Virus record (IMG/VR): IMGVR_UViG_3300021958_000049
Span: 12,669 to 76,668 of that record
Length of the DNA: 64,000 nt
Source: a virus
Taxonomy: Duplodnaviria; Caudoviricetes
Reading direction: 5' to 3' (one strand)
Part shown: positions 1 to 64,000 of the stretch, one piece after another
How positions within the stretch are numbered: position 1 is the first letter of the stretch
Layout: the number at the start of each line of letters is the position of its first letter
Position numbers and translations under genes: made by a program
The notes under the pieces: generated by a model
Databases searched by the model: none
The model's input: only the letters and a program-made list of their open reading frames with translations
Told to the model about the DNA's origin: nothing

Positions 1-2
1 AT

Positions 3-725
3 TGGTATGTTGGTCAAGTAAAACCAATGAATAATCTACGAGGATTAGGTCTGAACGGTACAGATGGATACAATTCAGATGTGCAAAGACAACATGTTGA
101 TTCTAGTGGATCAATGTCTTGGCTTTATTATTCGACTAGCAATAAAATAATCCCGTTTACAAATACAACTGGTATCCCTCCTGCAGTTCTCAGTTACTTA
201 CCTGCAAATATGGAAAATCGTGGTGCTGAGGTTAATTGGTTCGCCCATTCTAATTCAAATTTTGCTAATACTAACAAATATACTACCTTTATGTGGAGGA
301 TTTATGCTGGATATGGTGCTTCTGAAGACGTTCCAACACACTGTTATTTAGAGATATATTGTACTCCACCAGCTCACAGATCATATGGGGAAGATTTTGC
401 GGATTCTAACAATTTAGTAGCTCCGGCCGGTAATAGTTTCTTATCAGTACAGGAAGCTTCCGGAAACGTGAATGTTTTATCAAATCGTGGCATTGGTTTT
501 CTGAATGAATACGGAATGCAACAACAAAGAGGTGGATTTTATCCGAATGTTTTAACTATGTTTAATAGTTATCTTGATGATGATCCGAGTGGTTATGTTG
601 AAAGAATGAATTTAGAAGGTTTGCTCACATGGATGGATAGAACTGATGGTTTTTATGGTTCTCATGGGTTTAGTTTATCAGGTCAGGCTACTGTCAAATG
701 GAATAGAGCTGCGAATGCTTGGTAA
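3..725 (+). CDS. C-terminal part of a hypothetical, probably structural protein (frame open past the window start)
   Basis: Frame upstream of ATG 27 is open to the edge (W-Y-V-G-Q-V-K-P-M); G/N/S/Y-rich composition; no family recognised. Confidence 0.6.
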   Translation, partial: WYVGQVKPMNNLRGLGLNGTDGYNSDVQRQHVDSSGSMSWLYYSTSNKIIPFTNTTGIPPAVLSYLPANMENRGAEVNWFAHSNSNFANTNKYTTFMWRIYAGYGASEDVPTHCYLEIYCTPPAHRSYGEDFADSNNLVAPAGNSFLSVQEASGNVNVLSNRGIGFLNEYGMQQQRGGFYPNVLTMFNSYLDDDPSGYVERMNLEGLLTWMDRTDGFYGSHGFSLSGQATVKWNRAANAW

Positions 726-743
726 TAACAAATATAATATAAA

Positions 744-980
744 ATGGATATTAAAAAAGAAGACAAAAAGAAAATTAAAAATATCATAGATAAATTTGGT
801 AAAGTTTATTCAGAAATGGAAAATATTGAGACCGAATTAAAAGTTCTTGAATCTAGAAGAATAAATGTACTAGATGAAATAAAGAATATAAGAGAAGACG
901 AGCGTATTATATTAAAAGAAATGAAAGAAAAATACGGAGATGTTACTCTTAATTTAGAGACTATGGAAATATTAAAATGA
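744..980 (+). CDS. hypothetical coiled-coil protein
   Basis: 78 aa, K/E-rich heptads, A-rich leader, tight packing with neighbours. Confidence 0.7.
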   Translation: MDIKKEDKKKIKNIIDKFGKVYSEMENIETELKVLESRRINVLDEIKNIREDERIILKEMKEKYGDVTLNLETMEILK

Positions 981-981
981 T

Positions 982-1764
982 ATGGAAAAATTTAAAGCTA
1001 ATCTAAATACTATATTTGTGATAGCAATTGCTGTTCTGGCATTTTTGTTACTAAAGCAATGTAATAAGGTACAGGACTTAAAATTAGAAAATAAAGTTGG
1101 AGTACAAAATATAATTGCTTTAAACGATTCAATTAGAACTGTTACGAATAAATGGAACGAAGAAATAGCTTTAAAAAATGTATATATTACTTCTGGTAAC
1201 GAATTAGAGGATATTAACAAAAAATTATCTAATAAAATTAAAAAATTAGAAGGCGATGTTTTATACGCATCTAATATAATATCATCTATTAAGGCAGATA
1301 CTATTATTATGGAAAACGAAGTAATTCGATATCCAGATGGTACAAATCAATTAACTTGGTCATATAATAAAGATTTTGGTAATGGTAATTCTAGATTCTT
1401 AGATGGTAATACGAGGTTCTCTATTGATACATTGAATAATGATTTTAATATATTAGATAAAGGAACTTCAATAACCAGAGATATTACAAATATAAGCTTG
1501 TTAACTGGTTTAACTGAATTAGATGAATCATATCAAATATTTGTAAAGACGGATTATCCTGGAATTACATTCTCTAGCATAGAAGGAGCGATATTAGATA
1601 AGAAACGCTTTTTAAAACAAACTCAACCTAGTTGGGTATTTGGACCGTCTGTTTATATTGGTGTTGGTGTAGATCCTAAAAATGCAACAGCAGGACCTCA
1701 AATTGGATTAGGTATTTCCGCCACGTTTAATTTGAATAAATATCTAAATAACATATTTAAATAA
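982..1764 (+). CDS. membrane-anchored coiled-coil protein, spanin-like candidate
   Basis: N-terminal hydrophobic helix ending LLLKQC, coiled coil, C-terminal alternating beta strands (VYIGVGVD...IGLGISATFNL). Confidence 0.5.
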   Translation: MEKFKANLNTIFVIAIAVLAFLLLKQCNKVQDLKLENKVGVQNIIALNDSIRTVTNKWNEEIALKNVYITSGNELEDINKKLSNKIKKLEGDVLYASNIISSIKADTIIMENEVIRYPDGTNQLTWSYNKDFGNGNSRFLDGNTRFSIDTLNNDFNILDKGTSITRDITNISLLTGLTELDESYQIFVKTDYPGITFSSIEGAILDKKRFLKQTQPSWVFGPSVYIGVGVDPKNATAGPQIGLGISATFNLNKYLNNIFK

Positions 1765-4055
1765 TGGCAACTAACTCAACATACGTACAATTATCTAATC
1801 AAGTATTATTAGAATATCAATATAGGAACCAAGGGTCTACTGCAAATGAGTTTACGACTACTCAGGCTCCATGGTATTTAATGGAGAATAGCCATGATAA
1901 AACGATATCTATATTTAATAACGATAATTCAGTAAATGAGACTGGGAACGTTAGAACTCGTATGGGAGTTTTAATAGATTCAACTACATCTAAATATGGA
2001 TATTTAAAGCTAGATCAAATTACCGCATTAAATGATTATGATCCGGATTTAACTGATTCAGTAAATTTACCGGTAAGTTTTTCTACGGTTCAAAATGTTT
2101 CCTATGATGTAATCCGCTTACATTTAGTACAAGGATTTAACTACGAAAATATGGAAGGTTTTTTCTTCCGTATGGGATTTAAGAATCAATCAGATCAAAC
2201 TGTATATCATACCAATTTAGCTTATAGGAAAGCTGATTCATATGCACAAATTAATTCGGAACCATTTATACTAGGTGGAAAATATTATGCATCTTATGTA
2301 GAAATCAAAGTTCCTGCATTATATAATTTAATAGAAGAATTTAGAAATGCAAGTTATTCAGGAAGTCCAACTGCGGATTTACCATCAGCAAAATTAACGG
2401 GTGGAGCTGGACCTAAATACAACTCTCTTATTAATACAAATTTTGGATGGATTGATAATAATAGTACTATCAATGGCCAAAACTATTTTAGCGTTTACGA
2501 TTTAATATCAATAGATTTACCTGTATTAGATCAATTTAGCGATGTATCTGCTGTTATACAAGATGCTGATGATGGAGATTACATTGAATTATATGCTGCT
2601 TACAACGGATCTATAATTGATAACTTTATTACACAATTAAATAATGCACCTGATAATGACTATATTATATTACATGAATTAAATGTATATGAACATGTTT
2701 GGAATGGCGGAGCTACTGCTAGTTGGATAAAAACTAGTGGACTTGAATTTGTTCAAGACGGTAATTATGAAGATCCTGTTTTATATAGACCTATTATCCA
2801 AAATCAATCGGCTCAGGCGTATAGATTAGATTATACAATTAGATTATTTAATCGAGAAGATAATACATCTATTTGGAAGTCTGCATCTGTGCAATTTAAT
2901 AATGCTTACAAATATGGTAAAGTGTTACAAAGAATATCGTTAGGAACTAATCCAATACAACCTAAAGTTTACAATAAGATATATGAGAAAAAAGTAAACT
3001 TGTATCGAGGAGTTTCTGATAATGTTAATAAAGAAGAAAAATCTTATGCTAAATTCGTAACTTCATTTATTGAAAGTAATCAAGTATTAGTAACGGCTCA
3101 AAATGCATTTTTAAAACGAGATCCAAATACTAATAAAGTAACATTCCGAACCGTTGGTAATAGTAAAACCGAGACTATATATGCTCAAGGCTTGGGAAAA
3201 ATTAATTTAACTTCCGCTGACACATTTTTAAAATTTGTAATATATCAAGGAGATACCGAGAAAATAGTTAAATTTTTAGATTTAAATGGAGTTGGTAAGA
3301 TATATTTAAATTTCTTTTCTAATTCCGGTGATGTTAAACGATACGAAATGTATCAAGACTCATCAATATCTCCATCCAGTGGAGAAGTTATGTTTAAAAT
3401 TCCAGGAGAAGATTCTAGAAAAATATCACAGTTTAATAATAATAATTTTACTATAACTGCTGATACTGGCGAAGCTGAATCTCAATTATATACTGGAATT
3501 TTTAATCGAATAGATGGAGTTGTTTCCGATATAGAAAATAGAAAAATCATTAATTTACAAAAAGAATTGGATGAGATAAACGAAGCGTATGATAAATTAA
3601 AAAAATTATATGATGCTTTGTTATTGGATACTGATGCTTTAAAAAATGCTAATAAAGAACAAAATATTTTAATACAAGATTTACAAAATGCGTTGGATAG
3701 AGAAATATCTGAAAACAATTTCCTAATCGAAGATGACGTTAACGATGAGGCTGAAAAGGAAGCATTAAGAAAACGAATTGCAGAACTAGAAGCTTTAGCA
3801 GTTACCCCTCCTATAACTACTCCAACTGGAAATATTAAACCAAACTTTTTCCCGGATATAATAACGGTAGATGCTGGTATACCAACTGCCTTTATAGATC
3901 CTAGAAAATCTTTACTAAATTCTAACGTAAAACAAACAAACAGTTCTCCGTATACAGAAGATACTTTTTTTGATATGTTTAAAGGAGTAAATAATCAATT
4001 ATTCGACGAATTTCCTAATGAGAATCGACGAAGTGGAGATCAAATAAACAATTAA
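1764..4055 (+). CDS. large hypothetical, probable virion structural protein
   Basis: 763 aa, beta-rich N-terminal two thirds, coiled coil near the C-terminus; TAATG overlap with the upstream gene. Confidence 0.55.
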   Translation: MATNSTYVQLSNQVLLEYQYRNQGSTANEFTTTQAPWYLMENSHDKTISIFNNDNSVNETGNVRTRMGVLIDSTTSKYGYLKLDQITALNDYDPDLTDSVNLPVSFSTVQNVSYDVIRLHLVQGFNYENMEGFFFRMGFKNQSDQTVYHTNLAYRKADSYAQINSEPFILGGKYYASYVEIKVPALYNLIEEFRNASYSGSPTADLPSAKLTGGAGPKYNSLINTNFGWIDNNSTINGQNYFSVYDLISIDLPVLDQFSDVSAVIQDADDGDYIELYAAYNGSIIDNFITQLNNAPDNDYIILHELNVYEHVWNGGATASWIKTSGLEFVQDGNYEDPVLYRPIIQNQSAQAYRLDYTIRLFNREDNTSIWKSASVQFNNAYKYGKVLQRISLGTNPIQPKVYNKIYEKKVNLYRGVSDNVNKEEKSYAKFVTSFIESNQVLVTAQNAFLKRDPNTNKVTFRTVGNSKTETIYAQGLGKINLTSADTFLKFVIYQGDTEKIVKFLDLNGVGKIYLNFFSNSGDVKRYEMYQDSSISPSSGEVMFKIPGEDSRKISQFNNNNFTITADTGEAESQLYTGIFNRIDGVVSDIENRKIINLQKELDEINEAYDKLKKLYDALLLDTDALKNANKEQNILIQDLQNALDREISENNFLIEDDVNDEAEKEALRKRIAELEALAVTPPITTPTGNIKPNFFPDIITVDAGIPTAFIDPRKSLLNSNVKQTNSSPYTEDTFFDMFKGVNNQLFDEFPNENRRSGDQINN

Positions 4056-4069
4056 ATCAATAAACTAAT

Positions 4070-4735
4070 ATGTTTTTAAACGCAAGATCAGATCTATTTA
4101 AAGTTGAATTTCCTAGGACATTTATTCCTAAGGCTATTAAGGATAAGTATGCACAATATGTTTTTAGAATGCCAACGATGATTAATGATGTTACGGATTT
4201 GGTTAATTATACAATACAAACTGTTACGATTCCTACTATGAATTATACTCCAGTTGAGCAGGTAAAGCCAGATGTCAAGAATCCTTTACAACAAAGTACA
4301 ACTAATCCAAATTCTTTAGGAACTTCTACAACTGATTCAGGTAGAAATCGAAGATGGAGATCTTCCGCTAATTATCAAGAAATATTTACTAAGGAATTTA
4401 CAGTAACATTTCAATTAGTAGATGGACATGTAAATTATTGGATACTTCTTGATACCTTGCTATACTATTATGATCCTACTACAAAGACAAGATTTAACGA
4501 AAATATACCTGTGAGAATATTAGATGCAGAGGGTAATTTAATGTTTACTGCTATGTTTATGGATTGTTTATTTACTGGTTTAAGTGAATATCAATTATCT
4601 TACTCAGATTTATCACAGGAATTTAAAACCTTCGATGCAACATTCCAATATAATACGTTAGACTTAGATTTATTACCTACTAATCGAGTAAACAAAGATA
4701 AATTTCAGGTAGGTGCAACCGCAACATTTAAATAG
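4070..4735 (+). CDS. tail-tube-fold protein (T4 gp19/gp3/gp54-like paralog)
   Basis: Pattern F.V.F...VT.P...EFTVTF.L...WI...ILD..G......F..C...LSEYQLSYS...F.ATFQY typical of tube-fold proteins. Confidence 0.65.
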   Translation: MFLNARSDLFKVEFPRTFIPKAIKDKYAQYVFRMPTMINDVTDLVNYTIQTVTIPTMNYTPVEQVKPDVKNPLQQSTTNPNSLGTSTTDSGRNRRWRSSANYQEIFTKEFTVTFQLVDGHVNYWILLDTLLYYYDPTTKTRFNENIPVRILDAEGNLMFTAMFMDCLFTGLSEYQLSYSDLSQEFKTFDATFQYNTLDLDLLPTNRVNKDKFQVGATATFK

Positions 4736-4764
4736 ATATATAATATAATAAAAACATAAATATA

Positions 4765-5112
4765 ATGGAAACATTCAAAGAATATCTCGATAGTCAAAGC
4801 CCTGAAAATTTAGCTAAAATTTTACAAGAAAGTTCTGATTATACTTTATCAGAAATAGAAGAAGCAAATATTGAGGATAGCGTTGCGATATTTTTATCAG
4901 AAGGTAAAGATATAAATGATCTTGAATTAGAATTTACTAATGAGGGATTATTTGGTTCGATTATAGGAGGATTGACTGGAGCTGCTTTAGGAAAAACTGT
5001 TGGTAAAGTTATTGCTAAAGTTCTAGGTATTCAAAAGGGTGTTTTATACGATTTACTAACTTCTCGATTAGTCGCTGCTGCACTAGGTGCTCAGATTGGC
5101 AAGAGTTTCTAA
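4765..5112 (+). CDS. putative internal head protein with glycine-zipper C-terminus
   Basis: Leader METFKEYL, sites ILQES and TNEG, then GLFGSIIGGLTGAALG; late motif 22 bp upstream. Confidence 0.55.
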   Translation: METFKEYLDSQSPENLAKILQESSDYTLSEIEEANIEDSVAIFLSEGKDINDLELEFTNEGLFGSIIGGLTGAALGKTVGKVIAKVLGIQKGVLYDLLTSRLVAAALGAQIGKSF

Positions 5113-5121
5113 TAATAATAT

Positions 5122-5757
5122 ATGAGTTTAATATCAATAGATTTTTCTATTAACTCGACTGCGATATGTGCTTTACATAAAGGTGAATTACATTGGTTTA
5201 GTTTTGCATCAAATTTAGATTTTAACAAAAAGGCTTTTTCTGTTCATAATGATCTAGATGGATTAGGTATGAATATAAATGGATATATCAGAGAAAAACC
5301 TAAAGATCTAGATTATGTACAAGAACAATCTTGGAAAATCAATAACGCAAATTATCTTTCATACAATATAATAAACGCGATTGCGCCGTACGTGAACGAT
5401 GATACTATATTTGCGATTGAAGGTTTTAGTTATGGGTCACGAGGTAATGCATTCATTGATTTGATTACATATAATACATTTTTAAAGTCTAAGATACTTA
5501 GGATATCTAAGAAAGATATTTTAGTATATCCTCCAAAGACTATTAAGAAATTCTTCACAGGTAATGGTAATGCTAATAAAGAAAAAATGTTAGAAGCTTT
5601 TAAAACAAGTGAAGATGAATTACTCCTTAACGATCCTTTTCATAAATATATTTTAGATACAAATTATGGAGATAAGATTCCTAAACCTGTCGACGATTTG
5701 GTGGATGCTTTTGCAATTCTTTGCTATTTAAGGGATGGTTGCAACTCGGATGCTTGA
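5122..5757 (+). CDS. ruvC: RuvC-like Holliday junction resolvase
   Basis: ISIDFSINSTA (D), FAIEGFSYG (E), PKTIKKFFTGNGNANKEKM, DDLVDAFAIL (D..D) match the RuvC catalytic layout. Confidence 0.85.
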   Translation: MSLISIDFSINSTAICALHKGELHWFSFASNLDFNKKAFSVHNDLDGLGMNINGYIREKPKDLDYVQEQSWKINNANYLSYNIINAIAPYVNDDTIFAIEGFSYGSRGNAFIDLITYNTFLKSKILRISKKDILVYPPKTIKKFFTGNGNANKEKMLEAFKTSEDELLLNDPFHKYILDTNYGDKIPKPVDDLVDAFAILCYLRDGCNSDA

Positions 5758-5847
5758 TCTTGGCTTTGCAACTAGAGGTGTCCGGAACAACCGACTGTGG
5801 ACTATACTGATCTTACTATATTAGAGTACCTGAATTAACAGATAATT

Positions 5848-5877
5848 ATTATATGATCTATTAGACAGTCAGTTTCA
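5848..5877 (-). promoter_or_regulatory. middle-type motif on the minus strand, no ORF downstream
   Basis: Reverse complement reads TGAAAC-N16-CATATAAT. Confidence 0.7.
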
Positions 5878-5920
5878 ATATTGCTACTTTATTTTAAATT
5901 ATTTTTAGTATGCTCCTACT

Positions 5921-5950
5921 TGAAACTTTATATTGATAACATTATATAAT
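5921..5950 (+). promoter_or_regulatory. middle-type motif for gp32
   Basis: TGAAAC-N16-TATATAAT. Confidence 0.7.
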
Positions 5951-6021
5951 TAATAACGGTATTCACACGGTGTGTTTATCTAGAAATAAAGTGTTATATT
6001 AATAAAGTAATTTAAAGTATT

Positions 6022-6951
6022 ATGAGCGAATTTGATTTATTCAACTTGTCTCTGGAAGATTTTCAGAACAACCAACCAGATACCGAACGAGGTCCTGGTA
6101 TTTACAAAGCAAATCCTACCGAAGGTAAGGATAATGTCTACAGATCTGTAATTAGGTTTTTACCTAATCCAAAAGATCCTAAAAACTCTATCGTTAAGAA
6201 ATTTTCTTATTGGTTAGAGGATTCACAAGGTAACGCCGGTTACTTTGATTGTCCATCAACTGTCGGTGAAAAATCTATCATTGCCGATACGTATTGGAAA
6301 CTAGCAAAATCGGATTCTGCATTCGATCAAAAACAAGCAGAGAAAATTAGAAGAAAGGAATATTACTTTTCAGTAGTTCAAATCGTAAAAGATCCACAAC
6401 GTCCTGAATTGGAAGGAAGCTTACAAGTTTTCAGATATCCTAAAACTTTGAAAAAATTCATCGATGCTCAAACATCTCCGTCAATTGAAGATATTGAATT
6501 ATCTGGTGCAGAACCATGTAATGTATTTGATCTTTTTGAAGGTAAAGATTTTTCATTAAAAGTTACGCTTAAAGGTGGCTATTGGAATTATGATGAGTGT
6601 AAATTCTTATCAAAATCTGCAGTACAAGTAAATGGTGTAGCAATGGAAAACAATGAGGAAGGTCGTAAAGCGATTATGACACATCTCACAGATTCTCCTG
6701 ATCTTGGAGTTTATTATTACAAAGCGTGGTCTAAAGATCAAACTGATAAACTCTACACAATTCTACAAGATATCTCTGGAAATCCTGGAGAATCTTATAG
6801 AAAACTTACACCAGAGGAAAGCGGTACATCAGAACCATCTCCTAAGGCGGAAACAAAACCATCACCTAAACAAACCGAAGCTGCTGCAACAAGCACAGAA
6901 TCTTCAGGATCCGATGATGAACTAGAGAATTGGTTAAATAGCGCAATTTAA
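6022..6951 (+). CDS. gp32: single-stranded DNA binding protein
   Basis: VIRFLP, CPST.GE, YFSVVQIVKDP..PELEG, FDLFEGKDF.LKV...GY.NYD, acidic tail DDELENWLN. Confidence 0.9.
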   Translation: MSEFDLFNLSLEDFQNNQPDTERGPGIYKANPTEGKDNVYRSVIRFLPNPKDPKNSIVKKFSYWLEDSQGNAGYFDCPSTVGEKSIIADTYWKLAKSDSAFDQKQAEKIRRKEYYFSVVQIVKDPQRPELEGSLQVFRYPKTLKKFIDAQTSPSIEDIELSGAEPCNVFDLFEGKDFSLKVTLKGGYWNYDECKFLSKSAVQVNGVAMENNEEGRKAIMTHLTDSPDLGVYYYKAWSKDQTDKLYTILQDISGNPGESYRKLTPEESGTSEPSPKAETKPSPKQTEAAATSTESSGSDDELENWLNSAI

Positions 6952-6963
6952 TCAAAAACCATT

Positions 6964-6997
6964 AAAGCCCCTTTTCGTTTTTCGATTAGGGGCTTTT
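6964..6997 (+). terminator. intrinsic terminator after gp32
   Basis: AAAGCCCCT...AGGGGCTTTT. Confidence 0.75.
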
Positions 6998-7011
6998 AGT
7001 TTATCAAATTT

Positions 7012-8070
7012 ATGGATACACAACTTACACAAGAGTTAAAAAATACAATCATTGGTCGAGTATCAAATGTTTTACAATCAGAATTTCATGGTGAAAAATC
7101 TAGATTAAAACAAGGATATGATCGATTAAATTTTGCATGTCCGTATTGTGGAGATTCAACCGAAAATCTTCGTAAAAAGCGAGGTAATATTTACTGGAAA
7201 TCATTAATGTTTCATTGCTATAATTGTGATAAACATACTTCTGTTATTTATTTACTTAAGGACTTTGAACAAGGTTTAAGTAAACATGAGGATGTATCAA
7301 CTGTATTAGATTTTATATCAGAAAATCGAGTTGAAGTAAGTTCACAAGATTATTTACAAATTGGTGTTTTCGAAACTTTAGAAAAACATGCAATATCAAA
7401 AGAACAAATATTTAAAGCAAAGAAACTAACTAATTTAACAAAAGGATCAGTCGGATATAAATTTGTTAAAGGAAGATTTTTATTACAACGTATAAATCAT
7501 TTTGCTTGGTCAGATACAGATAATCAATTATACATATTTAATCTAACAAAGGATGATAAAGTAATTGGATATCAAATAAGAAATTTTACTCCAGGTAGAA
7601 CTAAATATGTTAGTTATACAATAGAAAAAATGTACAAAGAAATTCTAAACGAGGATTTAAAAATCCCTGGTATAGAAAAAGTAAATACATTATCTATATA
7701 CTATAATATCATGACGGTAGATTTATCTAGAAATTTTACAATATTTGAAGGACCTACTGATGCATTATTATATCCTAAAAATTCAATAGCATTAAGTGGT
7801 ATTAACAAAAATTCAGATATGTTTGATGATATAAACACAGCAAGATATTTTTTTGATAATGATTCTATTGGAAGAAAAACAATGGAACAAAAACTTAAAA
7901 GAAAGAAAACTGTATTCATGTGGAAAAAGTTTCTAAAAGAAAATAAGATAACTGTGCCAATTAAAGATTTTAACGATTTAATAAGACATTGTTATTTTGA
8001 CAAAAATCCGGCATATAAAACATTGGATAAATACTTTACTACAAGTCCTTATGACATCATCAACATTTAA
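7012..8070 (+). CDS. gp61: DNA primase
   Basis: CPYCGDS...HCYNC zinc finger, TOPRIM IFEGPTD, FFDNDSIG, KDFND. Confidence 0.9.
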   Translation: MDTQLTQELKNTIIGRVSNVLQSEFHGEKSRLKQGYDRLNFACPYCGDSTENLRKKRGNIYWKSLMFHCYNCDKHTSVIYLLKDFEQGLSKHEDVSTVLDFISENRVEVSSQDYLQIGVFETLEKHAISKEQIFKAKKLTNLTKGSVGYKFVKGRFLLQRINHFAWSDTDNQLYIFNLTKDDKVIGYQIRNFTPGRTKYVSYTIEKMYKEILNEDLKIPGIEKVNTLSIYYNIMTVDLSRNFTIFEGPTDALLYPKNSIALSGINKNSDMFDDINTARYFFDNDSIGRKTMEQKLKRKKTVFMWKKFLKENKITVPIKDFNDLIRHCYFDKNPAYKTLDKYFTTSPYDIINI

Positions 8071-8293
8071 AAAATTCCAAGAGTTTGTGAACGAAGAGCT
8101 AGATAAATTTTACGAAGACGCAGAAGAAACATCTAAAAATTACAAGATTCCTGTAAACTTTACGGATACTTCATCATATAACTATAATAATACTAATTCC
8201 ATGTTTACCGAAGTTAAGAAAAAAGAAACTTTAATAAAGAAAAAGAAAACATGGAATAAGAATACAAAGAATAATAATAAAGATCTATTTTAA
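8051..8293 (+). CDS. hypothetical protein (likely start 8051, not 7997)
   Basis: MTSSTFKKFQEFVNEE leader; ATG 8051 gives only a short overlap with the primase. Confidence 0.55.
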   Translation: MTSSTFKKFQEFVNEELDKFYEDAEETSKNYKIPVNFTDTSSYNYNNTNSMFTEVKKKETLIKKKKTWNKNTKNNNKDLF

Positions 8294-8733
8294 TGTCGAA
8301 TATAACCGAAGATAAGCTTAAAAAAATTGAAAACTTACTTATTACCGAACGTAAAGATTGGTCAGAAAAGATTCAATCGCTAGTCGGTACTATTGATAAG
8401 GCACATAAAATTGCTAAATCACAAACATTAATGTTATCATATCGGCATATGATCGTAGATAAAATTATAGAACTTAATATATTACTAGGTAAGAAACGAG
8501 CAAATGATGCTAATTACAAGAAGCTTCGCTATCAATATTACAAAACTCAACATGATGTTAGATTGCAACATAATGAAATAATGGAGTATATTGCATCGGA
8601 TATGTCTTTGAGAATTAGAGAAACTAGTTTAATAGAAAATCAAATTTCTTACTATAAACAAGCAAACGAAACTTTAGATAAAATGGGATTTGCTATAAAA
8701 AACAGAGTTATTCTGGCTACAAATGATATTTGA
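8293..8733 (+). CDS. uvsY: UvsY-like recombination mediator
   Basis: 146 aa helical coiled-coil adjacent to UvsW, ending in the KN.I pattern seen in UvsY. Confidence 0.6.
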   Translation: MSNITEDKLKKIENLLITERKDWSEKIQSLVGTIDKAHKIAKSQTLMLSYRHMIVDKIIELNILLGKKRANDANYKKLRYQYYKTQHDVRLQHNEIMEYIASDMSLRIRETSLIENQISYYKQANETLDKMGFAIKNRVILATNDI

Positions 8734-10243
8734 TTTAACACATAACGGCAAAATACTAACATTAAGAGATGCTACTGAACTTGAAATAGATCAGCTTAAA
8801 ATAACGTTGACTAAAAGAATTGAAAATTGGCGATGGGATCCTAGAGTCAAGAAAGGTTGGTGGGATGGAAGAATAAGCTATTTTAGAAACGAAATGTATG
8901 TTCCATCCGGACTATGGCAAATAGTTCGAGATATGTGTAAGGATTATGATTTTGAATTGCAGGTAAATGGATTATCTGACAAATTTGATAGATCTATACA
9001 ACTAGAAGAGTTTACTGAATGGGTTAAAGATAAATTTAAAGATCATAAATTAGATCCAAGGCCTTATCAAATAGAAACCGCTTTTAATATAATTAAAAAT
9101 AAAAGTTGTTTAGCCGAATTAGCGACATCAGCAGGTAAATCATTAATATTATATATTGTTTTAGGGTACTTGTTAGAAAACAAAAAGGCAGATAAGGTTT
9201 TAATGATCGTACCTAACGTTAGTTTAGTTGTACAAGCAACCGAAGATTTTTATGAATATAATAATGGTTCGTTAGACTTAGATTTACAAATACAACAAAT
9301 ATATTCAGGATCAAAAATTAGAAAAAACGCAAATGTTGTAATAGGGACTTATCAATCTTTAGTAAAAAAGAAGAAAGAATATTTCGATGAATTCACAACA
9401 GTGATGATCGATGAAACTCACAAAGCAAAAGCACATTCTATTAAAACCATACTAGAAAAATGTATGGAAGCTGATAGAATATTTGGAGTATCTGGAACTA
9501 TACCAAAGCCTGATTCTTTAGATCGATTAACATTAATGGCTTATACTGGCCCAGTGATACAGAAGGTAATGGCTGATCAATTAATTAAAGAAGGTTATAT
9601 TTCACCGGTTGAAGTCAAAGTAATTGAAATGAATTATGCACCAGATAGCGTAAGAGAAAGCTTTCAATATTTAACAAAAAGCGAAGAAGATCGAAAAAGA
9701 TTATTAGGATTAGAACAAAACTATGCGATTCAAGCTACGGAAAGATTAAACTTTGTTACAGATACGGTTCTTAAGGTCAAGAAGAATTGCCTGGTGTTAT
9801 TTTATAGAGTCGAATATGGTAATATGATATTCAATAATCTACGAAACAAAAGTTCACGTAGAGTCTTCTATATTGATGGTGGAACCGATAAAGACCTAAG
9901 AGAAGAATATAAAAAGCAAATGGAAGATGGTGAAGGTAAAATATTAGTAGCTTCCTTTGGTACATTTTCTACAGGTATTAATATTAAAAACTTACACTTA
10001 GTTGCACTAACTGAATCATTTAAATCCGATGTTATTATTCGTCAATCTATTGGTCGAGGATTAAGAAAACATGAAACTAAAGATAAACTTACTATATTAG
10101 ACTTTGTCGATGATTTTAGAATAGACAATTTCGTTAATTATCTTTATAGACATTCTAAAAAGCGTAGAGAAATTTACAAAGAACAACGATTCCCTTATGA
10201 AGTCAAAACAATAGATTTGTCAAAGATATATAATAAAACCTAA
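8723..10243 (+). CDS. uvsW: UvsW SF2 DNA helicase
   Basis: PRPYQ, ATSAGKS, IDETH, GVSGT, FSTGINIKNLH, RQSIGRGLR. Confidence 0.92.
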   Translation: MIFDLTHNGKILTLRDATELEIDQLKITLTKRIENWRWDPRVKKGWWDGRISYFRNEMYVPSGLWQIVRDMCKDYDFELQVNGLSDKFDRSIQLEEFTEWVKDKFKDHKLDPRPYQIETAFNIIKNKSCLAELATSAGKSLILYIVLGYLLENKKADKVLMIVPNVSLVVQATEDFYEYNNGSLDLDLQIQQIYSGSKIRKNANVVIGTYQSLVKKKKEYFDEFTTVMIDETHKAKAHSIKTILEKCMEADRIFGVSGTIPKPDSLDRLTLMAYTGPVIQKVMADQLIKEGYISPVEVKVIEMNYAPDSVRESFQYLTKSEEDRKRLLGLEQNYAIQATERLNFVTDTVLKVKKNCLVLFYRVEYGNMIFNNLRNKSSRRVFYIDGGTDKDLREEYKKQMEDGEGKILVASFGTFSTGINIKNLHLVALTESFKSDVIIRQSIGRGLRKHETKDKLTILDFVDDFRIDNFVNYLYRHSKKRREIYKEQRFPYEVKTIDLSKIYNKT

Positions 10244-10264
10244 ATAAAAAACGTTTTTTGTATC

Positions 10265-10765
10265 ATGGCAAAATCTACTGGAAAATTAAAGTATGATTTA
10301 GCATTATCAACAACGTCAGTTTTTGACACATCTTCAGTATATGTTAATAAATCTGCTGTTTTAAATATCAATGGTAATGCAAATCTACAATATAAAACAA
10401 TAGGAGCAACATATTCTGATAATTCAGGATTGTTACCAACCGAAGCTAACTTACTACCTGGACCTTCCGCTTCTTTAGGAAAGGCTTATTTATATGTAAG
10501 AAATCTTGGACCTACGGCTGCCTCTTCTGTTAGAGTCAGTACTTCACAACTATCTGGATCTACATCTGTATACGATGCAAACCAATTTGCTGATATTGCA
10601 GTTGGAGAATTCGCATTTTTTCCAGTAGTAATAGGACCATCTTCATCTAATATTTTTGTTAGATCAGGATACGAAGCTGGCTCAACATATGCTGGAGCTA
10701 CATATAATGAAATTGAATATATGATTGCATATACGACTCCTAACATTGAAGGACCTAAATATTAA
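10265..10765 (+). CDS. hypothetical late protein, beta-rich, probably structural
   Basis: Late motif 32 bp upstream; S/A/G/Y-rich beta-sandwich-like sequence. Confidence 0.55.
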   Translation: MAKSTGKLKYDLALSTTSVFDTSSVYVNKSAVLNINGNANLQYKTIGATYSDNSGLLPTEANLLPGPSASLGKAYLYVRNLGPTAASSVRVSTSQLSGSTSVYDANQFADIAVGEFAFFPVVIGPSSSNIFVRSGYEAGSTYAGATYNEIEYMIAYTTPNIEGPKY

Positions 10766-10789
10766 TTAAATTAAAACAAACAATATAAA

Positions 10790-11632
10790 ATGGCACTAGT
10801 AAAATTTTCAAAATTTAAAAAGGAAAGAGCTACAATTAAAGAAGCTAGAAATAAAGAGATGAAATCTAAAAAGTTTAATCAACTATTTAGTGAAACTCTT
10901 AAAGAACTAGGACTTAATTCAGTAGCAGATCTTTCAGAAGAACAAATGAATTCATTTTTATCAGCATTAAAAACTAAAAAGATTAATGAAGGTAGAGCAG
11001 AAGAAATCGAAGCACATACAATGGCTGCTGGAGAACCTCAACCTGCTGGAATGGCTGGAGAAATTAACCAGAAACATGGTTTTGATTCACCACAAGATCC
11101 TAATACTGCAGAGGATGCTAAAGCAGAAGATTTGAAAGCAGATGAAAATGATACGATCGAAGTTGAGGTTGTTGATGATAATGCTGAGGTAACCGAAAAT
11201 GCTGAAACTGTTAACGAAGCTAAATTTAAAAAAGGACAATATATTAAAGCCAAACGCAATAGCGATGATTTTGATGGAGATGTTTATGATAAAACTAACG
11301 ACGTTGATGGATCTGAAATCTTAAAAAACTCATCATTCGAAATTTACAAAATTAGTAAAGATGAAGTTATTCTTTGGAGTGATGCTGATGAAGTAGAATA
11401 CTCTATCGATCCAGATGATCTTAAGAATTTCGTAAAGGAATCAGTAGTTAATGAAGCAGAAATTAAATCAGATAAGGAATTTGAAGATTATGCAACAGAC
11501 GTTTTAAAGAAATCTCATCCAGACGATTATGATGAGGCCATTGCCAAAAAGGTAATAGATGGTCTTAAAGACAAATATAAGGATGATTATGGTGCTATGG
11601 TTGGTGCTTTAACATCAGGATTTGGAGGATAA
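10790..11632 (+). CDS. putative internal head polyprotein with NE(A/G) sites and an SH3-like module
   Basis: INEG, VNEA, VKES, VVNEA; 79-aa module starting AKFKKGQYIK between two VNEA sites. Confidence 0.55.
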   Translation: MALVKFSKFKKERATIKEARNKEMKSKKFNQLFSETLKELGLNSVADLSEEQMNSFLSALKTKKINEGRAEEIEAHTMAAGEPQPAGMAGEINQKHGFDSPQDPNTAEDAKAEDLKADENDTIEVEVVDDNAEVTENAETVNEAKFKKGQYIKAKRNSDDFDGDVYDKTNDVDGSEILKNSSFEIYKISKDEVILWSDADEVEYSIDPDDLKNFVKESVVNEAEIKSDKEFEDYATDVLKKSHPDDYDEAIAKKVIDGLKDKYKDDYGAMVGALTSGFGG

Positions 11633-11659
11633 TAGAATTAAAATATACACAAATAAGAT

Positions 11660-12817
11660 ATGAAAAATAAAATGATGACTTTTGATGCATTTAATCTTGT
11701 TAAGGAATTGAATGAATCTCATGATAAGTTTAACAAAGAATTAGCTTTAAACGAAGCTTTTAAATCTGATTACCTAAGAAAATTTGCTTCTCAAGAAAGT
11801 GGAACTCGTTGGCAACCAGGATTTGCAAAAGATTTCTATAAACATGCAGGAATTAAATTAGATCAGATCACTAACGAAGATTTTATTATATTATCGAATC
11901 CATCTGAATGGTGGACTCAAAAATACGCAAAGAATGACAATGCCGTTGGATTCTTTGTTGATGATGACCCAGAATTCTTAAAGGCATTAAAGAAAGCCAA
12001 GAAGCTTAAGAGTTTAGGTGGTGTCGGTGTAATTCTTACAATTATGAGAGGTAATCGTGGAATGTGGTATGGATTTGCTAAAGATGCAGGTTCAAGTTTT
12101 TCAAGATATAGAAAAGGATCTACTGAGAGATATGGTGTTCTTGCTGATGAATATGATACTGCATCTCTTTATGGATGGGATGGAGCTAAACAAAAGGCGA
12201 GAATAACTAGACCTAATCTGGAAGAAATGGCTACTAAGGTTTATGTTTTAGATATTGATGCACTTAAAGAAAAATATAGTGCTTCTGAGTTAACTTCAAA
12301 CCGTAGAGACTCTAAAGCTGGTGCTGTAGCTTTATTAAGTGATAAAGAGGTAAAAGCTGCTAATAAAGCTCGATATGAAAAAATTCTTCAAGATCGCTTA
12401 GATCCAAAATTAATGTTCGAAGATGTTAAAGAATCGATGACTAAATATACAAATTGGTTGTCGAACAAAGTATCAGAAATTACATTAGACGGTATGGAAT
12501 ACGAGAATAGCAGTTATTTTAACGAACAGAAAGTTAAATGGGGTTCTTGGAATGAGAATCTTATGAGACCTATCGAAAATATGTGGAGTTTGTTGAATAA
12601 GTTTATGAATCGTTATTATGACTTCTTGAGAGATCAAGCACATGTTGAAAGATTACAAGAAAAGCTTATTAAAGCAGATTCGACCGAAGCTCAAAAGATT
12701 CAAAGTGAAATCGACTACTATGCAAAAACATATAACAGATTCGTAAAAGAAGCTACGAGTTATAGAGATTACGTAATAAAATATAAAAAAGACGTAGATG
12801 CAATTGTTTCAAAATAA
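11660..12817 (+). CDS. putative internal head protein
   Basis: Leader MKNKMMTFDAF...LNES...LNEA; no catalytic motif recognised. Confidence 0.5.
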   Translation: MKNKMMTFDAFNLVKELNESHDKFNKELALNEAFKSDYLRKFASQESGTRWQPGFAKDFYKHAGIKLDQITNEDFIILSNPSEWWTQKYAKNDNAVGFFVDDDPEFLKALKKAKKLKSLGGVGVILTIMRGNRGMWYGFAKDAGSSFSRYRKGSTERYGVLADEYDTASLYGWDGAKQKARITRPNLEEMATKVYVLDIDALKEKYSASELTSNRRDSKAGAVALLSDKEVKAANKARYEKILQDRLDPKLMFEDVKESMTKYTNWLSNKVSEITLDGMEYENSSYFNEQKVKWGSWNENLMRPIENMWSLLNKFMNRYYDFLRDQAHVERLQEKLIKADSTEAQKIQSEIDYYAKTYNRFVKEATSYRDYVIKYKKDVDAIVSK

Positions 12818-14111
12818 ATTTAAAAGATATAATCAGTTTGTATTCGAAAAGTTAATTAACGAAGCAGATGATATTATTTTAGAAGGTGGTGCGTTTGGCC
12901 ATATGGCACATCCATACGATGATATTAATTTAACCTTTGGAGAAATTAAAAATATGATATCTGATGCTTTGCAAGGAGGATTAGATAAGGAGGTTGTTGC
13001 TTCTGAGAAATTAGATGGTCAGGCTATTGCGGTATCTTGGAGAAACGGAGAATTAGTTGCTGCAAGAAATAAAGGCCACTATAAAAACTCAGCTGCCGGA
13101 GCAATGAACGTTCAACAAACAATTGATAAGTTTGCAGGAAGAGGTGATATAAGTGATGCATTTGGTTTTGCTATTAAAGATCTATCAGATGCTATATCAA
13201 AAATAGATGCAAAGAAACGAGATGATATATTTAAGAATGGTAAATCGTTTATGCATCTAGAACTAATATATCCACCAACTACTAACGTAATTAATTATGA
13301 TGCATATCGATTAATATTCCACAGTGCTACCGAGTATGATGAGGCAGGAAATCCTATAGGAGAAGATAAAGCTTCAGCTGCTTTATTAACAAAACTTATT
13401 AAGGGTGTTAATGCAGATATTCAAAAGACTTATACAATAGTACCTCCAAAGGAGATGCAATTCACTAAAAATATTAATTATGAAGCTGATCGAGCAGAAT
13501 TCTTTAAAGAGCTAGCAAAAATACAAAAAAGTGCTGGTATGAATGATAATCAATCTATTAGTGATTATATTAGAAAAGAATACACTGACTTAATAAAAGG
13601 TGCTGCTGATAAATATGGTTATGATATTCCTGAAGATGTTTTAGAAAAACTAATCAGAAGATTTGCATTTGAGGATAAATCTTTTAAAGTACCACAATTC
13701 AAAAAGGCAATACTAAATAAAGACTTTTTAGAATGGACTCTAAAGTTCGATAAAACCGGAGTTAAAAATTACTACAAAGAAGTAATAGGACCTATTGAAT
13801 TATTGTTCTTAAAACTTGGAGTTAAGGTTATTAAATTAGCTACCGGATTTTTAGCAACTAATCCAGACAAAGAAGTTCAACGAATTAAAGATGAGCTAGA
13901 AAAACTTATTAAGGATGTTAGAGCTGGTGATAATGAAGTTAAGGTTGCTAAACTAGAAAGAGAACTTCGTAGACTTGAAGCTATCGGAGGATTTGATGCG
14001 GTAGTTCCTTCTGAAGGAATTGTATTTCAATATAAAGGAAAGACATATAAATTAACAGGAGCATTTGCACCAATAAATCAGATACTAGGTACTATCAAAT
14101 ATATGAAATAA
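12798..14111 (+). CDS. ATP-dependent ligase-fold nucleotidyltransferase (DUF6267-like, from memory)
   Basis: Motif I EKLDG, Ia ARNKG, III HLELIY, IV SEGIVF, V YKLTG; preceded by INEA/ILEG sites. Confidence 0.65.
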   Translation: MQLFQNKFKRYNQFVFEKLINEADDIILEGGAFGHMAHPYDDINLTFGEIKNMISDALQGGLDKEVVASEKLDGQAIAVSWRNGELVAARNKGHYKNSAAGAMNVQQTIDKFAGRGDISDAFGFAIKDLSDAISKIDAKKRDDIFKNGKSFMHLELIYPPTTNVINYDAYRLIFHSATEYDEAGNPIGEDKASAALLTKLIKGVNADIQKTYTIVPPKEMQFTKNINYEADRAEFFKELAKIQKSAGMNDNQSISDYIRKEYTDLIKGAADKYGYDIPEDVLEKLIRRFAFEDKSFKVPQFKKAILNKDFLEWTLKFDKTGVKNYYKEVIGPIELLFLKLGVKVIKLATGFLATNPDKEVQRIKDELEKLIKDVRAGDNEVKVAKLERELRRLEAIGGFDAVVPSEGIVFQYKGKTYKLTGAFAPINQILGTIKYMK

Positions 14112-14137
14112 ACTTTTTGTAAAATTGTTCATATAAT
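14108..14137 (+). promoter_or_regulatory. middle-type motif for the glycosylase
   Basis: ATAAAC-N16-CATATAAT. Confidence 0.6.
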
Positions 14138-14153
14138 TATTAAATAATATTTT

Positions 14154-14543
14154 ATGGCGATTATCCAACAAGAATTTCAACACGATCCATGGAAAATGTT
14201 AGTAGGTTGTATTATGTTAAATCAAACACATAATCGACAAGTAAGAAGAGTAATATACGACTTCTTCGAAGCATATCCATCACCACAATCAATAACCGAA
14301 GAATCAATACCCGATATAGCAGAAAAACTAAGGCCATTAGGTTTTTACAATCGTAGAGCTAATACAATATATCGTTTTTCGCAAGAATATATAAATAAAG
14401 AATATAAACATGTATCTGAACTTTATGGTATAGGAAAATATGCGTCAGATTCATACGAAATATTCATAAATGATAATAATGATGTAAATCCAACCGATAA
14501 GATTTTAAATGCATACTTACGAGGTGAATTTATAGATCAATAA
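14154..14543 (+). CDS. MBD4-like HhH-GPD DNA glycosylase
   Basis: DPWKMLVGCIMLNQT...LRPLGFYNRRANTI.RFSQEY...ELYGIGKYASDSYEIF...V.PTDKIL closely follows the MBD4 glycosylase domain. Confidence 0.85.
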   Translation: MAIIQQEFQHDPWKMLVGCIMLNQTHNRQVRRVIYDFFEAYPSPQSITEESIPDIAEKLRPLGFYNRRANTIYRFSQEYINKEYKHVSELYGIGKYASDSYEIFINDNNDVNPTDKILNAYLRGEFIDQ

Positions 14544-14584
14544 AAGACTGGAGATATATATTAAAACTAAAAAAACGAAAACAA

Positions 14585-15058
14585 ATGAACAATTTGAAAA
14601 GCTACGATGAATTTCTTTTTGAGGCTACTAAAGCTAAAGAAATCGAAGACAAAGTAAACGATTTAGGAGAACCAAAAGATGATAAAGCAGAAGCTGAAAA
14701 ATCTATGAAAGATTCTTCCGAAGGACCTAAAGAAGTTGGTGCTGAAAAGGCCGATATTAAAAAGGATGAATTGAAAAAGGATGATAAAGCTGAAGCTGAA
14801 AAATCTATGAAAGATTCCTCTGAAGGACCTAAAGAACCTAAAGAAGAAAAAATCGAAGATGTTAAAGAAATGTCTGAGTATAACGAGAAACATGATAAAT
14901 ATGATGATCGTCTTGTAAACATGACTATTGGAAAAGTTTTAGATTATCTAAAAACTAAGGATCCTAACGCATATAAAGATATTGAGGCTTATTTAGAAAA
15001 GAACTTTAAAGATTTGACTAGTGCAGATGAATCTTGGTTTACTACTATGACTGCTTAA
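14585..15058 (+). CDS. acidic putative internal head protein with internal duplication
   Basis: Leader MNNLKSYDEFLFEA; DDKAEAEKSMKDSSEGPKE twice; late motif upstream. Confidence 0.6.
   Translation: MNNLKSYDEFLFEATKAKEIEDKVNDLGEPKDDKAEAEKSMKDSSEGPKEVGAEKADIKKDELKKDDKAEAEKSMKDSSEGPKEPKEEKIEDVKEMSEYNEKHDKYDDRLVNMTIGKVLDYLKTKDPNAYKDIEAYLEKNFKDLTSADESWFTTMTA
14678..14836 (+). repeat. 57-bp direct repeat, 2 copies (14678-14734, 14780-14836)
   Basis: gatgataaagc(a/t)gaagctgaaaaatctatgaaagattc(ttcc/ctct)gaaggacctaaagaa; differences are synonymous. Confidence 0.9.
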
Positions 15059-15067
15059 AACTAAAAA

Positions 15068-16774
15068 ATGTCTGCAGGATTATCAAATTTAATTTCATTA
15101 TACAATCAAGAAGGTCGAGATTTTGTTCTTGACCTTCTTGATAAATTTGTAGTAATCAAAGAAAAGAACAATGGTGCCAATCTTTATTTTAAAAAGGATG
15201 GTGACCATTTGTCATTTTATAGGTCTAATTTAAAACCTATTTCTATAATTGATAGAACAATTACATCTATTTATGAAAAGCCAATAAATCATATATTATC
15301 GGTAACTGAAGGTATTAAGTTTCCATCAAATTATATGTATGGTATTAAATATGATTATGTTAATGAATCTATAACATTAGATGAAATTCGTGTATATAAA
15401 TCTAGGACTAATATAAAGTTTATTGATGATTTGCAAATATTACAAGAAAACGCAAAGTCTTTGGAGATAAACTCTCCTAAAATAATACATTACGGTAGAC
15501 TTAGTAATAATCAAAAGACAGAATTACTAAAAGTAATAGTAGATCCAAGTTTATTGGAATCAAATTTATCTAATATTTTTAATACGAATAATAACGAATT
15601 GATAATTAAATTTCTTGATAAAATGAACGAAAATGTATCAGCAAAAATATTAGATCCTAAAAAGGAAATTAAGATTAAGAACGAGGTAAGAGAACCTTCG
15701 GATACTTATTCAATTGCTTTACAAGATGTTCTTGAATTTATACAAACTTTTAACTTTGATACAATAAAAATTAAAGGCGAAGATAACGATCAAAAAATCT
15801 TAAATATATTAGCCGATGTATATGCTAAGTACATGGCAAAAAATGGCTACAAATATTCAGGAATCGAAGATTTAGATGGACCTAACTTTTCGAAGAATAT
15901 ACCGTCATTTGATGTTAACTCTAAATTTGTAATAAATAAAAACGCACAAAATTATATTGCAAAATCTCAGATTAATAAAGACTTGTTTAAATTGTTTTTA
16001 GGAACTTTTATTAAGAAGAAGAAAAAGACTACAATATTAATTGACGAAAACACAAGATTCGAAATCAATAAAATAATAGATATTATTATGGAACGTATTA
16101 AGACAAAACCTATTGAAAAAGAAACCGTTCCTACGTTTGAAGAATATTTCTATAATCGTTACCAAAAGCGTGCATTAATGGAAGCCGAGGAATTAACCGA
16201 TGAGGAAACTTACATTATTGAAGGAGCTTCGGTAACAGATAAATCTCAGGGAAAGACTAAAGTAAACATAGTCGTTGGAAGATTTCAACCACCAACTTTA
16301 GGCCACGTTAAATTATTAAGACAATTACATGCGGTAAATAGTTTACCGGTAGTAGTTGTACAAGTAAGATCTAAGAGCGGACAAAAAACTCCATTTGATA
16401 ATGAACTTATTACTAGAATATGGATGGATATTACTAAGCAATATAAATTTATAGAAGGAGTTGTAGAAACTCAAACAGGATTTATATACAATATTATAGA
16501 TGCTTTACGTCCATTATACGAACCAGTACTTTGGGGAACCGGTAGTGATCGATTAAAAGATTATGAAAGACAAATTTCTAAGTATGGTCCTGAGGCAAAT
16601 GTATTAAAAGAATTTGAACCATACGAAGTTAAAAGAACTGGTAAAAATATAAGCGCAACGAAAGTAAGAGAGGCTATTTTAGAAGATAACCAAAATGAAT
16701 TTAAAAAATTAACTCCTAAAGCTGAGCATAGATATTACAAACAATTGAGAGCAGAGCTTTTACAATCAAAATGA
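15068..16774 (+). CDS. degenerate ligase-like domain fused to HIGH-family (NadM/cytidylyltransferase-like) nucleotidyltransferase
   Basis: N-terminal KEKNNGANLYF; C-terminal GRFQPPTLGH, GTGSDR, ISATKVREAI. Confidence 0.7.
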   Translation: MSAGLSNLISLYNQEGRDFVLDLLDKFVVIKEKNNGANLYFKKDGDHLSFYRSNLKPISIIDRTITSIYEKPINHILSVTEGIKFPSNYMYGIKYDYVNESITLDEIRVYKSRTNIKFIDDLQILQENAKSLEINSPKIIHYGRLSNNQKTELLKVIVDPSLLESNLSNIFNTNNNELIIKFLDKMNENVSAKILDPKKEIKIKNEVREPSDTYSIALQDVLEFIQTFNFDTIKIKGEDNDQKILNILADVYAKYMAKNGYKYSGIEDLDGPNFSKNIPSFDVNSKFVINKNAQNYIAKSQINKDLFKLFLGTFIKKKKKTTILIDENTRFEINKIIDIIMERIKTKPIEKETVPTFEEYFYNRYQKRALMEAEELTDEETYIIEGASVTDKSQGKTKVNIVVGRFQPPTLGHVKLLRQLHAVNSLPVVVVQVRSKSGQKTPFDNELITRIWMDITKQYKFIEGVVETQTGFIYNIIDALRPLYEPVLWGTGSDRLKDYERQISKYGPEANVLKEFEPYEVKRTGKNISATKVREAILEDNQNEFKKLTPKAEHRYYKQLRAELLQSK

Positions 16775-16799
16775 TATATATTAAAAATAACACAAAATT

Positions 16800-17417
16800 A
16801 TGTCTGAATCATTAAACGAAGGACGTCATCAAGTTAAAAGACGTTATGGTACACATGGAAGAATTCGTGTAAACGAAAACGGTGCTAAGGTAAGAGAAAC
16901 TATAATTAAGTATATAGGAAAAAATTACGTTACTGAAGAAGATTTACATAATCATTTAATTCGTTTAGAAGAAGATCGTGGAGGTGTTAAAGTTAATAAA
17001 GCAAAATGGTTTGCCAGAAATCAAAAACTATTCTCGACATTCGAAAAGAAAGGCAATCGTTATTATTCATTATCTAAGTATGGAATGAGAGTTTTAGAAT
17101 TAATGAATAACAAAGTTGTTAAGAAAACTTTGAATGAGAGTAATTTTAAAAACATCCCGTCTTTATCAGAATGGATTTCAATAAACGAAGCTAATGTAAA
17201 CGAGGCTAAGTTTAATAAAAAGTCTTTAATGAAAGCTATGAAAAAGGATGATGGTATGATTCAATTAGGTAACGGTCAAGAATATGTTATCTATGCATTT
17301 GGTAACGGAAACGATGATAACGATGATATGTGGGGAGATAAAACAATTTTTGCGCTAGATCAAGACGGTGGAGAGCACGAGATTAAATACTCTGATATCG
17401 TAAGCTATAAAGAATAA
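16800..17417 (+). CDS. putative internal head polyprotein
   Basis: SLNEG, LNES, INEANVNEAK followed by a ~70-aa beta module; late motif 19 bp upstream. Confidence 0.55.
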   Translation: MSESLNEGRHQVKRRYGTHGRIRVNENGAKVRETIIKYIGKNYVTEEDLHNHLIRLEEDRGGVKVNKAKWFARNQKLFSTFEKKGNRYYSLSKYGMRVLELMNNKVVKKTLNESNFKNIPSLSEWISINEANVNEAKFNKKSLMKAMKKDDGMIQLGNGQEYVIYAFGNGNDDNDDMWGDKTIFALDQDGGEHEIKYSDIVSYKE

Positions 17418-17426
17418 CTTTTAATT

Positions 17427-18011
17427 ATGCCAGCTACATCAAAAACTCAATTTAGGCTTTTTAGTCAAGTATATGGAGTACAAAAATTTAAAAAGTCAGG
17501 TGGTAAGGATGGATTAGATCCTAAAGAATTAAATCCTGAATATAAAAAACAAATCGTAGATATGGCTGATGATATGACACAAAAAGATGTTAAAGATATG
17601 ATTGATGTTGATTATGATAAACTTCCAGATGAGGTGAAGGAAAGTGCTGAATTAGAAGTTGGTACTTCGGTCGAATTTGAACATACTAAAGATCCTAAAG
17701 AGGCGGAGAAAATTGCTAAAGATCATCTTTCCGAAGATCCTAATTACTATTCTAAATTATATAAGGCTGGTTTAATTGATGAACCGGACGCTATTGAATT
17801 AGCAAAAAAAGCATTTGAGAATAATGCAATGGCAACCCCGGCAAGTGTAAACGGTATGGGAGATGTTGCATTACCTGGAAATCCAGGAACTGACGAAACC
17901 GGTAGCGGTGACATAGCTGCTACATCTGCTTTAACCGACGACGATGAAGACGAGGATGAAGGTAAGAAAATTTACAAGTTCTTAAAATTTAACGCATTTG
18001 TCGGTAAATAA
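17427..18011 (+). CDS. hypothetical head-associated protein (DUF3008-like N-terminus plus DUF5661-like domain, from memory)
   Basis: MPATSKTQFRLF; ELEVGTSVEFEHT.DPKEAEKIAKDHLSEDPNYYSKL. Confidence 0.6.
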   Translation: MPATSKTQFRLFSQVYGVQKFKKSGGKDGLDPKELNPEYKKQIVDMADDMTQKDVKDMIDVDYDKLPDEVKESAELEVGTSVEFEHTKDPKEAEKIAKDHLSEDPNYYSKLYKAGLIDEPDAIELAKKAFENNAMATPASVNGMGDVALPGNPGTDETGSGDIAATSALTDDDEDEDEGKKIYKFLKFNAFVGK

Positions 18012-18015
18012 TTTC

Positions 18016-18045
18016 TGAAACTACTTAGGTTTCTTTGCATATAAC
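18016..18045 (+). promoter_or_regulatory. middle-type motif for the dut-polA-nrd operon
   Basis: TGAAAC-N16-CATATAAC. Confidence 0.75.
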
Positions 18046-18063
18046 TATTAAACTATACGCAAA

Positions 18064-18507
18064 ATGAAATTTTTAAAAATCAGACCAGTCAAAGATCCTA
18101 CAAGAGGAACCTCTAAATCTGCAGGTATCGACCTTTACATTCCTTACGAATTTAATGACTTAACATTACAACCTGGAGAATCTATTTTGATTCCGTCTGG
18201 TCTAAAAGTCGAAGTACCATCTAATCATGTTTTTGTAGCCATGAATAAAAGTGGTATCGCAACTAAACGTGGTTTACAAGTCGGTGCTTGTGTAATCGAT
18301 GAAGATTATCAAGGTGAAATTCATATCCATCTTACAAACATAACTAAAAACCCAGCTTTCATTAGCGGTGGTGATAAAATAGTTCAATGTTTAATCCTTC
18401 CAATCAATTACGAAGGCGTTGAAATAGTCGATGACGAGAGTGAAATGTGGAATGGCGAAGTGACCGAAAGAGGATCCGGAGGGTTTGGATCGACTGGAAC
18501 AAAATAA
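18064..18507 (+). CDS. dut: trimeric dUTPase
   Basis: SAGIDL, KSGIA, VIDEDYQGEI, GDKIVQ, RGSGGFGSTG. Confidence 0.95.
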   Translation: MKFLKIRPVKDPTRGTSKSAGIDLYIPYEFNDLTLQPGESILIPSGLKVEVPSNHVFVAMNKSGIATKRGLQVGACVIDEDYQGEIHIHLTNITKNPAFISGGDKIVQCLILPINYEGVEIVDDESEMWNGEVTERGSGGFGSTGTK

Positions 18508-18516
18508 AATATTAAT

Positions 18517-18738
18517 ATGGAAAATGCAATGCAAGGAGCACCACAAATTGGACTGAATAATACAACCGAAATTAAATGTGAAGAATGTGAATCTGAATTC
18601 TTTGTGCAAGCATATAATTTACGTAAAGCATCTAAATTATTAACTGGATCTCCAAAAGATATGGTTATGCCAATACCAATTTTTAGATGTGCAGACTGCG
18701 GTAATGTTAATGAAGAATTTAAACCAAAAAATAAATGA
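18517..18738 (+). CDS. small zinc-ribbon protein
   Basis: CEEC...CADC in 73 aa within the replication operon. Confidence 0.7.
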   Translation: MENAMQGAPQIGLNNTTEIKCEECESEFFVQAYNLRKASKLLTGSPKDMVMPIPIFRCADCGNVNEEFKPKNK

Positions 18739-20120
18739 TATTAGATATTGAAAGCAAATGGAACAATGTTCGAATTTCTTATTTTGATAAAGAAGGTAAT
18801 GTTAAATTAAAAGATTATCGAATAAATGATATTCAAAATTGGACAGTGTGTTCCGAAACCGACAAAAACAAAAGCACAGATTACCGAAATTGGGATGGTA
18901 AACCTGTCAAAAAAGCAAAAGATCGTTATTTAAATAAATGGTCAATGTATGAATTCATACAGAATAACGAAGACTTAGAAGAATTATCCGCATTAAACTT
19001 TCCTAAAATATATTCAATTGATATTGAAACCGAAGTTATCGATGGTTTTCCTAATCCAGATATTGCAAGAGAACGTATTACAACAATAGCCATTGCAACT
19101 CAAGATAAAAAGGTAATGGTATTAGGATGGAAACCTATTACCAAAGAACAAGAAAAAGAAATTTACGATAATACAAAAAATCACTTAAAAGCATTTGGTG
19201 ATTGGGAATTTAAATATGTAAATTTCGATGATGAATATAATATGTTATACACATATATACATCGATTATTACCTACAATGGCATTCGTAACAGGTTGGAA
19301 TTATATCGGTTTTGACTGGAAATATATTTACAATCGTTGCAGAAAACTAGGAATAGATCCAGCTCAAGCCTCTCCATCTAAAAAAGTTAATCGAGATAAT
19401 ATTCCATTACATATTGCAATGATGGATTATCTTGACATTTACCGTAGATTTGATCGTACTGTCGCAGTTAAAGAAAATAATACACTAGATTTTGTATCAC
19501 AAACGGTTTTAGGTGCACAAAAAATTAAATATAACGGTACCTTACAAGAATTATACGAACAAGATTATGATAAATATGTTTTCTATAATGCAGTTGATGC
19601 GGCTTTAGTAGTAGAAATTCACGAAAAAATTGCAACCCTCAACGCAGTATTATCAGTATCTGTTTTATGTAATATTAGTTTATATAAATCAGTATCTGCT
19701 GTAAATATTACCGAAGCATTCTTATGGAAAAAATATTACGAACGAGGTTTTGTAGTTGGTGATGAATTTATTAGACCTGGTGAACGAAAAGGTTATGAAG
19801 GTGCATACGTTAAAGAACCACAAACCGGTTTTTACAAAGGCGCTGCATGTTTTGATTTCGCTTCTCTATATCCATCAATTATGAGACAAATAAATATTTC
19901 TCCTGAATCCTTTATTAAAAAGGAAATGAATCAAGAAAAACTTGCAGAATTAAGGAAAGATAAAACCAAGATTGTATCGGTCACTGGTGCTGTTTATCAT
20001 AAAGAAGATAGCGCAATGAAAGATATTCTTACTGAATTATATTCTAAACGAAAGGTGCATAAAAAACGTCACCTTGAATTAGAAGTTGAAATACAAAAAC
20101 TAAAAAAACAATTAAAATAA
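18735..20120 (+). CDS. gp43A: family B DNA polymerase, N-terminal subunit (exonuclease plus palm motif A)
   Basis: IDIETE, GWNYIGFDW, YNAVD, DFASLYPSIM; stops after the first fingers helix, no motif B or C. Confidence 0.92.
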   Translation: MILDIESKWNNVRISYFDKEGNVKLKDYRINDIQNWTVCSETDKNKSTDYRNWDGKPVKKAKDRYLNKWSMYEFIQNNEDLEELSALNFPKIYSIDIETEVIDGFPNPDIARERITTIAIATQDKKVMVLGWKPITKEQEKEIYDNTKNHLKAFGDWEFKYVNFDDEYNMLYTYIHRLLPTMAFVTGWNYIGFDWKYIYNRCRKLGIDPAQASPSKKVNRDNIPLHIAMMDYLDIYRRFDRTVAVKENNTLDFVSQTVLGAQKIKYNGTLQELYEQDYDKYVFYNAVDAALVVEIHEKIATLNAVLSVSVLCNISLYKSVSAVNITEAFLWKKYYERGFVVGDEFIRPGERKGYEGAYVKEPQTGFYKGAACFDFASLYPSIMRQINISPESFIKKEMNQEKLAELRKDKTKIVSVTGAVYHKEDSAMKDILTELYSKRKVHKKRHLELEVEIQKLKKQLK

Positions 20121-20123
20121 ATT

Positions 20124-21125
20124 ATGGATAAACCTAAGTTATTTACCGAAAGAATTCCTTACAAACCTTTCGAATTTCCAACATACTATCTAGATGGATG
20201 GTTACCCCAAGCCCAAGCATTTTGGTTGCATACTGAAATACCTATGCAAAGCGATGTTAAGGACTGGAAAGAAAAATTAACCGATTCTGAAAAAAATCTA
20301 GTTGGAAATATCCTTTTAGGATTTGCACAAACCGAGTGTGCAGTATCTGATTATTGGACTACTATGGTAACTAAATGGTTTCCTAAACATGAAATACGCC
20401 AAATGGCAATGATGTTCGGTTCACAAGAAACTATTCATGCAGTCGCATATTCTTACTTAAATGAAACATTAGGTCTTGAAGATTTTGAAGCATTTTTACA
20501 CGAACCAACTATCGCTGAAAAATTCGAACATCTAACTTCGACATCAGCGGATTACACACATAATGATTTATCTAAAGATCCTAACGCTAGAATGGAAGTG
20601 GCTAGATCTCTTGCTATATTTTCTGCCTTTGCAGAAGGCGTTAGTTTATATAGCTCTTTTGCAGTCTTATATAGCTTTCAATTACGAAATCTTTTAAAAG
20701 GTATTGGACAACAAATGAAATGGAGTGTACGAGATGAATCATTACATTCAAGAATGGGTTGTGCTTTATTCCGTCACATGTGTGAAGAATATCCTGAATT
20801 AAAAGATGAGGTTGAAGAATCTGTACAAACTGCTGCTAAATTAATGGTTGAGATGGAACATAAATTTATAGATAAAATGTTCGAAGAGGGTGATTTAACT
20901 AACCTTAAGAAAAATGATCTTAAAAACTTTATTCTAGAAAGAGCTAACGAAAAATTAAAGGAGTTAGGATATAAATCAACTATGGAATATGATAAAGAAT
21001 CTGCTGCAGAACTAGAATGGTTTGGACATCTTGCAGGTGGAGTAACTCATACAGACTTTTTCGCAACTAGATCTACAGATTATTCAAAGGCTGGTGAAGG
21101 AGATGACTGGGGTGATATATGGTAA
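20124..21125 (+). CDS. nrdB: class Ia ribonucleotide reductase beta subunit
   Basis: QETIHAVAYS, FAEGVSLYSSFA, RDESLH, TDFFA.R.TDY. Confidence 0.95.
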   Translation: MDKPKLFTERIPYKPFEFPTYYLDGWLPQAQAFWLHTEIPMQSDVKDWKEKLTDSEKNLVGNILLGFAQTECAVSDYWTTMVTKWFPKHEIRQMAMMFGSQETIHAVAYSYLNETLGLEDFEAFLHEPTIAEKFEHLTSTSADYTHNDLSKDPNARMEVARSLAIFSAFAEGVSLYSSFAVLYSFQLRNLLKGIGQQMKWSVRDESLHSRMGCALFRHMCEEYPELKDEVEESVQTAAKLMVEMEHKFIDKMFEEGDLTNLKKNDLKNFILERANEKLKELGYKSTMEYDKESAAELEWFGHLAGGVTHTDFFATRSTDYSKAGEGDDWGDIW

Positions 21126-21148
21126 ACAATAAAAATATAAAAAATTAA

Positions 21149-22921
21149 ATGAAGAATTACGCAGAAGAATTAGGTTGGGAAGTAGACGTAGACTTTCCAG
21201 GTTGGGGTAATAATCAACCATATATCGAAACAATATCTAGAGGATATTTATTAGATGGAGAAACTCCAAAGGATGCATATTGGAGAGTTGCAACTACAGT
21301 AGCTAAAAGATTAAATAAACCAGAACTAGCAAGTAAGTTTTTTAATTATATTTGGCAAGGATGGTTGTGTTTAGCATCACCAGTTTTAAGTAATACTGGT
21401 ACTGATCGAGGATTACCTATTAGTTGCTTTGGTATTGATGTCGGAGATTCTATTTACGAAATCGGTAGAAAGAATTTAGAAATGATGTTGCTAGCGAAGA
21501 ATGGTGGTGGTGTTGGTATTGGAGTAAATCAAATACGTCCAGCTGGCTCACCAATCGCACTTAATGGAACTACCGATGGAGTAGTACCGTTTTGTAAAAT
21601 ATACGATTCAACAATCATTGCAACAAATCAAGGAAGTGTAAGACGTGGTGCTGCTTCAGTAAATCTAAATATAGAACATGATGATTTTCTCGATTGGTTA
21701 GAGATTCGTGAACCTAAAGGAGATGTAAATAGACAATCTCTGAATTTGCATCAATGTGCTCTAGTTGGGGACAAATTTATGAGAAAATTACAAGATGGGG
21801 ATCCTGATGCTCGTGAGAGATGGATGGCGCTTTTGAAGAAACGTAGACAAACCGGAGAACCATATGTAATGTATCGTGGAAATGTAAATAAGAATAACCC
21901 AGATGCATACAAGAAAAACGGATTAAAAGTTTATATGACAAACATCTGTAGCGAAATCGTATTACATACCGACGAATCGCATAGTTTCGTATGCTGCCTC
22001 AGTTCCTTAAATTTATCTAAATACGATGAGTGGAAAGATACTGAATTAGTATATTACTCAACAATGTTCCTCGATGGTGTACTTGAAGAATTCATACAAA
22101 AATCTAAATATCGTCAAGGTTTTGAAAACGCCGTTCGTTCCGCCGAAAAAGGCAGAGCCTTAGGTCTCGGAGTTCTCGGATGGCATACATATTTACAACA
22201 AAAAGGAATTCCTTTCGAAGGTCTTCAAGCGCAATTTGAAACCCGAAAAATCTTCTCTCAAATTAAGGCACACTCCGAACATGCTTCACAAGATATGGCA
22301 AAACAATATGGAGAGCCCCTTTGGTGTGTAGGAACCGGAATGAGAAATTCGCATCTCCGAGCAATTGCCCCTACTGTTTCTAATTCAAAATTAGCCGGTG
22401 GCGTTTCGAGTGGTATTGAACCCCTTCCTGCAAATGTTTATACTGAACAAAGTGCAAAAGGGACGTTTATTCGAAAAAACAAAGAGTTAGAAAAAGTACT
22501 ACGAAAAGTTGGAATTAATAATAAAGAAACGTGGGATTTAATATTACAAGATGCTGGAAGCGTACAAGGAATCGATGAATTAGATAATTGGTGTTATTAT
22601 GAAGGTAAACTAAATCAAATATCTGAATTACCTGAAGGTGCTGAATATGACAAAGTTAAAAGTGTATTTAAAACATTTAGAGAAATTAATCAATTAGAAT
22701 TAATTCGTCAAGCTGGTGTTAGACAGCAATACATCGATCAAGCAATGTCCCTTAATTTAGCATTTCCTAAAGAAGCTACTCCTAAATGGATAAATCAAGT
22801 TCACATGGAAGCTTGGGAAAAAGGAATTAAAACTCTTTATTATATGAGAACTGAATCTGTTTTACGTGGTGATATTGCTGCTCAGGCAATGGATCCTGAT
22901 TGTTTACATTGCGAAGGATAA
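21149..22921 (+). CDS. nrdA: class Ia ribonucleotide reductase alpha subunit, no ATP cone
   Basis: PISCF, TNICSEI, CCLSSLN, AIAPTVS, KTLYY, C-terminal CLHCEG. Confidence 0.95.
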   Translation: MKNYAEELGWEVDVDFPGWGNNQPYIETISRGYLLDGETPKDAYWRVATTVAKRLNKPELASKFFNYIWQGWLCLASPVLSNTGTDRGLPISCFGIDVGDSIYEIGRKNLEMMLLAKNGGGVGIGVNQIRPAGSPIALNGTTDGVVPFCKIYDSTIIATNQGSVRRGAASVNLNIEHDDFLDWLEIREPKGDVNRQSLNLHQCALVGDKFMRKLQDGDPDARERWMALLKKRRQTGEPYVMYRGNVNKNNPDAYKKNGLKVYMTNICSEIVLHTDESHSFVCCLSSLNLSKYDEWKDTELVYYSTMFLDGVLEEFIQKSKYRQGFENAVRSAEKGRALGLGVLGWHTYLQQKGIPFEGLQAQFETRKIFSQIKAHSEHASQDMAKQYGEPLWCVGTGMRNSHLRAIAPTVSNSKLAGGVSSGIEPLPANVYTEQSAKGTFIRKNKELEKVLRKVGINNKETWDLILQDAGSVQGIDELDNWCYYEGKLNQISELPEGAEYDKVKSVFKTFREINQLELIRQAGVRQQYIDQAMSLNLAFPKEATPKWINQVHMEAWEKGIKTLYYMRTESVLRGDIAAQAMDPDCLHCEG

Positions 22922-22929
22922 TTATGGTA

Positions 22930-22995
22930 GTGGGTTTTGTGTTTGGTATTAGATATATAATTCTCTGAGCTCCGAACGCTGAGCACAAAACCCAC
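22930..22995. repeat. perfect 12-bp inverted repeat enclosing a late promoter motif
   Basis: gtgggttttgtg (22930-22941) / cacaaaacccac (22984-22995) around GATATATA at 22952. Confidence 0.8.
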
Positions 22996-23014
22996 AAAAT
23001 AATTTATTAATATA

Positions 23015-23632
23015 ATGAAGAAATTCTTATTAGCCATTAATGGCCTGTTTCTTGCTGCAGGCATATATGCACAACAATGTGATTTAGAAATGTTAAATAT
23101 GGATTGGGATAACCAAGCTATAACAATAACTTTAAATAACAATGTTTGTTCTAATTCATCAACTCCAACATGGATTCCTTATCCGGATTCAGTATATGTA
23201 GTACAATTAGGATTAAGTTACGATGGTACTACTTGTATCATTCCATCTAATTCTACTAATTTTTATCCACCACTAGGATTAAATGATACTCTTACATATA
23301 CCTTTAGTGATTGGACAGATCCTTTTAATTGTTTTGACAGCGCATTTGATTACTATCAAGAAACTTGCATAGTTACGATTTCTGTTGTAGGTCCTAATAA
23401 TTCTATTAACCTAGATATGAATAATGGAAATAACTATATAGGATTCAATCCGATATGGGATAACTGCTATAATTCAGTCAATGTTATTGAATTAGTAAAT
23501 AATGATAAAGAGGTAACTGGTGTATTTGATTTTCTAGGTCGATATATTCAAAAGGATATAATTGGATTAGAATCTGGAAAAATGTATCTAATAAGATACA
23601 AAGATGGTACTATAACAAAATTACTTTATTGA
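23015..23632 (+). CDS. secreted protein with Sec signal peptide and T9SS-like C-terminal domain
   Basis: MKKFLL...GIYA|QQ; tail KEVTGVFDFLGR...MYLIRYKDGTITKLLY. Confidence 0.7.
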   Translation: MKKFLLAINGLFLAAGIYAQQCDLEMLNMDWDNQAITITLNNNVCSNSSTPTWIPYPDSVYVVQLGLSYDGTTCIIPSNSTNFYPPLGLNDTLTYTFSDWTDPFNCFDSAFDYYQETCIVTISVVGPNNSINLDMNNGNNYIGFNPIWDNCYNSVNVIELVNNDKEVTGVFDFLGRYIQKDIIGLESGKMYLIRYKDGTITKLLY

Positions 23633-23659
23633 AACTAAAGATCTCTAACTGCATATAAT
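23630..23659 (+). promoter_or_regulatory. middle-type motif for clamp-polB-uvsX
   Basis: TGAAAC-N16-CATATAAT. Confidence 0.75.
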
Positions 23660-23677
23660 AATTAAAATATAAAACTT

Positions 23678-24418
23678 ATGCAGTTAGAGATTACAAAAAT
23701 TTATCCAGGACCTCTTACCAATACAGTAAAGAAACTCCTACTCATGGATCAATCGGTATACCTTAATCTTACCGATGATACCATATTTTCGAATTCGTAT
23801 TTGCCAACTAAAGACGTTGCAAAAATCGTAATTACTCCAACAAGTGAAATATTTGAATTTGAACAAAAACCAGATATGCCAGTTAAGATATCGTTTTTTG
23901 CTGGTCAAAAACTGATTGATTGTTTAAAATTCTTTGATATTCATAATTTACGAGGAACATTACATTATTATCAAGAAGGCGAAGAATATTTCGCTGAAAA
24001 GCTAATTATTCGAGATGGTGTTCTTGAAGTTACTTTACATTGTGCCGATGTTTCACTCGGTTTTACTACAATGTCCGAAACTCAAGTAAGTGCCGCATTT
24101 GGTAAAGATAATTCAATATATGAATTTGATCTTTCGCAAGAAAATTTATCAAAATTAAATAATCTTATTACGTTAGATAAAAACGAGTTATTTAAGATTT
24201 ACTCAGATAATCGAGGTGTTCATGTGGCTGGTGATACTTATGATATTATTATCGACGATTCCGTAACCGAAACTCACAGATCAGTAGATTTATTTAAAAC
24301 ATTCTTTTCTAGAATTGATAAAGAATCGTATAAAGTAACCGTATGTCAAAATAAACTTCTATTAGATTCAGAAGATTCTTCAACCAGGGTTGCTCTTAAC
24401 CTTGCAATAAAAGCTTAA
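23678..24418 (+). CDS. gp45: sliding clamp
   Basis: 246 aa alpha/beta repeat pattern; middle promoter; TAATG overlap with the polymerase C-terminal subunit. Confidence 0.6.
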   Translation: MQLEITKIYPGPLTNTVKKLLLMDQSVYLNLTDDTIFSNSYLPTKDVAKIVITPTSEIFEFEQKPDMPVKISFFAGQKLIDCLKFFDIHNLRGTLHYYQEGEEYFAEKLIIRDGVLEVTLHCADVSLGFTTMSETQVSAAFGKDNSIYEFDLSQENLSKLNNLITLDKNELFKIYSDNRGVHVAGDTYDIIIDDSVTETHRSVDLFKTFFSRIDKESYKVTVCQNKLLLDSEDSSTRVALNLAIKA

Positions 24419-25551
24419 TGAAAGAACTAGAAGCGAAAATAAAATCGATGGAGCATGAAAGCTTGATGAATTACAATCTCGAGCAAGCAATTAAATTAGC
24501 GATTAACTCAATTTATGGTGCATTCGCTAATGATTACTTTCATTTCCGTAGTACTGATATTGCCGAAACAGTTACGCTTCAAGGTCAAGATGCCATTAAA
24601 CATACCGAAGTAAACGTAGAAAAATACTTCAAGGAGTTTTGGCACAAAGATAAAAAGTTACACGAAGCAATGGGTATTACTGGTGAAGTAAAACCATTAA
24701 CACAAAATGTTTGGAAATATACTGATACTGATTCAGGTTATATTATATTTGAAGAAGTAATGGAATCATGTAATTGGCAAGGTACAGTAATGGACTTTAT
24801 CTTAAAAATTAATAAGCATAGGTTAGCCGATTATATTAAAATGGTTCTTCAAAAATATGCAGAATCATATAACTCTGATAATTTCTTAGATTTTGAATTA
24901 GAAACTATTGCACACAATGCAATATGGGTAGCGAAAAAGAAATATGTTCAAAATATAATATGGAAGGATGGTAAAACTTTCGATGCAGGATCTTACATAT
25001 CAACAAAAGGTTTAGAAATTATACAATCATCCACTCCGGCATTTTGTAGAGATAAACTAACTGATCTTGTTAAATTTCTTTTTTCTAAAGATAAATTAGA
25101 TAATGATGCTATTGGTGGATTAACCAGAGTTCTTAAAGAAATTAAGAAAGAATTTCAATTAGCTGATATTGAACAAATATCATCAAATCGTAGAATAGGT
25201 GATTACAATAAATTTGTAATAAATGATACAAACGAATTTGAATTAGCTAAAGGATGTCCAATACATGTTCGAGCAGGTGCTCATCATAATTATCTCGTTA
25301 ATAATTCAAAACAAAAGAATGATTTTGAAATGATTAAAACCAGCGATAAAATTAGATGGTATTATGCATCAGATCAATTTTGCGATGTATTTGGATATTT
25401 ACCTGGAAACTTTCCATATCAATTAGCACCTAAAATCGATATAGATCGACAATTTGAAATGTTTATATTAGAACCATTAAATCGAATTATCATTCCATCA
25501 GGAATGCCAAGATTAAACCGAAGTTTAGCATATACAATATCACTATTTTAA
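24418..25551 (+). CDS. gp43B: family B DNA polymerase, C-terminal subunit (motifs B and C, thumb)
   Basis: KLAINSIYG, YTDTDS, KKKY, KGLEIIQSSTP, C-terminal hydrophobic clamp-binding-like TISLF. Confidence 0.92.
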   Translation: MKELEAKIKSMEHESLMNYNLEQAIKLAINSIYGAFANDYFHFRSTDIAETVTLQGQDAIKHTEVNVEKYFKEFWHKDKKLHEAMGITGEVKPLTQNVWKYTDTDSGYIIFEEVMESCNWQGTVMDFILKINKHRLADYIKMVLQKYAESYNSDNFLDFELETIAHNAIWVAKKKYVQNIIWKDGKTFDAGSYISTKGLEIIQSSTPAFCRDKLTDLVKFLFSKDKLDNDAIGGLTRVLKEIKKEFQLADIEQISSNRRIGDYNKFVINDTNEFELAKGCPIHVRAGAHHNYLVNNSKQKNDFEMIKTSDKIRWYYASDQFCDVFGYLPGNFPYQLAPKIDIDRQFEMFILEPLNRIIIPSGMPRLNRSLAYTISLF

Positions 25552-25565
25552 AAAAAAACAATAAT

Positions 25566-25799
25566 ATGAAATACACAGTAGACGAAGAAAGAAAAACAAT
25601 AACAATTCATAATTTTGGATTGAATTTAAAAGTTTATGATTTAACAGTAGCTTTCGAAGGATATGAAAACTTTGAAATAATTTGCAACTGTAACACAGAT
25701 CAATCAGGCTTTAGTAGTAACGGAAGAAGTTGGGAGAATTATACATACGTACCAGAATCTAATGGATGTAGTAATTGTAACTGTAATTGTAAAAATTAA
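25566..25799 (+). CDS. small Cys-rich hypothetical protein
   Basis: 77 aa, ICNCN and terminal GCSNCNCNCKN. Confidence 0.6.
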   Translation: MKYTVDEERKTITIHNFGLNLKVYDLTVAFEGYENFEIICNCNTDQSGFSSNGRSWENYTYVPESNGCSNCNCNCKN

Positions 25800-25807
25800 G
25801 AATATAT

Positions 25808-27013
25808 ATGGCAAGTAAAGAATTTTCATTCGAAGATTTAAATAAATCTTTATCAAAGCATTCTCTATATGGAGAAACCATGGATAGGAGTACCTTTTCT
25901 AAAATCGATGAATTTATAGGAACTGGAAACTATTTATTAAATGCCTGTTTATCAGGTAGTTTATTTGGTGGTATACCAAACAATAGATCAGTATGTTTTG
26001 CAGGACCTTCAGGAACTGGAAAAACATTCTTATTATTAAATGTAGTAAGACAAGCACAAGAGCAAGGCTATCAAATCGTTTTTTACGATTCAGAAACTGC
26101 AATTGATATTGAATTGATTCAAAAGTTTGGAATTGATCCAAAGAAATTTAGATATGAACCTTGTAATACAATACAAGAATTCAGAACATCTATAACTAAT
26201 TTAGTTAAAATATTAAGTGAACAAAAACGAAAAGGAGCTGAAGTTCCTAAAATTATGGTTTGCTTAGATTCATTAGGTAACCTTGCTTCTCAAAAAGAAA
26301 TTGATGATGCAATGAGTGGTAGTGATAAAGCCGATATGACAAGAGCTAAAACTATTAAATCATTATTCCGTATATTAGGAACTCAATTAGCAGAATGTAA
26401 AATACCATTTGTATTTACAAATCACACTTATTCCGGTCAATCTTTTATCCCTATCGTTACAGCAGGTGGTGGTACTGGACCTGAATACTTCGCTTCAATT
26501 ATATTATTTTTAAGAAAGGCGCAGTTAAAGGAAGGACAAGAAAAAGCCGGTATTGTGGTGACAGCGACTCCAAATAAAAATCGTTTTGCTAAACCTACTC
26601 CGGTTAAATTCATAATTCATTTTAGCAAAGGTATGAATAAATTCATGGGATTACAGAATTATATTTCATGGGAAAATTGCGGTATTGCAAAAGGAAATAT
26701 TATCCAAGCTAAAGATATCGATAAACAAAAGATATCAGATAAAGAAAAGGATAAATTACGAGAAACAATATGGACATCCGAAAAGAATGGATTAGAACTT
26801 GCATTCGTTGGTAAAGAAACCGCAAGAAAATATGTCGCAAGACATATGGATGATACAATTGATATACAAGAATTGTTTTCTCCTGTAGGATTTCCACAAG
26901 AAGTTCTAGAAAATTTAGATAAAAACATTATTCAACCTAGCTTCTCTTACGGAACTAACGAAACAATCGTTGATGAGTTAGAATCTATAATAGAATCAAA
27001 TGACGAAGAATGA
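25808..27013 (+). CDS. uvsX: RecA-like recombinase
   Basis: GPSGTGKT, FYDSETA, CLDSLGNL, FTNHTY, GGGTGPEYFAS, KNRFAKP. Confidence 0.92.
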   Translation: MASKEFSFEDLNKSLSKHSLYGETMDRSTFSKIDEFIGTGNYLLNACLSGSLFGGIPNNRSVCFAGPSGTGKTFLLLNVVRQAQEQGYQIVFYDSETAIDIELIQKFGIDPKKFRYEPCNTIQEFRTSITNLVKILSEQKRKGAEVPKIMVCLDSLGNLASQKEIDDAMSGSDKADMTRAKTIKSLFRILGTQLAECKIPFVFTNHTYSGQSFIPIVTAGGGTGPEYFASIILFLRKAQLKEGQEKAGIVVTATPNKNRFAKPTPVKFIIHFSKGMNKFMGLQNYISWENCGIAKGNIIQAKDIDKQKISDKEKDKLRETIWTSEKNGLELAFVGKETARKYVARHMDDTIDIQELFSPVGFPQEVLENLDKNIIQPSFSYGTNETIVDELESIIESNDEE

Positions 27014-27308
27014 TTTTAAAATAAAGTATATCATTGGAACGTATAAAGATAACGAAGACTATCCAAGTAAAGAAGATCTTTTTGCGATTGCCGATATGTG
27101 GTATCATTTAGAAGGTGGTAAATCCTTTATTCATGAATATAGAGGCCTTGAAGATAAAGGTGAGACGGTATTTACGAATGCTCTTGTAAAAGAAAAGGAT
27201 TTACCAAATTCAACTAATGAATTAATAACCGAGCTAGTAGAATCCGAAAATATATTGGTATTTAAGGAAACTAAACATACAAATTACTATATAATAAATA
27301 AACGTTAA
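27000..27308 (+). CDS. hypothetical protein
   Basis: 102 aa ORF packed between uvsX and the helicase. Confidence 0.55.
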   Translation: MTKNDFKIKYIIGTYKDNEDYPSKEDLFAIADMWYHLEGGKSFIHEYRGLEDKGETVFTNALVKEKDLPNSTNELITELVESENILVFKETKHTNYYIINKR

Positions 27309-27314
27309 CACATT

Positions 27315-28616
27315 ATGCTCGATATCGTAGAATTTGAAAAAGTCTTTTATTTATATACATTAGACAATCCAAAATATTTTAAATCAATTAAGCAAGAATT
27401 CTTTGAAAATGAAGATCTTGGTTTAATGTATCGAGTATCTCAAACATTCTTCGAACGGTTTAAAGAATCACCATCATTAGATCAATTAAAGCTTTTAACT
27501 AAAGATCCTAAATTTAAAGAAAGATTAACGGATTCTTTAGTTGATCTGGTTTTTGGTCAAAATTTAAAAACATACGATGATTCATGGATTCAAGAAACTA
27601 CAGAAGCTTGGATATTATGGAAAAATCTAGATAAAACAATATTAGATACAATTGAGTATGTAAAAACTGTAAAGGTAACACCACAGAATATTAAAGATAT
27701 TGTTAATAAGACTAAAGGATTATTTGTTGAAAATAATTCTATTGTTTTTGATGAATCTTTAGGTTTAAATTTCTTTGATCCTGATTCACATAAACCATCC
27801 GATGAGAGCAGAATAACAACCACCCATCAATGGATAGATCAACGAACTTCTGGTGGATATACATTAAAATCTTTAGTGGTTTATGCGGGTGAACAAAATA
27901 TAGGTAAATCTATTTGGTTAGCAAACGATGCGGTTAGATATATTCAAGAAGGACATGATGTTGCATTTATATCTGCCGAAATGTCCGATGGAGATGTGGT
28001 AAAACGTTTAGGTGCAAATTTATTAAATGTAGCAATTTCTAAATATCGAGATTTTGCAAAAGATCCTAACAAAGTTAAGAAAAAATTAAATTCTCTTTCA
28101 GGATCAATTATTCCTCCAGGAAACTTATATGTAAAAGAATTTCCAACATCACAAGCTACGGTTCCAGATCTAGAATCTTATTTAAGAACTCTTGAAGATA
28201 CAAAAGGAATTAAACTAAAGGTAATTGTTGTTGATTACATTAATATATTATCAAATCACCGAAATCCTAATAGTGAAAATACATATATGAAGATTAAGCA
28301 AATAGCCGAAGATCTTCGAGCAATGGCACAAAGGAACGAGTGGTTAATTATTACAGCAACACAAATTAATAGAAGCGGATACGATTCATCTGAAATTACT
28401 ATGGGTAATATTGCAGAATCTGCAGGTTTATCACACACAGCCGATGTTATGTATGGTATCATACAAGACTCATCAATGCATTTAAACAACGAGTATTGGT
28501 TAAAATTAATGAAAATGAGAAACGGTCAAGGTAAAAATAGTAAATGTAGATATACAATAAATTACGAGTATATGAGATTGATGGAAACTGATGAAATTGT
28601 AGCTTCATTAACTTAA
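27315..28616 (+). CDS. gp41: DnaB-like replicative helicase
   Basis: GEQNIGKS, ISAEM, VVDYINIL, TATQINRSG, AESAGL, KMRNG. Confidence 0.92.
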   Translation: MLDIVEFEKVFYLYTLDNPKYFKSIKQEFFENEDLGLMYRVSQTFFERFKESPSLDQLKLLTKDPKFKERLTDSLVDLVFGQNLKTYDDSWIQETTEAWILWKNLDKTILDTIEYVKTVKVTPQNIKDIVNKTKGLFVENNSIVFDESLGLNFFDPDSHKPSDESRITTTHQWIDQRTSGGYTLKSLVVYAGEQNIGKSIWLANDAVRYIQEGHDVAFISAEMSDGDVVKRLGANLLNVAISKYRDFAKDPNKVKKKLNSLSGSIIPPGNLYVKEFPTSQATVPDLESYLRTLEDTKGIKLKVIVVDYINILSNHRNPNSENTYMKIKQIAEDLRAMAQRNEWLIITATQINRSGYDSSEITMGNIAESAGLSHTADVMYGIIQDSSMHLNNEYWLKLMKMRNGQGKNSKCRYTINYEYMRLMETDEIVASLT

Positions 28617-28629
28617 TAAAATAAAAATT

Positions 28630-29127
28630 ATGTGGGAAGACGAAAACACAAACGATAACGAAGAAAACAAAATACCAGATCCATTAGATAGAACCTCATC
28701 TTTACAGGATGATAAGATATTTAATAACAATTATGAACTGACTGAATATGATGGTACACCTATTAGCTTTACACCGGTTGATGGTTATGAATCTAATTTA
28801 ACAGAAGCAGATATTGAGTATGGAATGATATATGATATCGTTTCAAAATTCTTAGCTAAAAGCAAATACGAAAAATATAATAAACCTGATAAAGAAGGAA
28901 CTTTTAAGAAATTAAATAAAATGCAAATAAATGAAGTGTATTCATATACATTATCAGAATTTGGTGGTTTTCCTAAGGTACAATTATTTTCAGTAGTACA
29001 AGATTATTTTGATATCAATTCAAATAAGTTTTATGATTCGTTATCAAATACATTTAAGAAAGAATTAATAGAAGAATTAAGAAACGGAGGTTCGTTGAAA
29101 GAGAAAACTGGAGGACCGTTATTTTAA
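28630..29127 (+). CDS. hypothetical protein
   Basis: 165 aa ORF between the helicase and gp47. Confidence 0.6.
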   Translation: MWEDENTNDNEENKIPDPLDRTSSLQDDKIFNNNYELTEYDGTPISFTPVDGYESNLTEADIEYGMIYDIVSKFLAKSKYEKYNKPDKEGTFKKLNKMQINEVYSYTLSEFGGFPKVQLFSVVQDYFDINSNKFYDSLSNTFKKELIEELRNGGSLKEKTGGPLF

Positions 29128-29131
29128 CAAT

Positions 29132-30211
29132 ATGATAATACCGAATGGAAAGGCTAAAAGAGCCTGGATAATATCTGACACACATTTTGGCGCTAGAAAC
29201 AACAGTGTTGAATGGTTAGAGCGAATGACAGCGTATTTTGAAGAATTTTTCATTCCACATGTAAAAGAAAACTACAAAAAAGGCGACATATTAATTCATT
29301 GTGGAGATGTTTATGATAATCGACAAAGCGTTAATTTACTCGTATTAAATAAAACTTTAAATTTATTTGAAAAATTTTCAGAAATATTTATAGATGGTAT
29401 TTATGTGATTGCAGGAAATCACGATATCATGAGAAAAAATTCAAACGAAGTTACATCATTAGATACTCTTAAATATATTCCAAATGTAACTATATTAAAA
29501 GAACCTGCAACGCTAAAAACAAAAACTTCAACATCTTTGTTAATGCCTTGGAGGAAATCTGAATCTGATGAAAAGGTAGTTGTCAGTGGTAGTGATGCCG
29601 ATTATTTATTTTGTCACACTACTATTCGTGGAGCTAAATTTGATAAATATCGACATTCTGGCGAAGGATTAGCAAGTAATGAGTGCAAACAATTCAAAAA
29701 GGTATTTACCGGCCATATCCATTTAGCACAACAATATAAAAACATAAGATATGTAGGTAATCCATATCAAATGACTCGGTCAGATACCAATAATAAAAAA
29801 GGTTTTATATGTTTAGACTTTGAAACAGGAACCGAAGATTTTTACGAAAATACGTACTCTTCTAAATTTGTAAAGTTGTATATAAATCGAGCGTTAGATT
29901 CAACTATGCAAGATTTAATAAATGCTGCTGATAATAATTTCGTTGATGTGTATGTTCCTAATGATTACTTAATGAAATATCAAGTAACACCATTAATTGA
30001 TGAATTAAGTAAAGTATCTAAAAAACTAGATGTTATACCATTTGAATTAGATGACAATGATAATTTAATGGAATATGATATTGACTATGATAAAACTTTA
30101 GATACCTATAATTTATGTGAAAAATTCGTTGAAGGCATGAGTATTGAAGGTGCAACAAAAACAAAAGTTTTATCTTTACTTAAACAAGTATATTTACAAA
30201 ATAGCAAATAA
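29132..30211 (+). CDS. gp47: Mre11/SbcD-like recombination nuclease
   Basis: SDTHFG, GDVYD, GNHD, GHIH, YVGNPYQMTRSD. Confidence 0.92.
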   Translation: MIIPNGKAKRAWIISDTHFGARNNSVEWLERMTAYFEEFFIPHVKENYKKGDILIHCGDVYDNRQSVNLLVLNKTLNLFEKFSEIFIDGIYVIAGNHDIMRKNSNEVTSLDTLKYIPNVTILKEPATLKTKTSTSLLMPWRKSESDEKVVVSGSDADYLFCHTTIRGAKFDKYRHSGEGLASNECKQFKKVFTGHIHLAQQYKNIRYVGNPYQMTRSDTNNKKGFICLDFETGTEDFYENTYSSKFVKLYINRALDSTMQDLINAADNNFVDVYVPNDYLMKYQVTPLIDELSKVSKKLDVIPFELDDNDNLMEYDIDYDKTLDTYNLCEKFVEGMSIEGATKTKVLSLLKQVYLQNSK

Positions 30212-31881
30212 TGAGAATAAAAAGCGTAGAATGGAAAAACTTTAATGGATATGGGAATATACCATCTAAAATCGATTTTACTCGAGATGGTATGCTTTAT
30301 CTTTTAGTCGGCCAAAATGGCGCAGGAAAAAGCACAATAGCTGAAGTACTAACATACGCATTGTATGGTAAAGTTGAAGGTAAGCGACTGGGTGATTTAG
30401 CAAATCGCATTAATCGAGGTATGGAAGTTACATTAAATATGTCTTGTAAAGGAAAGGATATTACAATTAAACGAGGCATATCTCCGAATTATTTTGAATT
30501 GTTTATTAACGATGAACCATACGATCAAGCCGGCAATAAAAACGTACAGGATTATATGGAAACTGAATTATTAGATATTCCATATCAAGTTTTTAAAAAC
30601 ATTATTATGCTATCAGTCAACGATTTTAAATCGTTTTTGACTATGTCACGAGGTGATAAAAGAAATATTGTTGATCGATTGTTTGGATTCACGGTAATTA
30701 ATGCTATGAGAGAATCTATACGAGAAAAGCGTAGAGAGGTAAAGCAAGATATTCAAACATTATACGATGAATTAAATATACTTGAAGAAAGCATAGATTC
30801 AATCAATGAAAAAATTGAAATACTTAAAAAAGAAAAGCGAGTAGATCAATCAAAATTGATTGAGGAATATCAAGATAAATTATCTGCCATCGAGCAAAAA
30901 CATGCAGATACATCAGATAAATTGAAAATATTAAATAATAGATATACCGAATTTAAAAAGATAGTTCAAGAGAAATCATCTAGTGAATCAACTATTACCA
31001 CTAATTTGCTCGATATTAAAAAACGGTTAGATTTATTTGAAAAATCAAAATGTCCGACATGTGGAAGTGAATTCGATATGAACGGTGAACACGGTCATAT
31101 TAAAGAAAGTTTACTTGATGATGCAAAAACAAATAAAATAGAATTAAAGGAAATACGATCAGAGCTAGAATCTGCCCAAACAAACTTAGATAAATGTGAA
31201 GGTTTTATTAGATCCTCGAAAGATAGTATCGTTAGATTAGAAACTTTAACATCACAATATAAATACGAGCTAGATCAAATAGTATCTAAATCAGAGAAAA
31301 AGGATTTTCAATATCTCAAACAACTTATTACAGAAAATAATAAAAAGACACAAGATAAATCAGGTCAAAAGTATAAGCAAGAAAATGAAGATAAGTTTTT
31401 AGAATTAGTGGAGACGATATTAGGGGAAGAAGGTATTAAAAATCTCGCATTAAAAACCATATTACCTCCACTTAATGCATCAATAGAATCTATGTTAAAG
31501 CAAATGCATATACCACATAGAATTAGATTTGATGAAAAATTTGATTGTATCATAACATCGTTAGGTGAAGAAATAAATCCTAACACTATGAGTACAGGTG
31601 AAAGAAAGAAATCAGATTTTGTAATTATCATTGCAATGATTAAATTACTTAAGGTTCGTTATCCATCAATTAATTTACTCTTCTTAGATGAAATATTCTC
31701 ATCAATAGATGGTGGTGGAATTCACGAAATAATAGCAATTCTAAAAGATACCGTCCAAGAAACAGGATTAAATACTTGGGTAATAAATCACTCAGAATTA
31801 CCAGTAAATCTTTTTGATATAAAAGCAGAAGCCTTTAAAGAAGGTGGATTCTCTAAACTAAATTTAGAAACCATTACATAA
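30211..31881 (+). CDS. gp46: Rad50/SbcC-like recombination ATPase
   Basis: GQNGAGKST, CPTC zinc hook, MSTGE signature, LDE Walker B, NH. Confidence 0.93.
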   Translation: MRIKSVEWKNFNGYGNIPSKIDFTRDGMLYLLVGQNGAGKSTIAEVLTYALYGKVEGKRLGDLANRINRGMEVTLNMSCKGKDITIKRGISPNYFELFINDEPYDQAGNKNVQDYMETELLDIPYQVFKNIIMLSVNDFKSFLTMSRGDKRNIVDRLFGFTVINAMRESIREKRREVKQDIQTLYDELNILEESIDSINEKIEILKKEKRVDQSKLIEEYQDKLSAIEQKHADTSDKLKILNNRYTEFKKIVQEKSSSESTITTNLLDIKKRLDLFEKSKCPTCGSEFDMNGEHGHIKESLLDDAKTNKIELKEIRSELESAQTNLDKCEGFIRSSKDSIVRLETLTSQYKYELDQIVSKSEKKDFQYLKQLITENNKKTQDKSGQKYKQENEDKFLELVETILGEEGIKNLALKTILPPLNASIESMLKQMHIPHRIRFDEKFDCIITSLGEEINPNTMSTGERKKSDFVIIIAMIKLLKVRYPSINLLFLDEIFSSIDGGGIHEIIAILKDTVQETGLNTWVINHSELPVNLFDIKAEAFKEGGFSKLNLETIT

Positions 31882-31918
31882 TGGATATATAAAGAGAATA
31901 CTAAAATTATTTGAATAA

Positions 31919-32959
31919 ATGTCTCAACTTTACGATTTAGAATTTAACAAAAGTGATGTAGTTCTACGTAATATATTAATAGGTGTACTCGCGACGCTTA
32001 ATAATAAAATGTATTGGTATAATAGAATTAGCCAAACTGAGAAGAAGAAAATTAACATTCCTTTTTATTTTAGTACCACTGGAGATGAGCGATTCTTGAT
32101 GGATACATTTATGAATACGGTCTCTGCTGGTGGAACTGATAAGTCTAAAGCTGAGGGTGTATATAATCAAATACCTAGAGGTATAGTGCAATTAGATAAT
32201 GTTGCTATTGACGCAGGTTCTATGACTAATAAGTACGTCAGAGCATTTTATTCTAGAATTCAAGAAGATGGAACTTTACGAACTAAAAGTTCTGAGGTAT
32301 TTATGGTACCTTTAAAAATGCCATTCACTGTAGATATTTACGTAAATACCAATTTAGATATATTTAAAGCTATTCAGAGAGCTATTGAAATATTCTACAA
32401 ACATCAAGTATTTCAAGTTGATATTGACGGTACTCGAATACCGGCAGTAGCTTCAATGCCTGAAGATTTTTCTAAAGAAAGACCTATTGAATATTCATTT
32501 GGTGATAAAAAGGAATGGAAGGTAACCTTTAATATAGAAGTTCAAACATTCTTACCAATATTTAAAAATGCCGAAAATGGATTCCTTGGACCTAACAATA
32601 CAGAATTCGATGCATCAAACGTAATGCAAGGATTTGGTTCAAATATAAGATTTGCCGATCAAGGAGGTATTAGTAGTATTAGTCCATTCGCTGCAGATTT
32701 TGGTGCTAACGATAATGCATTCGGTCCTGGAAGTAATAACCAAACAGCATCTGGTGTATCTGGATTTGAAAATAATACAGATTCTAATACAGGATCTTTT
32801 GATAATAGTGTAACGGACAATGTTAATGGAAACGGACCTAATCAATCAGGAAATCAAGTTGATCCTACAAACACAGATAATCGAGGTGGATATGGTCCTA
32901 CATGGCCAGTAAGAAATCCAACACCATTGCCAAAAAATGGTGGAGCTACGTCTAGCTAA
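31919..32959 (+). CDS. gp15: tail completion / sheath terminator protein with low-complexity C-terminal extension
   Basis: KINIPFYFS..GDERF, IPRG, VPLKMPFTVDIY, late motif upstream. Confidence 0.65.
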   Translation: MSQLYDLEFNKSDVVLRNILIGVLATLNNKMYWYNRISQTEKKKINIPFYFSTTGDERFLMDTFMNTVSAGGTDKSKAEGVYNQIPRGIVQLDNVAIDAGSMTNKYVRAFYSRIQEDGTLRTKSSEVFMVPLKMPFTVDIYVNTNLDIFKAIQRAIEIFYKHQVFQVDIDGTRIPAVASMPEDFSKERPIEYSFGDKKEWKVTFNIEVQTFLPIFKNAENGFLGPNNTEFDASNVMQGFGSNIRFADQGGISSISPFAADFGANDNAFGPGSNNQTASGVSGFENNTDSNTGSFDNSVTDNVNGNGPNQSGNQVDPTNTDNRGGYGPTWPVRNPTPLPKNGGATSS

Positions 32960-33007
32960 ATAACTTAATTATTAAAGATAAATATATAAACAAAATAAAA
33001 TTATACA

Positions 33008-35008
33008 ATGAGCAAATTAAAGAATTTTGACGAATTTGTCAATGAAAATTTGGTTATCGGAGGAACATACAAACACTTCGGACCTGGATCATTAGATCCT
33101 ATTATTCAAAAGCTTATAGGTGAAGGAAAGAACGAATCTATTATTAGAACATACTTAACATCACTTGGTGTTGAATCTTGGAGAATAGATAAAGCAATGT
33201 CTAAATTTGGTGGAGTTGAATTTTCAGGTGAAAAGAATATGAACGAAGCTAAATCAAAGAAAACTTTCGAAGAAACTGCAAATAAATTTCTTTCTGATAT
33301 TAATGAAGAAGACGAAGAATCTATCGATGAAGCATCTCGTTGGAAAGGAAAGGAAATATTTCCTAATTGGGTTAAACCAAATGAAATTTCAGGATTAATC
33401 AAAAAAGAAAAGGATTTAGAAAAAGGTTCTATGTACGCTTTATTAGACTTAGGTTTAGATGTTTGGCAAGCGGAATATGAATACGAAGGAAAGGTTGGGC
33501 CTATACATATATTTAAATCAACTGCTCAAGGAACTAGCGATGATTCTAATATAGAATTTACTGATAGTGAATTAAAATCTGCACTTAAGAATTTAGAAAT
33601 TGCAGTAATGGAAGCTTATCAAATGGCTATGAATGAAGCTAAAATTAATAAAAACGCTAAACGTTCAATAAGACCTCATAATAAAGTAAAACCAGGAATG
33701 GTTGCTATAGACTATAATGACGAACCTTACACAGTTGTTGGAGTTGGTAAAGCTAGTGAATTACTTGATTTTGATGATAGTGGAATTGCTGCTGATGGAA
33801 TGGATATGGATGAACCAGCAATCGCAACAATAGGAAGAGGTGGTTATGCTGTTTATTCTTATATGCCTGATGGTGCCGTTGTTTACGAATCAGAAGTTAA
33901 TGAAGCTAAATTTGTAAAAGATTTTAATAAAGATGTTTTAGATGCTACTACAGAAAAGGAAGTAAAGTCAATATATCCTAAAGCGGTATTCTTTATCGGA
34001 AAACATTCACACTTTTTTGGAGAACTTGAAGATAACTTATTCTTTAAAGCATACTATATTAAAGGAAGGAGTGAATTTGAAATCAAATCAATTTATTCTC
34101 AGAAAGGAAGTAAATATGTTCATTTATATCTTAATGAATCAATGGTTAATGAAGCTAAAAAATACACAATAAAAGATATTATATCTGCTTACAAAGACGC
34201 TTTTGGTGAAGATATCACGAAAGGCGATAGAGTAGATATAATAGACGATATCAAATCTGATTACAAAGGTAAGATCACTATAGATGACTTAAAGGCTATT
34301 TATGACGATAGATATGGTGAGGAAATTGAAGCAGACTTTTTGGATGCATTAGGCGAATCTGTTAACGAAGCTAAAAAGAAAACTTTTGAAGATGCTGCCG
34401 CTGCATTTATTTTAGGTCTTGCTGGTAGCGACCAAATCGACGAAATGTCAGAAAACAAAATGCCAACTAACGAGGAAGTAACAAAATGTATTGCAGATGG
34501 AATGACTTACGAACAAGTTTGTGAGAAATATCCCGATGCAGATAAAGCAAAGTTAAAAGAAATGTACGAATCGTGTGGTAAAAAACATGAGAGTGTATCA
34601 GAAAAACTTAATAAAGAATCTCTTCAAATTGAAGAAGGTGACGGTGAAGATATTGATGATATGATCGACGATCTTGCCGATGGTGATGAAGATGAATATC
34701 AAGGTGCTGATGATGAAGCTCCTAAAGATAAAGATTCTGATGATTCTGATGATTCTGAATCTGGTTTAGATAAAGCAGTTAAAGATGCTAAAAAAGATAA
34801 GAAAAAACTAGATAAAATTAAAGACATATTAACAAGCGAAGCGGAAGAAGTTGAGCTTGATAAAGACGGAAAAGAAGAAAAAGATAAAGAAAACATCGAA
34901 GACGAAGAAAGTGGAGATGAGATCGAAATCGAAGAATCCGTTGATAAGGAAAGTGATGCATACATGGCTGCAGTACTTGAAGGTCTTAAAAAGAAATTCA
35001 ACGGGTAA
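33008..35008 (+). CDS. putative internal head polyprotein of NEAK-delimited modules
   Basis: Leader MSKLKNFDEFVNE; NEAK at 33242, 33632, 33899, 34148, 34364; acidic tail. Confidence 0.65.
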   Translation: MSKLKNFDEFVNENLVIGGTYKHFGPGSLDPIIQKLIGEGKNESIIRTYLTSLGVESWRIDKAMSKFGGVEFSGEKNMNEAKSKKTFEETANKFLSDINEEDEESIDEASRWKGKEIFPNWVKPNEISGLIKKEKDLEKGSMYALLDLGLDVWQAEYEYEGKVGPIHIFKSTAQGTSDDSNIEFTDSELKSALKNLEIAVMEAYQMAMNEAKINKNAKRSIRPHNKVKPGMVAIDYNDEPYTVVGVGKASELLDFDDSGIAADGMDMDEPAIATIGRGGYAVYSYMPDGAVVYESEVNEAKFVKDFNKDVLDATTEKEVKSIYPKAVFFIGKHSHFFGELEDNLFFKAYYIKGRSEFEIKSIYSQKGSKYVHLYLNESMVNEAKKYTIKDIISAYKDAFGEDITKGDRVDIIDDIKSDYKGKITIDDLKAIYDDRYGEEIEADFLDALGESVNEAKKKTFEDAAAAFILGLAGSDQIDEMSENKMPTNEEVTKCIADGMTYEQVCEKYPDADKAKLKEMYESCGKKHESVSEKLNKESLQIEEGDGEDIDDMIDDLADGDEDEYQGADDEAPKDKDSDDSDDSESGLDKAVKDAKKDKKKLDKIKDILTSEAEEVELDKDGKEEKDKENIEDEESGDEIEIEESVDKESDAYMAAVLEGLKKKFNG

Positions 35009-35067
35009 TATCCTAAAAAAAGCCGGAGATATATAATTAAATTCTATAATAAAAAAAACACAACAAA

Positions 35068-36546
35068 ATGTCACAAGTTTTAGAAAATCTAGATTTGAGA
35101 GCTAAGTTAGAAAACTTACACGAGTCGTTGAATGACCATAACGGTTCTTCAAAAGCGATTGTTGAAAGTTATATCAAACAATTAGACCTTAGATCTGACT
35201 ATTCAATTTTAAGAGATTGTGTTGCAGAAATGGTGCAATATGACTGGTTAAATCAAGTAGATACATTTATCAATGAATCTAGAAAATATGTTGAAGATAA
35301 CGAAGTATCTTTTGGTATATTAAACACTTTAGAATCTTTACATTCTAACAGAAACAAAGAAACTTTTTCTTCTGCAATTAATACACTAGAAGAATTAAAA
35401 GATCTTTCTGAATCAGAATTAAGAAAAAGACTTCCTAATAAAATGGCTGCTCATTCTTGGGTACCTGGAATTAAAGAATTAATTTCGTTATCAGAAGCTT
35501 TATCAGGTAAAAATTCTTCAACAAATAATAACGTTACTAATAAAAGAACAGTATCTCCAGTTTTAGAAACTGAGTCCGGTGAATTTATTTTTAATATAGG
35601 AAAACGTCATTATTCAATGAATGAGAGTGGCGAAGTTAAATTAGCTAATAAAAACGATATTACATCAGAATTTTATTCATTAACTCGATTAGCTGAGAAC
35701 TTTGTTCCTACGGAAGAAGGATTAAGAATGAAATTAAGTAACGGAATCGTTGATATTACAGTTAACGAAAACGAAGATGGAACAATAACAAAAGAGCTCA
35801 AATTAGATGGAATTAAATTAGATGAAAATCATTTATCATCTTCTTTAATGGCAACCGGTAAATTTAGAGCTGGTGAATATGATGTTATTAAAGTTTTAGA
35901 ACATGCAGTACATTCTGCTGAAAAACTTGTAGAATTAGATTTTGTTGAGACTATCACATCTAATGTTTATGAAGGTGTTGAAGTTAATATTTTGAAAACT
36001 GATAATGGTGTATATGTTAACAAGATTAATGCATACATGAACGAAAACGTTTTAGTTAAACCTGAAACCGCATCAGATGCTATTAATTTAGTAATGGAAT
36101 ACGTGAATTATGATATTACTAATAGTGTTAGAGATTTACTTGAAGGTGAGGCTAAAATCGAAGAAGGTCGTAAAAAAGAAGAATCTGATATTTACGAAAG
36201 AATTGATTTTATTCAAAACGAAATTTCTAAGATATCAGAATTAGGAATGGATGAAATGGCTGAAATTAAAGAAGCCAAGAAAATTCTTAATGATTCACTT
36301 GAAGCAGAAAAGGCTAAATTGAACGCAATGTTTAAAACAAAAAATGTTGAGGTTCACGAGGCTTCTGATGCTGATTATGTGCCAGGTGAAATTAAAATGT
36401 CTGTTAAAACATACAAACCCGGAACTAAAGTTCAGGTTAATGCTGGACAATACACTGTGGCTGGTGCAAAAGATATGATTAGTGTTGTACTTCCTTCTAA
36501 CGAAATAGTTGATGTACAAAAGAAATATCTTTCAGTAGAAATATAA
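35068..36546 (+). CDS. putative prohead core / internal protein
   Basis: Late motif; LHES, INES, VHEA sites; helical N-terminus, coiled coil, SH3-like tail. Confidence 0.5.
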   Translation: MSQVLENLDLRAKLENLHESLNDHNGSSKAIVESYIKQLDLRSDYSILRDCVAEMVQYDWLNQVDTFINESRKYVEDNEVSFGILNTLESLHSNRNKETFSSAINTLEELKDLSESELRKRLPNKMAAHSWVPGIKELISLSEALSGKNSSTNNNVTNKRTVSPVLETESGEFIFNIGKRHYSMNESGEVKLANKNDITSEFYSLTRLAENFVPTEEGLRMKLSNGIVDITVNENEDGTITKELKLDGIKLDENHLSSSLMATGKFRAGEYDVIKVLEHAVHSAEKLVELDFVETITSNVYEGVEVNILKTDNGVYVNKINAYMNENVLVKPETASDAINLVMEYVNYDITNSVRDLLEGEAKIEEGRKKEESDIYERIDFIQNEISKISELGMDEMAEIKEAKKILNDSLEAEKAKLNAMFKTKNVEVHEASDADYVPGEIKMSVKTYKPGTKVQVNAGQYTVAGAKDMISVVLPSNEIVDVQKKYLSVEI

Positions 36547-36573
36547 ATCTACCCTTACCCTTATATACTTTTG

Positions 36574-36597
36574 AATGGAGTCCTTCGGGGCTCCATT
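36574..36597 (+). terminator. UUCG-tetraloop hairpin after the 35068 gene
   Basis: AATGGAGTCC-TTCG-GGGCTCCATT. Confidence 0.8.
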
Positions 36598-36627
36598 TGA
36601 AACTTGTACAGATCAGCAGCATATAAC
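36598..36627 (+). promoter_or_regulatory. middle-type motif for the gp55-like sigma
   Basis: TGAAAC-N16-CATATAAC. Confidence 0.75.
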
Positions 36628-36645
36628 TAATATTAAATACATGAT

Positions 36646-37005
36646 ATGGCAAAAGTATATTTACGAAATAAAGATTTAGTAGCAGAGATTATTAAATCTA
36701 AGGAAGCTGGGAAACTAACTCCCGAAGCAACCGAAATGTTAATACTATTATCGGAAAGAGCAATCCGAAAATTAAAATATAAAAATCCAGAAGATAGATT
36801 AGATTGTTTAGCTTTTGCTCAATTAGATTTATTTAAATATTGGGATCGTTTTAAGCCAGAAAAATCCACAAATGCATTTGCTTATTATACACAAATAGCA
36901 AAAAAGGGTTATGCTAAAGGTTGGAATAAATTGCATCCTAAGAAATATTCAGGAACCATTAGCTTATCAGGTGCATCTGATGATGGTGGCATATATTCTA
37001 TATGA
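36646..37005 (+). CDS. gp55: gp55-like late sigma factor (short)
   Basis: YLRNKDL, LILLSERAIRK, RFKPEKSTNAFAYYTQIA parallel T4 gp55 YVNNKEL...NPHAYITQ. Confidence 0.8.
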   Translation: MAKVYLRNKDLVAEIIKSKEAGKLTPEATEMLILLSERAIRKLKYKNPEDRLDCLAFAQLDLFKYWDRFKPEKSTNAFAYYTQIAKKGYAKGWNKLHPKKYSGTISLSGASDDGGIYSI

Positions 37006-37472
37006 ACATTAAGAACAACAAACCTAAAAGAAATTCAGGGTACAGTCAAGGATATTTTCCAATTAACGAATGTCAAAAATATGTTGGACCCGGCCCAATA
37101 ATATACCGTTCCTCTTGGGAGCGAAAGTTTTGTATGTATTGCGAATCAAATCCGCAAATTGTTCAATGGTCATCCGAACCAGTAAAGATTAAATATATAA
37201 ACAGTCTTGATGGTAGAGAACATTCTTATTTCCCTGATTATTATATGAAATTAGATGATGGCAAAGAATTTCTCATCGAAGTAAAACCATCTTCACAATT
37301 AAAAAAACCAAATCCACCGAAACGAAAAACTAAAAAAAGTGTAGCAAATTACAAATATGCATATGAGATGTATATAACTAACATGTGTAAAATTCAATTT
37401 GCTGAACATTGGTGTAATAAACGAGGATGGAATTTCTTAGTAGTTACCGAAACATTTTTTAATAAAAAGTAA
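37002..37472 (+). CDS. gp4: head completion nuclease
   Basis: IIYRSSWERKF, WSSEPVKIKY, YFPDYY, IEVKP. Confidence 0.9.
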   Translation: MNIKNNKPKRNSGYSQGYFPINECQKYVGPGPIIYRSSWERKFCMYCESNPQIVQWSSEPVKIKYINSLDGREHSYFPDYYMKLDDGKEFLIEVKPSSQLKKPNPPKRKTKKSVANYKYAYEMYITNMCKIQFAEHWCNKRGWNFLVVTETFFNKK

Positions 37473-37478
37473 TAATTC

Positions 37479-38153
37479 ATGGGAGATAATATTAGAGGAG
37501 AGGCTTTTGCAGAATTACCAGAATTAGAAGAAATAAAAGGTAACTTTGAGGCATATGTTCAATTATGGGAACGCAAATATGGTGGTGGAAATCAAGCAGC
37601 TAAATATGCCTATGAATGGTTCGAGGAAACTTTAGCCGATAAAGATTCTACTTATATACAATCGACTGGTGGACCTACATTAACGTGGGGCAAGTTATAT
37701 CATTTTAGATATGATCCAGTAACAAGAGATAAATTATCATACTTTGATAAATCTCCAATGATACTATCGTTAGGCCAAGATAAAAAGGGATTGGAAGTTG
37801 GATTGAATTTAAACTTCTTACCTAAAGTTGCTAGATATTGGATGGTTGGGCAGATATTTAAAATATACGAGAAATCTATTATTAATGCAGCAAAAGGAAA
37901 AAATTGGAGACGAGCCTCAGATCAAGAAGAAGTACAATTAGAATATAAATTATTAGAAGCTAATTTAGGTAAGTGGGGATTAGGGCATTGTATACGTAGA
38001 TATTACTTAAATAAGATGAGCGAGTTAGCGGTTGTTTGCTATGAAGATTGGATTAGGGCCGTAATGATTAATTGGAATGATTACGAAGGTATACGTGAAA
38101 ATGATGTAAAAACTTTATATGAACAGTATATCGTAAAGTCACAAAAAAGATAG
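37479..38153 (+). CDS. gp2: DNA end protector
   Basis: GKLYHFRYDP..RDKL.YFDKSP, GLNLNFLP, CIRRY. Confidence 0.85.
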   Translation: MGDNIRGEAFAELPELEEIKGNFEAYVQLWERKYGGGNQAAKYAYEWFEETLADKDSTYIQSTGGPTLTWGKLYHFRYDPVTRDKLSYFDKSPMILSLGQDKKGLEVGLNLNFLPKVARYWMVGQIFKIYEKSIINAAKGKNWRRASDQEEVQLEYKLLEANLGKWGLGHCIRRYYLNKMSELAVVCYEDWIRAVMINWNDYEGIRENDVKTLYEQYIVKSQKR

Positions 38154-38183
38154 GAATATATAACTTAATAAAAAAAAGAAAAA

Positions 38184-39773
38184 ATGGCAGGATTTGTAGA
38201 AAGAGGTGATAATGCAGGCGGACCTAGATTCGTTGCATCAAATGCCTTAAAACAGCTTAGTTCTTTTGGGATGAAATACGATGACATGGTTCTTCGTAAC
38301 TCACAAGCCGTTGGTATTGTTGAAGATCAATTTGGATGGACTTATGACCCTAGAGGTTTAGTTGGAGGTGATTATGATGATTATGCATTATTTGCTAATT
38401 TAGCATTATCAGATATTGCTTTAAAGAAATCAATATCAGTATTCGATAAATCATATCCTAAGAAACGTGAGGAACTTAGAAGATTTGCAGTACAAGATGA
38501 AATTGAAGAAATACTAGACACTCTTTGTGACGAATGTGTTGTTTATGATGACAAAAATTATTTTTGCGATCCCCTTTTATTCGATGACGATTTATTAGCT
38601 ACTGAAAAGGTTGATGAAATTCGAGGAGCTATTTCTGTTAATTTTAAAAGAATTTATCAATATTTTGGCTTTAATAACGATATCACCGCCTGGTCATATT
38701 TTAGAAAATGGCTAGTTGATGGTTACCTTGCGTTTGAGATAATATATGATAACGATCAAAGGAACGTTATAGGATTTAAAGAGATCGATCCAATAACGCT
38801 AGAACCAGGTATTGACGATCAAGGAAAAAGAGTATGGAAACAATTTAAAGATGTTCCTGGAAAAGCTCGAATGTTATACGATTCACAAGTTATATACATA
38901 TCGTATGCTAACATGAATTCGCCAACTCGAATATCTTACGTTGAAAGACTTATTCGTTCATTTAATTTATTAAGAATCATGGAGCATTCTAGAATTATAT
39001 GGGCAGTAGTTAACTCATCGTTTAAAACTAAATTTATTATACCTGTTGGTGGTAAATCTAAAACAAGAGCAAAGCAATCTCTTGGTGTTTTAATGCAAAA
39101 CTATAGAGAACAAGTTGATTTTGATTATGATAGTGGCGAATTAAAAACAAATGGTCGTCCGATGATGCCATTTAATAAAGAATATTGGTTACCTGAAGGA
39201 GATGCCGGTTCCCCACAAATTGAAACTATTGGTGGCGATGGACCTGATTTATCTGATACTGATTCCTTAAAATACTTTAAAGAAAATTTACGTAGGGTTT
39301 CTAAAATTCCTATGAATCGTTTTGATGTCGAAAATCCACCATCATGGGAAATCAATGCAGAGGGATTAACAAGAGATGAAATTAAATTCGGTAGATTTAT
39401 TAATCGTTTGAGGTCAGTTTTCCAAGAAATTGTGGTAAAACCTCTTTGGATTCAAATGACTTTAGATTATCCTGACTTAATGAATGATGATTCTTTCAAA
39501 TCTCAAGTCGGTGTTAAATTTAATAAGTATAACGTATTTGAGGAAATGAAAGAAATGGAATTACTTCAAAAACGAATAGACTTTATTACTACCATGAAAG
39601 ATGGATTAGTTGATTATGATCCAAATGGAAATGAGATTAAATACTTCTCTTCTGAATTCTTGATTAGAAGATTCTTAGATTTAAGTGAAGATGATATTCG
39701 ATCAAATGCGAAAATGAAAAAGAAGGAACAGGAAGAACTAGACGCAATGGCAGATGAAGAGGATAATATATAA
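38184..39773 (+). CDS. gp20: portal protein
   Basis: EIEEILDTLCDE, FRKWLVDG, SYVERLI..FN.LRIMEHSRIIW, KEYWLP, DEIKFGRFINRLR. Confidence 0.93.
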   Translation: MAGFVERGDNAGGPRFVASNALKQLSSFGMKYDDMVLRNSQAVGIVEDQFGWTYDPRGLVGGDYDDYALFANLALSDIALKKSISVFDKSYPKKREELRRFAVQDEIEEILDTLCDECVVYDDKNYFCDPLLFDDDLLATEKVDEIRGAISVNFKRIYQYFGFNNDITAWSYFRKWLVDGYLAFEIIYDNDQRNVIGFKEIDPITLEPGIDDQGKRVWKQFKDVPGKARMLYDSQVIYISYANMNSPTRISYVERLIRSFNLLRIMEHSRIIWAVVNSSFKTKFIIPVGGKSKTRAKQSLGVLMQNYREQVDFDYDSGELKTNGRPMMPFNKEYWLPEGDAGSPQIETIGGDGPDLSDTDSLKYFKENLRRVSKIPMNRFDVENPPSWEINAEGLTRDEIKFGRFINRLRSVFQEIVVKPLWIQMTLDYPDLMNDDSFKSQVGVKFNKYNVFEEMKEMELLQKRIDFITTMKDGLVDYDPNGNEIKYFSSEFLIRRFLDLSEDDIRSNAKMKKKEQEELDAMADEEDNI

Positions 39774-39831
39774 TCCTATTTACATAATTGAACAATGATA
39801 TATAATAAAAAGTTAAAATAATCTATAAATA

Positions 39832-41583
39832 ATGGATCAACCGAAATTATTGGTATTAGAGAGATCAACTTCGATTCTCGAAGCAAGTGCCGACGAAAAA
39901 TATGTTTTGGAGGGAGTCTTTTCAGAGATTGGGAAAAAGAATAAGAACAATCGTATATATGATGAAAAGGAATTAATACCTCACATAGAAGCATTGCAAG
40001 AAAAAATTAAAACTGGAAAGTTATTAGGTGAATTAGATCACCCAAAACAATTCGATATCTCATTAAAAAACGTATCACACGTAATAGAAGATATTACTTA
40101 TGATAAAGCTAATAAAGTTGTTAAAGGTAAGATTCGTTTGTTAGACACTGAATCTGGAAAACAAGCTAAAGCGCTTGTTGATGGTGGAATTCCTATTCAT
40201 ATTTCTAGTAGAGCTGCTGGTGTTGTTGAGAACAACGGTCATGTTAAAATTAAAAAGCTTTTCACTTACGATTTAGTCGCTGATCCTGGATTCGAAAACG
40301 CAGAATTAAAACGAGTTAATGAAGCGTATGGATTTGGTGAAGATGATAACGTACAAATATACGAATTAGAAGGATATATAGAAAATAACAATATAGAAAT
40401 ACAAAAAGAACTCGATACAATGGAAAATATCAAAGATACTACACCCATTAATGAAGGTCAAGGTAATTTCGTTTCAGTAGAAGATTTCAACGAATACTCT
40501 AAAATTATTAAAGAGCAATTCGAATCTTTAAAAGCCGATATTGGTAATGTTACAGAAAGCGACCAAACTCCGGATTTAATAAAATATACTGAAAGGGTTG
40601 CTAAACGAGTTAACGATCTATCTTCATATATGGAGAAAGTTAGCGAAAACGTTGATAATCTAATCTCACATAACGATTATATTATTGAGAACCTTGATAA
40701 GGTAAAAGATTATGCTGAATATGTTGGTCTTAAAACCGATCAAAATATTGAGTACTCAAAACATGTTGTTGAAGGAGTAAATAATAGATTTGCTTACCAA
40801 GATTACGTAAACGAAAACGTTGATAAAGTTATTGACTATCAAAATTATTTAGTTGAAGGTATTGATGCGGCTGTTTCATATAGCGAATATATTAAAGAGA
40901 ACGTTGAAAACTTAGGTAAATATACAGATTATATAGTTAAATCTTTAAACGAAACTAAAGAGGAAGTAGTAAAAACCGAAGAAACGGTAAATGAATCTAC
41001 TGAATCTACTGAAACTGCTTCAGAAGAAACAGTTATTACAGAAAATGAAACTTACAAATTAGAATTAACAAATAAAATTCAAGCGTTAGTCGAATCCGCT
41101 AAGACGCAAAAAGTGGAAGAAACGTCTGCTAACACCCACTTCTTAAATTTCTTAGATGAATCACGAAGAACTGAATTTAAAGCATTTGATGATGAGACTA
41201 AAACGAAAGTTATTAGAGCTTATGAGTCAGATACTTGGTTCGGATCAACGGATGCATCAGGTATTTGGGAGTCGGTATTCGCTGAGCCTGTTAAATCAAT
41301 AGACTGGCTAGAAAATATGCCTGAGAAACATCAAAGTGCATGGGATTCTTTAAATGAATCACAACAAACTGCGATTAAAGCTCAAGCATCTGTGAGAAAT
41401 CTCGATACACAGTATAAGATCGATCACTTCTGGGCAACTAGAGATTTACGTTCGCATAATCCATCTGAACAAATAAATGAAGGAATTTCTTTGAATGAGT
41501 CGAAAGACGATTCGAAATACGAAACTTCATCTGTTTACATGGAATCTGTTACAGAAGGACTTAAACGACGCTTTAACAAATAA
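39832..41583 (+). CDS. gp21: prohead protease fused to scaffold-like coiled coil
   Basis: LEGVF, NKNNRIY, GELDHP, ISSRAAG, YDLVADPGF; followed by ~400 aa coiled coil with 14-residue periodicity. Confidence 0.9.
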   Translation: MDQPKLLVLERSTSILEASADEKYVLEGVFSEIGKKNKNNRIYDEKELIPHIEALQEKIKTGKLLGELDHPKQFDISLKNVSHVIEDITYDKANKVVKGKIRLLDTESGKQAKALVDGGIPIHISSRAAGVVENNGHVKIKKLFTYDLVADPGFENAELKRVNEAYGFGEDDNVQIYELEGYIENNNIEIQKELDTMENIKDTTPINEGQGNFVSVEDFNEYSKIIKEQFESLKADIGNVTESDQTPDLIKYTERVAKRVNDLSSYMEKVSENVDNLISHNDYIIENLDKVKDYAEYVGLKTDQNIEYSKHVVEGVNNRFAYQDYVNENVDKVIDYQNYLVEGIDAAVSYSEYIKENVENLGKYTDYIVKSLNETKEEVVKTEETVNESTESTETASEETVITENETYKLELTNKIQALVESAKTQKVEETSANTHFLNFLDESRRTEFKAFDDETKTKVIRAYESDTWFGSTDASGIWESVFAEPVKSIDWLENMPEKHQSAWDSLNESQQTAIKAQASVRNLDTQYKIDHFWATRDLRSHNPSEQINEGISLNESKDDSKYETSSVYMESVTEGLKRRFNK

Positions 41584-41607
41584 ACCACAAAAAATATTAA
41601 GACTATT

Positions 41608-43275
41608 ATGAACTTAATTAATGAATCTGAAATTTTCGGAAAATGGGCTCCAATTATCGAGTCAACTACTGGAATCGAAGACAAAGGTAAATTAGGGTGG
41701 ATGTCTAAATATTGCCATAACCACGAGTTGTATGAGAATAATTCTTATGCACAAGTTGGATCTGTAAACGGTATGGGATCAGTAAGATTTCCTGGTAACC
41801 CAGGAGCTCAAACTGCTTTCGGTGCTCAAACTACAGGATCTGGTGATAAGCCTTACACTCTTCTTCCGCTTGCAATGCAAGTTGCTGCACAAACTGTTGG
41901 ATTAGACTTAGTACCAGTTGTTCCTATGAACGGACCAATGGGTATCTTAACTTATTTAGACTTTGTGTACGGTGGAGGTAAAGTACCTACTGTTGGACAA
42001 ACTGGTGGATCAATCACAACTGCTGGAACAACTCCAGACATGCCATTACTAATTAAAGTAGATGGTGCAATCACTGCTGCTGGTGGAACATTTACTGCTG
42101 CTCCTGTTGCCGGTGAACAAGTAGTATCAAATACTGGTGCTACATTTACTTTCGTAGGTGAATCTAGAATCGATGGATTTGACATCTTTAAAGTAGACGC
42201 ATTAGCCGCTAGCCAAAACGTTGCTGCTGCACTTGTTGCAGGTACAACATTAACATGGACTGCTGGTGGAACTGGTGTAATTACTACTTCAGGTTCTCCT
42301 GCTCTAGTAAAAGCACTAGAAGATCACGTAATTGGTTTCTCTTCTAACAAATGGGATGGTTCTTCTGAGCCAATGTCAAGATTAGAAGGTGAAGGTACAC
42401 AAGATAACGTAATGAACTTAAGCCTATTCAACAAATCAGTTGAGGCTAAAACTTACCAAGTTGCTGCTGCAGTAACTCGTGAGCAAGTTCAAGATCTTAA
42501 GCAATTCGGTATCGATGCTGTTGCACAAGTTGAATCTGTACTTATCAATGAGTTAACTCAAGATATTAACAGAAACATCCTTGAAAGACTACGTAGACTT
42601 GGTTATACTAACCACGGTAATGTGTACAAAACTCAAGGTGTTCAATTCAACTTATTAGTTGGAACTACTACTGGTAACACATACTCTGCAATTCCTGCTC
42701 TAGCTGCTTTAAATAGTGCTGGTTCTGATGGTGTAGCGGTATTTGGTGCTGCTGGTACTTACAATCCGGTAGTTGCATCTTCTGAAACTAACTCTGCTGC
42801 TGAGAATTTACATACTAGACAACGTAAAATCATGTCTAAAATTCTTGCAACTGCGAACTTAATCGCAATCAGAGGTAGACGTGGACCTGCTACTTTCGCC
42901 GTTACAAACGGTCAAGTAGGATCTGCTTTACAAGATGTTGCTGGATTCGTTCCTGCTCCAATGGCAAATACGCTAAATCAACAAACTGGTTCATTGTACC
43001 CAATCGGTACTTTAGCTGGATTGGCTATTTACGTAGATCCATACATGAGCTGGAGTGATACTCGAGTAACTGTAGGTAGAAAAGGTGATGGAAACTCTCC
43101 AGGACTTGTATTCATGCCATACTTAATGGCTGAATCAGTACAAACTATCGCTGAGGGAACAATGGCGCCAAAAATCGCTGTTAAATCTCGTTACGCTTTA
43201 GTTGAAGCTGGATTCCACCCAGAATCTATGTACATCACATTCGGTGTAGCAAACGAAGCTGGTGGTTGGGCTTAA
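41608..43275 (+). CDS. gp23: major capsid protein
   Basis: KWAPIIE, DLVPVVPMNGPMG, LINELTQDINR, FMPY, KSRYAL. Confidence 0.93.
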   Translation: MNLINESEIFGKWAPIIESTTGIEDKGKLGWMSKYCHNHELYENNSYAQVGSVNGMGSVRFPGNPGAQTAFGAQTTGSGDKPYTLLPLAMQVAAQTVGLDLVPVVPMNGPMGILTYLDFVYGGGKVPTVGQTGGSITTAGTTPDMPLLIKVDGAITAAGGTFTAAPVAGEQVVSNTGATFTFVGESRIDGFDIFKVDALAASQNVAAALVAGTTLTWTAGGTGVITTSGSPALVKALEDHVIGFSSNKWDGSSEPMSRLEGEGTQDNVMNLSLFNKSVEAKTYQVAAAVTREQVQDLKQFGIDAVAQVESVLINELTQDINRNILERLRRLGYTNHGNVYKTQGVQFNLLVGTTTGNTYSAIPALAALNSAGSDGVAVFGAAGTYNPVVASSETNSAAENLHTRQRKIMSKILATANLIAIRGRRGPATFAVTNGQVGSALQDVAGFVPAPMANTLNQQTGSLYPIGTLAGLAIYVDPYMSWSDTRVTVGRKGDGNSPGLVFMPYLMAESVQTIAEGTMAPKIAVKSRYALVEAGFHPESMYITFGVANEAGGWA

Positions 43276-43301
43276 TACCTAATACCATAACTTATAGTTT
43301 C

Positions 43302-43327
43302 AAAAGGTCTCCTTCGGGAGACCTTTT
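43302..43327 (+). terminator. UUCG-tetraloop terminator after the major capsid gene
   Basis: AAAAGGTCTCC-TTCG-GGAGACCTTTT then T-rich. Confidence 0.9.
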
Positions 43328-43372
43328 GTTTTTTGATACGAATATATAGAATATAAAATAAACTCTATAGAA

Positions 43373-45721
43373 ATGAATCTAATAACAAGAGGCGAATACG
43401 ATAGTATCAATGAAGCCGTTATAGGCTTAAGAAGATTAGCATCTAAGGAAGATTTAGAAGCGGTTAATGACCAGGAATTTAATGAAATGATTAAATTTTT
43501 GTTACTACTTAATAATCAAACTGGTGCTCGTTTATGTGAATCTCATTACACTCTAATAAAAGAATTGATGATAAAATCAGATTTGGTTAACGAATCTAGA
43601 TTCGAATCAATGGATAGTATAGTTGCTATTAATGAAAACTATATCAATGAAGATTGGGATGATGATGTTAGTAAAGGAATAACAACAGCGGCAGTAACAA
43701 CTGGAGCGGCAGCAGTATCTTTAGCAGCATACATATCTTTCTTATTTAAAAAGAAGAAAATTAGAAAGGCTTGGGAAAAGGTTAGAGATAAAGAATTAGA
43801 AGCTGTTAATGTTGATAAGGATTTAGCCGATACTATTAAGTCTTATGAACCTGAACTTTCGAAAGAAGAGGTTGCTGATAAAGTTTCTGAAATAGAAAAG
43901 AAGAAGGAAGAGGAGAAAACTGCATTAAAAGATTTTGATGCTAATAAAAAAGAAGAGGTTGAGAAGACTGAAGATAAATTAAAAAAGACTGAGGATGTTA
44001 TTAGAGATTTAGATTCGTCAGAGGCTGGTGGTGAGAAAAAGGAAGAGACCAAGCCAAAGGTAAAACCAAAATCTAAAACTGAGGTTCAGGAAGCTGAGGA
44101 TACAACAACCGTTGATAAGACTAAAGGTAATACTGATGAAGAGGAGGCCACTGGTAAAATACCTGATAAGAAAAAGGAAATTAAAGATATAAAAGATAAT
44201 TCTGATATAGAGGGCGAATTAGAAAAGCTTCGAAAAGAAACCGCTAAAATAGAAGATGAAAATAAGAAGATTAAAGAAAAGGGTGGTAAAGACGCTACTA
44301 AGAAACTTGAAGCAAAATCTAAGGAAAAAAAGAAAATATCTGATAAAATAAAGGAAGTTGAAGAAGAAGGAACCCCTGAATTAAAAAAGGCCAAAGACGA
44401 ATTAAAGGTTTTAAATAAAGATCTTGAAAAAGAAAAGTCAAATAGAGATAATCAAAAGGATACTATAAAATCTGCTAGAGACGAGGAGGCTATCAAAAAA
44501 GAAAAGGAAGATTTAAAATCTAATATAGAATCTGCTGAGACCGAGATTAAAGATATTAAAGAAAAGGGTAAGCCTCGTGGAACTGATAAAGAAAAGAAAC
44601 AAGCAATTGATGATGCAACAAAACAAAAGGAACAAATTGCGTTAGAGGTTGAAGCTGCCAAAAAGGAAGCTGATAGAATTAGTGGAACTAGTGGTGGTGG
44701 CGAAAAAGCTAAAGGTGTTGGTGGAAAAATATTTGGATTTTCTTCAGGATACGTACAACAAATAAAGGGTGAACATGCAATCGAAGTGTTACAAGCTAAA
44801 AAGGATGCATTGACTACTAATGATACAATATCAGATAAAGATAAAGCTGCTCAAGAAAAGGCAATTGATGCACAAATAGCAAAAAGTAAAGAATCTATTA
44901 AAAATGGAGAAGAGACTTTAAAGAATGCAACCGACGGCGTTGATGCTTCTGATGAAGAAATTAAAACTGCAGAACAGGGAGTTAAGGATAAGGAATCCGA
45001 ACAAGAGGCTGAAAAGACTAAAAAAGACGCCAAAGATAAGGCTAATAAAAAGGAAGCTATTGATGATGAAATAGAAAGACTTAATAAAAAAATTGAAGGA
45101 GCTAAAAAAGCTTTAGATGGCGGCAATATCCCTAAAGGAAAGGAAGAAATGGTAAAAGCTAACATCGATGCATTTAATGATAAGAAGGCAGAGCTACGCA
45201 AAATGAAAGATAAGTTAGGTGAGTCTACGTATTACAAATTTAATTTAGCTTTATTAGAACGAGATATAGATGCATTATTAAATGAATATAACATTATAGT
45301 AGAAACTCGAAAAGAATTATTAGAAGAGGAACCTAGCGATCCAAAAGATGATGAATCTGGCAGTGACAAATCGGATAAGAGTAATTCACTAGAAGGAAAA
45401 AAGGTTGTACTAGTTGATATGAGAATTAAAGATCTTGGAGCGTTAGAAGGTGCTACTGGTGAAATAATTAAAGTGTTTAAAGAAAACGAACGTGAACCTG
45501 AAGGAGACTTACCAAGAAGAACAGGAGATCCAGAAATATTCAAAATTAAATTAGATAAACCAAAGGATCCTATGTATCCAGAAATCAATTTAACCAAAAA
45601 GAATTTTAAATTAAAGGAAGATAAGCCGGAATCTAAAGAGGAAGGGACTAACGAGAATATTAACGAATCTTTTAGACAACGATTCTATAACGCATATAAT
45701 GATACAAATAAAAAGATCTAA
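43373..45721 (+). CDS. large K/E-rich coiled-coil putative internal/ejection protein with one hydrophobic segment
   Basis: Late motif; INEA, VNES, INEN, INED sites; GITTAAVTTGAAAVSLAAYISFLF then KKKK. Confidence 0.55.
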   Translation: MNLITRGEYDSINEAVIGLRRLASKEDLEAVNDQEFNEMIKFLLLLNNQTGARLCESHYTLIKELMIKSDLVNESRFESMDSIVAINENYINEDWDDDVSKGITTAAVTTGAAAVSLAAYISFLFKKKKIRKAWEKVRDKELEAVNVDKDLADTIKSYEPELSKEEVADKVSEIEKKKEEEKTALKDFDANKKEEVEKTEDKLKKTEDVIRDLDSSEAGGEKKEETKPKVKPKSKTEVQEAEDTTTVDKTKGNTDEEEATGKIPDKKKEIKDIKDNSDIEGELEKLRKETAKIEDENKKIKEKGGKDATKKLEAKSKEKKKISDKIKEVEEEGTPELKKAKDELKVLNKDLEKEKSNRDNQKDTIKSARDEEAIKKEKEDLKSNIESAETEIKDIKEKGKPRGTDKEKKQAIDDATKQKEQIALEVEAAKKEADRISGTSGGGEKAKGVGGKIFGFSSGYVQQIKGEHAIEVLQAKKDALTTNDTISDKDKAAQEKAIDAQIAKSKESIKNGEETLKNATDGVDASDEEIKTAEQGVKDKESEQEAEKTKKDAKDKANKKEAIDDEIERLNKKIEGAKKALDGGNIPKGKEEMVKANIDAFNDKKAELRKMKDKLGESTYYKFNLALLERDIDALLNEYNIIVETRKELLEEEPSDPKDDESGSDKSDKSNSLEGKKVVLVDMRIKDLGALEGATGEIIKVFKENEREPEGDLPRRTGDPEIFKIKLDKPKDPMYPEINLTKKNFKLKEDKPESKEEGTNENINESFRQRFYNAYNDTNKKI

Positions 45722-46178
45722 ACCTGGTAAAAATCCAACTAAGCATGGTATTGTTTTAGAGGGACTTAAACCATTATATCAAAATACGTTAAAGAAATAT
45801 GAATTCATTAAAGATGTTTGTGACGATGATAAGTTCTTAAATATAATGTTTAATATAATCGATAAAGAATCTAGGATAAAAAATAAAAGTAAATTTTTTA
45901 TAGATCCAACGGATTTAAAAATTAAATCTAGAGATCGTTTACAAGACGAAATACGAATAATTCCTTGGAAATGTTCATTTTGTCAATGCGAAATAAAATC
46001 TAAAATGGATAATTTTTCCGTTAAGAATTTTACTTGCAAAGATTGCTATGATACATATACTAAAGATGGAAAAATCGTTAGCGAATTAATATTAAATAAT
46101 TCGGTAGAATTTACGGAACATTGCAAACGATTAATAAATAAAGATAGAAAAAACTTTTTAAAATACATTTCAAAATAA
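45699..46178 (+). CDS. C4 zinc-finger hypothetical protein
   Basis: CSFC...CKDC. Confidence 0.6.
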   Translation: MIQIKRSKPGKNPTKHGIVLEGLKPLYQNTLKKYEFIKDVCDDDKFLNIMFNIIDKESRIKNKSKFFIDPTDLKIKSRDRLQDEIRIIPWKCSFCQCEIKSKMDNFSVKNFTCKDCYDTYTKDGKIVSELILNNSVEFTEHCKRLINKDRKNFLKYISK

Positions 46179-47636
46179 ATGAAACATTTCGAAAACTTTC
46201 AATTAATAACTGAGGCGTTATCCTTTAATAAGGTACAAGTAATAATACTTTCGAACTTAGAAGCAGAGTCAACTACAGTAGATGCCGTAGTAAAAGCTTG
46301 TAAAAGGCGTGGAGTACCTTGTTACCCATTAAATGTTAAGACAGCGTTTATTAAGGAATTTGTAAATAAACGTAATGATATTAAAATTGGCGATGCCGAT
46401 AATAAGCCTATTGCAATCAATCGATCAAATACTGTTATTCTTTCTAGACGAGGTATTGTTAATTCTACATATACAAGACAATTATTAGAAGACTTAGAAT
46501 CTTACAACTTCTTTTGTGTAAATACTTTGAATTCTATAATGACTTGTGAAAATAAGAACACAACAAATAGAATATTAGAAGCTGCTGGATTACCAACACC
46601 TAAAAATTCGATACTATCGGATCCTGAAGGAATAGATCAAGCACTAAAAGATATTGGTGGTAAGTTTCCAGTCATTGTAAAAATGTTATCAGGTTCTCAA
46701 GGTATTGGCGTTTCTCAAGTTGATTCTTACGAATCATTAAAATCAGTATTACAAACTCTTTGGAAAGCTAGTGGCAAAAATGAAATATTATTACAGGAAA
46801 TGATACCTGCAACCGGTGATGTGAGAATTCATGTTTTATCTAAAAAATTCTTTAGTCCTGATGATGAACATTCTGAGGTAATTGCGGTAATGCAAAGAAC
46901 AGCTGCTAAAAAAGATTTTAGAACAAATTATTCAATTGGCGGTGGAGTTAAGAAATTTAAGTTAACTAAGGAAATGGAACAAATTGCAAAGGATGCTGCA
47001 AAAGCTGTTGATGCAACTTGGTGTGCTGTTGATTTAATCATAGATAAGAATACGAAGAAACCTTATATATTAGAAGTTAATGGATCTCCTGGTACTAAAG
47101 GAATTACAGAAGCTACTGGATTACCAGTAGTTAAAATAGTATTAGATTATATATTAAATAAAGAAAATTGGACATATCCTAATATCAGCTGTGGTTTTAG
47201 GGAAGTGATTACAATTCCAGGTGTTGGTGATTATGTGTGTAAAATGGACACAGGAAATGGCGGAAAGGCATTATCTATACATGGAGAAAACGCAAAAGTT
47301 AATGGAAAATACTTAGAATATGAAATTAACGGAAAGTCTTACAAAGATAAAATCGTAGATTATTCAAATCCAGTTGTAGGAGAAGAAACTTTAGAAAGAC
47401 CTATTATATTAAAGGATCTTGTATTCGCCGGTAAATTAGTACCTAAAGTTCCAATATCAATAGTTGATAGAACAGAAAAATCTACACCGGCATTAGCTAA
47501 TCGAAAATTTATGGATAGATTAGGTATAAATGTTAGTCCATCTAAAGCTTTTAGAGCTACATCTTTTGATGGTGGTGAATACTCGGTTGAGGATTCTATA
47601 GGTAATGCTCTAGGAGGAATTAAATTCGAAAAATAA
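46179..47636 (+). CDS. rimK: RimK-family ATP-grasp ligase fused to RimB-type retropepsin-like protease
   Basis: NK..T..IL.AAGLPTP, FPVIVK..SGSQGIGV, LLQEMI, DFRTNYSIGG, AVDL, LEVNGSPG; then CKMDTG...RP...ISIVDRTEKSTPALANRKFM. Confidence 0.9.
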   Translation: MKHFENFQLITEALSFNKVQVIILSNLEAESTTVDAVVKACKRRGVPCYPLNVKTAFIKEFVNKRNDIKIGDADNKPIAINRSNTVILSRRGIVNSTYTRQLLEDLESYNFFCVNTLNSIMTCENKNTTNRILEAAGLPTPKNSILSDPEGIDQALKDIGGKFPVIVKMLSGSQGIGVSQVDSYESLKSVLQTLWKASGKNEILLQEMIPATGDVRIHVLSKKFFSPDDEHSEVIAVMQRTAAKKDFRTNYSIGGGVKKFKLTKEMEQIAKDAAKAVDATWCAVDLIIDKNTKKPYILEVNGSPGTKGITEATGLPVVKIVLDYILNKENWTYPNISCGFREVITIPGVGDYVCKMDTGNGGKALSIHGENAKVNGKYLEYEINGKSYKDKIVDYSNPVVGEETLERPIILKDLVFAGKLVPKVPISIVDRTEKSTPALANRKFMDRLGINVSPSKAFRATSFDGGEYSVEDSIGNALGGIKFEK

Positions 47637-47656
47637 CAAAATAAATTTATATTAAA

Positions 47657-47995
47657 ATGGCAACAACCGCAAAATACGCAATAGTATCTAATGGACCTAC
47701 ATATTATTCTCAATCAGATCCATTCAATAAAACACCTATAACATGTGACCATTTCTGTGCATACGCAAAAGATTATGTTGTAGGATCAACTTCCGTAACA
47801 TTTAAAGCCCAGTTCGGCGATGTTGCAGGACCTACTTTTACAAGAGTCTTTACTAAAGAATATGAAGTTGGTGGAACTGTGTTATCTAATTGGGATACTG
47901 ATCCTGAATATATTTTGAATCATATTGCAGCATTCGAATCGTTAACAGTAACTTCTTTTACAGACTTAGGTTTTACTAAATCACCATTTGAATAG
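47657..47995 (+). CDS. hypothetical protein
   Basis: 112 aa ORF with A-rich leader. Confidence 0.6.
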   Translation: MATTAKYAIVSNGPTYYSQSDPFNKTPITCDHFCAYAKDYVVGSTSVTFKAQFGDVAGPTFTRVFTKEYEVGGTVLSNWDTDPEYILNHIAAFESLTVTSFTDLGFTKSPFE

Positions 47996-47997
47996 AT

Positions 47998-48070
47998 TGT
48001 TAATAACTTTTCGAAAATAAGTGTTCTAAAATTTTTTTTTTCCAAGTTTTTTTATTATATTTAAATATAA
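47998..48070 (+). promoter_or_regulatory. early-type promoter cassette, copy 1
   Basis: TGTTAATAACTTTT..AAGTG..AAAATTTTTTTTTTCCAA..TTTTTATTATATTTAAATATAA upstream of ORF 48088. Confidence 0.7.
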
Positions 48071-48087
48071 TTTAAAAACATACAAAC

Positions 48088-48291
48088 ATGAGCACAAATC
48101 TTTCAATCGTCATTCAATCACATCTTTCCGATTCATTAATCGAAACTTCTTTTAACGTAGAACAAGCAAACCTTCGTATACGTTTTGTTAAATATCTTAT
48201 TAATCGCTTTGGTGATGATATCAATCAAAGGGTTGATATTGATAAAGTATTTAACGAATTCTTAGAAACTCAAGGCGAAACAATATCATAA
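48088..48291 (+). CDS. small early hypothetical protein
   Basis: Directly downstream of early cassette copy 1. Confidence 0.7.
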   Translation: MSTNLSIVIQSHLSDSLIETSFNVEQANLRIRFVKYLINRFGDDINQRVDIDKVFNEFLETQGETIS

Positions 48292-48305
48292 AATCATCAT
48301 ATAAA
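48276..48305 (+). promoter_or_regulatory. middle-type motif
   Basis: CGAAAC-N16-CATATAAA. Confidence 0.6.
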
Positions 48306-48322
48306 TATAAAATCATTAAAAC

Positions 48323-48730
48323 ATGTTAGAACCAATTAAAATTCACGTAAATTGTTTAACCAGTTATTCGCCAAATTGCTTTCCTGAATACTTTGAGGAA
48401 AAACTCGTTAAACGAATCTTAGAAGTTAAAAAAACAGAAAATTTAACTGATCAATTTCAAGGAGATTGGATTCCTGGAAGGCGATATGAAGATAACGATC
48501 GAGTTGCTTCTGTAATTATGGGTTGTATTTCACAATCGGTTGCAAAGCATATAATTCCAGGTAAAATGCGATTCGATGAAAATGGGAAAGTTAATCCACT
48601 TCTCGAAATGCGATGCTTAGCATATACTACTAATATGGATACCGAAACTCTTGATAAATGGATAATCGAAGCTCTTGATTATTCAGGTGGTTGTGACCAT
48701 TGGTATACTTACGAAAAAGATTGGAGTTAA
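48323..48730 (+). CDS. hypothetical protein
   Basis: Preceded by a middle-type motif at 48276. Confidence 0.65.
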   Translation: MLEPIKIHVNCLTSYSPNCFPEYFEEKLVKRILEVKKTENLTDQFQGDWIPGRRYEDNDRVASVIMGCISQSVAKHIIPGKMRFDENGKVNPLLEMRCLAYTTNMDTETLDKWIIEALDYSGGCDHWYTYEKDWS

Positions 48731-48738
48731 CATACGGA

Positions 48739-48836
48739 TGTTAATAACTTTTTTAAAAAAAAGTGTCCAAAAATTTTTTTTTTCCAATTATTTTTATTAT
48801 ATTTACATATAACAAATTTAAACATATATCATTATG
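48739..48836 (+). promoter_or_regulatory. early-type promoter cassette, copy 2
   Basis: Near-identical to copies 1 and 3; identity with copy 3 runs to the ATG. Confidence 0.75.
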
Positions 48837-49037
48837 AACGTATCATTCAAAATCAACATCAAGTACTTCTTACTTACTATCCTTTCATTTACAATCGCTT
48901 ACACTACCGCTTCAGGTTCAATTCAAAATTACATTCATTTTGCTGGCGAACTTAACGAAATGGCATTCTGCTTTTTTGCATTATTCTTAGGAGTAATCAC
49001 AACTGCGTTAACATTCGAAAAAAATTCAAACAAATAA
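48834..49037 (+). CDS. small early membrane protein (two hydrophobic helices)
   Basis: YFLLTILSFTIAY and MAFCFFALFLGVITTAL. Confidence 0.7.
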   Translation: MNVSFKINIKYFLLTILSFTIAYTTASGSIQNYIHFAGELNEMAFCFFALFLGVITTALTFEKNSNK

Positions 49038-49171
49038 TGAGCGATTCGAACGAAAACAAAAAGCTTCAAAAAACTGAATTTACTATACAAGAAATTTGGC
49101 AGGCTATGCGTGGTAACGTTCAAAAGAATAAGAAAAAATACAACCGTAAGACTAAACATAAAAATAAATAA
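49037..49171 (+). CDS. 44-aa ArfA-like basic peptide (not in the ORF track)
   Basis: MSDSNENKKLQKTEFTIQEIWQAMRGNVQKNKKKYNRKTKHKNK; TAATG coupling; fills the gap between genes exactly. Confidence 0.65.
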   Translation: MSDSNENKKLQKTEFTIQEIWQAMRGNVQKNKKKYNRKTKHKNK

Positions 49172-49173
49172 GC

Positions 49174-49365
49174 ATGAATCTAACAGAAATCATTTCAGTA
49201 ACTGAAGACGAGAGATATTACATCGTAATAGCAAAAGGAACCTCACCAACATTAAACGAAATCATTGAATTTCGAGAAAACCGATGCAGAGTATTAAGAC
49301 TATCTTCTTACGTAAGAAACGGCGAAATGTTCAAATTGCAATTATTGAAACTAGACTCTAAGTAA
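49174..49365 (+). CDS. small hypothetical protein
   Basis: 63 aa, tight packing. Confidence 0.55.
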   Translation: MNLTEIISVTEDERYYIVIAKGTSPTLNEIIEFRENRCRVLRLSSYVRNGEMFKLQLLKLDSK

Positions 49366-49375
49366 ATCATATAAC
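49346..49375 (+). promoter_or_regulatory. middle-type motif for gp44
   Basis: TGAAAC-N16-CATATAAC. Confidence 0.75.
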
Positions 49376-49395
49376 TATTAAACAATAAACAATTT

Positions 49396-50349
49396 ATGTC
49401 GCACACAAAATCTCTTTTGTGGACTGAAAAATATCGGCCACAAGAACTATCAGACTTAATCGTCCCAGAACGAATTGCTAAAAAATTAGACAAAGGTGTA
49501 TATCAAAATTTGTTATTTTATGGCGGTCCTGGTAGTGGAAAAACATCATCCGCTAAAATATTGGCTAAAGATCATCCAACATTATATATTAACTGTTCTA
49601 GTGAAACTGGCGTTGATACGGTTCGTGTTAAAATATCAGAATTTTGTTCTACATTATCTCTACTTGATGGCGAACGTAAATTAAAAGTAGTAATCCTTGA
49701 TGAGTTCGATGGAGTATCGGATCAATATATGAAAGCTCTTAGAGGTACCATTGAACAATTTCATCTAAGCGCAAGATTTATTGCAACATGTAATTATTTC
49801 AATAAGATTCCTGATAATATACAATCTCGATTCGAATGTATTAATTTCGATTTTAGTGATGAAGAAGAAACTGAGATTATGCGAAAATATCTTCGTAGGA
49901 TATTTGAAATATGCAAAATCGAAGGTATGGAAATAGATAAAGATGCTTTACTTGAATTAGTACAACGCAAATTTCCGGATCTTAGGAATACAATAAATGT
50001 CATTCAGGGATACTTTGCCGAAGGCGTTAAGAAAATCACACTCAAAGATGTTACCACCTTTCATGGCGTCTATAAAGATCTCTTCGATCTAATTTTTGAA
50101 GATATTAATTCAACCGTAAATAATTACAAATTTTTAGTTTCTAATTATTCTCATAAAGTTGATGATGTGATAAAAGCATTAGGTACCGACTTTATCGAAT
50201 ATATTCAAACAGAAAAACCTGATGCAATTCGACATTTAGGCGAAATATGCCACGAAGTAAACAGACATTCTTATGAATCGAGGTTTGTGATCGATCCAGT
50301 GGTAACTATGTTAAGCTTAGTATACAAGATACAAAAAATCGTTCATTAA
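49396..50349 (+). CDS. gp44: clamp loader AAA+ subunit
   Basis: LWTEKYRP, GGPGSGKTS, ILDEFD, FIATCNY.NKI...IQSR, FPDLR. Confidence 0.93.
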   Translation: MSHTKSLLWTEKYRPQELSDLIVPERIAKKLDKGVYQNLLFYGGPGSGKTSSAKILAKDHPTLYINCSSETGVDTVRVKISEFCSTLSLLDGERKLKVVILDEFDGVSDQYMKALRGTIEQFHLSARFIATCNYFNKIPDNIQSRFECINFDFSDEEETEIMRKYLRRIFEICKIEGMEIDKDALLELVQRKFPDLRNTINVIQGYFAEGVKKITLKDVTTFHGVYKDLFDLIFEDINSTVNNYKFLVSNYSHKVDDVIKALGTDFIEYIQTEKPDAIRHLGEICHEVNRHSYESRFVIDPVVTMLSLVYKIQKIVH

Positions 50350-50354
50350 TTATA

Positions 50355-50384
50355 TGAATCTTTATGACAAAAGCATCATATAAT
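50355..50384 (+). promoter_or_regulatory. middle-type motif for rnh
   Basis: TGAATC-N16-CATATAAT. Confidence 0.7.
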
Positions 50385-50406
50385 AATAAACAAATATAAA
50401 CATATT

Positions 50407-51603
50407 ATGAGAAGGTATACATTAGTTGTCGATGGTAATTATTTTTTGCACAAAACGTTTTTTATTTCAGGTAAAATAAAATCTAGAAAAGGTGCACCAC
50501 TTAATTTTATCGATGAACCAGAAAAAGATGCAGATCTATTAGCATATAAACTTGCTACAGACTTTGCATACGAAGTTAAAAGATTTTCACCTATTTTAGA
50601 TGGTGTTGTTTATTGCATCGATTCATCTTCATGGCGAAAAGATTTTTATCCAGAATCAAATGCGCTTAAATCTGCAGATTCACAACAATATAAAGGACAT
50701 CGTAAAAAAGATAATACAATTAATTGGAAAGCAATCTACGATTTACATGATAAATTTGCAAAATCTTTAGAATCTCTTGGGTGTACTGTATCTCGTGTAA
50801 GTGGTGCCGAAGCCGACGATTTAATATTCTCTTGGTCTTCCTATTTAAATATGAACAATAGGAATGCACTAATTTTTTCTGGCGATAATGATCTAATTCA
50901 ATTAGTTTGTAATAACGAATCTAACGGCACAAATACATTATACTACAATAAATTTTCAAAATCTATATATACTTTCGAAGGATTTACAGAATGGCTAAAA
51001 GAAACCAATATGGATTCAGTCGATATTTTCAATCAACCATTAGACCTAACAAGTAATACAAAACTATCATTACAAAACGTTGTACGAGGTATCGAAATAC
51101 GAGAAACTAATGTAAAAGAATTTGTATTTAAGAAAATACTTATGGGTGATGCCGGCGATAATGTTTCACCTTTACATCAAATCATTAAAAAAGGTAAAGA
51201 TGGTAAACGCCGAGTATATAATATTACTGATAAAAAAGCAAATCAAATTCTTCAAGATTATGAAGAAAAAAATGGCCAAATAACTGAATCAACATTTTTT
51301 AATATAGATTCTATTACTGATATATGCAAAATAGCTAAAACTAATCTAAGAATTCTAGATAAATCAATTCCTCAATTAATCGAACGATACGAGGTAAATC
51401 GAAATCTAATGTTCTTACATCAAAAAGCAATACCAAATGCTATTATGGATGCGATGCTCGTAAATATCGAAAATTCTAATTACTCGTCAATTCATAATAT
51501 AGGTCAAATAACTAAAGATACTATATCAGAACCATTAATTCAAAATAAAAAAAATACATCAACAACACAAGATTCTTCGTTCTTTGGAGGACTTGGACTA
51601 TAA
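50407..51603 (+). CDS. rnh: RNase H / 5'-3' exonuclease (FEN1-like)
   Basis: LVVDGNY, SWRKDFY, YKGHR, EADDLI, SGDNDLIQL, GDAGDNV. Confidence 0.9.
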   Translation: MRRYTLVVDGNYFLHKTFFISGKIKSRKGAPLNFIDEPEKDADLLAYKLATDFAYEVKRFSPILDGVVYCIDSSSWRKDFYPESNALKSADSQQYKGHRKKDNTINWKAIYDLHDKFAKSLESLGCTVSRVSGAEADDLIFSWSSYLNMNNRNALIFSGDNDLIQLVCNNESNGTNTLYYNKFSKSIYTFEGFTEWLKETNMDSVDIFNQPLDLTSNTKLSLQNVVRGIEIRETNVKEFVFKKILMGDAGDNVSPLHQIIKKGKDGKRRVYNITDKKANQILQDYEEKNGQITESTFFNIDSITDICKIAKTNLRILDKSIPQLIERYEVNRNLMFLHQKAIPNAIMDAMLVNIENSNYSSIHNIGQITKDTISEPLIQNKKNTSTTQDSSFFGGLGL

Positions 51604-51609
51604 CAAAAT

Positions 51610-51780
51610 ATGAAAGATTTTTACAAAACAAAGGCTGGTCAAAAATATTTTGACTATGATTTACCAAAATTAATTGAATCGAATAATCGTTTGGCTAAGG
51701 CAATTGAAGATCAAAATTCAATAAACGAAAAACTACATCGACTAGAAAAAATTAAATCAAAAGAATCTTCTACTCGATAA
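51610..51780 (+). CDS. 56-aa hypothetical protein (not in the ORF track)
   Basis: MKDFYKTKAGQKYFDYDLPKLIESNNRLAKAIE...; fills the gap after rnh, A-rich leader. Confidence 0.6.
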   Translation: MKDFYKTKAGQKYFDYDLPKLIESNNRLAKAIEDQNSINEKLHRLEKIKSKESSTR

Positions 51781-51791
51781 ATTCATATAAT
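51762..51791 (+). promoter_or_regulatory. middle-type motif
   Basis: AGAATC-N16-CATATAAT. Confidence 0.6.
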
Positions 51792-51801
51792 AATATAAAA
51801 T

Positions 51802-52041
51802 ATGATAGATTTAAAACACGTTTTTCGTTCTGGTAAATACAAAGGACATACTGTCGAAGAAGTTAATGAAATGGCACCGTGGTATATTAGATGGGTTTCT
51901 GAAAATCGACCAGAAATGCTAATAAGTCATAAGCCAACTCCAAAGCCTATATCAAATAAGAAGCCAGTATACATAGATCCACCAGACATTCCGAAGAAAG
52001 ATGTGATAAAGCCTAATTATGATTTTGACAATATGTTTTAA
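51802..52041 (+). CDS. small protein with ExoX C-terminal-like (F.GKYKG...YI.W) domain
   Basis: FRSGKYKGHTVEEV....PWYIRWV; middle motif upstream. Confidence 0.6.
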   Translation: MIDLKHVFRSGKYKGHTVEEVNEMAPWYIRWVSENRPEMLISHKPTPKPISNKKPVYIDPPDIPKKDVIKPNYDFDNMF

Positions 52042-52071
52042 TCGATATTCATATAAAATTAAAAATAGAAA

Positions 52072-52497
52072 ATGCAATTATTCGATCTCGTTCGTACAAT
52101 GTTTACGAACCCTAAAAAATATAAAGAATTAAAAAATCACGATAAAGCAAAAAATCAATTTATGATTAATCGCTTTATGGCAATTCAATGGCCGGAACAA
52201 GCTCAGTTATTAAATAGAAATGGCATTAATGGCGTTGGTGTTATTGATACTTGGCAATTCATCACATCTCGTTTCAAGAGAGTTCCTGGTTGGATATATA
52301 CTAAAACAAAGAAAACAAAAAAACAAGAAAAATTAGAATTTAAATATTCTGAAGAATTAGTATCTTTGTATTTAAAAATTAACGAAATATCTAGAAAGGA
52401 TTTTAATATGCTCGTTAAACTTTATCCAACGAAAATGCAGGAATATTTTACTCAAATGAAAAAACAATACGAGACATATGATGGAGACAAATCTTAA
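52072..52497 (+). CDS. gp62: clamp loader small subunit
   Basis: FMINRFMA...AQLLN...WIYTKTKK pattern resembles gp62 family. Confidence 0.55.
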   Translation: MQLFDLVRTMFTNPKKYKELKNHDKAKNQFMINRFMAIQWPEQAQLLNRNGINGVGVIDTWQFITSRFKRVPGWIYTKTKKTKKQEKLEFKYSEELVSLYLKINEISRKDFNMLVKLYPTKMQEYFTQMKKQYETYDGDKS

Positions 52498-53125
52498 ATA
52501 TCCTTTAGTTATTGAGGTTGTTATGTATAAAAATAACATTACCGATAATCGGATATTAAGTGAAGTTCGTCGAAATGCTCATATAAATCAAATAGGAAAT
52601 TCTAATTTAAATTTCTATGTTCCTGCAACAGACATAAAAGAAATATTAAATGATAAATTTGAAAAGGACTTTGAACAACTATCAGGGTTAACTCAAGAAC
52701 AATTATCAAAACGAGTAAACTCAGCATTCTTTTTGCATAATGTTGTTAGATCATTTACTAATTTAAAATTTATTAAATTTAACGTGTCAGATCAAAAGAA
52801 TTACACTAGAAAAACTGAGGAAGGTATAACTTTCGACTATAAAATATTACACGCTAAAGTTGATTTGCCTGACTTATTTAACTCACGTGAATTAATAGAA
52901 ATACAATATTTGCTGACCGAATGTGATCTATGGCAATACAATTCGTTCTTTCCGAAACCTTATATAGAAATAACTGCAAGGGATTTAATAGGCACTATCA
53001 CTCAACTCGAAGCTTCTGAAGAATTTGTTAAAGATCATGCAGATTCGATTAATATGTTAATGAACGTTATCGACATGAAAATGGAAACCGATAACACATT
53101 GCTACATTTAATAGTTCTTGATTGA
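52478..53125 (+). CDS. hypothetical protein
   Basis: 215 aa ORF. Confidence 0.6.
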   Translation: MMETNLKYPLVIEVVMYKNNITDNRILSEVRRNAHINQIGNSNLNFYVPATDIKEILNDKFEKDFEQLSGLTQEQLSKRVNSAFFLHNVVRSFTNLKFIKFNVSDQKNYTRKTEEGITFDYKILHAKVDLPDLFNSRELIEIQYLLTECDLWQYNSFFPKPYIEITARDLIGTITQLEASEEFVKDHADSINMLMNVIDMKMETDNTLLHLIVLD

Positions 53126-53163
53126 TATATACCATATAACAAAAAATTACTTTTAAAATAATC

Positions 53164-53754
53164 ATGGTAGAAGTATGGATACCGGTAGTTACTACACTCA
53201 TTGGAGCAGGAACTACACTCCTTACGATTTGGTATAGAAATCGATTAGAACGGGAAAAAAAAGACAAGGAATGCTTCCTATCAGGTGTTATCGAAGAGGA
53301 ATCTGAGCTATTAGAAAAATTATCAGAACTTCGAGAATCTGTTGGCGCTAGTAGAGCTTCTATCTATCAATTCCATAATGGCGGCGAATATTTTACCGGA
53401 AAGTCAATGAAAAAATATTCCATGACTTACGAAATGGTAGAAAAAGGAATCGCAAGAATTCAACACAAAAACCAATCAATACCAGTATCAGGAGCAATTC
53501 GACTATTTGCAGATCTTCTAGAAAACCGAAAAGCATTCTTCGAAGATCTTGACCGAGAATTTCCTGAAAGTTTATTAAAATACAATTTACAAGAAGTTGG
53601 AATCAATTCAATTTATTGTTGGTCTATATTAGATTTAAACAAAAATGTAATTGGCGTCTTCACATTAGACTTCGTTCTAGGCACTAGTAAAATTTCTCAA
53701 GAAGACTTAGATAACATTCAATTATATGTTATCAAGATGGCAGGATATCTATAA
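53164..53754 (+). CDS. N-terminal TM helix plus GAF-like domain, candidate T4 gpt-type holin
   Basis: VWIPVVTTLIGAGTTLLTIWY; RASIYQFHNGG...VIGVFTLDF; late motif upstream. Confidence 0.5.
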   Translation: MVEVWIPVVTTLIGAGTTLLTIWYRNRLEREKKDKECFLSGVIEEESELLEKLSELRESVGASRASIYQFHNGGEYFTGKSMKKYSMTYEMVEKGIARIQHKNQSIPVSGAIRLFADLLENRKAFFEDLDREFPESLLKYNLQEVGINSIYCWSILDLNKNVIGVFTLDFVLGTSKISQEDLDNIQLYVIKMAGYL

Positions 53755-53802
53755 AATAGAATCGTATTTGTTGCGAATATATATTAAAACAAATACTCAT
53801 AA

Positions 53803-55740
53803 ATGGCCAAGATAAGTGTAGGTTTATCTACTAATAATATTACGTACAAAGATGGAGATTCTTTAATGGTAACCTTTAATGGTGCCTTTATGTCCGTATC
53901 TTCATTTACAAGCTATGCAGAAACTACTTCTCCTGCATCAACAGATAATGATTACTTTATTACAAATTTAAGATGGTCTTCTGATAATATGACATGGTCT
54001 CCATGGATTTTATTAGAGCGAAATCCTGATGGTACTAAATCGTTACCACCAATGGATTTTGAAGCAGGGACTGATATTTATGTTCAATTAAAATATATTC
54101 GAGTATCTCAACCTGAACCTGAAATTCCTAATGGATTATCAATTACAAATATAGAATTAGATATAGAAACATTAGTTAAAGAATCTGATTATATTGCACC
54201 ATCTCCTAAGTCGTGTCCTACTCAAGATTATTACAAAGGTATTAGAATCGAATGTGAAGGTAACTTATTTAGGGTTTATGACTTAATGAGTCCTGCAATA
54301 TCATTAAACCGAGAGCTTGCTCTTTCTGTTAGCGAAATGTTTGGTCATGAAGTTTGTTATTTTAAAGTTAAATCAGACGAACGCTCGAAAGATTTTATAC
54401 TGAAAGAATACTCTTTATTTAATGTAAATGATGTAAAAAATATTAGAGTCGTAGTACCTAATAATGAATTTCCGGATAACAAAATAATGTTTACTCCATT
54501 CGATATGGATTTCGAATCATTTGAAGTTCATATTGTTAAAGAGGACTTTGAGCGGGCTTTTGGTTATTGTGTAAGACCGGAAGAACGTGATTATTTATAC
54601 TTTCCGTTAGAAAACCGAATGTATCAAATAGAATCTCCATATCTATACAAAGACTTTATGCGAGATGGAGTTTATTACAAAGTCAATTTAATTAAATATC
54701 AAGAGAGTCTAAATATATCAACTGAGCCAGGTTCTACTGCAGATAAATTAGAAACTGAATTAACACAAAACTTCGATCAATTATTCAAAAAAGATAATGA
54801 AGAAGAATTTACACAAATTACCAAACCTTTACAATATAAAACTATTGGCACCGGTAATTATGATTTTGTTAGAAGCGAAATAAATCAATTGCTTAATATT
54901 AAAAACCATGATATCAATAACTATTTTACATTGGTTGCAAAATATGCCTACGATCTAAAAACAGTTGAATATAATACTTTAGCAGTAAAATATAAAACTT
55001 TAGTTGACATACCAGAAAATGAAGATCGAGTTTATACTATGTGGTTTAGAACTAATCGTGAAATATATCAAAATTCCGATTTAGTTGAATATGTTAATGT
55101 TGATGAAGGCGGAATGCTTTATGATACATTATTAAACGGCGTATCGCACGGAGCACTAGATCCAATTACTGGAGCAAAATCACAAGATAAAGGAATTCAA
55201 ATAAATTTACAATACAACGACACAAACGGGAATAAAGCGTATGTGACTAAAGGTATAGAAGTGAAAATAAATGGAACCGATTATACATTTAATACTAATT
55301 CACTAGAACCTTGGCCGAATCAACAATTTCCAAATTTATCAATAGAAGCAACTCAAATTCAAGGTAAATATCGAGATCTCGGTAGAAAATGGTTTGCTAT
55401 GGTATTGAATATATCAAATCAACATCAAAGTATAAATTGCAATATATGGGAAATGAAATTTGATGCGTCTAAGCCAGTTTATGTCCAACAAACAACTGAA
55501 TTAGAATTAGTGTTCAGTCAAACACTTCCTTTTACTAAACAGGCAATACAACCGAACACTTATTATGAATTGGTTGGAGCTCCCGTCGAAACAACAAATA
55601 TTAGAATATTGAATAAACTGATAAATGAAGAGAATCAACCATTGATGTTGAATCGATACACAGTTAGAGATAATCAATATGCGATAATGATAGACAATGC
55701 GCTTCCACCACTAAATATGGGCAGAGAATCAGTTAGATAA
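53803..55740 (+). CDS. gp14: neck protein (gp14-like core) with N- and C-terminal extra domains
   Basis: MFGHEVCYF, LKEYSL, FEVHI.K.DFERAF, PEERDYLYFPLENRMYQI, YYKVNLIKY. Confidence 0.75.
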   Translation: MAKISVGLSTNNITYKDGDSLMVTFNGAFMSVSSFTSYAETTSPASTDNDYFITNLRWSSDNMTWSPWILLERNPDGTKSLPPMDFEAGTDIYVQLKYIRVSQPEPEIPNGLSITNIELDIETLVKESDYIAPSPKSCPTQDYYKGIRIECEGNLFRVYDLMSPAISLNRELALSVSEMFGHEVCYFKVKSDERSKDFILKEYSLFNVNDVKNIRVVVPNNEFPDNKIMFTPFDMDFESFEVHIVKEDFERAFGYCVRPEERDYLYFPLENRMYQIESPYLYKDFMRDGVYYKVNLIKYQESLNISTEPGSTADKLETELTQNFDQLFKKDNEEEFTQITKPLQYKTIGTGNYDFVRSEINQLLNIKNHDINNYFTLVAKYAYDLKTVEYNTLAVKYKTLVDIPENEDRVYTMWFRTNREIYQNSDLVEYVNVDEGGMLYDTLLNGVSHGALDPITGAKSQDKGIQINLQYNDTNGNKAYVTKGIEVKINGTDYTFNTNSLEPWPNQQFPNLSIEATQIQGKYRDLGRKWFAMVLNISNQHQSINCNIWEMKFDASKPVYVQQTTELELVFSQTLPFTKQAIQPNTYYELVGAPVETTNIRILNKLINEENQPLMLNRYTVRDNQYAIMIDNALPPLNMGRESVR

Positions 55741-55757
55741 TTTTAATAATATTAAAT

Positions 55758-56360
55758 ATGAGTGAAAAGAATAACGAAGCAAGAGAAAGTATACAAGATT
55801 TGCTATCTGAAGATAATCAACTACCGGTTGCAAGGCCTGGTGATTTACCTTCATTCCATTCGGTAGAAGATTACCAATATGGAGCATCAAAAAACAAAGC
55901 CATCGCTAAAGCTAAAAAGATGATGGATTCGGTTGCAAAATTATATTTAAGTCAAGACGTAATTGAAGAATACGAATATGTTCGAATAAAGCAGAAAATT
56001 GAAGAAATGCAACTAGCAAATCTATTCAACCAAATGCAACAAATGGAACATTCAATAGAAACTCTTATGCGTACAATAGATAGTGGAGAGTTATCCCCGA
56101 GAATGTTTGAAGTACTTGGTGGTTTACAAAAAACGATGTTAGAAGTTATGAAGCATACTACGTTGCACATGATGGCAGCTGAGGAAAATATGAAAAAGAT
56201 AAAACATGATATCGACATATATGGTGATAGCACAATATCTACTAATAAGCGTAAAGACGAAGAAGATACATTAACTGCAAGAGGTAATCGTGACTTTATG
56301 AAAAGCATTCAAGAAGAAATTCAAGATGTTGAATTTGACGATAATACCGAAGATGAATAA
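55758..56360 (+). CDS. gp16: terminase small subunit
   Basis: SPRMFEVLGGLQKT helix motif; immediately upstream of the large terminase. Confidence 0.75.
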   Translation: MSEKNNEARESIQDLLSEDNQLPVARPGDLPSFHSVEDYQYGASKNKAIAKAKKMMDSVAKLYLSQDVIEEYEYVRIKQKIEEMQLANLFNQMQQMEHSIETLMRTIDSGELSPRMFEVLGGLQKTMLEVMKHTTLHMMAAEENMKKIKHDIDIYGDSTISTNKRKDEEDTLTARGNRDFMKSIQEEIQDVEFDDNTEDE

Positions 56361-56362
56361 AT

Positions 56363-58174
56363 ATGAGTGAATTTAAAGTAAAGCAATTCGAAGATCCTAA
56401 AGATAACGATTCTAATAGAATTGTTTGGACTGAGGAGAAGGTAAAAAAGGCTATTGAATCAATTGAGATGGGATATCAAGTCCCACATGCACCATTTTAC
56501 GAAGGTGACATAGCATACAGAAAAGGTAATACGGTATATGACTATTCTAAAGAGGAGGTCGACGAAATTAAAAGATGTGCAAAGGATATTGTTTATTTTG
56601 CAAACACTTATTGCCATGCAATGACTGATGAAGGTGTTAGGAAAATTAAATTACGAGATTATCAAGCAGAGATGCTTAAACAATATCAAGATAACCGATG
56701 GAATATTACGTTAGCATCTAGACAAATTGGTAAAACAATATGTTCAGGTATTTTTATTGCATGGTATTCATTATTTAACTTTGATAAAAATGCAATGATT
56801 ATGGCAAACAAAGGGGCTACTACCAAAGAGATCCTTATGAAAGCCAAGCATATTTATGAGAACTTACCATTCTTTTTAAAACCAGGCATTATGAAAAAGG
56901 ATGTTATGGAGATGAGGTTTGATAATGGATGTCGAGTTATTGGACAGAATACTACAAAAACTGGTGGTATATCATTTACGATACATTTATTATACTTGGA
57001 TGAGTTTGCTCATATTATGCCAAGTATTATTAATCCATTCTATGAAAACGTTTATCCAACCCTATCATCATCTAAGATATCAAGAGTTATCATAACTTCT
57101 ACGCCTAATGGATATAATAAGTTTCATGACATATATCAAAATGCAGTTGAAGGAAATAACGAATATGCTCCGTTTAGGGTTGATTGGTGGCAAGTTCCCG
57201 GAAGAGACGAGGAATGGCAAAAACAAGAAATTGCTAATTTAGGAAGTATTGAAGCATTCAATCAACAATATAATAATCAATTCCTCTCAGCGTCTTCATT
57301 ATTACTTTCTTCGGTTGAAATGAAAAAAGTAAAAAATTACGAAAAGGAATTTGTATTTAGAGAATTAGATGCATTGGACGATTTAGGTGTAGATTATTCT
57401 TCTTTAAGATGGGATCCTGATATCGATGTAGATAGATTAGACGGAAAACAAGATTTTTATTTATTTTCTATCGATTTAGCAGAGGGTGTAGGGAAGGATT
57501 ATACAGTTATTAATATATTTCAAATTAAACCAACCGACATTAAACATCATAGAGACTTAGTATCTCCAAGTGATATTACCGACTTTTTTAAATTAGAACA
57601 AATAGGATTATTTAGATCTAACATACATTCATTAAAAGACTTTAGTATGATTCTTTATGAATTGTGTGTTAGTATATTTGATCAGGAAAATTTACGTCTA
57701 ATAATAGAATATAACGCATTTGGTCAAGAGGTTATTAATAACCTTATATCACTTTATCCTACACGAAATGATTTTGATGAAGAAACTATAGTTAGATATT
57801 CACATAGAGTTGGATCGAAAATTAAAAAACCGGGTATTAAAATTAATAAAGACAATAAAAGAATATTAACTACAAAGGTAAAAAATTATATAAGATCGAG
57901 TCGAATGGTAATTAAAGAAAATAACACTGTTAGTGAAGCTTCTATGTTTTCTAGAAATGAGAATGGTACATATTCTGCACAAACCGGTAACGATGATTGT
58001 ATGATGACCGTTGTTAATGCATGTAGTTTTTTTGATACTGTAGATTACTCCGAAACGATAGAAGAGCTTTTCGATTACATAGATGAAATATATAAAACTA
58101 AGATCGAGGAAACTCTCGAAATAAGCGGAAATTTATCTGGCGATTCATTTAATATTTATGATATTGTCCAGTAA
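56363..58174 (+). CDS. gp17: terminase large subunit
   Basis: LRDYQ, SRQIGKT, YLDEFAH, ITSTPNG, IDLAEGVGKDY, NDDCMM. Confidence 0.95.
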   Translation: MSEFKVKQFEDPKDNDSNRIVWTEEKVKKAIESIEMGYQVPHAPFYEGDIAYRKGNTVYDYSKEEVDEIKRCAKDIVYFANTYCHAMTDEGVRKIKLRDYQAEMLKQYQDNRWNITLASRQIGKTICSGIFIAWYSLFNFDKNAMIMANKGATTKEILMKAKHIYENLPFFLKPGIMKKDVMEMRFDNGCRVIGQNTTKTGGISFTIHLLYLDEFAHIMPSIINPFYENVYPTLSSSKISRVIITSTPNGYNKFHDIYQNAVEGNNEYAPFRVDWWQVPGRDEEWQKQEIANLGSIEAFNQQYNNQFLSASSLLLSSVEMKKVKNYEKEFVFRELDALDDLGVDYSSLRWDPDIDVDRLDGKQDFYLFSIDLAEGVGKDYTVINIFQIKPTDIKHHRDLVSPSDITDFFKLEQIGLFRSNIHSLKDFSMILYELCVSIFDQENLRLIIEYNAFGQEVINNLISLYPTRNDFDEETIVRYSHRVGSKIKKPGIKINKDNKRILTTKVKNYIRSSRMVIKENNTVSEASMFSRNENGTYSAQTGNDDCMMTVVNACSFFDTVDYSETIEELFDYIDEIYKTKIEETLEISGNLSGDSFNIYDIVQ

Positions 58175-58226
58175 TTAAATTAGATGCTAAAGGATATATA
58201 ACTAAATAAAAAAAAATTTTAGACAA

Positions 58227-61200
58227 ATGGCTTTACCAGCGAATATTCAACAATTCAAGTCAAGCGGTGTTTACAGACTAGAATTTGATAAAAGTCAACT
58301 TATCAACATTCCAGCAGAAACAATCCGTTTGGTAATTGGATACTCCAACAAGGGACCTTTCAACACACCGGTATTTGTACCGGACGTACCTTTCTTTAAA
58401 GAGGTATTTGGTGACATTGATGCAGGACTTGAGTTAAAAGGATCTTATTTTCATAGATCATGTTTAACTGCCTTGGATAGAGGACCAATTTTAGCACTAA
58501 ACTTATTATCTTTACCTGACAGTGTAACTGCAGAGTTCAGAGCGTTAAGTGCACAATCAAATTTAGGTAACCACACCGATGGATTTGCACCAGTTGCAGA
58601 TTTCTTCAATCAGGATAAATTCTGGTTTGTGGATGACGAAGCAGTTATCAAAGCAGTAGATGCAAACGATAGCACAGTTAATGCAGCATCATCTCCAAAC
58701 GGATCAACTATCCTAAACTTTGCGAACAGTGGTAGAAAAAACATTTCAATTTTCGCAATTAAATCTTCTACACCAGGATTCGATGCTACGGCAGAGGAAT
58801 GGTACGGAAGTGGAAAGGTGCCACCATTCTTAGATAAATCTAGTTTAATCTCAGATTTCTTATTAAGAGTTGTAGTACTTGAAGGAGACTTTAGCAATTA
58901 TCAAGCTCTTTCTGTAGATCCTATATATGGTGATTATTTTACACCTAAAGGATTAAAAGCGATTTACACCGATTCATTCGGCAATCAAGCAAATGGTATT
59001 GATAAATTACTTCAATTACCGGAAGTTACTGCTTTAGCTGAATACATTGGATCTGTAATTCCTGAATTCCAAGATAAAGACGGAACAAACCTATTTATAG
59101 AAGACATTATTAATAATGAAACTACTAAAACAGGTCTTGTTTGTGCAATGAACAAAGATTGGTTCTATGACAATCCAAGTGTAATTACTGATGCAATGGT
59201 TGATGGATTACAAATCGATCTTATCGGACACGGATTAGAAGAAAATGAAAATGGAATTTCCGTTCTTAATTTCTTATCTTACTTCGGAACTTTAAATGAG
59301 TTACAACCATATACTCAATTAGATTTCAATCATGGTGCAGGTCCTGCTCTCCAATCAACTTATGTATTTGATGGTCTTGGAGTCGGAGCTACTGCAAATC
59401 AATTTATTTTGAACGCATCTGCTGATTATGCTACTGCAATTGGAGCTAGTACTGCTTATAACCAAATGGAAGTATATGGACCTTATCACCCATTCGTTGT
59501 TGGTGGTACGGTTTCATCTAAATTTGCTACAACAACTTCAGGACAAGAAGAATTCGAAGCTTTTGCTAATTCAATTATAGCAGAAGAATCATTCGTTAGT
59601 GCTGGTGTTACCGGTGCAAGTTCGGCAGGTTATACAGGCCCTCAATATACTTTAGCAAAAGTAACAGATAGATCTTTAGGTACCATAGGTACATATAAAG
59701 ATTTACTAACCATTCAAATTTCTTCTACGGATGAAGCTGGTGATGTACCTGGATTCGACTCCGGAACTACTACCGCTCAAGGTACCGTATTTACTTTAGG
59801 ATGGAAAGCTGGAAATACTGGACTTGGTTCTGCTACAGGAGCAACTGCTAATATTGAAATCATTCCAAGTATTAATTATACAATTAACCCGGTAGGATCT
59901 TCTCCAGTACATTCAAGAATGTTTGCTGGACCGGGATCTTCATTAGGAAAAGACGTTATTAGTGGAGTTATTACAACCGGTGATAAAATTCAAGGAGCTA
60001 CTTCCGGAACTGTGGTTCTTAATCCAATTAAATCTGAGGTTATTAGTGCTACCGATCTAGATACTTTAGCCGATGTTAAAATTTCAGTTGGTGCTGGATC
60101 TAGATTAACCGATAGTGCAATTCTTTCTCATAAAGTTGCGAACGGAAGAGTAACTGCATTTACTGATGATACATTCTTAACTGAAACTGGAATATTACCT
60201 ACAGATAACGGTTTCGTAGATCAATTTATTGCAATACCTCAAAACGGTGCTACTGGTGCAACTTACAACGAATCAGTATATATTAGTACTCTTGAAGGAA
60301 ACATCAACGAAGTGTATCCAATAGATTCAACTAATGTCGTTGGAGTTAATAAAGTTAAATTAGGAACTGCTGGAACTACTGCCGGAGAATCGTTCATTGG
60401 AGAAATTCAAGTAGGACAATACATGGTTAGAGGATTCGAATCAGTCGCTGGAAGTGGTGATTATGATAATAAATACGATCCAAGAACAGGAACTACTAGA
60501 TTAACTCGAGTTAAATCAGCTACTTACGATAGTGATGTTACATCACCAGATTACGGTTGGTTTATCGTCGAAACATTCGATGCAATATATACTTATCCAG
60601 ATGCATTCACTGGTGAACCAACGGCAGTTGAGAGATATACATCAATCGATGATTTCGTTGACTATTACACAGTAACTGCATTAGACGGATATACTATACC
60701 GGCTACTTCTAAACCAAATAATTCAAATGCTAGAATGAACGAAATTCTGGACGTAATGTACAATACTAATATTGCTGAAACATTGCAAGATAGAGATTCT
60801 ATTACATTCCGTTATATCGTTGATACATTTAATCATGGAATTGAACCATCTTCTAAGGCGAGGCTTTCTAAGATCGCTAAAGGAAGAAAAAATGCATTCG
60901 CAATTCTTAATTCACCTTCTGTTAAGGAGTTTAAGAAATCTACGAATCCATTATTTAAATTCGATTCAACATCAACATTCGACGCAAGATACGTTGGTAG
61001 TGGAGGTAACTTAACACTCAACCCAAGTAACGTATACTCATTACCAGGTATTGCTGATGGAGCTAATTACTGTGGATTCTATACTCCTAACTTAAGGATT
61101 ATCGAAAATGGATCTACAAAATTCGTACCACCAGCTGCAAATATCTCGAACTTGTACATTGACAAATATAACTTAGCGTTACCGTGGTCAATCGTTGCAG

Positions 61201-61700
61201 GACCTCGAAGAGGTGTGGTTTCAGGAGTTGGAGTTGCAGGAGTTGAATATTCATTCGATCGTAAGGATTTGGATAACATCGAACCATTCGGATTAAACGC
61301 AATTGTTAACAAACAAGGATTTGGATTAGTTATTAATGCTAATCAGACGGCTCAACAAAACGTTAAGTCTGCTCTTTCACAAATTCACGTTAGAGAATTG
61401 CTAATCTATATCGAAGATGGAATCGCTGAAATTCTTAAGAATTACAGATGGGAGTTTAACACTCAACAAAATCGTCTAGAGATTAAGACACTATGTGATA
61501 ATTTCTTATCGCAAATCTTAAATGACGGAGGATTATACGACTTCCAAAACGTAATGGATACGTCAAATAACACAAATGAAGTTATAGATAATAACATCGG
61601 TATAATTGATACATACGTAGAACCTGTAAGAGGAATGGGTATCTTAATTAACCGAGTTACTATTCTTAAAACTGGATCAATTAGTGCAGGTAACTTCTAA
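58227..61700 (+). CDS. gp18: contractile tail sheath protein (enlarged)
   Basis: SSGVYRLEFD, GPFNTP, WSIVAGPRRG, IHVRELLIYIE, FEFN-like WEFN, YVEPVRGM. Confidence 0.93.
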   Translation: MALPANIQQFKSSGVYRLEFDKSQLINIPAETIRLVIGYSNKGPFNTPVFVPDVPFFKEVFGDIDAGLELKGSYFHRSCLTALDRGPILALNLLSLPDSVTAEFRALSAQSNLGNHTDGFAPVADFFNQDKFWFVDDEAVIKAVDANDSTVNAASSPNGSTILNFANSGRKNISIFAIKSSTPGFDATAEEWYGSGKVPPFLDKSSLISDFLLRVVVLEGDFSNYQALSVDPIYGDYFTPKGLKAIYTDSFGNQANGIDKLLQLPEVTALAEYIGSVIPEFQDKDGTNLFIEDIINNETTKTGLVCAMNKDWFYDNPSVITDAMVDGLQIDLIGHGLEENENGISVLNFLSYFGTLNELQPYTQLDFNHGAGPALQSTYVFDGLGVGATANQFILNASADYATAIGASTAYNQMEVYGPYHPFVVGGTVSSKFATTTSGQEEFEAFANSIIAEESFVSAGVTGASSAGYTGPQYTLAKVTDRSLGTIGTYKDLLTIQISSTDEAGDVPGFDSGTTTAQGTVFTLGWKAGNTGLGSATGATANIEIIPSINYTINPVGSSPVHSRMFAGPGSSLGKDVISGVITTGDKIQGATSGTVVLNPIKSEVISATDLDTLADVKISVGAGSRLTDSAILSHKVANGRVTAFTDDTFLTETGILPTDNGFVDQFIAIPQNGATGATYNESVYISTLEGNINEVYPIDSTNVVGVNKVKLGTAGTTAGESFIGEIQVGQYMVRGFESVAGSGDYDNKYDPRTGTTRLTRVKSATYDSDVTSPDYGWFIVETFDAIYTYPDAFTGEPTAVERYTSIDDFVDYYTVTALDGYTIPATSKPNNSNARMNEILDVMYNTNIAETLQDRDSITFRYIVDTFNHGIEPSSKARLSKIAKGRKNAFAILNSPSVKEFKKSTNPLFKFDSTSTFDARYVGSGGNLTLNPSNVYSLPGIADGANYCGFYTPNLRIIENGSTKFVPPAANISNLYIDKYNLALPWSIVAGPRRGVVSGVGVAGVEYSFDRKDLDNIEPFGLNAIVNKQGFGLVINANQTAQQNVKSALSQIHVRELLIYIEDGIAEILKNYRWEFNTQQNRLEIKTLCDNFLSQILNDGGLYDFQNVMDTSNNTNEVIDNNIGIIDTYVEPVRGMGILINRVTILKTGSISAGNF

Positions 61701-61713
61701 ATAATAAATTGAG

Positions 61714-61746
61714 AATCTTGAGGTAACGTTTGGTTGCCTCAAGATT
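61714..61746 (+). other. long hairpin between sheath and tube genes (terminator or processing/stability element)
   Basis: AATCTTGAGGTAAC-gtttg-GTTGCCTCAAGATT. Confidence 0.65.
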
Positions 61747-61794
61747 ATCTCATAAGGATTAGATATATAAATAAAAGAAAAAACATAATATAAC

Positions 61795-62352
61795 ATGGCT
61801 GGATTACCACATTTTACAAATAGTAAAGCTGCTACTAAATATTACGAACCATTTTATCAGAACTTATTTGAAGTAAGTATTCTTCCTCCTTCAGGTATTG
61901 CAGGTGGTGAAATTCTGTTAGAACACGTAAGAAAAATTGGTGGACTTAATAACGAAAAAATGGAAGCAGTTGTTGAACAAAAATACAAGTTCGCAACTCG
62001 TTCCTATGCAAAATCTGCACCAGATTCTACAACAGTAGATTTGGCGGTAGGATTTACATTAAACCTTAACGATTCTAATGAATTGTATGTTTACAAGACA
62101 TTAAGAGATTGGAATAGACTTGTATATAACTCTTTAACGGGAGAACAAGGATTGAAAAAGGATTACGTTGGAACTATCGTTGTGTCTAACTACAATAGAG
62201 CTGGCGATATATTCTGGCAAAGAACCTTCTATGGTTGCTTCCCTACAGGATCCGAATTAGCTGCTGCGGCAGAGCTGAATTACGATACAGCAGAACCGGT
62301 TGAGCTAGAAATGACTTGGAGAGCTGATTGGTGGACAGAAGATATGGTATAA
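61795..62352 (+). CDS. gp19: tail tube protein
   Basis: NLFEV, LAVGFTLN, DWNRLVY, KKDYVGTI.V, FYGCFPT, LNYD. Confidence 0.9.
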   Translation: MAGLPHFTNSKAATKYYEPFYQNLFEVSILPPSGIAGGEILLEHVRKIGGLNNEKMEAVVEQKYKFATRSYAKSAPDSTTVDLAVGFTLNLNDSNELYVYKTLRDWNRLVYNSLTGEQGLKKDYVGTIVVSNYNRAGDIFWQRTFYGCFPTGSELAAAAELNYDTAEPVELEMTWRADWWTEDMV

Positions 62353-62398
62353 TTTCAGCTTAATAAATACTTTTTCCCCTTTTACATATCCCGAACTT

Positions 62399-62426
62399 AA
62401 GGTACTCTTTAATTAGAGTACCTTTT
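62399..62426. terminator. bidirectional terminator between convergent gp19 and the 62448 gene
   Basis: AAGGTACTCT-ttaatt-AGAGTACCTT with A/T flanks. Confidence 0.8.
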
Positions 62427-62447
62427 GTTGTATGATGGGATTGGTTA

Positions 62448-62711
62448 TTAAGCTACTGGAATAGTATTAGGAAATTTAATGTAATAACGAGTTTTTAATT
62501 CTCCAGCACTCACAACCATAAGTTCGTTATTAGGTTGTTCAACCACTGCTTGAATATATTGTGGAAATGTATTTTTGATACGATCAATTCGGTATTGTTT
62601 GGTGTGTTTCGAATCTTTTGCAAATACCCTTACATGAGAAAGGATAGATTTTGTAAGTTTAGAAGTTGTTGAAACGTTTACCGGATTGTCTGATTGATTT
62701 AAGTTTGCCAT
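62448..62711 (-). CDS. small early hypothetical protein
   Basis: Only well-supported minus-strand gene; own early cassette and a bidirectional hairpin downstream. Confidence 0.75.
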   Translation of the reverse strand: MANLNQSDNPVNVSTTSKLTKSILSHVRVFAKDSKHTKQYRIDRIKNTFPQYIQAVVEQPNNELMVVSAGELKTRYYIKFPNTIPVA

Positions 62712-62812
62712 AATGATTTTTGTTATATGTTTAAATTTGTTATATGTAAATATAATAAAAATAATTGGTAAAAAAAAATTTTAGGACACTTTTTTTTCAA
62801 AAGTTATTAACA
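62709..62812 (-). promoter_or_regulatory. early-type promoter cassette, copy 3
   Basis: Reverse complement matches copy 2 over ~100 bp. Confidence 0.75.
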
Positions 62813-62927
62813 ATTTTACTTTTATATTAATATACCACCAATATCCATAATTTTTGATTCACTCGTTTGTGCCAGTTGGTGGAACGGCATTTTGGTGAGT
62901 ATTATATATGTTCAAAAAAACACATTA

Positions 62928-62957
62928 TGAAACAAATGCGAGTGTTGAGCATATAAT
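62928..62957 (+). promoter_or_regulatory. middle-type motif for the secreted protein
   Basis: TGAAAC-N16-CATATAAT. Confidence 0.75.
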
Positions 62958-62964
62958 ATTAGTA

Positions 62965-63414
62965 ATGAGAAAATTACTTCTTTTATCCGTTATGACTATC
63001 GGAATGATAGCGAGCGGTACCGCACAAATGGCCATCCCGGGAGCCATATTCACATCGAATCAAGCCCGTTTCAACGGACGTAAAGTTACTATTAAAAACG
63101 TTCAAGTCTTACCAGAAACAACCACTAACAGTAACGTAGCGGTTGCACCAATTAATCCTAATCCGGTATCAATCAACCCAGGTAATATAGGTCCTATTGG
63201 TCAAGTTAGCTTAAATTGTAGAGCACCTCGAGGTTTTAGTACAGTTAACATCCTATTTTTAGAAGAGCCAGATTTTCAAGGATGCTTCTTTGTAGAAGGT
63301 GTTATGTACAAAGAATTAATGCGTTCATTAGGAGGACAAGCTACTGATGCACAAATCACATTCCGTGGTGATAGCCGAATTGGATATCATATTACGATGT
63401 TTAAGCTACAGTAA
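62965..63414 (+). CDS. secreted/periplasmic hypothetical protein (likely start 62965)
   Basis: MRKLLLLSVMTIGMIASGTA|Q signal peptide; middle motif at 62928-62957 lies inside the longer 62908 call. Confidence 0.7.
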   Translation: MRKLLLLSVMTIGMIASGTAQMAIPGAIFTSNQARFNGRKVTIKNVQVLPETTTNSNVAVAPINPNPVSINPGNIGPIGQVSLNCRAPRGFSTVNILFLEEPDFQGCFFVEGVMYKELMRSLGGQATDAQITFRGDSRIGYHITMFKLQ

Positions 63415-63432
63415 TTTTAAGCTACAGTAATT
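63401..63432. repeat. 16-bp perfect tandem duplication over the stop codon
   Basis: ttaagctacagtaatt x2. Confidence 0.85.
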
Positions 63433-63440
63433 TAATGAAT

Positions 63441-63465
63441 AGGGCCGGTTAATTCCGGCCCTTTT
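63441..63465 (+). terminator. intrinsic terminator after the secreted protein gene
   Basis: AGGGCCGG-TTAATT-CCGGCCCT-TTT. Confidence 0.85.
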
Positions 63466-63567
63466 GTGTTAGCATTAATACAAGTCTATCAAAGAAAAAA
63501 AACTATAGGAACGGAGATATATAATCTAATAATACAATATTATGATAATCTAAAAAAATAATTCGCA

Positions 63568-63813
63568 ATGGCAAAGGATAAAAAAATTCAAGTCCTTCTA
63601 AATAGCGATGATGAACAGAAATTAAATAGAATAATAACATCGGCTTCTATGCATGAAGGTAAATTAATAGCAACTTCAACTTATGTCCGAGACTTAATTT
63701 TACATCATATTGCACAATACGAAGGCGAACAAAATTCATTTGTAAATGAACACGTAAAAAGAATCTTAAGAGAATATCAAAGTAAAAACAAATCTAAAAA
63801 TATAATACAATGA
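63568..63813 (+). CDS. ribbon-helix-helix-like DNA-binding protein
   Basis: KKIQVLLN strand, DDEQKLNRII helix, TSTYVRDLILHHI helix. Confidence 0.55.
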   Translation: MAKDKKIQVLLNSDDEQKLNRIITSASMHEGKLIATSTYVRDLILHHIAQYEGEQNSFVNEHVKRILREYQSKNKSKNIIQ

Positions 63814-64000
63814 GTAAAGACGAAAATAATTTTGACGAAATCGCTAAAAACGATTTAGAGAGAAGAGAACAAGAAAGTGGCCTTTTCGAAAAGGAAGCTG
63901 AAGAGCGAGCAAAGGCCGATTCGATTAATGAAGGTGAATTAAAATCTACTACTTTAGGTAAAAGTGCAGATTGGAAAAGTAAAAACGAAGATACTGGTGA
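63810..64000 (+). CDS. partial ORF truncated by the window end
   Basis: MSKDENNFDEIAKNDLERREQE..., ATGA overlap, no stop before 64000. Confidence 0.6.
   Translation, partial: MSKDENNFDEIAKNDLERREQESGLFEKEAEERAKADSINEGELKSTTLGKSADWKSKNEDTG

Follow-up and report, generated by a model that had tools for sequence, protein, structure and literature searches.

A phage polyprotein with modules separated by prohead-protease-like sites: a candidate source of small internal head proteins

A single gene, P0001, in a 64,000-nt stretch of DNA from a large, uncultured, T4-related tailed phage (the whole stretch analysed, hereafter the window) probably encodes a head-targeted polyprotein that is cut into small internal proteins, a reading to which we assign a probability of roughly 0.6. 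The protein is punctuated by five (M/V)NEAK peptides, with NEA at residues 79-81, 209-211, 298-300, 381-383 and 453-455 of the translation and the N codons at 33242, 33632, 33899, 34148 and 34364, exactly where the original prediction had placed them. The additional sites it listed are likewise present, namely IDE↓A (residues 106-109; ↓ marks the predicted cut), VME↓A (200-203), LNE↓S (375-378) and LGE↓S (448-451), as is the repeated leader-like KKTFE(E/D) at residues 84-89 and 457-462. The blocks between sites had been called mutually unrelated, and by BLAST the only two stretches alike are the short KKTFE leaders themselves (E=0.001). Against the amino-acid composition of the window's ORFs, five occurrences of [VILM]NEAK in P0001 compare with 0.004 expected (Poisson P(>=5)=9e-15), and seven over all ORFs of the window with 0.12 expected; across the homolog set, [VILM]NEA[KR] occurs 109 times vs 1.1 expected. 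A tblastn search of 50,697 isolate phage records with P0001 returned zero matches.

Table 1. Positions in the window of the polyprotein, its predicted parts and associated genes and motifs
Feature	Position	Strand	Remarks
Second jointed protein, 280 aa	10790..11632	+	VNE↓AK, VVNE↓AE
Stand-alone small protein, 157 aa	14585..15058	+	T4-like leader MNNLKSYDEFLFE↓A; late-type motif at 14553
Third jointed protein, 205 aa	16800..17417	+	VNE↓AK; late-type motif at 16773
Late-promoter-like motif GATAAATATATAAAC	32977..32991	+	Ends ~20 nt ahead of the polyprotein ATG
Polyprotein ORF P0001	33008..35008	+	666 aa; syntenic gene kept in 15 related contigs
T4-CTS-like leader MSKLKNFDEFVNE (aa 1-13)	33008..33046	+	Following residue N, not A/S/G
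Module M1 (aa 14-80)	33047..33247	+	Helical
Leader-like spacer L1 (aa 81-108), AKSKKTFEETANKF...	33248..33331	+	Acidic; terminates in IDE↓A
Module M2 (aa 109-210)	33332..33637	+	Small beta-barrel-like, pLDDT 60-79; terminates in MNE↓A
Module M3 (aa 211-299)	33638..33904	+	Beta-rich; terminates in VNE↓A; stand-alone form P0208
Module M4 (aa 300-382)	33905..34153	+	Alpha+beta; most mobile cassette; terminates in LNE↓SMVNE↓A
Module M5 (aa 383-454)	34154..34369	+	Helical; terminates in VNE↓A; without counterpart in 95%-identical orthologs
Leader-like spacer L2 (aa 455-476), AKKKTFEDAAAAF...	34370..34435	+	
Module M6 (aa 477-531)	34436..34600	+	Helical, 3 Cys; at this slot only in closest clade
Acidic tail (aa 532-666)	34601..35005	+	Net charge -33; C-terminal end YMAAVLE↓GLKKKFNG
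Prohead protease (gp21 family) fused to scaffold-like region, 583 aa	39832..41583	+	Pfam Peptidase_S77
Major capsid protein (gp23 family)	41608..43275	+	Pfam Gp23; N-terminus MNLINE↓SEIFGKWAPIIE↓S

The predicted structure is likewise one of separate domains, with no single fold running across the joints. An AlphaFold model of the full chain (pTM 0.22) contains confident islands, and all five joints fall in stretches with pLDDT <50; folded alone, M4 reaches pLDDT 86 and pTM 0.73, again with a disordered joint. The model also agrees with the proposed mixture of beta-rich and helical blocks, placing strands in M2 and M3 and helices in M5 and M6. Searches of Pfam-A and PHROG (E<=0.01) gave no match for P0001 or any of its modules; in these searches neither the whole protein nor the modules showed sequence homology to T4 IPI, IPII or IPIII, no homology to the gp22, gp67 or gp68 families was found, and in Pfam conflict-effector domains (ART, MPTase, ParB-like, methylase etc.) were absent from P0001. 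The full model and the M4 model found no credible match in the PDB (Foldseek; VIA-align wide) or in BFVD, every Foldseek hit having E>0.03, and an Atlas feature search gave no usable match. The best fold scores, Z 5.5 for Tudor/SH3-like barrels against M2 and Z 4.7 for M4, lie below the noise level, and low-level resemblances to BLIP-like folds, Ugi and the RecX repeat, with scores in the noise, were set aside as evidence. The predicted products of P0001, of 8-12 kDa, are mostly acidic (pI 4.3-5.8), M4 excepted (8.1).

The N terminus of P0001 carries K-N-F-D-E-F-V-N-E and its ortholog in contig L015 begins MKSYQEFVNE. At the sequence level the P0001 leader fits the T4 CTS pattern [FY]..F[ILVM].E, corresponding to residues 4, 7, 8 and 10; mutational analysis of the T4 CTS, MKTYQEFIAE, assigned positions 4 and 7 to targeting and positions 8 and 10 to processing (PMC9026906; 10.1101/2021.01.19.427310). 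A CTS-like pattern is found within the first 22 residues of 75 of 250 homologs, vs ~0.001 per N-terminus by chance. The Asn immediately following the leader of P0001 is invariant and, since it is not A, S or G, the leader itself may not be removed. Modules M1 to M4 were also recovered as proteins of ~100 aa in an exhaustive HMMER search. Most stand-alone versions of M2, M3 and M4 have a leader and then a cut site directly before the module: leaders such as MKNIRSFDQFVNE↓S match the T4 CTS, MKTYQEFIAE↓A, at its four functional positions and end in ..VNE↓S/A/G, and the stand-alone M2 homologs, of 95-132 aa, have CTS-like leaders. Two further jointed proteins are encoded in the window (Table 1). 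Modules of the 280-aa protein are shared with the slot ortholog P0013 and with a 765-aa polyprotein of contig L021, and the C-terminal module of the 205-aa protein has 85% identity to a module of the L021 polyprotein.

The gene of the candidate protease lies 5 kb downstream of the polyprotein, with portal and capsid genes as neighbours, and its product matches PF03420 (Peptidase S77) at 44 bits, above a cutoff of 27; S80 matches too. Residues H70, H123, S125/S126 and R161-V-N-E164 followed by A/S are invariant in eight lineages, and VNE↓A/S marks the protein's own border between protease and scaffold domains. The protease-scaffold protein contains 15 [ILVM]xE[ASG] sites, and both N-terminal sites of the capsid protein, INE↓S and IIE↓S, are conserved in five lineages. 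T4 gp21 cleaves after L/I-X-E (PMC9026906). The joint consensus in the polyproteins, E-S-V-x-N-E-A-K, is stricter than this minimal rule demands. In a more distant relative, G008, the joint of the polyprotein is VTE↓A, against VNE↓S at the protease border, and the capsid protein has the sites LNE↓A, ISE↓A and INE↓S; since joints are VTE↓A in other lineages while the protease border is still VNE↓S, position P2 is tolerant and does not co-vary, in a comparison for which ten other contigs carried neither the protease nor the capsid gene. Upstream of the polyprotein orthologs, the late-type motif takes the form AGATAAATATATAAA in L003, L006 and L007 and AAGATATATAA in L011, L015 and L016. Many ORFs, among them the gp15-like, 492-aa and protease genes, have a related GATATATA 27-40 nt ahead of them, and AGATATATAA occurs six times vs 0.97 expected; judging from sequence, these motifs are putative late promoters.

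P0001 occupies a slot flanked by the gp15-like gene on one side and the 492-aa gene on the other, and lies between the former and the portal-side head genes. The flanking genes are conserved (60-97% identical). Across 15 related viral contigs the slot gene is anywhere between 99 and 758 aa long, and the slot is empty in G008, though the head genes there are otherwise the same. The comparison of orthologous loci that had been proposed as a check did not refute the modular interpretation, and neither did structure prediction: among orthologs the blocks are not colinear, slot content runs from nothing to 758 aa, and modules are gained and lost exactly at the NE↓A joints. One 95%-identical ortholog lacks exactly one module, M5, which is bounded by a GTTAAYGAAGCTAAA repeat, its flanks being GTTAATGAAGCTAAA and GTTAACGAAGCTAAA, spaced 216 nt. 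M4 recurs in 111 proteins, next to 48 neighbour families on its left and 41 on its right (segments clustered at 80% mutual coverage, as some segments hold two modules), and a cut site lies upstream of it in 93 of 94 cases. Among 461 homology breakpoints, 49% lie <=6 aa from a joint, vs 12% expected. The joints are 15-nt repeats in DNA, and so also act as in-frame recombination points; recombination that homogenises them, instead of protease specificity, may account for their extra conservation. The joint codons differ between lineages while the peptide is retained, which points to selection on the protein.

Not all of P0001 is equally mobile. M1 is the sole module found in all occupied slots, N-terminal every time, and in the closer clade a conserved backbone is made up of M1, L1, M2, M3, L2 and the acidic tail. 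The tail's C-terminal motif corresponds to YMESVTE↓GLKRRFNK, with which the protease-scaffold protein ends and which is conserved in five lineages. The conserved backbone together with this scaffold-like tail suggests that part of P0001 serves assembly rather than delivery; the backbone suits an assembly role better than expendable cargo. Rapid module turnover fits host-interaction or counter-defence cargo.

We hypothesize that the polyprotein gene is transcribed late, from its own late-type promoter, and that the T4-like N-terminal leader, probably with the scaffold-like tail, would direct the entire polypeptide to the prohead's scaffolding core. There, the gp21-family serine protease would cut after Glu in (V/I/M/L)-N-E↓(A/S/G) joints lying in disordered linkers, so that roughly six folded modules (8-12 kDa) would come free, along with the acidic tail and two short peptides resembling leaders. 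The folded modules would most likely remain in the head as internal proteins and exit with the DNA like T4 IPI-III. Comparison among related phages shows modules being gained, lost and exchanged between phages and loci via the joints. The original prediction went further, describing a concatenated cartridge of injected effectors released by the prohead protease. Its structural part is supported by the non-colinear orthologs, separate domains, CTS-like leader, leader-bearing stand-alone modules and gp21-family protease, but the modules are mostly acidic and belong to no known family, and the backbone and tail suggest an assembly role; injection and anti-defence roles for the modules are what we infer by extension.

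It is also conceivable, and here we are distinctly more tentative, that this phage group uses a plug-and-play cargo system, in which any small folded domain can be spliced into a head-targeted polyprotein via a ~15-nt joint doubling as recombination and cut site. A single leader would then bring in a varying assortment of proteins, to be freed in the capsid and injected, with modules moving between loci and phages and alternating between stand-alone genes with leaders and polyprotein cassettes.

The backbone and tail also bear on an alternative that we consider unlikely, in which P0001 is a scaffolding or core accessory like T4 gp22, gp67 and gp68 that shapes the head and is cut at the same sites, its pieces being expelled before or during packaging and nothing delivered to the host. 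Those T4 proteins are acidic core components with several L/I-x-E cuts, and T4 core proteins are cut to several fragments that mostly leave the head (PMC9026906); here, an acidic tail ends in a C-terminal motif common to the scaffold part of the protease gene, the closer clade keeps its backbone, and acidic products would be electrostatically disfavoured beside packed DNA. However, gp22, gp67 and gp68 are conserved, essential or size-determining, and are not mosaics of folded cassettes, whereas the slot gene, at 0 to 758 aa, is no conserved colinear protein. A scaffolding role also leaves unexplained how freely unrelated folded modules come, go and are reshuffled, as well as the empty slot in a relative with otherwise the same head genes and the stand-alone module genes with IP-style leaders, and folded domains of 8-12 kDa would be less likely than short peptides to exit through pores in the shell.

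We regard as rather improbable that the protein is never cut, its NE-A-K peptides being flexible linkers or recombination joints kept for in-frame module exchange in a protein that works as one chain, be it in the virion or the cell. The 15-nt repeats bounding a module indel, and joint conservation exceeding the minimal protease rule, would suit such a protein, yet the motif is also found at the protease's own border and at the start of the capsid protein, two places at which, going by T4, one expects processing. Moreover, the stand-alone genes place it right behind a CTS-like leader, exactly at the T4 IP cut position, and the combination of variable joint codons with a constant peptide indicates selection on the protein. 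Finally, cytoplasmic processing by another protease (for example a candidate retropepsin-like domain fused to the RimK-like gene, or a host enzyme), giving several small late proteins per message, can draw on the RimK-type ATP-grasp protein encoded in the window (46179-47636), but is very improbable given that the hydrophobic-x-Glu↓small rule is that of gp21-type proteases and not of aspartic proteases, and that the CTS-like leader and scaffold-like tail point to the prohead.

As a putative polyprotein cut into internal head proteins, P0001 has close known counterparts in T4 IPI, IPII, IPIII and Alt. Both have a leader of ~10 residues with an aromatic residue at position 4, Phe at 7, an aliphatic residue at 8 and Glu at 10; a hydrophobic-x-Glu cut motif followed by a small residue; a gp21-family protease beside portal and capsid genes; and small, non-conserved cargo of fast turnover at a locus that is polymorphic between relatives. 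The T4 internal proteins, however, are separate genes with one cut each, whereas in this case a single chain with a single leader carries as many as six unrelated modules, with repeated joints between them; the scaffold-like C-terminal tail is an extra feature, and T4 IPs are described as highly basic while the products here are mostly acidic. The so-called polyvalent proteins (Iyer, Burroughs, Anand, de Souza, Aravind 2017; PMC5512222) similarly combine many unrelated domains, two to fifteen per polypeptide, among virion genes, in shuffled architectures; head packaging and delivery along with the DNA have been proposed for them. P0001, with six unrelated modules encoded among virion genes, shares the multidomain feature. 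Polyvalent proteins, in contrast, contain recognisable enzymatic or anti-restriction domains and any processing is thought to be by their own peptidase domains, while the modules here belong to no known family and are delimited by the motif of a separate head-maturation protease. In phiKZ-like giant phages, a gp21-related protease (SPN3US gp245, phiKZ gp175) processes a large number of head and ejection proteins, cleaving after Glu within a short motif, and long propeptides are cut several times, but this strips an N-terminal propeptide from one mature protein each rather than releasing strings of modules. The original prediction did not recognise the layout from T4-like phages, and our searches of the full-text literature turned up no account of polyproteins delimited by prohead-protease sites in T4-like or jumbo phages.

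Capsid targeting followed by processing is, in T4, the classic route for delivering phage protein with DNA, and each of the three T4 internal proteins is now known to block host restriction enzymes. If P0001 is indeed processed into internal head proteins, the same route in a widespread group of large marine phages, whose host is probably a marine Bacteroidota, would carry multi-module cartridges whose contents are swapped at protease joints, a natural design for loading several cargos into one phage head. Leader and joints would together provide a simple sequence rule for finding packaged or injected proteins in uncultured phages, and the modules would form a large catalogue of small proteins with no recognised fold, as candidate host-takeover or counter-defence factors. 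Should the tentative plug-and-play reading hold as well, nature would have, in these polyproteins, its own version of the engineered T4 CTS expression-packaging-processing system, and they would offer a new supply of injected counter-defence proteins.

The architecture of the 666-aa ORF, here called the polyprotein, is real, non-random and evolutionarily mobile. On translation, its five (M/V)NEAK sites fall exactly where the original prediction had them, as do four further hydrophobic-x-Glu/small sites (a slash marks the putative cut position after Glu) and a duplicated KKTFE leader. From amino-acid composition, five [VILM]NEAK in 666 aa have P ~1e-14, and the blocks between sites are unrelated when compared with each other. 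That they do not form one continuous fold is supported by AlphaFold2 modelling of the whole chain (20 orthologs, pTM 0.22), which predicts separate confident islands (residues 30-67, 125-209, 240-285, 384-450 and 484-530), with all NE/A joints in stretches of pLDDT <50. Module M4 modelled alone (59 aligned sequences; pLDDT 86, pTM 0.73) has two helices and five strands, the last seven residues, the joint, being disordered; no fold search returned a credible match to the polyprotein or M4 models.

The window is AT-rich (GC 31.5%) and derives from a 76.7-kb viral contig (CheckV completeness 23%). The window encodes a T4 gp23-family major capsid protein; closest to it are those of metagenomic huge phages (LR756500, 55% identity), Lak phages (39-43%) and, at ~33%, Tenacibaculum pT24, Chryseobacterium MA9V and Sphingomonas PAU. 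Genes for a gp41-like helicase, a gp47/gp46-like nuclease and a gp15-like tail protein precede the polyprotein gene, and those for a 492-aa protein, a gp55-like late sigma factor, a gp4-like head completion protein, a gp2-like end protector, the gp20 portal, a 583-aa fusion of a gp21-family protease with a scaffold-like region, and the capsid protein follow it; the window has no separate gp22-like gene between protease and capsid genes. T4 gp21 recognises L/I-X-E and cleaves behind the Glu (PMC9026906). The window's protease scores above the Pfam S77 threshold and has retained the His and Ser motifs; across 8 lineages, R-V-N-E followed by A/S is invariant exactly at the border between protease domain and scaffold-like region (residue 164), and looks like a putative self-release site. 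The capsid protein begins MNLINE/SEIFGKWAPIIE/S in each of the five lineages with sequence. The polyprotein, the adjacent 492-aa protein and the protease-scaffold protein have a 3-10x higher density of hydrophobic-x-Glu/small sites than most replication and metabolic proteins of the window. This evidence, all of it indirect, points to the joint motif as a protease site.

T4 internal proteins enter the prohead via a 10-residue capsid-targeting sequence, MKTYQEFIAE, that is later cut off (10.1101/2021.01.19.427310); in mutants, targeting depends on residues 4 and 7, and processing on residues 8 and 10 (PMC9026906). Because the polyprotein begins MSKLKNFDEFVNE, and its ortholog in related contig L015 MKSYQEFVNE, its leader agrees with that sequence in having an aromatic residue, Phe, an aliphatic residue and Glu at these four positions. 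Of the 250 retrieved homologs, 75 have [FY]..F[ILVM].E among their first 22 residues (chance ~0.001 per N-terminus). An invariant Asn follows the leader's Glu in the polyprotein, so its own leader may never be removed. The same phage offers a candidate for a classic single-gene internal protein, a 157-aa ORF whose near-perfect T4-style leader is followed by a cut site. A 437-aa protein that belongs to no Pfam family has an N-terminus resembling a leader (..YNQFVFEKLINE/A..ILE/G; MKIFTNFNEFITE/S at the start of its homolog in the more distant relative G008) and may be a larger head-packaged protein. Separately, a 782-aa K/E-rich coiled-coil protein encoded 3' of the capsid gene, its length differing strongly among relatives, has SINE/A at residue 14 (kept in contigs L006 and L007), a hydrophobic segment and INE/S near its C-terminus.

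Features of the window discussed in the text
Feature	Position	Strand	Remarks
Helicase ORF	8723-10243		
Second cassette locus	10265-12817	+	3' of helicase gene
First ORF of second locus	10790-11632	+	VNE/AK, VVNE/AE
Second ORF of second locus	11660-12817	+	LNE/S, LNE/A near N-terminus
437-aa protein	12798-14111	+	
Candidate single-gene internal protein	14585-15058	+	157 aa; N-terminus MNNLKSYDEFLFE/A; GATATATA 32 nt upstream
205-aa jointed protein	16800-17417	+	SLNE/G near N-terminus; INE/ANVNE/AK before 70-aa C-terminal module
Polyprotein	33008-35008	+	666 aa
Protease and scaffold-like fusion	39832-41583	+	~420-aa scaffold-like region, 15 cut-type sites
782-aa protein	43373-45721	+	
GATATATA sites (examples)	4735, 10225, 14553, 16773, 31884, 35028, 39797, 58193, 61762		+ strand ORFs downstream

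The position between the gp15-like and 492-aa genes (the slot) was compared among 15 IMG/VR contigs with conserved gene order. Its gene encodes 99, 111, 256, 264, 329, 349, 578, 595, 600, 666 or 758 aa between flanks that are 60-97% identical, and M1 is the only module in every occupied slot. Orthologs 95% identical to the polyprotein lack exactly residues 385-451 (module M5), an indel of 216 nt in the DNA with edges GTTAATGAAGCTAAA and GTTAACGAAGCTAAA, and others carry alternative cassettes at the same joints (170-aa membrane-spanning, 75-aa in the tail, a DUF3175-like C-terminus); the blocks are thus not colinear among orthologs, as had been anticipated. Nearly half (49%) of 461 internal homology breakpoints lie <=6 residues from one of six main joints, versus 12% expected. 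The 170-aa cassette, with its predicted membrane-spanning stretch, occupies one joint in five orthologs (P0017, P0018, P0021, P0022, P0025) and a different one in P0020. Some orthologs (among P0008, P0010, P0015, L003, L005, L007) end in the DUF3175-like sequence (PF11373, 33 bits) instead of the scaffold-like C-terminal motif, and the more distant L011-L014 have a ..FVFPD..AWPIHDE.HAK.. module there, so the chain is exchangeable at its C-terminus too. G008 (L035/L036), whose portal is 55% identical, has no gene in the slot; between its portal and protease genes, where T4 has genes 67 and 68, lies a 112-aa acidic ORF (32998-33336) with leader MKIIKTFNDFISE.

Of the 259 retrieved proteins, 111 contain M4. 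It starts anywhere between residues 1 and 611; its left-hand neighbours belong to 48 different families and its right-hand ones to 41, and in 93 of 94 cases a cut-type site lies shortly before it. Several related contigs encode an M4-bearing polyprotein at a second locus, after a homolog of the helicase ORF, that also contains modules found here in the first second-locus ORF and the 205-aa protein. Both second-locus ORFs correspond to one 600-765-aa jointed polyprotein in L020, L021 and L029, and the 70-aa module of the 205-aa protein is 85% identical to one within the L021 polyprotein.

A conserved AT-rich motif lies ~20-26 nt upstream of the polyprotein start codon (AGATAAATATATAAA here, AAGATATATAA in more distant orthologs), and related GATATATA motifs precede the gp15-like, 492-aa, protease and other jointed-protein genes. 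GATATATA is present at 14 sites of the window and precedes many + strand ORFs by 27-40 nt; AGATATATAA is found 6 times versus 0.97 expected, always on the + strand. GATATATA is likely the late promoter of this phage group and, given these motifs and the nearby gp55-like sigma factor gene, late expression of the polyprotein is likely.

We favour, at a probability of about 0.62, a polyprotein that is targeted to the head and yields small internal proteins on cleavage by the gp21-type protease. The originally proposed cartridge of injected effectors gains from the jointed modular chain and its turnover at joints, but its effector role fits poorly with mostly acidic predicted products, a conserved backbone and a scaffold-like tail. 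These features keep the rivals in play, foremost the less probable alternative of a scaffold-like protein: the tail has a net charge of -33, the closer clade conserves M1, both KKTFE leaders, M2, M3 and the acidic tail, and the last 15 residues, YMAAVLE/GLKKKFNG, match the end of the protease-scaffold protein, which suggests that part of the chain is scaffold-like in function. An uncut chain, its joints serving as linkers or recombination joints, seems a poorer prospect still, and cytoplasmic cleavage by some other protease is very improbable.

The closest known system, T4, shares the targeting leader, cut rule and protease family; its internal proteins, however, come from separate genes, each cut once, and are described as highly basic (10.1101/2021.01.19.427310), whereas here a multi-module chain is predicted to yield mostly acidic products. 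As a concept, the "polyvalent protein" (Iyer et al. 2017, PMC5512222) comes closest; its recognisable effector domains, unlike the modules here, do not have head-protease sites as boundaries. A related protease of phiKZ-like phages trims propeptides (PMC10052503). A full-text literature search found no published description of a protease-jointed head polyprotein. An exhaustive HMMER search of 1.8 billion cluster representatives recovered M1, M2, M3 and M4 also as stand-alone proteins of ~70-132 aa, and most of those with M2, M3 or M4 carry a leader directly ahead (e.g. MKNIRSFDQFVNE/SLNE/A, MRNIESFEDFVNE/S, MKPIKRFNEYLNE/A), the leader and cut site of the T4 internal-protein layout. The polyprotein looks like several such leader-bearing genes fused, with the cut sites alone retained.

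Follow-up and report, generated by a model that had tools for sequence, protein, structure and literature searches.

The window analysed here is a stretch of 64,000 nucleotides from a virus of the Caudoviricetes (IMG/VR record IMGVR_UViG_3300021958_000049, positions 12,669 to 76,668). The phage is large, uncultured and only distantly T4-like, its capsid protein matching Lak megaphages at 39% and an uncultured 462-kb phage at 55%. On the plus strand, two head genes are followed by a tightly packed block that contains the gene of interest:

39832..41583, plus strand: T4 gp21-type prohead protease (S77) with a scaffold-like tail (PF03420, E 2.2e-11, 44 bits against a cut-off of 27)
41608..43275, plus strand: T4 gp23-type major capsid protein (PF07068, E 4.6e-40)
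43373..45721, plus strand: 782-aa Lys/Glu-rich protein without family match, starting MNLITRGEYDSINE followed by A; first gene of the block
45699..46178, plus strand: 159-aa Cys-rich (zinc-finger-like) protein, conserved partner gene 5' of the fusion, as seen from synteny
46179..47636, plus strand: whole fusion gene (485 aa) with leader, RimK-family ligase and PF05618 retropepsin-like protease

The fusion gene opens with an ATG and adjoins the stop codon of the ORF upstream. A strong terminator (43301-43328) is located 3' of the major capsid gene, and the compact block with the fusion lies directly after capsid gene and terminator, an arrangement that is kept in about 18 loci. The Cys-rich partner gene, for which our searches gave no family match or Atlas lead, is found directly upstream of the RimK-RimB start, or overlapping it, in about 20 syntenic loci. 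A scan for sigma-70 promoters returned 50 candidates against 47.3 in shuffled sequences; such a lack of excess is expected for a phage of this kind.

Sequence comparison and structure models support the assignment of the 485-aa ORF as a ligase-first, protease-second fusion, in which a RimK-family alpha-L-glutamate ligase precedes a RimB/Rlo-type PF05618 retropepsin-like protease. This order had already been claimed in a first-pass annotation made from the sequence, and it is borne out by domain matches, family profile and predicted fold. The gene can be divided into the following parts:

46179..46214, plus strand: leader, residues 1-12 (MKHFENFQLITE), predicted propeptide with a predicted cut between E12 and A13 (from conservation, disorder and likeness to T4)
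46230..46547, plus strand: RimK-type pre-ATP-grasp N-terminal domain, about residues 18-123 (TIGR00768 match to residues 38-325; strands and helices of the model)
46548..47153, plus strand: RimK-like ATP-grasp catalytic domain, residues 124-325 (PF08443; alignment to Pseudomonas RimK 7qyr)
47181..47564, plus strand: retropepsin-like aspartic protease domain of the PF05618 superfamily, about residues 335-462 (profile against PDB, AF2, Foldseek)
47247..47255, plus strand: catalytic Asp-Thr-Gly (D357, T358, G359)
47565..47633, plus strand: conserved C-terminal tail ending G-G-I-K-F-E-K, with G480, I481 and F483 invariant in 27 homologues

RimK-family ligases add L-glutamate in an ATP-dependent manner to a protein C-terminal Glu or to a growing Glu chain. 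In a Pfam scan of the 485-aa protein, PF08443 matched residues 124-325 (E 2.1e-31, 109.5 bits against a cut-off of 21), and TIGR00768 (rimK_fam) scored 154 bits, which is above the curated family cut-off of 143.4. The best solved relatives of the ligase part in the PDB are the RimK proteins of Pseudomonas and E. coli (E 5e-23 to 1e-19). The nucleotide- and Mg-binding residues of the ATP-grasp fold (K168, the glycine-rich loop 170-178, E207, D246-N250, D285, E299 and N301) align to Pseudomonas RimK and are invariant among 27 full-length homologues, in which the glycine-rich loop and the motifs DFRTN and LEVN.SPG are unchanged. These matches and residues confirm the complete set of RimK ATP-grasp motifs that had been read from the sequence. 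When searched against PHROGs, the phage protein matched the ligase family 2599 only. Homology does not point to a particular substrate, because the S6--L-glutamate ligase equivalog NF007764 scored 83.2 bits, far under its cut-off of 331.

For the protease part, neither the whole protein nor its C-terminal 155 aa gave a Pfam match to PF05618, even at E<=10, and a single-sequence phmmer search against the PDB reached an E of only 0.47. The homology had to be established with a family profile. A profile of 62 sequences matched RloA2 (9g59, E 2.7e-11), a DUF785 protein (2pma, E 6.7e-10) and RloA (9g58, E 2.8e-9), the matches to these solved PF05618 members spanning positions 6-133 of 156. Relatives in which the protease likewise follows RimK pass the PF05618 cut-off themselves (37-46.6 bits against 27). 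Of the two family memberships anticipated in the first-pass annotation, that to RimK thus followed directly from PF08443 and TIGR00768, whereas that to PF05618 failed as a direct match and held with the family profile. The predicted retropepsin fold is upheld by an AF2 model of the domain (pLDDT 91.3, pTM 0.85), for which Foldseek ranked 2pma, 9g59 and 9g58 on top (E about 1e-7, target TM-scores 0.73-0.77), followed by HIV-1/2 proteases. The C-terminal tail forms a short strand in this domain model and is of low confidence in the full-length model; possibly it is a dimer-interface strand.

The DTG, which corresponds to residues 357-359 and lies exactly where it had first been placed, is invariant across the 62 domain sequences and aligns with the DTG of RloA, RloA2 and the DUF785 protein. 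The pattern R.P...D R...L.R.F, quoted earlier as typical for this protease family, is represented in the phage protein by R.P, DR and L.NR. Among the 27 full-length homologues, K355, D357-G361, R407, R431 and R442 are invariant. K355, R407 and R431 align to K46, R114 and R137 of RloA, the residues in contact with poly-Glu, which RimB also conserves. In Pseudomonas RimB, D31 is catalytic; the enzyme cuts runs of at least 5-6 contiguous Glu residues and stimulates RimK, including the synthesis of free poly-alpha-Glu by RimK (PMC11957791). Conservation of the DTG and of the poly-Glu-contacting basic residues over hundreds of diverged copies speaks for a functional poly-Glu peptidase and, by extension, for a peptide as the product of the ligase. 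This weighs against the idea that the ligase glutamylates a small molecule, as do MptN and CofF, or has another amino-acid specificity, with the C-terminal domain serving as a non-proteolytic regulatory module. Such a function might be suspected from the equivalog-type NCBIfam models, of which MptN scored highest (130.9 bits, compared with 83 bits for the S6 ligase, both far below cut-off), and from the fusion of some relatives to nucleotidyltransferase domains. With RimK proteins as the closest solved relatives, we regard it as highly improbable.

The protein begins with a 12-residue extension, MKHFENFQLITE followed by A, as originally described, which ends in I-T-E/A. Among the 27 homologues, M1 and E12 never vary and A13 hardly does. 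In the full-length model residues 1-15 are disordered (pLDDT<50), and the first strand is found at 20-25. The E12 site is the sole [LIV]-x-E site kept family-wide (59/62 sequences), whereas other such sites are not conserved and the linker beyond E12 varies in length among homologues. In seven of eight polyprotein relatives, an [LIV]xE site is located 10-25 residues ahead of the RimK module. Moreover, the leader motif, aromatic-x-x-aromatic-[LIV]-x-E ending within the first 25 residues, occurs in four other ORFs of the window (0.68 expected, P 0.005) and in 62 ORFs of related-phage loci (11.5 expected, P 2e-25). The leader resembles the capsid-targeting sequence (CTS) of T4, MKTYQEFIAE (PMC8442874), and the ITE-6 cleavage site of T4 Alt, an enzyme that is packaged and injected (PMC5694885). 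The idea of a capsid-targeting-like leader has therefore gained ground: being disordered, conserved only up to the Glu, common to unrelated ORFs and encoded beside a T4-type prohead protease, it appears to behave like a T4-type capsid-targeting propeptide, a view supported by alignments and model. The S77 prohead protease encoded at 39832..41583 is predicted to be the enzyme that cuts it; an S77 prohead protease is present in 4/4 complete genomes of 319-430 kb that bear the fusion.

The fusion family counts no fewer than 541 loci in IMG/VR and 2,402 cluster representatives. Carriers are phages of 100-430 kb as well as T4-like marine phages of SAR11-type hosts, and all relatives examined have the ligase-then-protease order. 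Among 185,579 bacterial and archaeal species genomes there were two matches, both on MAG contigs that are probably binned phage DNA. The family is thus essentially phage-only; as the fusion was seen in two MAG contigs only, nothing points to a cellular origin and no host is firmly indicated. Pelagibacter phage Mosig (EXVC030M, gene 00005) and Yersinia phage YerA41 are cultured relatives of the fusion phages; in Mosig, the putative leader ends in ..YLEE.

Given the domain identities, the intact residues, the leader with its spread and the presence of the prohead protease, we infer packaging, cleavage, ejection and a target for this protein as follows. "RimKB" would be a bifunctional poly-alpha-glutamate enzyme, with the ligase in the N-terminal two thirds and, in the C-terminal third, a dimeric retropepsin-like aspartic endopeptidase of the RimB/Rlo type that would cut inside poly-Glu stretches; a single particle could then both write and trim poly-Glu. 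By analogy with Pseudomonas RimB, the protease part is also expected to stimulate the ligase. The fusion gene would be expressed alongside the head genes, the tag would dock the protein to the prohead scaffolding core, and the gp21-type protease would remove it after I-T-E12. The mature enzyme would stay in the filled head and be ejected with the DNA; we propose that it could thereby act in the new host ahead of all phage gene expression. A difficulty for this scheme is that RimK forms tetramers and the protease dimers, which would have to unfold or come apart to get through the tail; for RimB-RimK, protease dimerisation on a RimK tetramer has been modelled. The most likely target would be a protein with an acidic Glu C-terminus, ribosomal protein S6 being the leading candidate. 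In the Saprospirales (Bacteroidota) MAG with a contig from a related phage, S6 ends in ..KEEEEKEG, i.e. not in Glu, and in a second MAG it ends in ..LEEENN, the link between MAG and phage being weak in both cases. Judged from its sequence, the phage is likely to bring along a ready-made protein-modifying enzyme when its DNA enters the cell. To the complete scheme, from a head-packaged, tag-cleaved and ejected bifunctional RimKB to action on a Glu-ended host protein, we give an even chance.

The genomic position of the fusion in other clades counts against this scheme. There, the fusion gene is far from the head genes: in huge phages it lies about 100 kb from the prohead protease gene, and in T4-like marine phages it is found between regA, encoding a translational repressor, and the DNA polymerase gene in the replication cluster. 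A location next to regA would suit the same bifunctional enzyme being made during infection as a cytoplasmic auxiliary protein that remodels ribosomes or other proteins and is not virion cargo. The N-terminal motif would then be a common docking or degradation tag, or a protein-level expression signal. In line with such a role, homologues with RimK alone (PHROG 2599) serve cyanophages as ordinary auxiliary genes. Against it, the leader lies outside the fold, is disordered, ends in a canonical gp21-type site, is close to the CTS of T4 and recurs on many small, unrelated ORFs of phages with a T4-type protease; T4 internal-protein genes also occur outside the head cluster.

YerA41 bears on both sides of this question. 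Its protein g112 (YerA41_066, "ribosomal protein modification protein") has the same ligase-protease architecture, with 33% identity over residues 70-455, and its N-terminus is without a clear [LIV]xE T4-type leader. The gene belongs to the middle class, which would fit a protein made for use during infection, but the protein was detected in purified virions by LC-MS/MS, which speaks for cargo. This detection is not specific, because the virion list also holds polymerases, helicases and ribonucleotide reductase. Taken together, we consider a purely cytoplasmic role rather unlikely. We also looked at a role in DNA hypermodification via YerA41, but dropped it: the YerA41 modification is oligosaccharide-like, and no glutamyl or ATP-grasp link was mentioned for it.

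Even if the enzyme is packaged, it might act on phage material instead, either extending protease-made Glu C-termini or making free poly-alpha-glutamate, a polyanion that could be active within the head or in the cell just infected, e.g. as counter-ion or DNA mimic. Because the prohead protease cuts after Glu, cut head cargo, polyprotein modules and propeptides carry a C-terminal Glu, the type of end that RimK extends. The window also encodes a cargo-like protein with a leader and repeated NE/A sites, and the boost that RimB gives to free poly-alpha-Glu synthesis would fit as well. Glu is the last residue of four phage ORFs, among them the next gene downstream of the fusion (..PFE) and the UvsX/RecA-like ORF 25808-27013, whose C-terminus is indeed ..NDEE as noticed in the first pass; UvsX as a substrate is no more than a formal possibility. 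On the other hand, this reading is purely inferential, a sealed head has no ATP supply, no run of at least four Glu that the protease could use is encoded in any ORF of the 76.7-kb record, and we found no partner gene that is conserved across all clades. We therefore judge action on phage material to be quite unlikely. In a more specific version, which we consider very unlikely, the ligase would be coupled to head maturation and add poly-alpha-glutamate tails to the protease-made Glu ends, with the fused protease setting their length. If true, the phage would make polyanionic tags on injected proteins or free poly-Glu, with or without modification of S6.

To our knowledge, bacterial protein polyglutamylation is known from a single system, in which RimK and RimB act on ribosomal protein S6. 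This system tunes translation and was dissected only recently. The phages studied here unite both poly-Glu activities in one chain, in reversed order. The family is very large, essentially confined to phages and equipped with an apparent head-loading tag. If this tag works as in T4, a ready-made writer and eraser of poly-Glu would be delivered at infection. RimKB would then be the second case, with T4 Alt as the first, in which host machinery is rewired by an injected enzyme, the target of RimKB probably being the ribosome, and the T4 capsid-targeting principle would be widely used among huge phages of Bacteroidota.

A fusion of RimB and RimK is already known from marine Flavobacteriales and Rhodobacterales, and in the bacterial RimBK hybrid of Desulfotalea psychrophila (DP2392) RimB precedes RimK in the chain (Little et al. 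2025, PMC11957791). The phage fusion shares with the Pseudomonas RimK/RimB pair and with RimBK the alpha-L-glutamate ligase, the PF05618 DTG protease and a basic poly-Glu channel. In comparison with RimBK its domain order is reversed, with ligase first and protease last, and we therefore take it as an independent fusion. It further differs from both in having an N-terminal propeptide, in lacking RimA and c-di-GMP control, and in a protease domain too diverged for a direct Pfam match. The solved structures closest to this domain are Pseudomonas RloA and RloA2 (9g58, 9g59) and Legionella Lpg0085 (2pma, DUF785), with which it has the DTG and the K/R/R poly-Glu contacts in common; Rlo proteins are secreted stand-alone peptidases with signal peptides, whereas the phage domain is ligase-fused and would be cytoplasmic or virion-borne.

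Among phages, the fusion phage, the cyanophages and YerA41, large myophages all, have RimK-family ligases in common. The cyanophage "ribosomal protein S6 glutaminyl transferase" (PHROG 2599) matches the ligase part only (residues ~86-324), and the literature on phage RimK function, or on RimK in huge phages, offered nothing beyond annotations. As to the leader, the fusion resembles T4 Alt and IPI-III in its short N-terminal tag ending in [LI]-x-E and in the T4-type prohead protease and capsid protein encoded by the phage. T4 Alt also provides the earlier case of an enzyme that is packaged and, at entry, modifies host machinery; its cargo chemistry is ADP-ribosylation, whereas that of the phage fusion, for which packaging and cleavage are predicted, would be glutamylation and deglutamylation.

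The first-pass annotation had read one gene of this stretch, which has a G+C content of about 31% and nearly all genes on the + strand, as a RimK ligase fused to a RimB-type protease behind a capsid-targeting-like leader. Each sequence element listed there was found, with coordinates unchanged.

Fusion gene and related features in the window
8051-8293, 12798-14111, 14585-15058 and 33008-35008: ORFs with a motif like the T4-type capsid-targeting sequence (CTS), by regular expression
39832-41583: T4-type S77 prohead protease (PF03420), between a T4-type portal and the gp23-type capsid protein
41608-43275, +: gp23-type capsid protein, nearest to the uncultured 462-kb phage LR756500 (55%) and to Lak megaphages of Prevotella (39%)
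43373-45721, +: 782-aa Lys/Glu-rich low-complexity protein, starting MNLITRGEYDSINE/A, an I-N-E/A site
45699-46178, +: virus-specific 159-aa Cys-rich (treble-clef-like) protein
46179-47636, +: fusion gene, 485 residues, its ATG directly after the stop codon of the 159-aa ORF
47657-47995, +: 112-aa ORF immediately downstream of the fusion gene, ending ..SPFE

The expected RimK match was obtained: residues 124-325 correspond to RimK (PF08443) in Pfam with E 2.1e-31, and the protein scores 154 bits with the NCBIfam model TIGR00768 ("RimK family alpha-L-glutamate ligase"), exceeding the curated cut-off of 143.4. Among solved structures it lies closest to RimK of Pseudomonas (7qyr, 7qys) and of E. 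coli (4iwx, 5zct), with E values between 5e-23 and 1e-19. When 27 full-length homologues are aligned, none departs from the ATP-grasp lysine, the glycine-rich loop, the DFRTN motif or the D...E.N metal ligands. With the equivalog-level NCBIfam models, however, it stays far under every cut-off (S6 ligase, 83 vs 331 bits; MptN, 131 vs 350). These scores therefore place it in the RimK family but do not show it to be an S6 ligase; a role as small-molecule ligase was also considered.

For the C-terminal part, PF05618 did not match the window protein even at E<=10, and when the single sequence was searched against PDB, chains labelled "putative ATP-dependent zinc protease domain" scored no better than E 0.47. 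We therefore built a profile from IMG/VR relatives, whose C-terminal domains were excised by locus coordinates (62 aligned), and applied several tests. Over nearly the entire domain, this profile matched P. aeruginosa RloA2 (9g59, E 2.7e-11), Legionella Lpg0085/DUF785 (2pma, E 6.7e-10) and P. fluorescens RloA (9g58, E 2.8e-9). The AlphaFold2 model derived from the alignment is confident and all-beta (pLDDT 91.3, pTM 0.85); in Foldseek its top matches were 2pma, 9g59 and 9g58 (E ~1e-7, TM 0.73-0.77 when normalised to the target), and dozens of proteases from HIV-1 and HIV-2 came next. Among 1.84 billion cluster representatives the profile detected 2,402 at E<=1e-3, the domain mostly lying at ~320-490 of a 450-500-residue protein. 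The proposed PF05618 membership thus held directly for longer relatives, which pass the cut-off and always have the order RimK, then protease, but not for the window protein itself.

D-T-G-N is invariant in the 62-sequence alignment, and K355, R407 and R431 of the fusion protein align with K46, R114 and R137 of RloA, three poly-Glu-contacting residues that RimB also conserves. RimB itself, a retropepsin-like endopeptidase whose catalytic Asp lies within DTG, cuts stretches of ~5-6 or more Glu internally and stimulates poly-alpha-Glu synthesis by RimK (PMC11957791). We consider the domain identities and the intact active sites nearly certain, and the "writer-eraser fusion" suggested at first pass is well supported as judged by sequence, modelled fold and active-site residues.

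Modelled at full length, the protein has pLDDT <50 at residues 1-15, and the RimK N-domain opens with a strand at residue 20, placing the leader outside the predicted fold as an extension. Its length varies across the family, yet nearly every copy finishes with aromatic-x-x-aromatic-[LIV]-x-Glu; Ala, Ser or Gly comes next, and then a linker that also varies in length. E12 is the sole [LIV]-x-E site kept family-wide (59 of 62 sequences), the runner-up being a buried ATP-grasp strand at E207. In T4, the CTS is MKTYQEFIAE, cut once by the prohead protease gp21 (PMC8442874); head-internal proteins and Alt carry propeptides of this kind with 10-20 residues, Alt being cut at ITE-6 (PMC5694885). The leader in the window likewise ends in L-I-T-E. 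Besides the window, all four complete 319-430-kb genomes with the fusion encode a T4-type prohead protease. We moderately favour the leader being a capsid-targeting propeptide. For the gene as a whole, the first-pass observation is confirmed and its interpretation partly supported.

The tag is not private to the fusion protein, since similar motifs are in excess on other ORFs. When the first 25 residues of ORFs were searched with a regular expression patterned on the T4 CTS, four other ORFs of the record matched (0.68 expected from the internal rate, P 0.005). Around 80 related loci, with the fusion gene excluded, 62 ORFs in the flanking DNA had the motif compared with 11.5 expected (P 2e-25), many with stereotyped leaders of the MKNIPSFEEFLNE/S kind. 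CTS-like leaders such as ..FQEFVNE, ..YNQFVFE, ..YDEFLFE/A and ..FDEFVNE were seen on the four record ORFs and on 11660-12817 (all +); these five match no Pfam family and are candidate head cargo proteins. In seven of eight polyprotein relatives (nucleotidyltransferase - RimK - protease - DUF3140), [LIV]-x-E lies 10-25 residues ahead of where the RimK module's first strand begins, as the leader site does in the stand-alone form; this placement is only weakly significant because those linkers are Glu-rich.

After the capsid gene, a strong terminator (43301-43328) precedes a tightly packed block of the 782-aa gene, the 159-aa gene, the fusion gene and the 112-aa ORF. The 782-aa protein has no family match and a recognisable homologue in only 5 of 82 loci. 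In ~20 syntenic loci the Cys-rich gene is always directly upstream of the fusion gene, overlapping or abutting its start, and may encode a dedicated partner or regulator. C-terminal Phe-Glu recurs in the 112-aa ORF (..SPFE) and the fusion protein (..IKFEK). About 18 related loci share the gene order portal - protease - capsid - ... - 159-aa ORF - fusion - ... - clamp loader - RNase H. The octamer GATATATA has 14 sites, all on the + strand, versus 8.3 expected on both strands (e.g. 4735, 14553, 39797, 58193). Most of these sites lie 25-50 nt ahead of a gene start, that of the prohead protease among them, and the 782-aa gene is preceded by a one-off variant. The octamer looks like a late-promoter element, and the pattern fits co-expression of the fusion gene with head genes without proving it. 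Given its closest capsid relatives, the 76.7-kb record is probably a piece of a much larger genome.

Elsewhere the surroundings differ. In T4-like marine myophages (L001, Pelagibacter phage Mosig, and L074-L082) the fusion gene lies between regA and DNA polymerase, overlapping the end of this translational repressor gene by ~20 nt, and the leader is retained, ending ..LEE/A or ..ITE/K. In another huge-phage clade (L014-L057) it is far from head genes, many loci having a conserved 59-75-aa ORF just downstream that contains ..EKTEKIQVLLSEEDL... As a rival reading, the fusion protein might be an auxiliary enzyme that works in the cytoplasm and never enters the head. Bearing on this, the 63 proteins that LC-MS/MS detected in purified YerA41 particles include g112 ("ribosomal protein modification protein"), the product of a middle-class gene adjoining ribonucleotide reductase genes; it corresponds to YerA41_066 ("structural protein" in GenBank). 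This is a weak experimental hint of packaging, as polymerases, helicases and reductase are in the same list.

In the proposed mechanism, the fusion protein would be made with its tag, dock to the scaffolding core, lose residues 1-12 to the prohead protease, be retained in the filled head and leave it together with the DNA. Once inside the cell, the ligase would add alpha-linked Glu onto a C-terminal Glu, while the protease would trim the chain and stimulate the ligase. Host ribosomal protein S6 is the obvious candidate target because of the family biology and because RimBK, the bacterial hybrid, is common in Flavobacteriales. Hosts of that kind are suggested by the capsid similarity to Prevotella Lak megaphages and by one related contig binned in a Saprospirales MAG. 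Even so, we hold S6 less likely than not to be the target. Alternatively, the enzyme could act on phage proteins or on Glu C-termini made by the prohead protease, or make free poly-Glu. The RecA-like UvsX (25808-27013) does end in ..NDEE as noted at first pass, but its role as a substrate, though conceivable, found no support. Three other ORFs also end in Glu, one of them being the fusion gene's immediate downstream neighbour.

The family is widespread, unstudied and readily testable. IMG/VR holds at least 541 loci, on contigs up to 430 kb, whereas among 185,579 prokaryote species (one genome each) the phage-type fusion occurs on just two MAG contigs. The same architecture is present in Pelagibacter phage Mosig (36% identity, annotated "glutathione synthetase") and in Yersinia phages YerA41 and GN1 (33%, "structural protein"), while the similarity of cyanophage "S6 glutaminyl transferases" is confined to the ligase. 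Longer relatives (P0123, P0103, P0112, P0167, P0176) are multi-enzyme proteins, with DUF6267 and/or a cytidylyltransferase-like domain, then RimK, PF05618 and DUF3140 or HNH, and have CTS-like N-termini and [LIV]xE sites within linkers; the fusion gene is a minimal, stand-alone form of this module. In bacterial RimBK, mostly from Flavobacteriales and Rhodobacterales, the RimB domain is N-terminal to RimK, opposite to the phage order, and phages are not mentioned in that paper (Little et al. 2025). The fusion varies known kinds: RimK/RimB chemistry and, if the leader works as a tag, capsid targeting as in T4 and the logic of an Alt-like injected enzyme.
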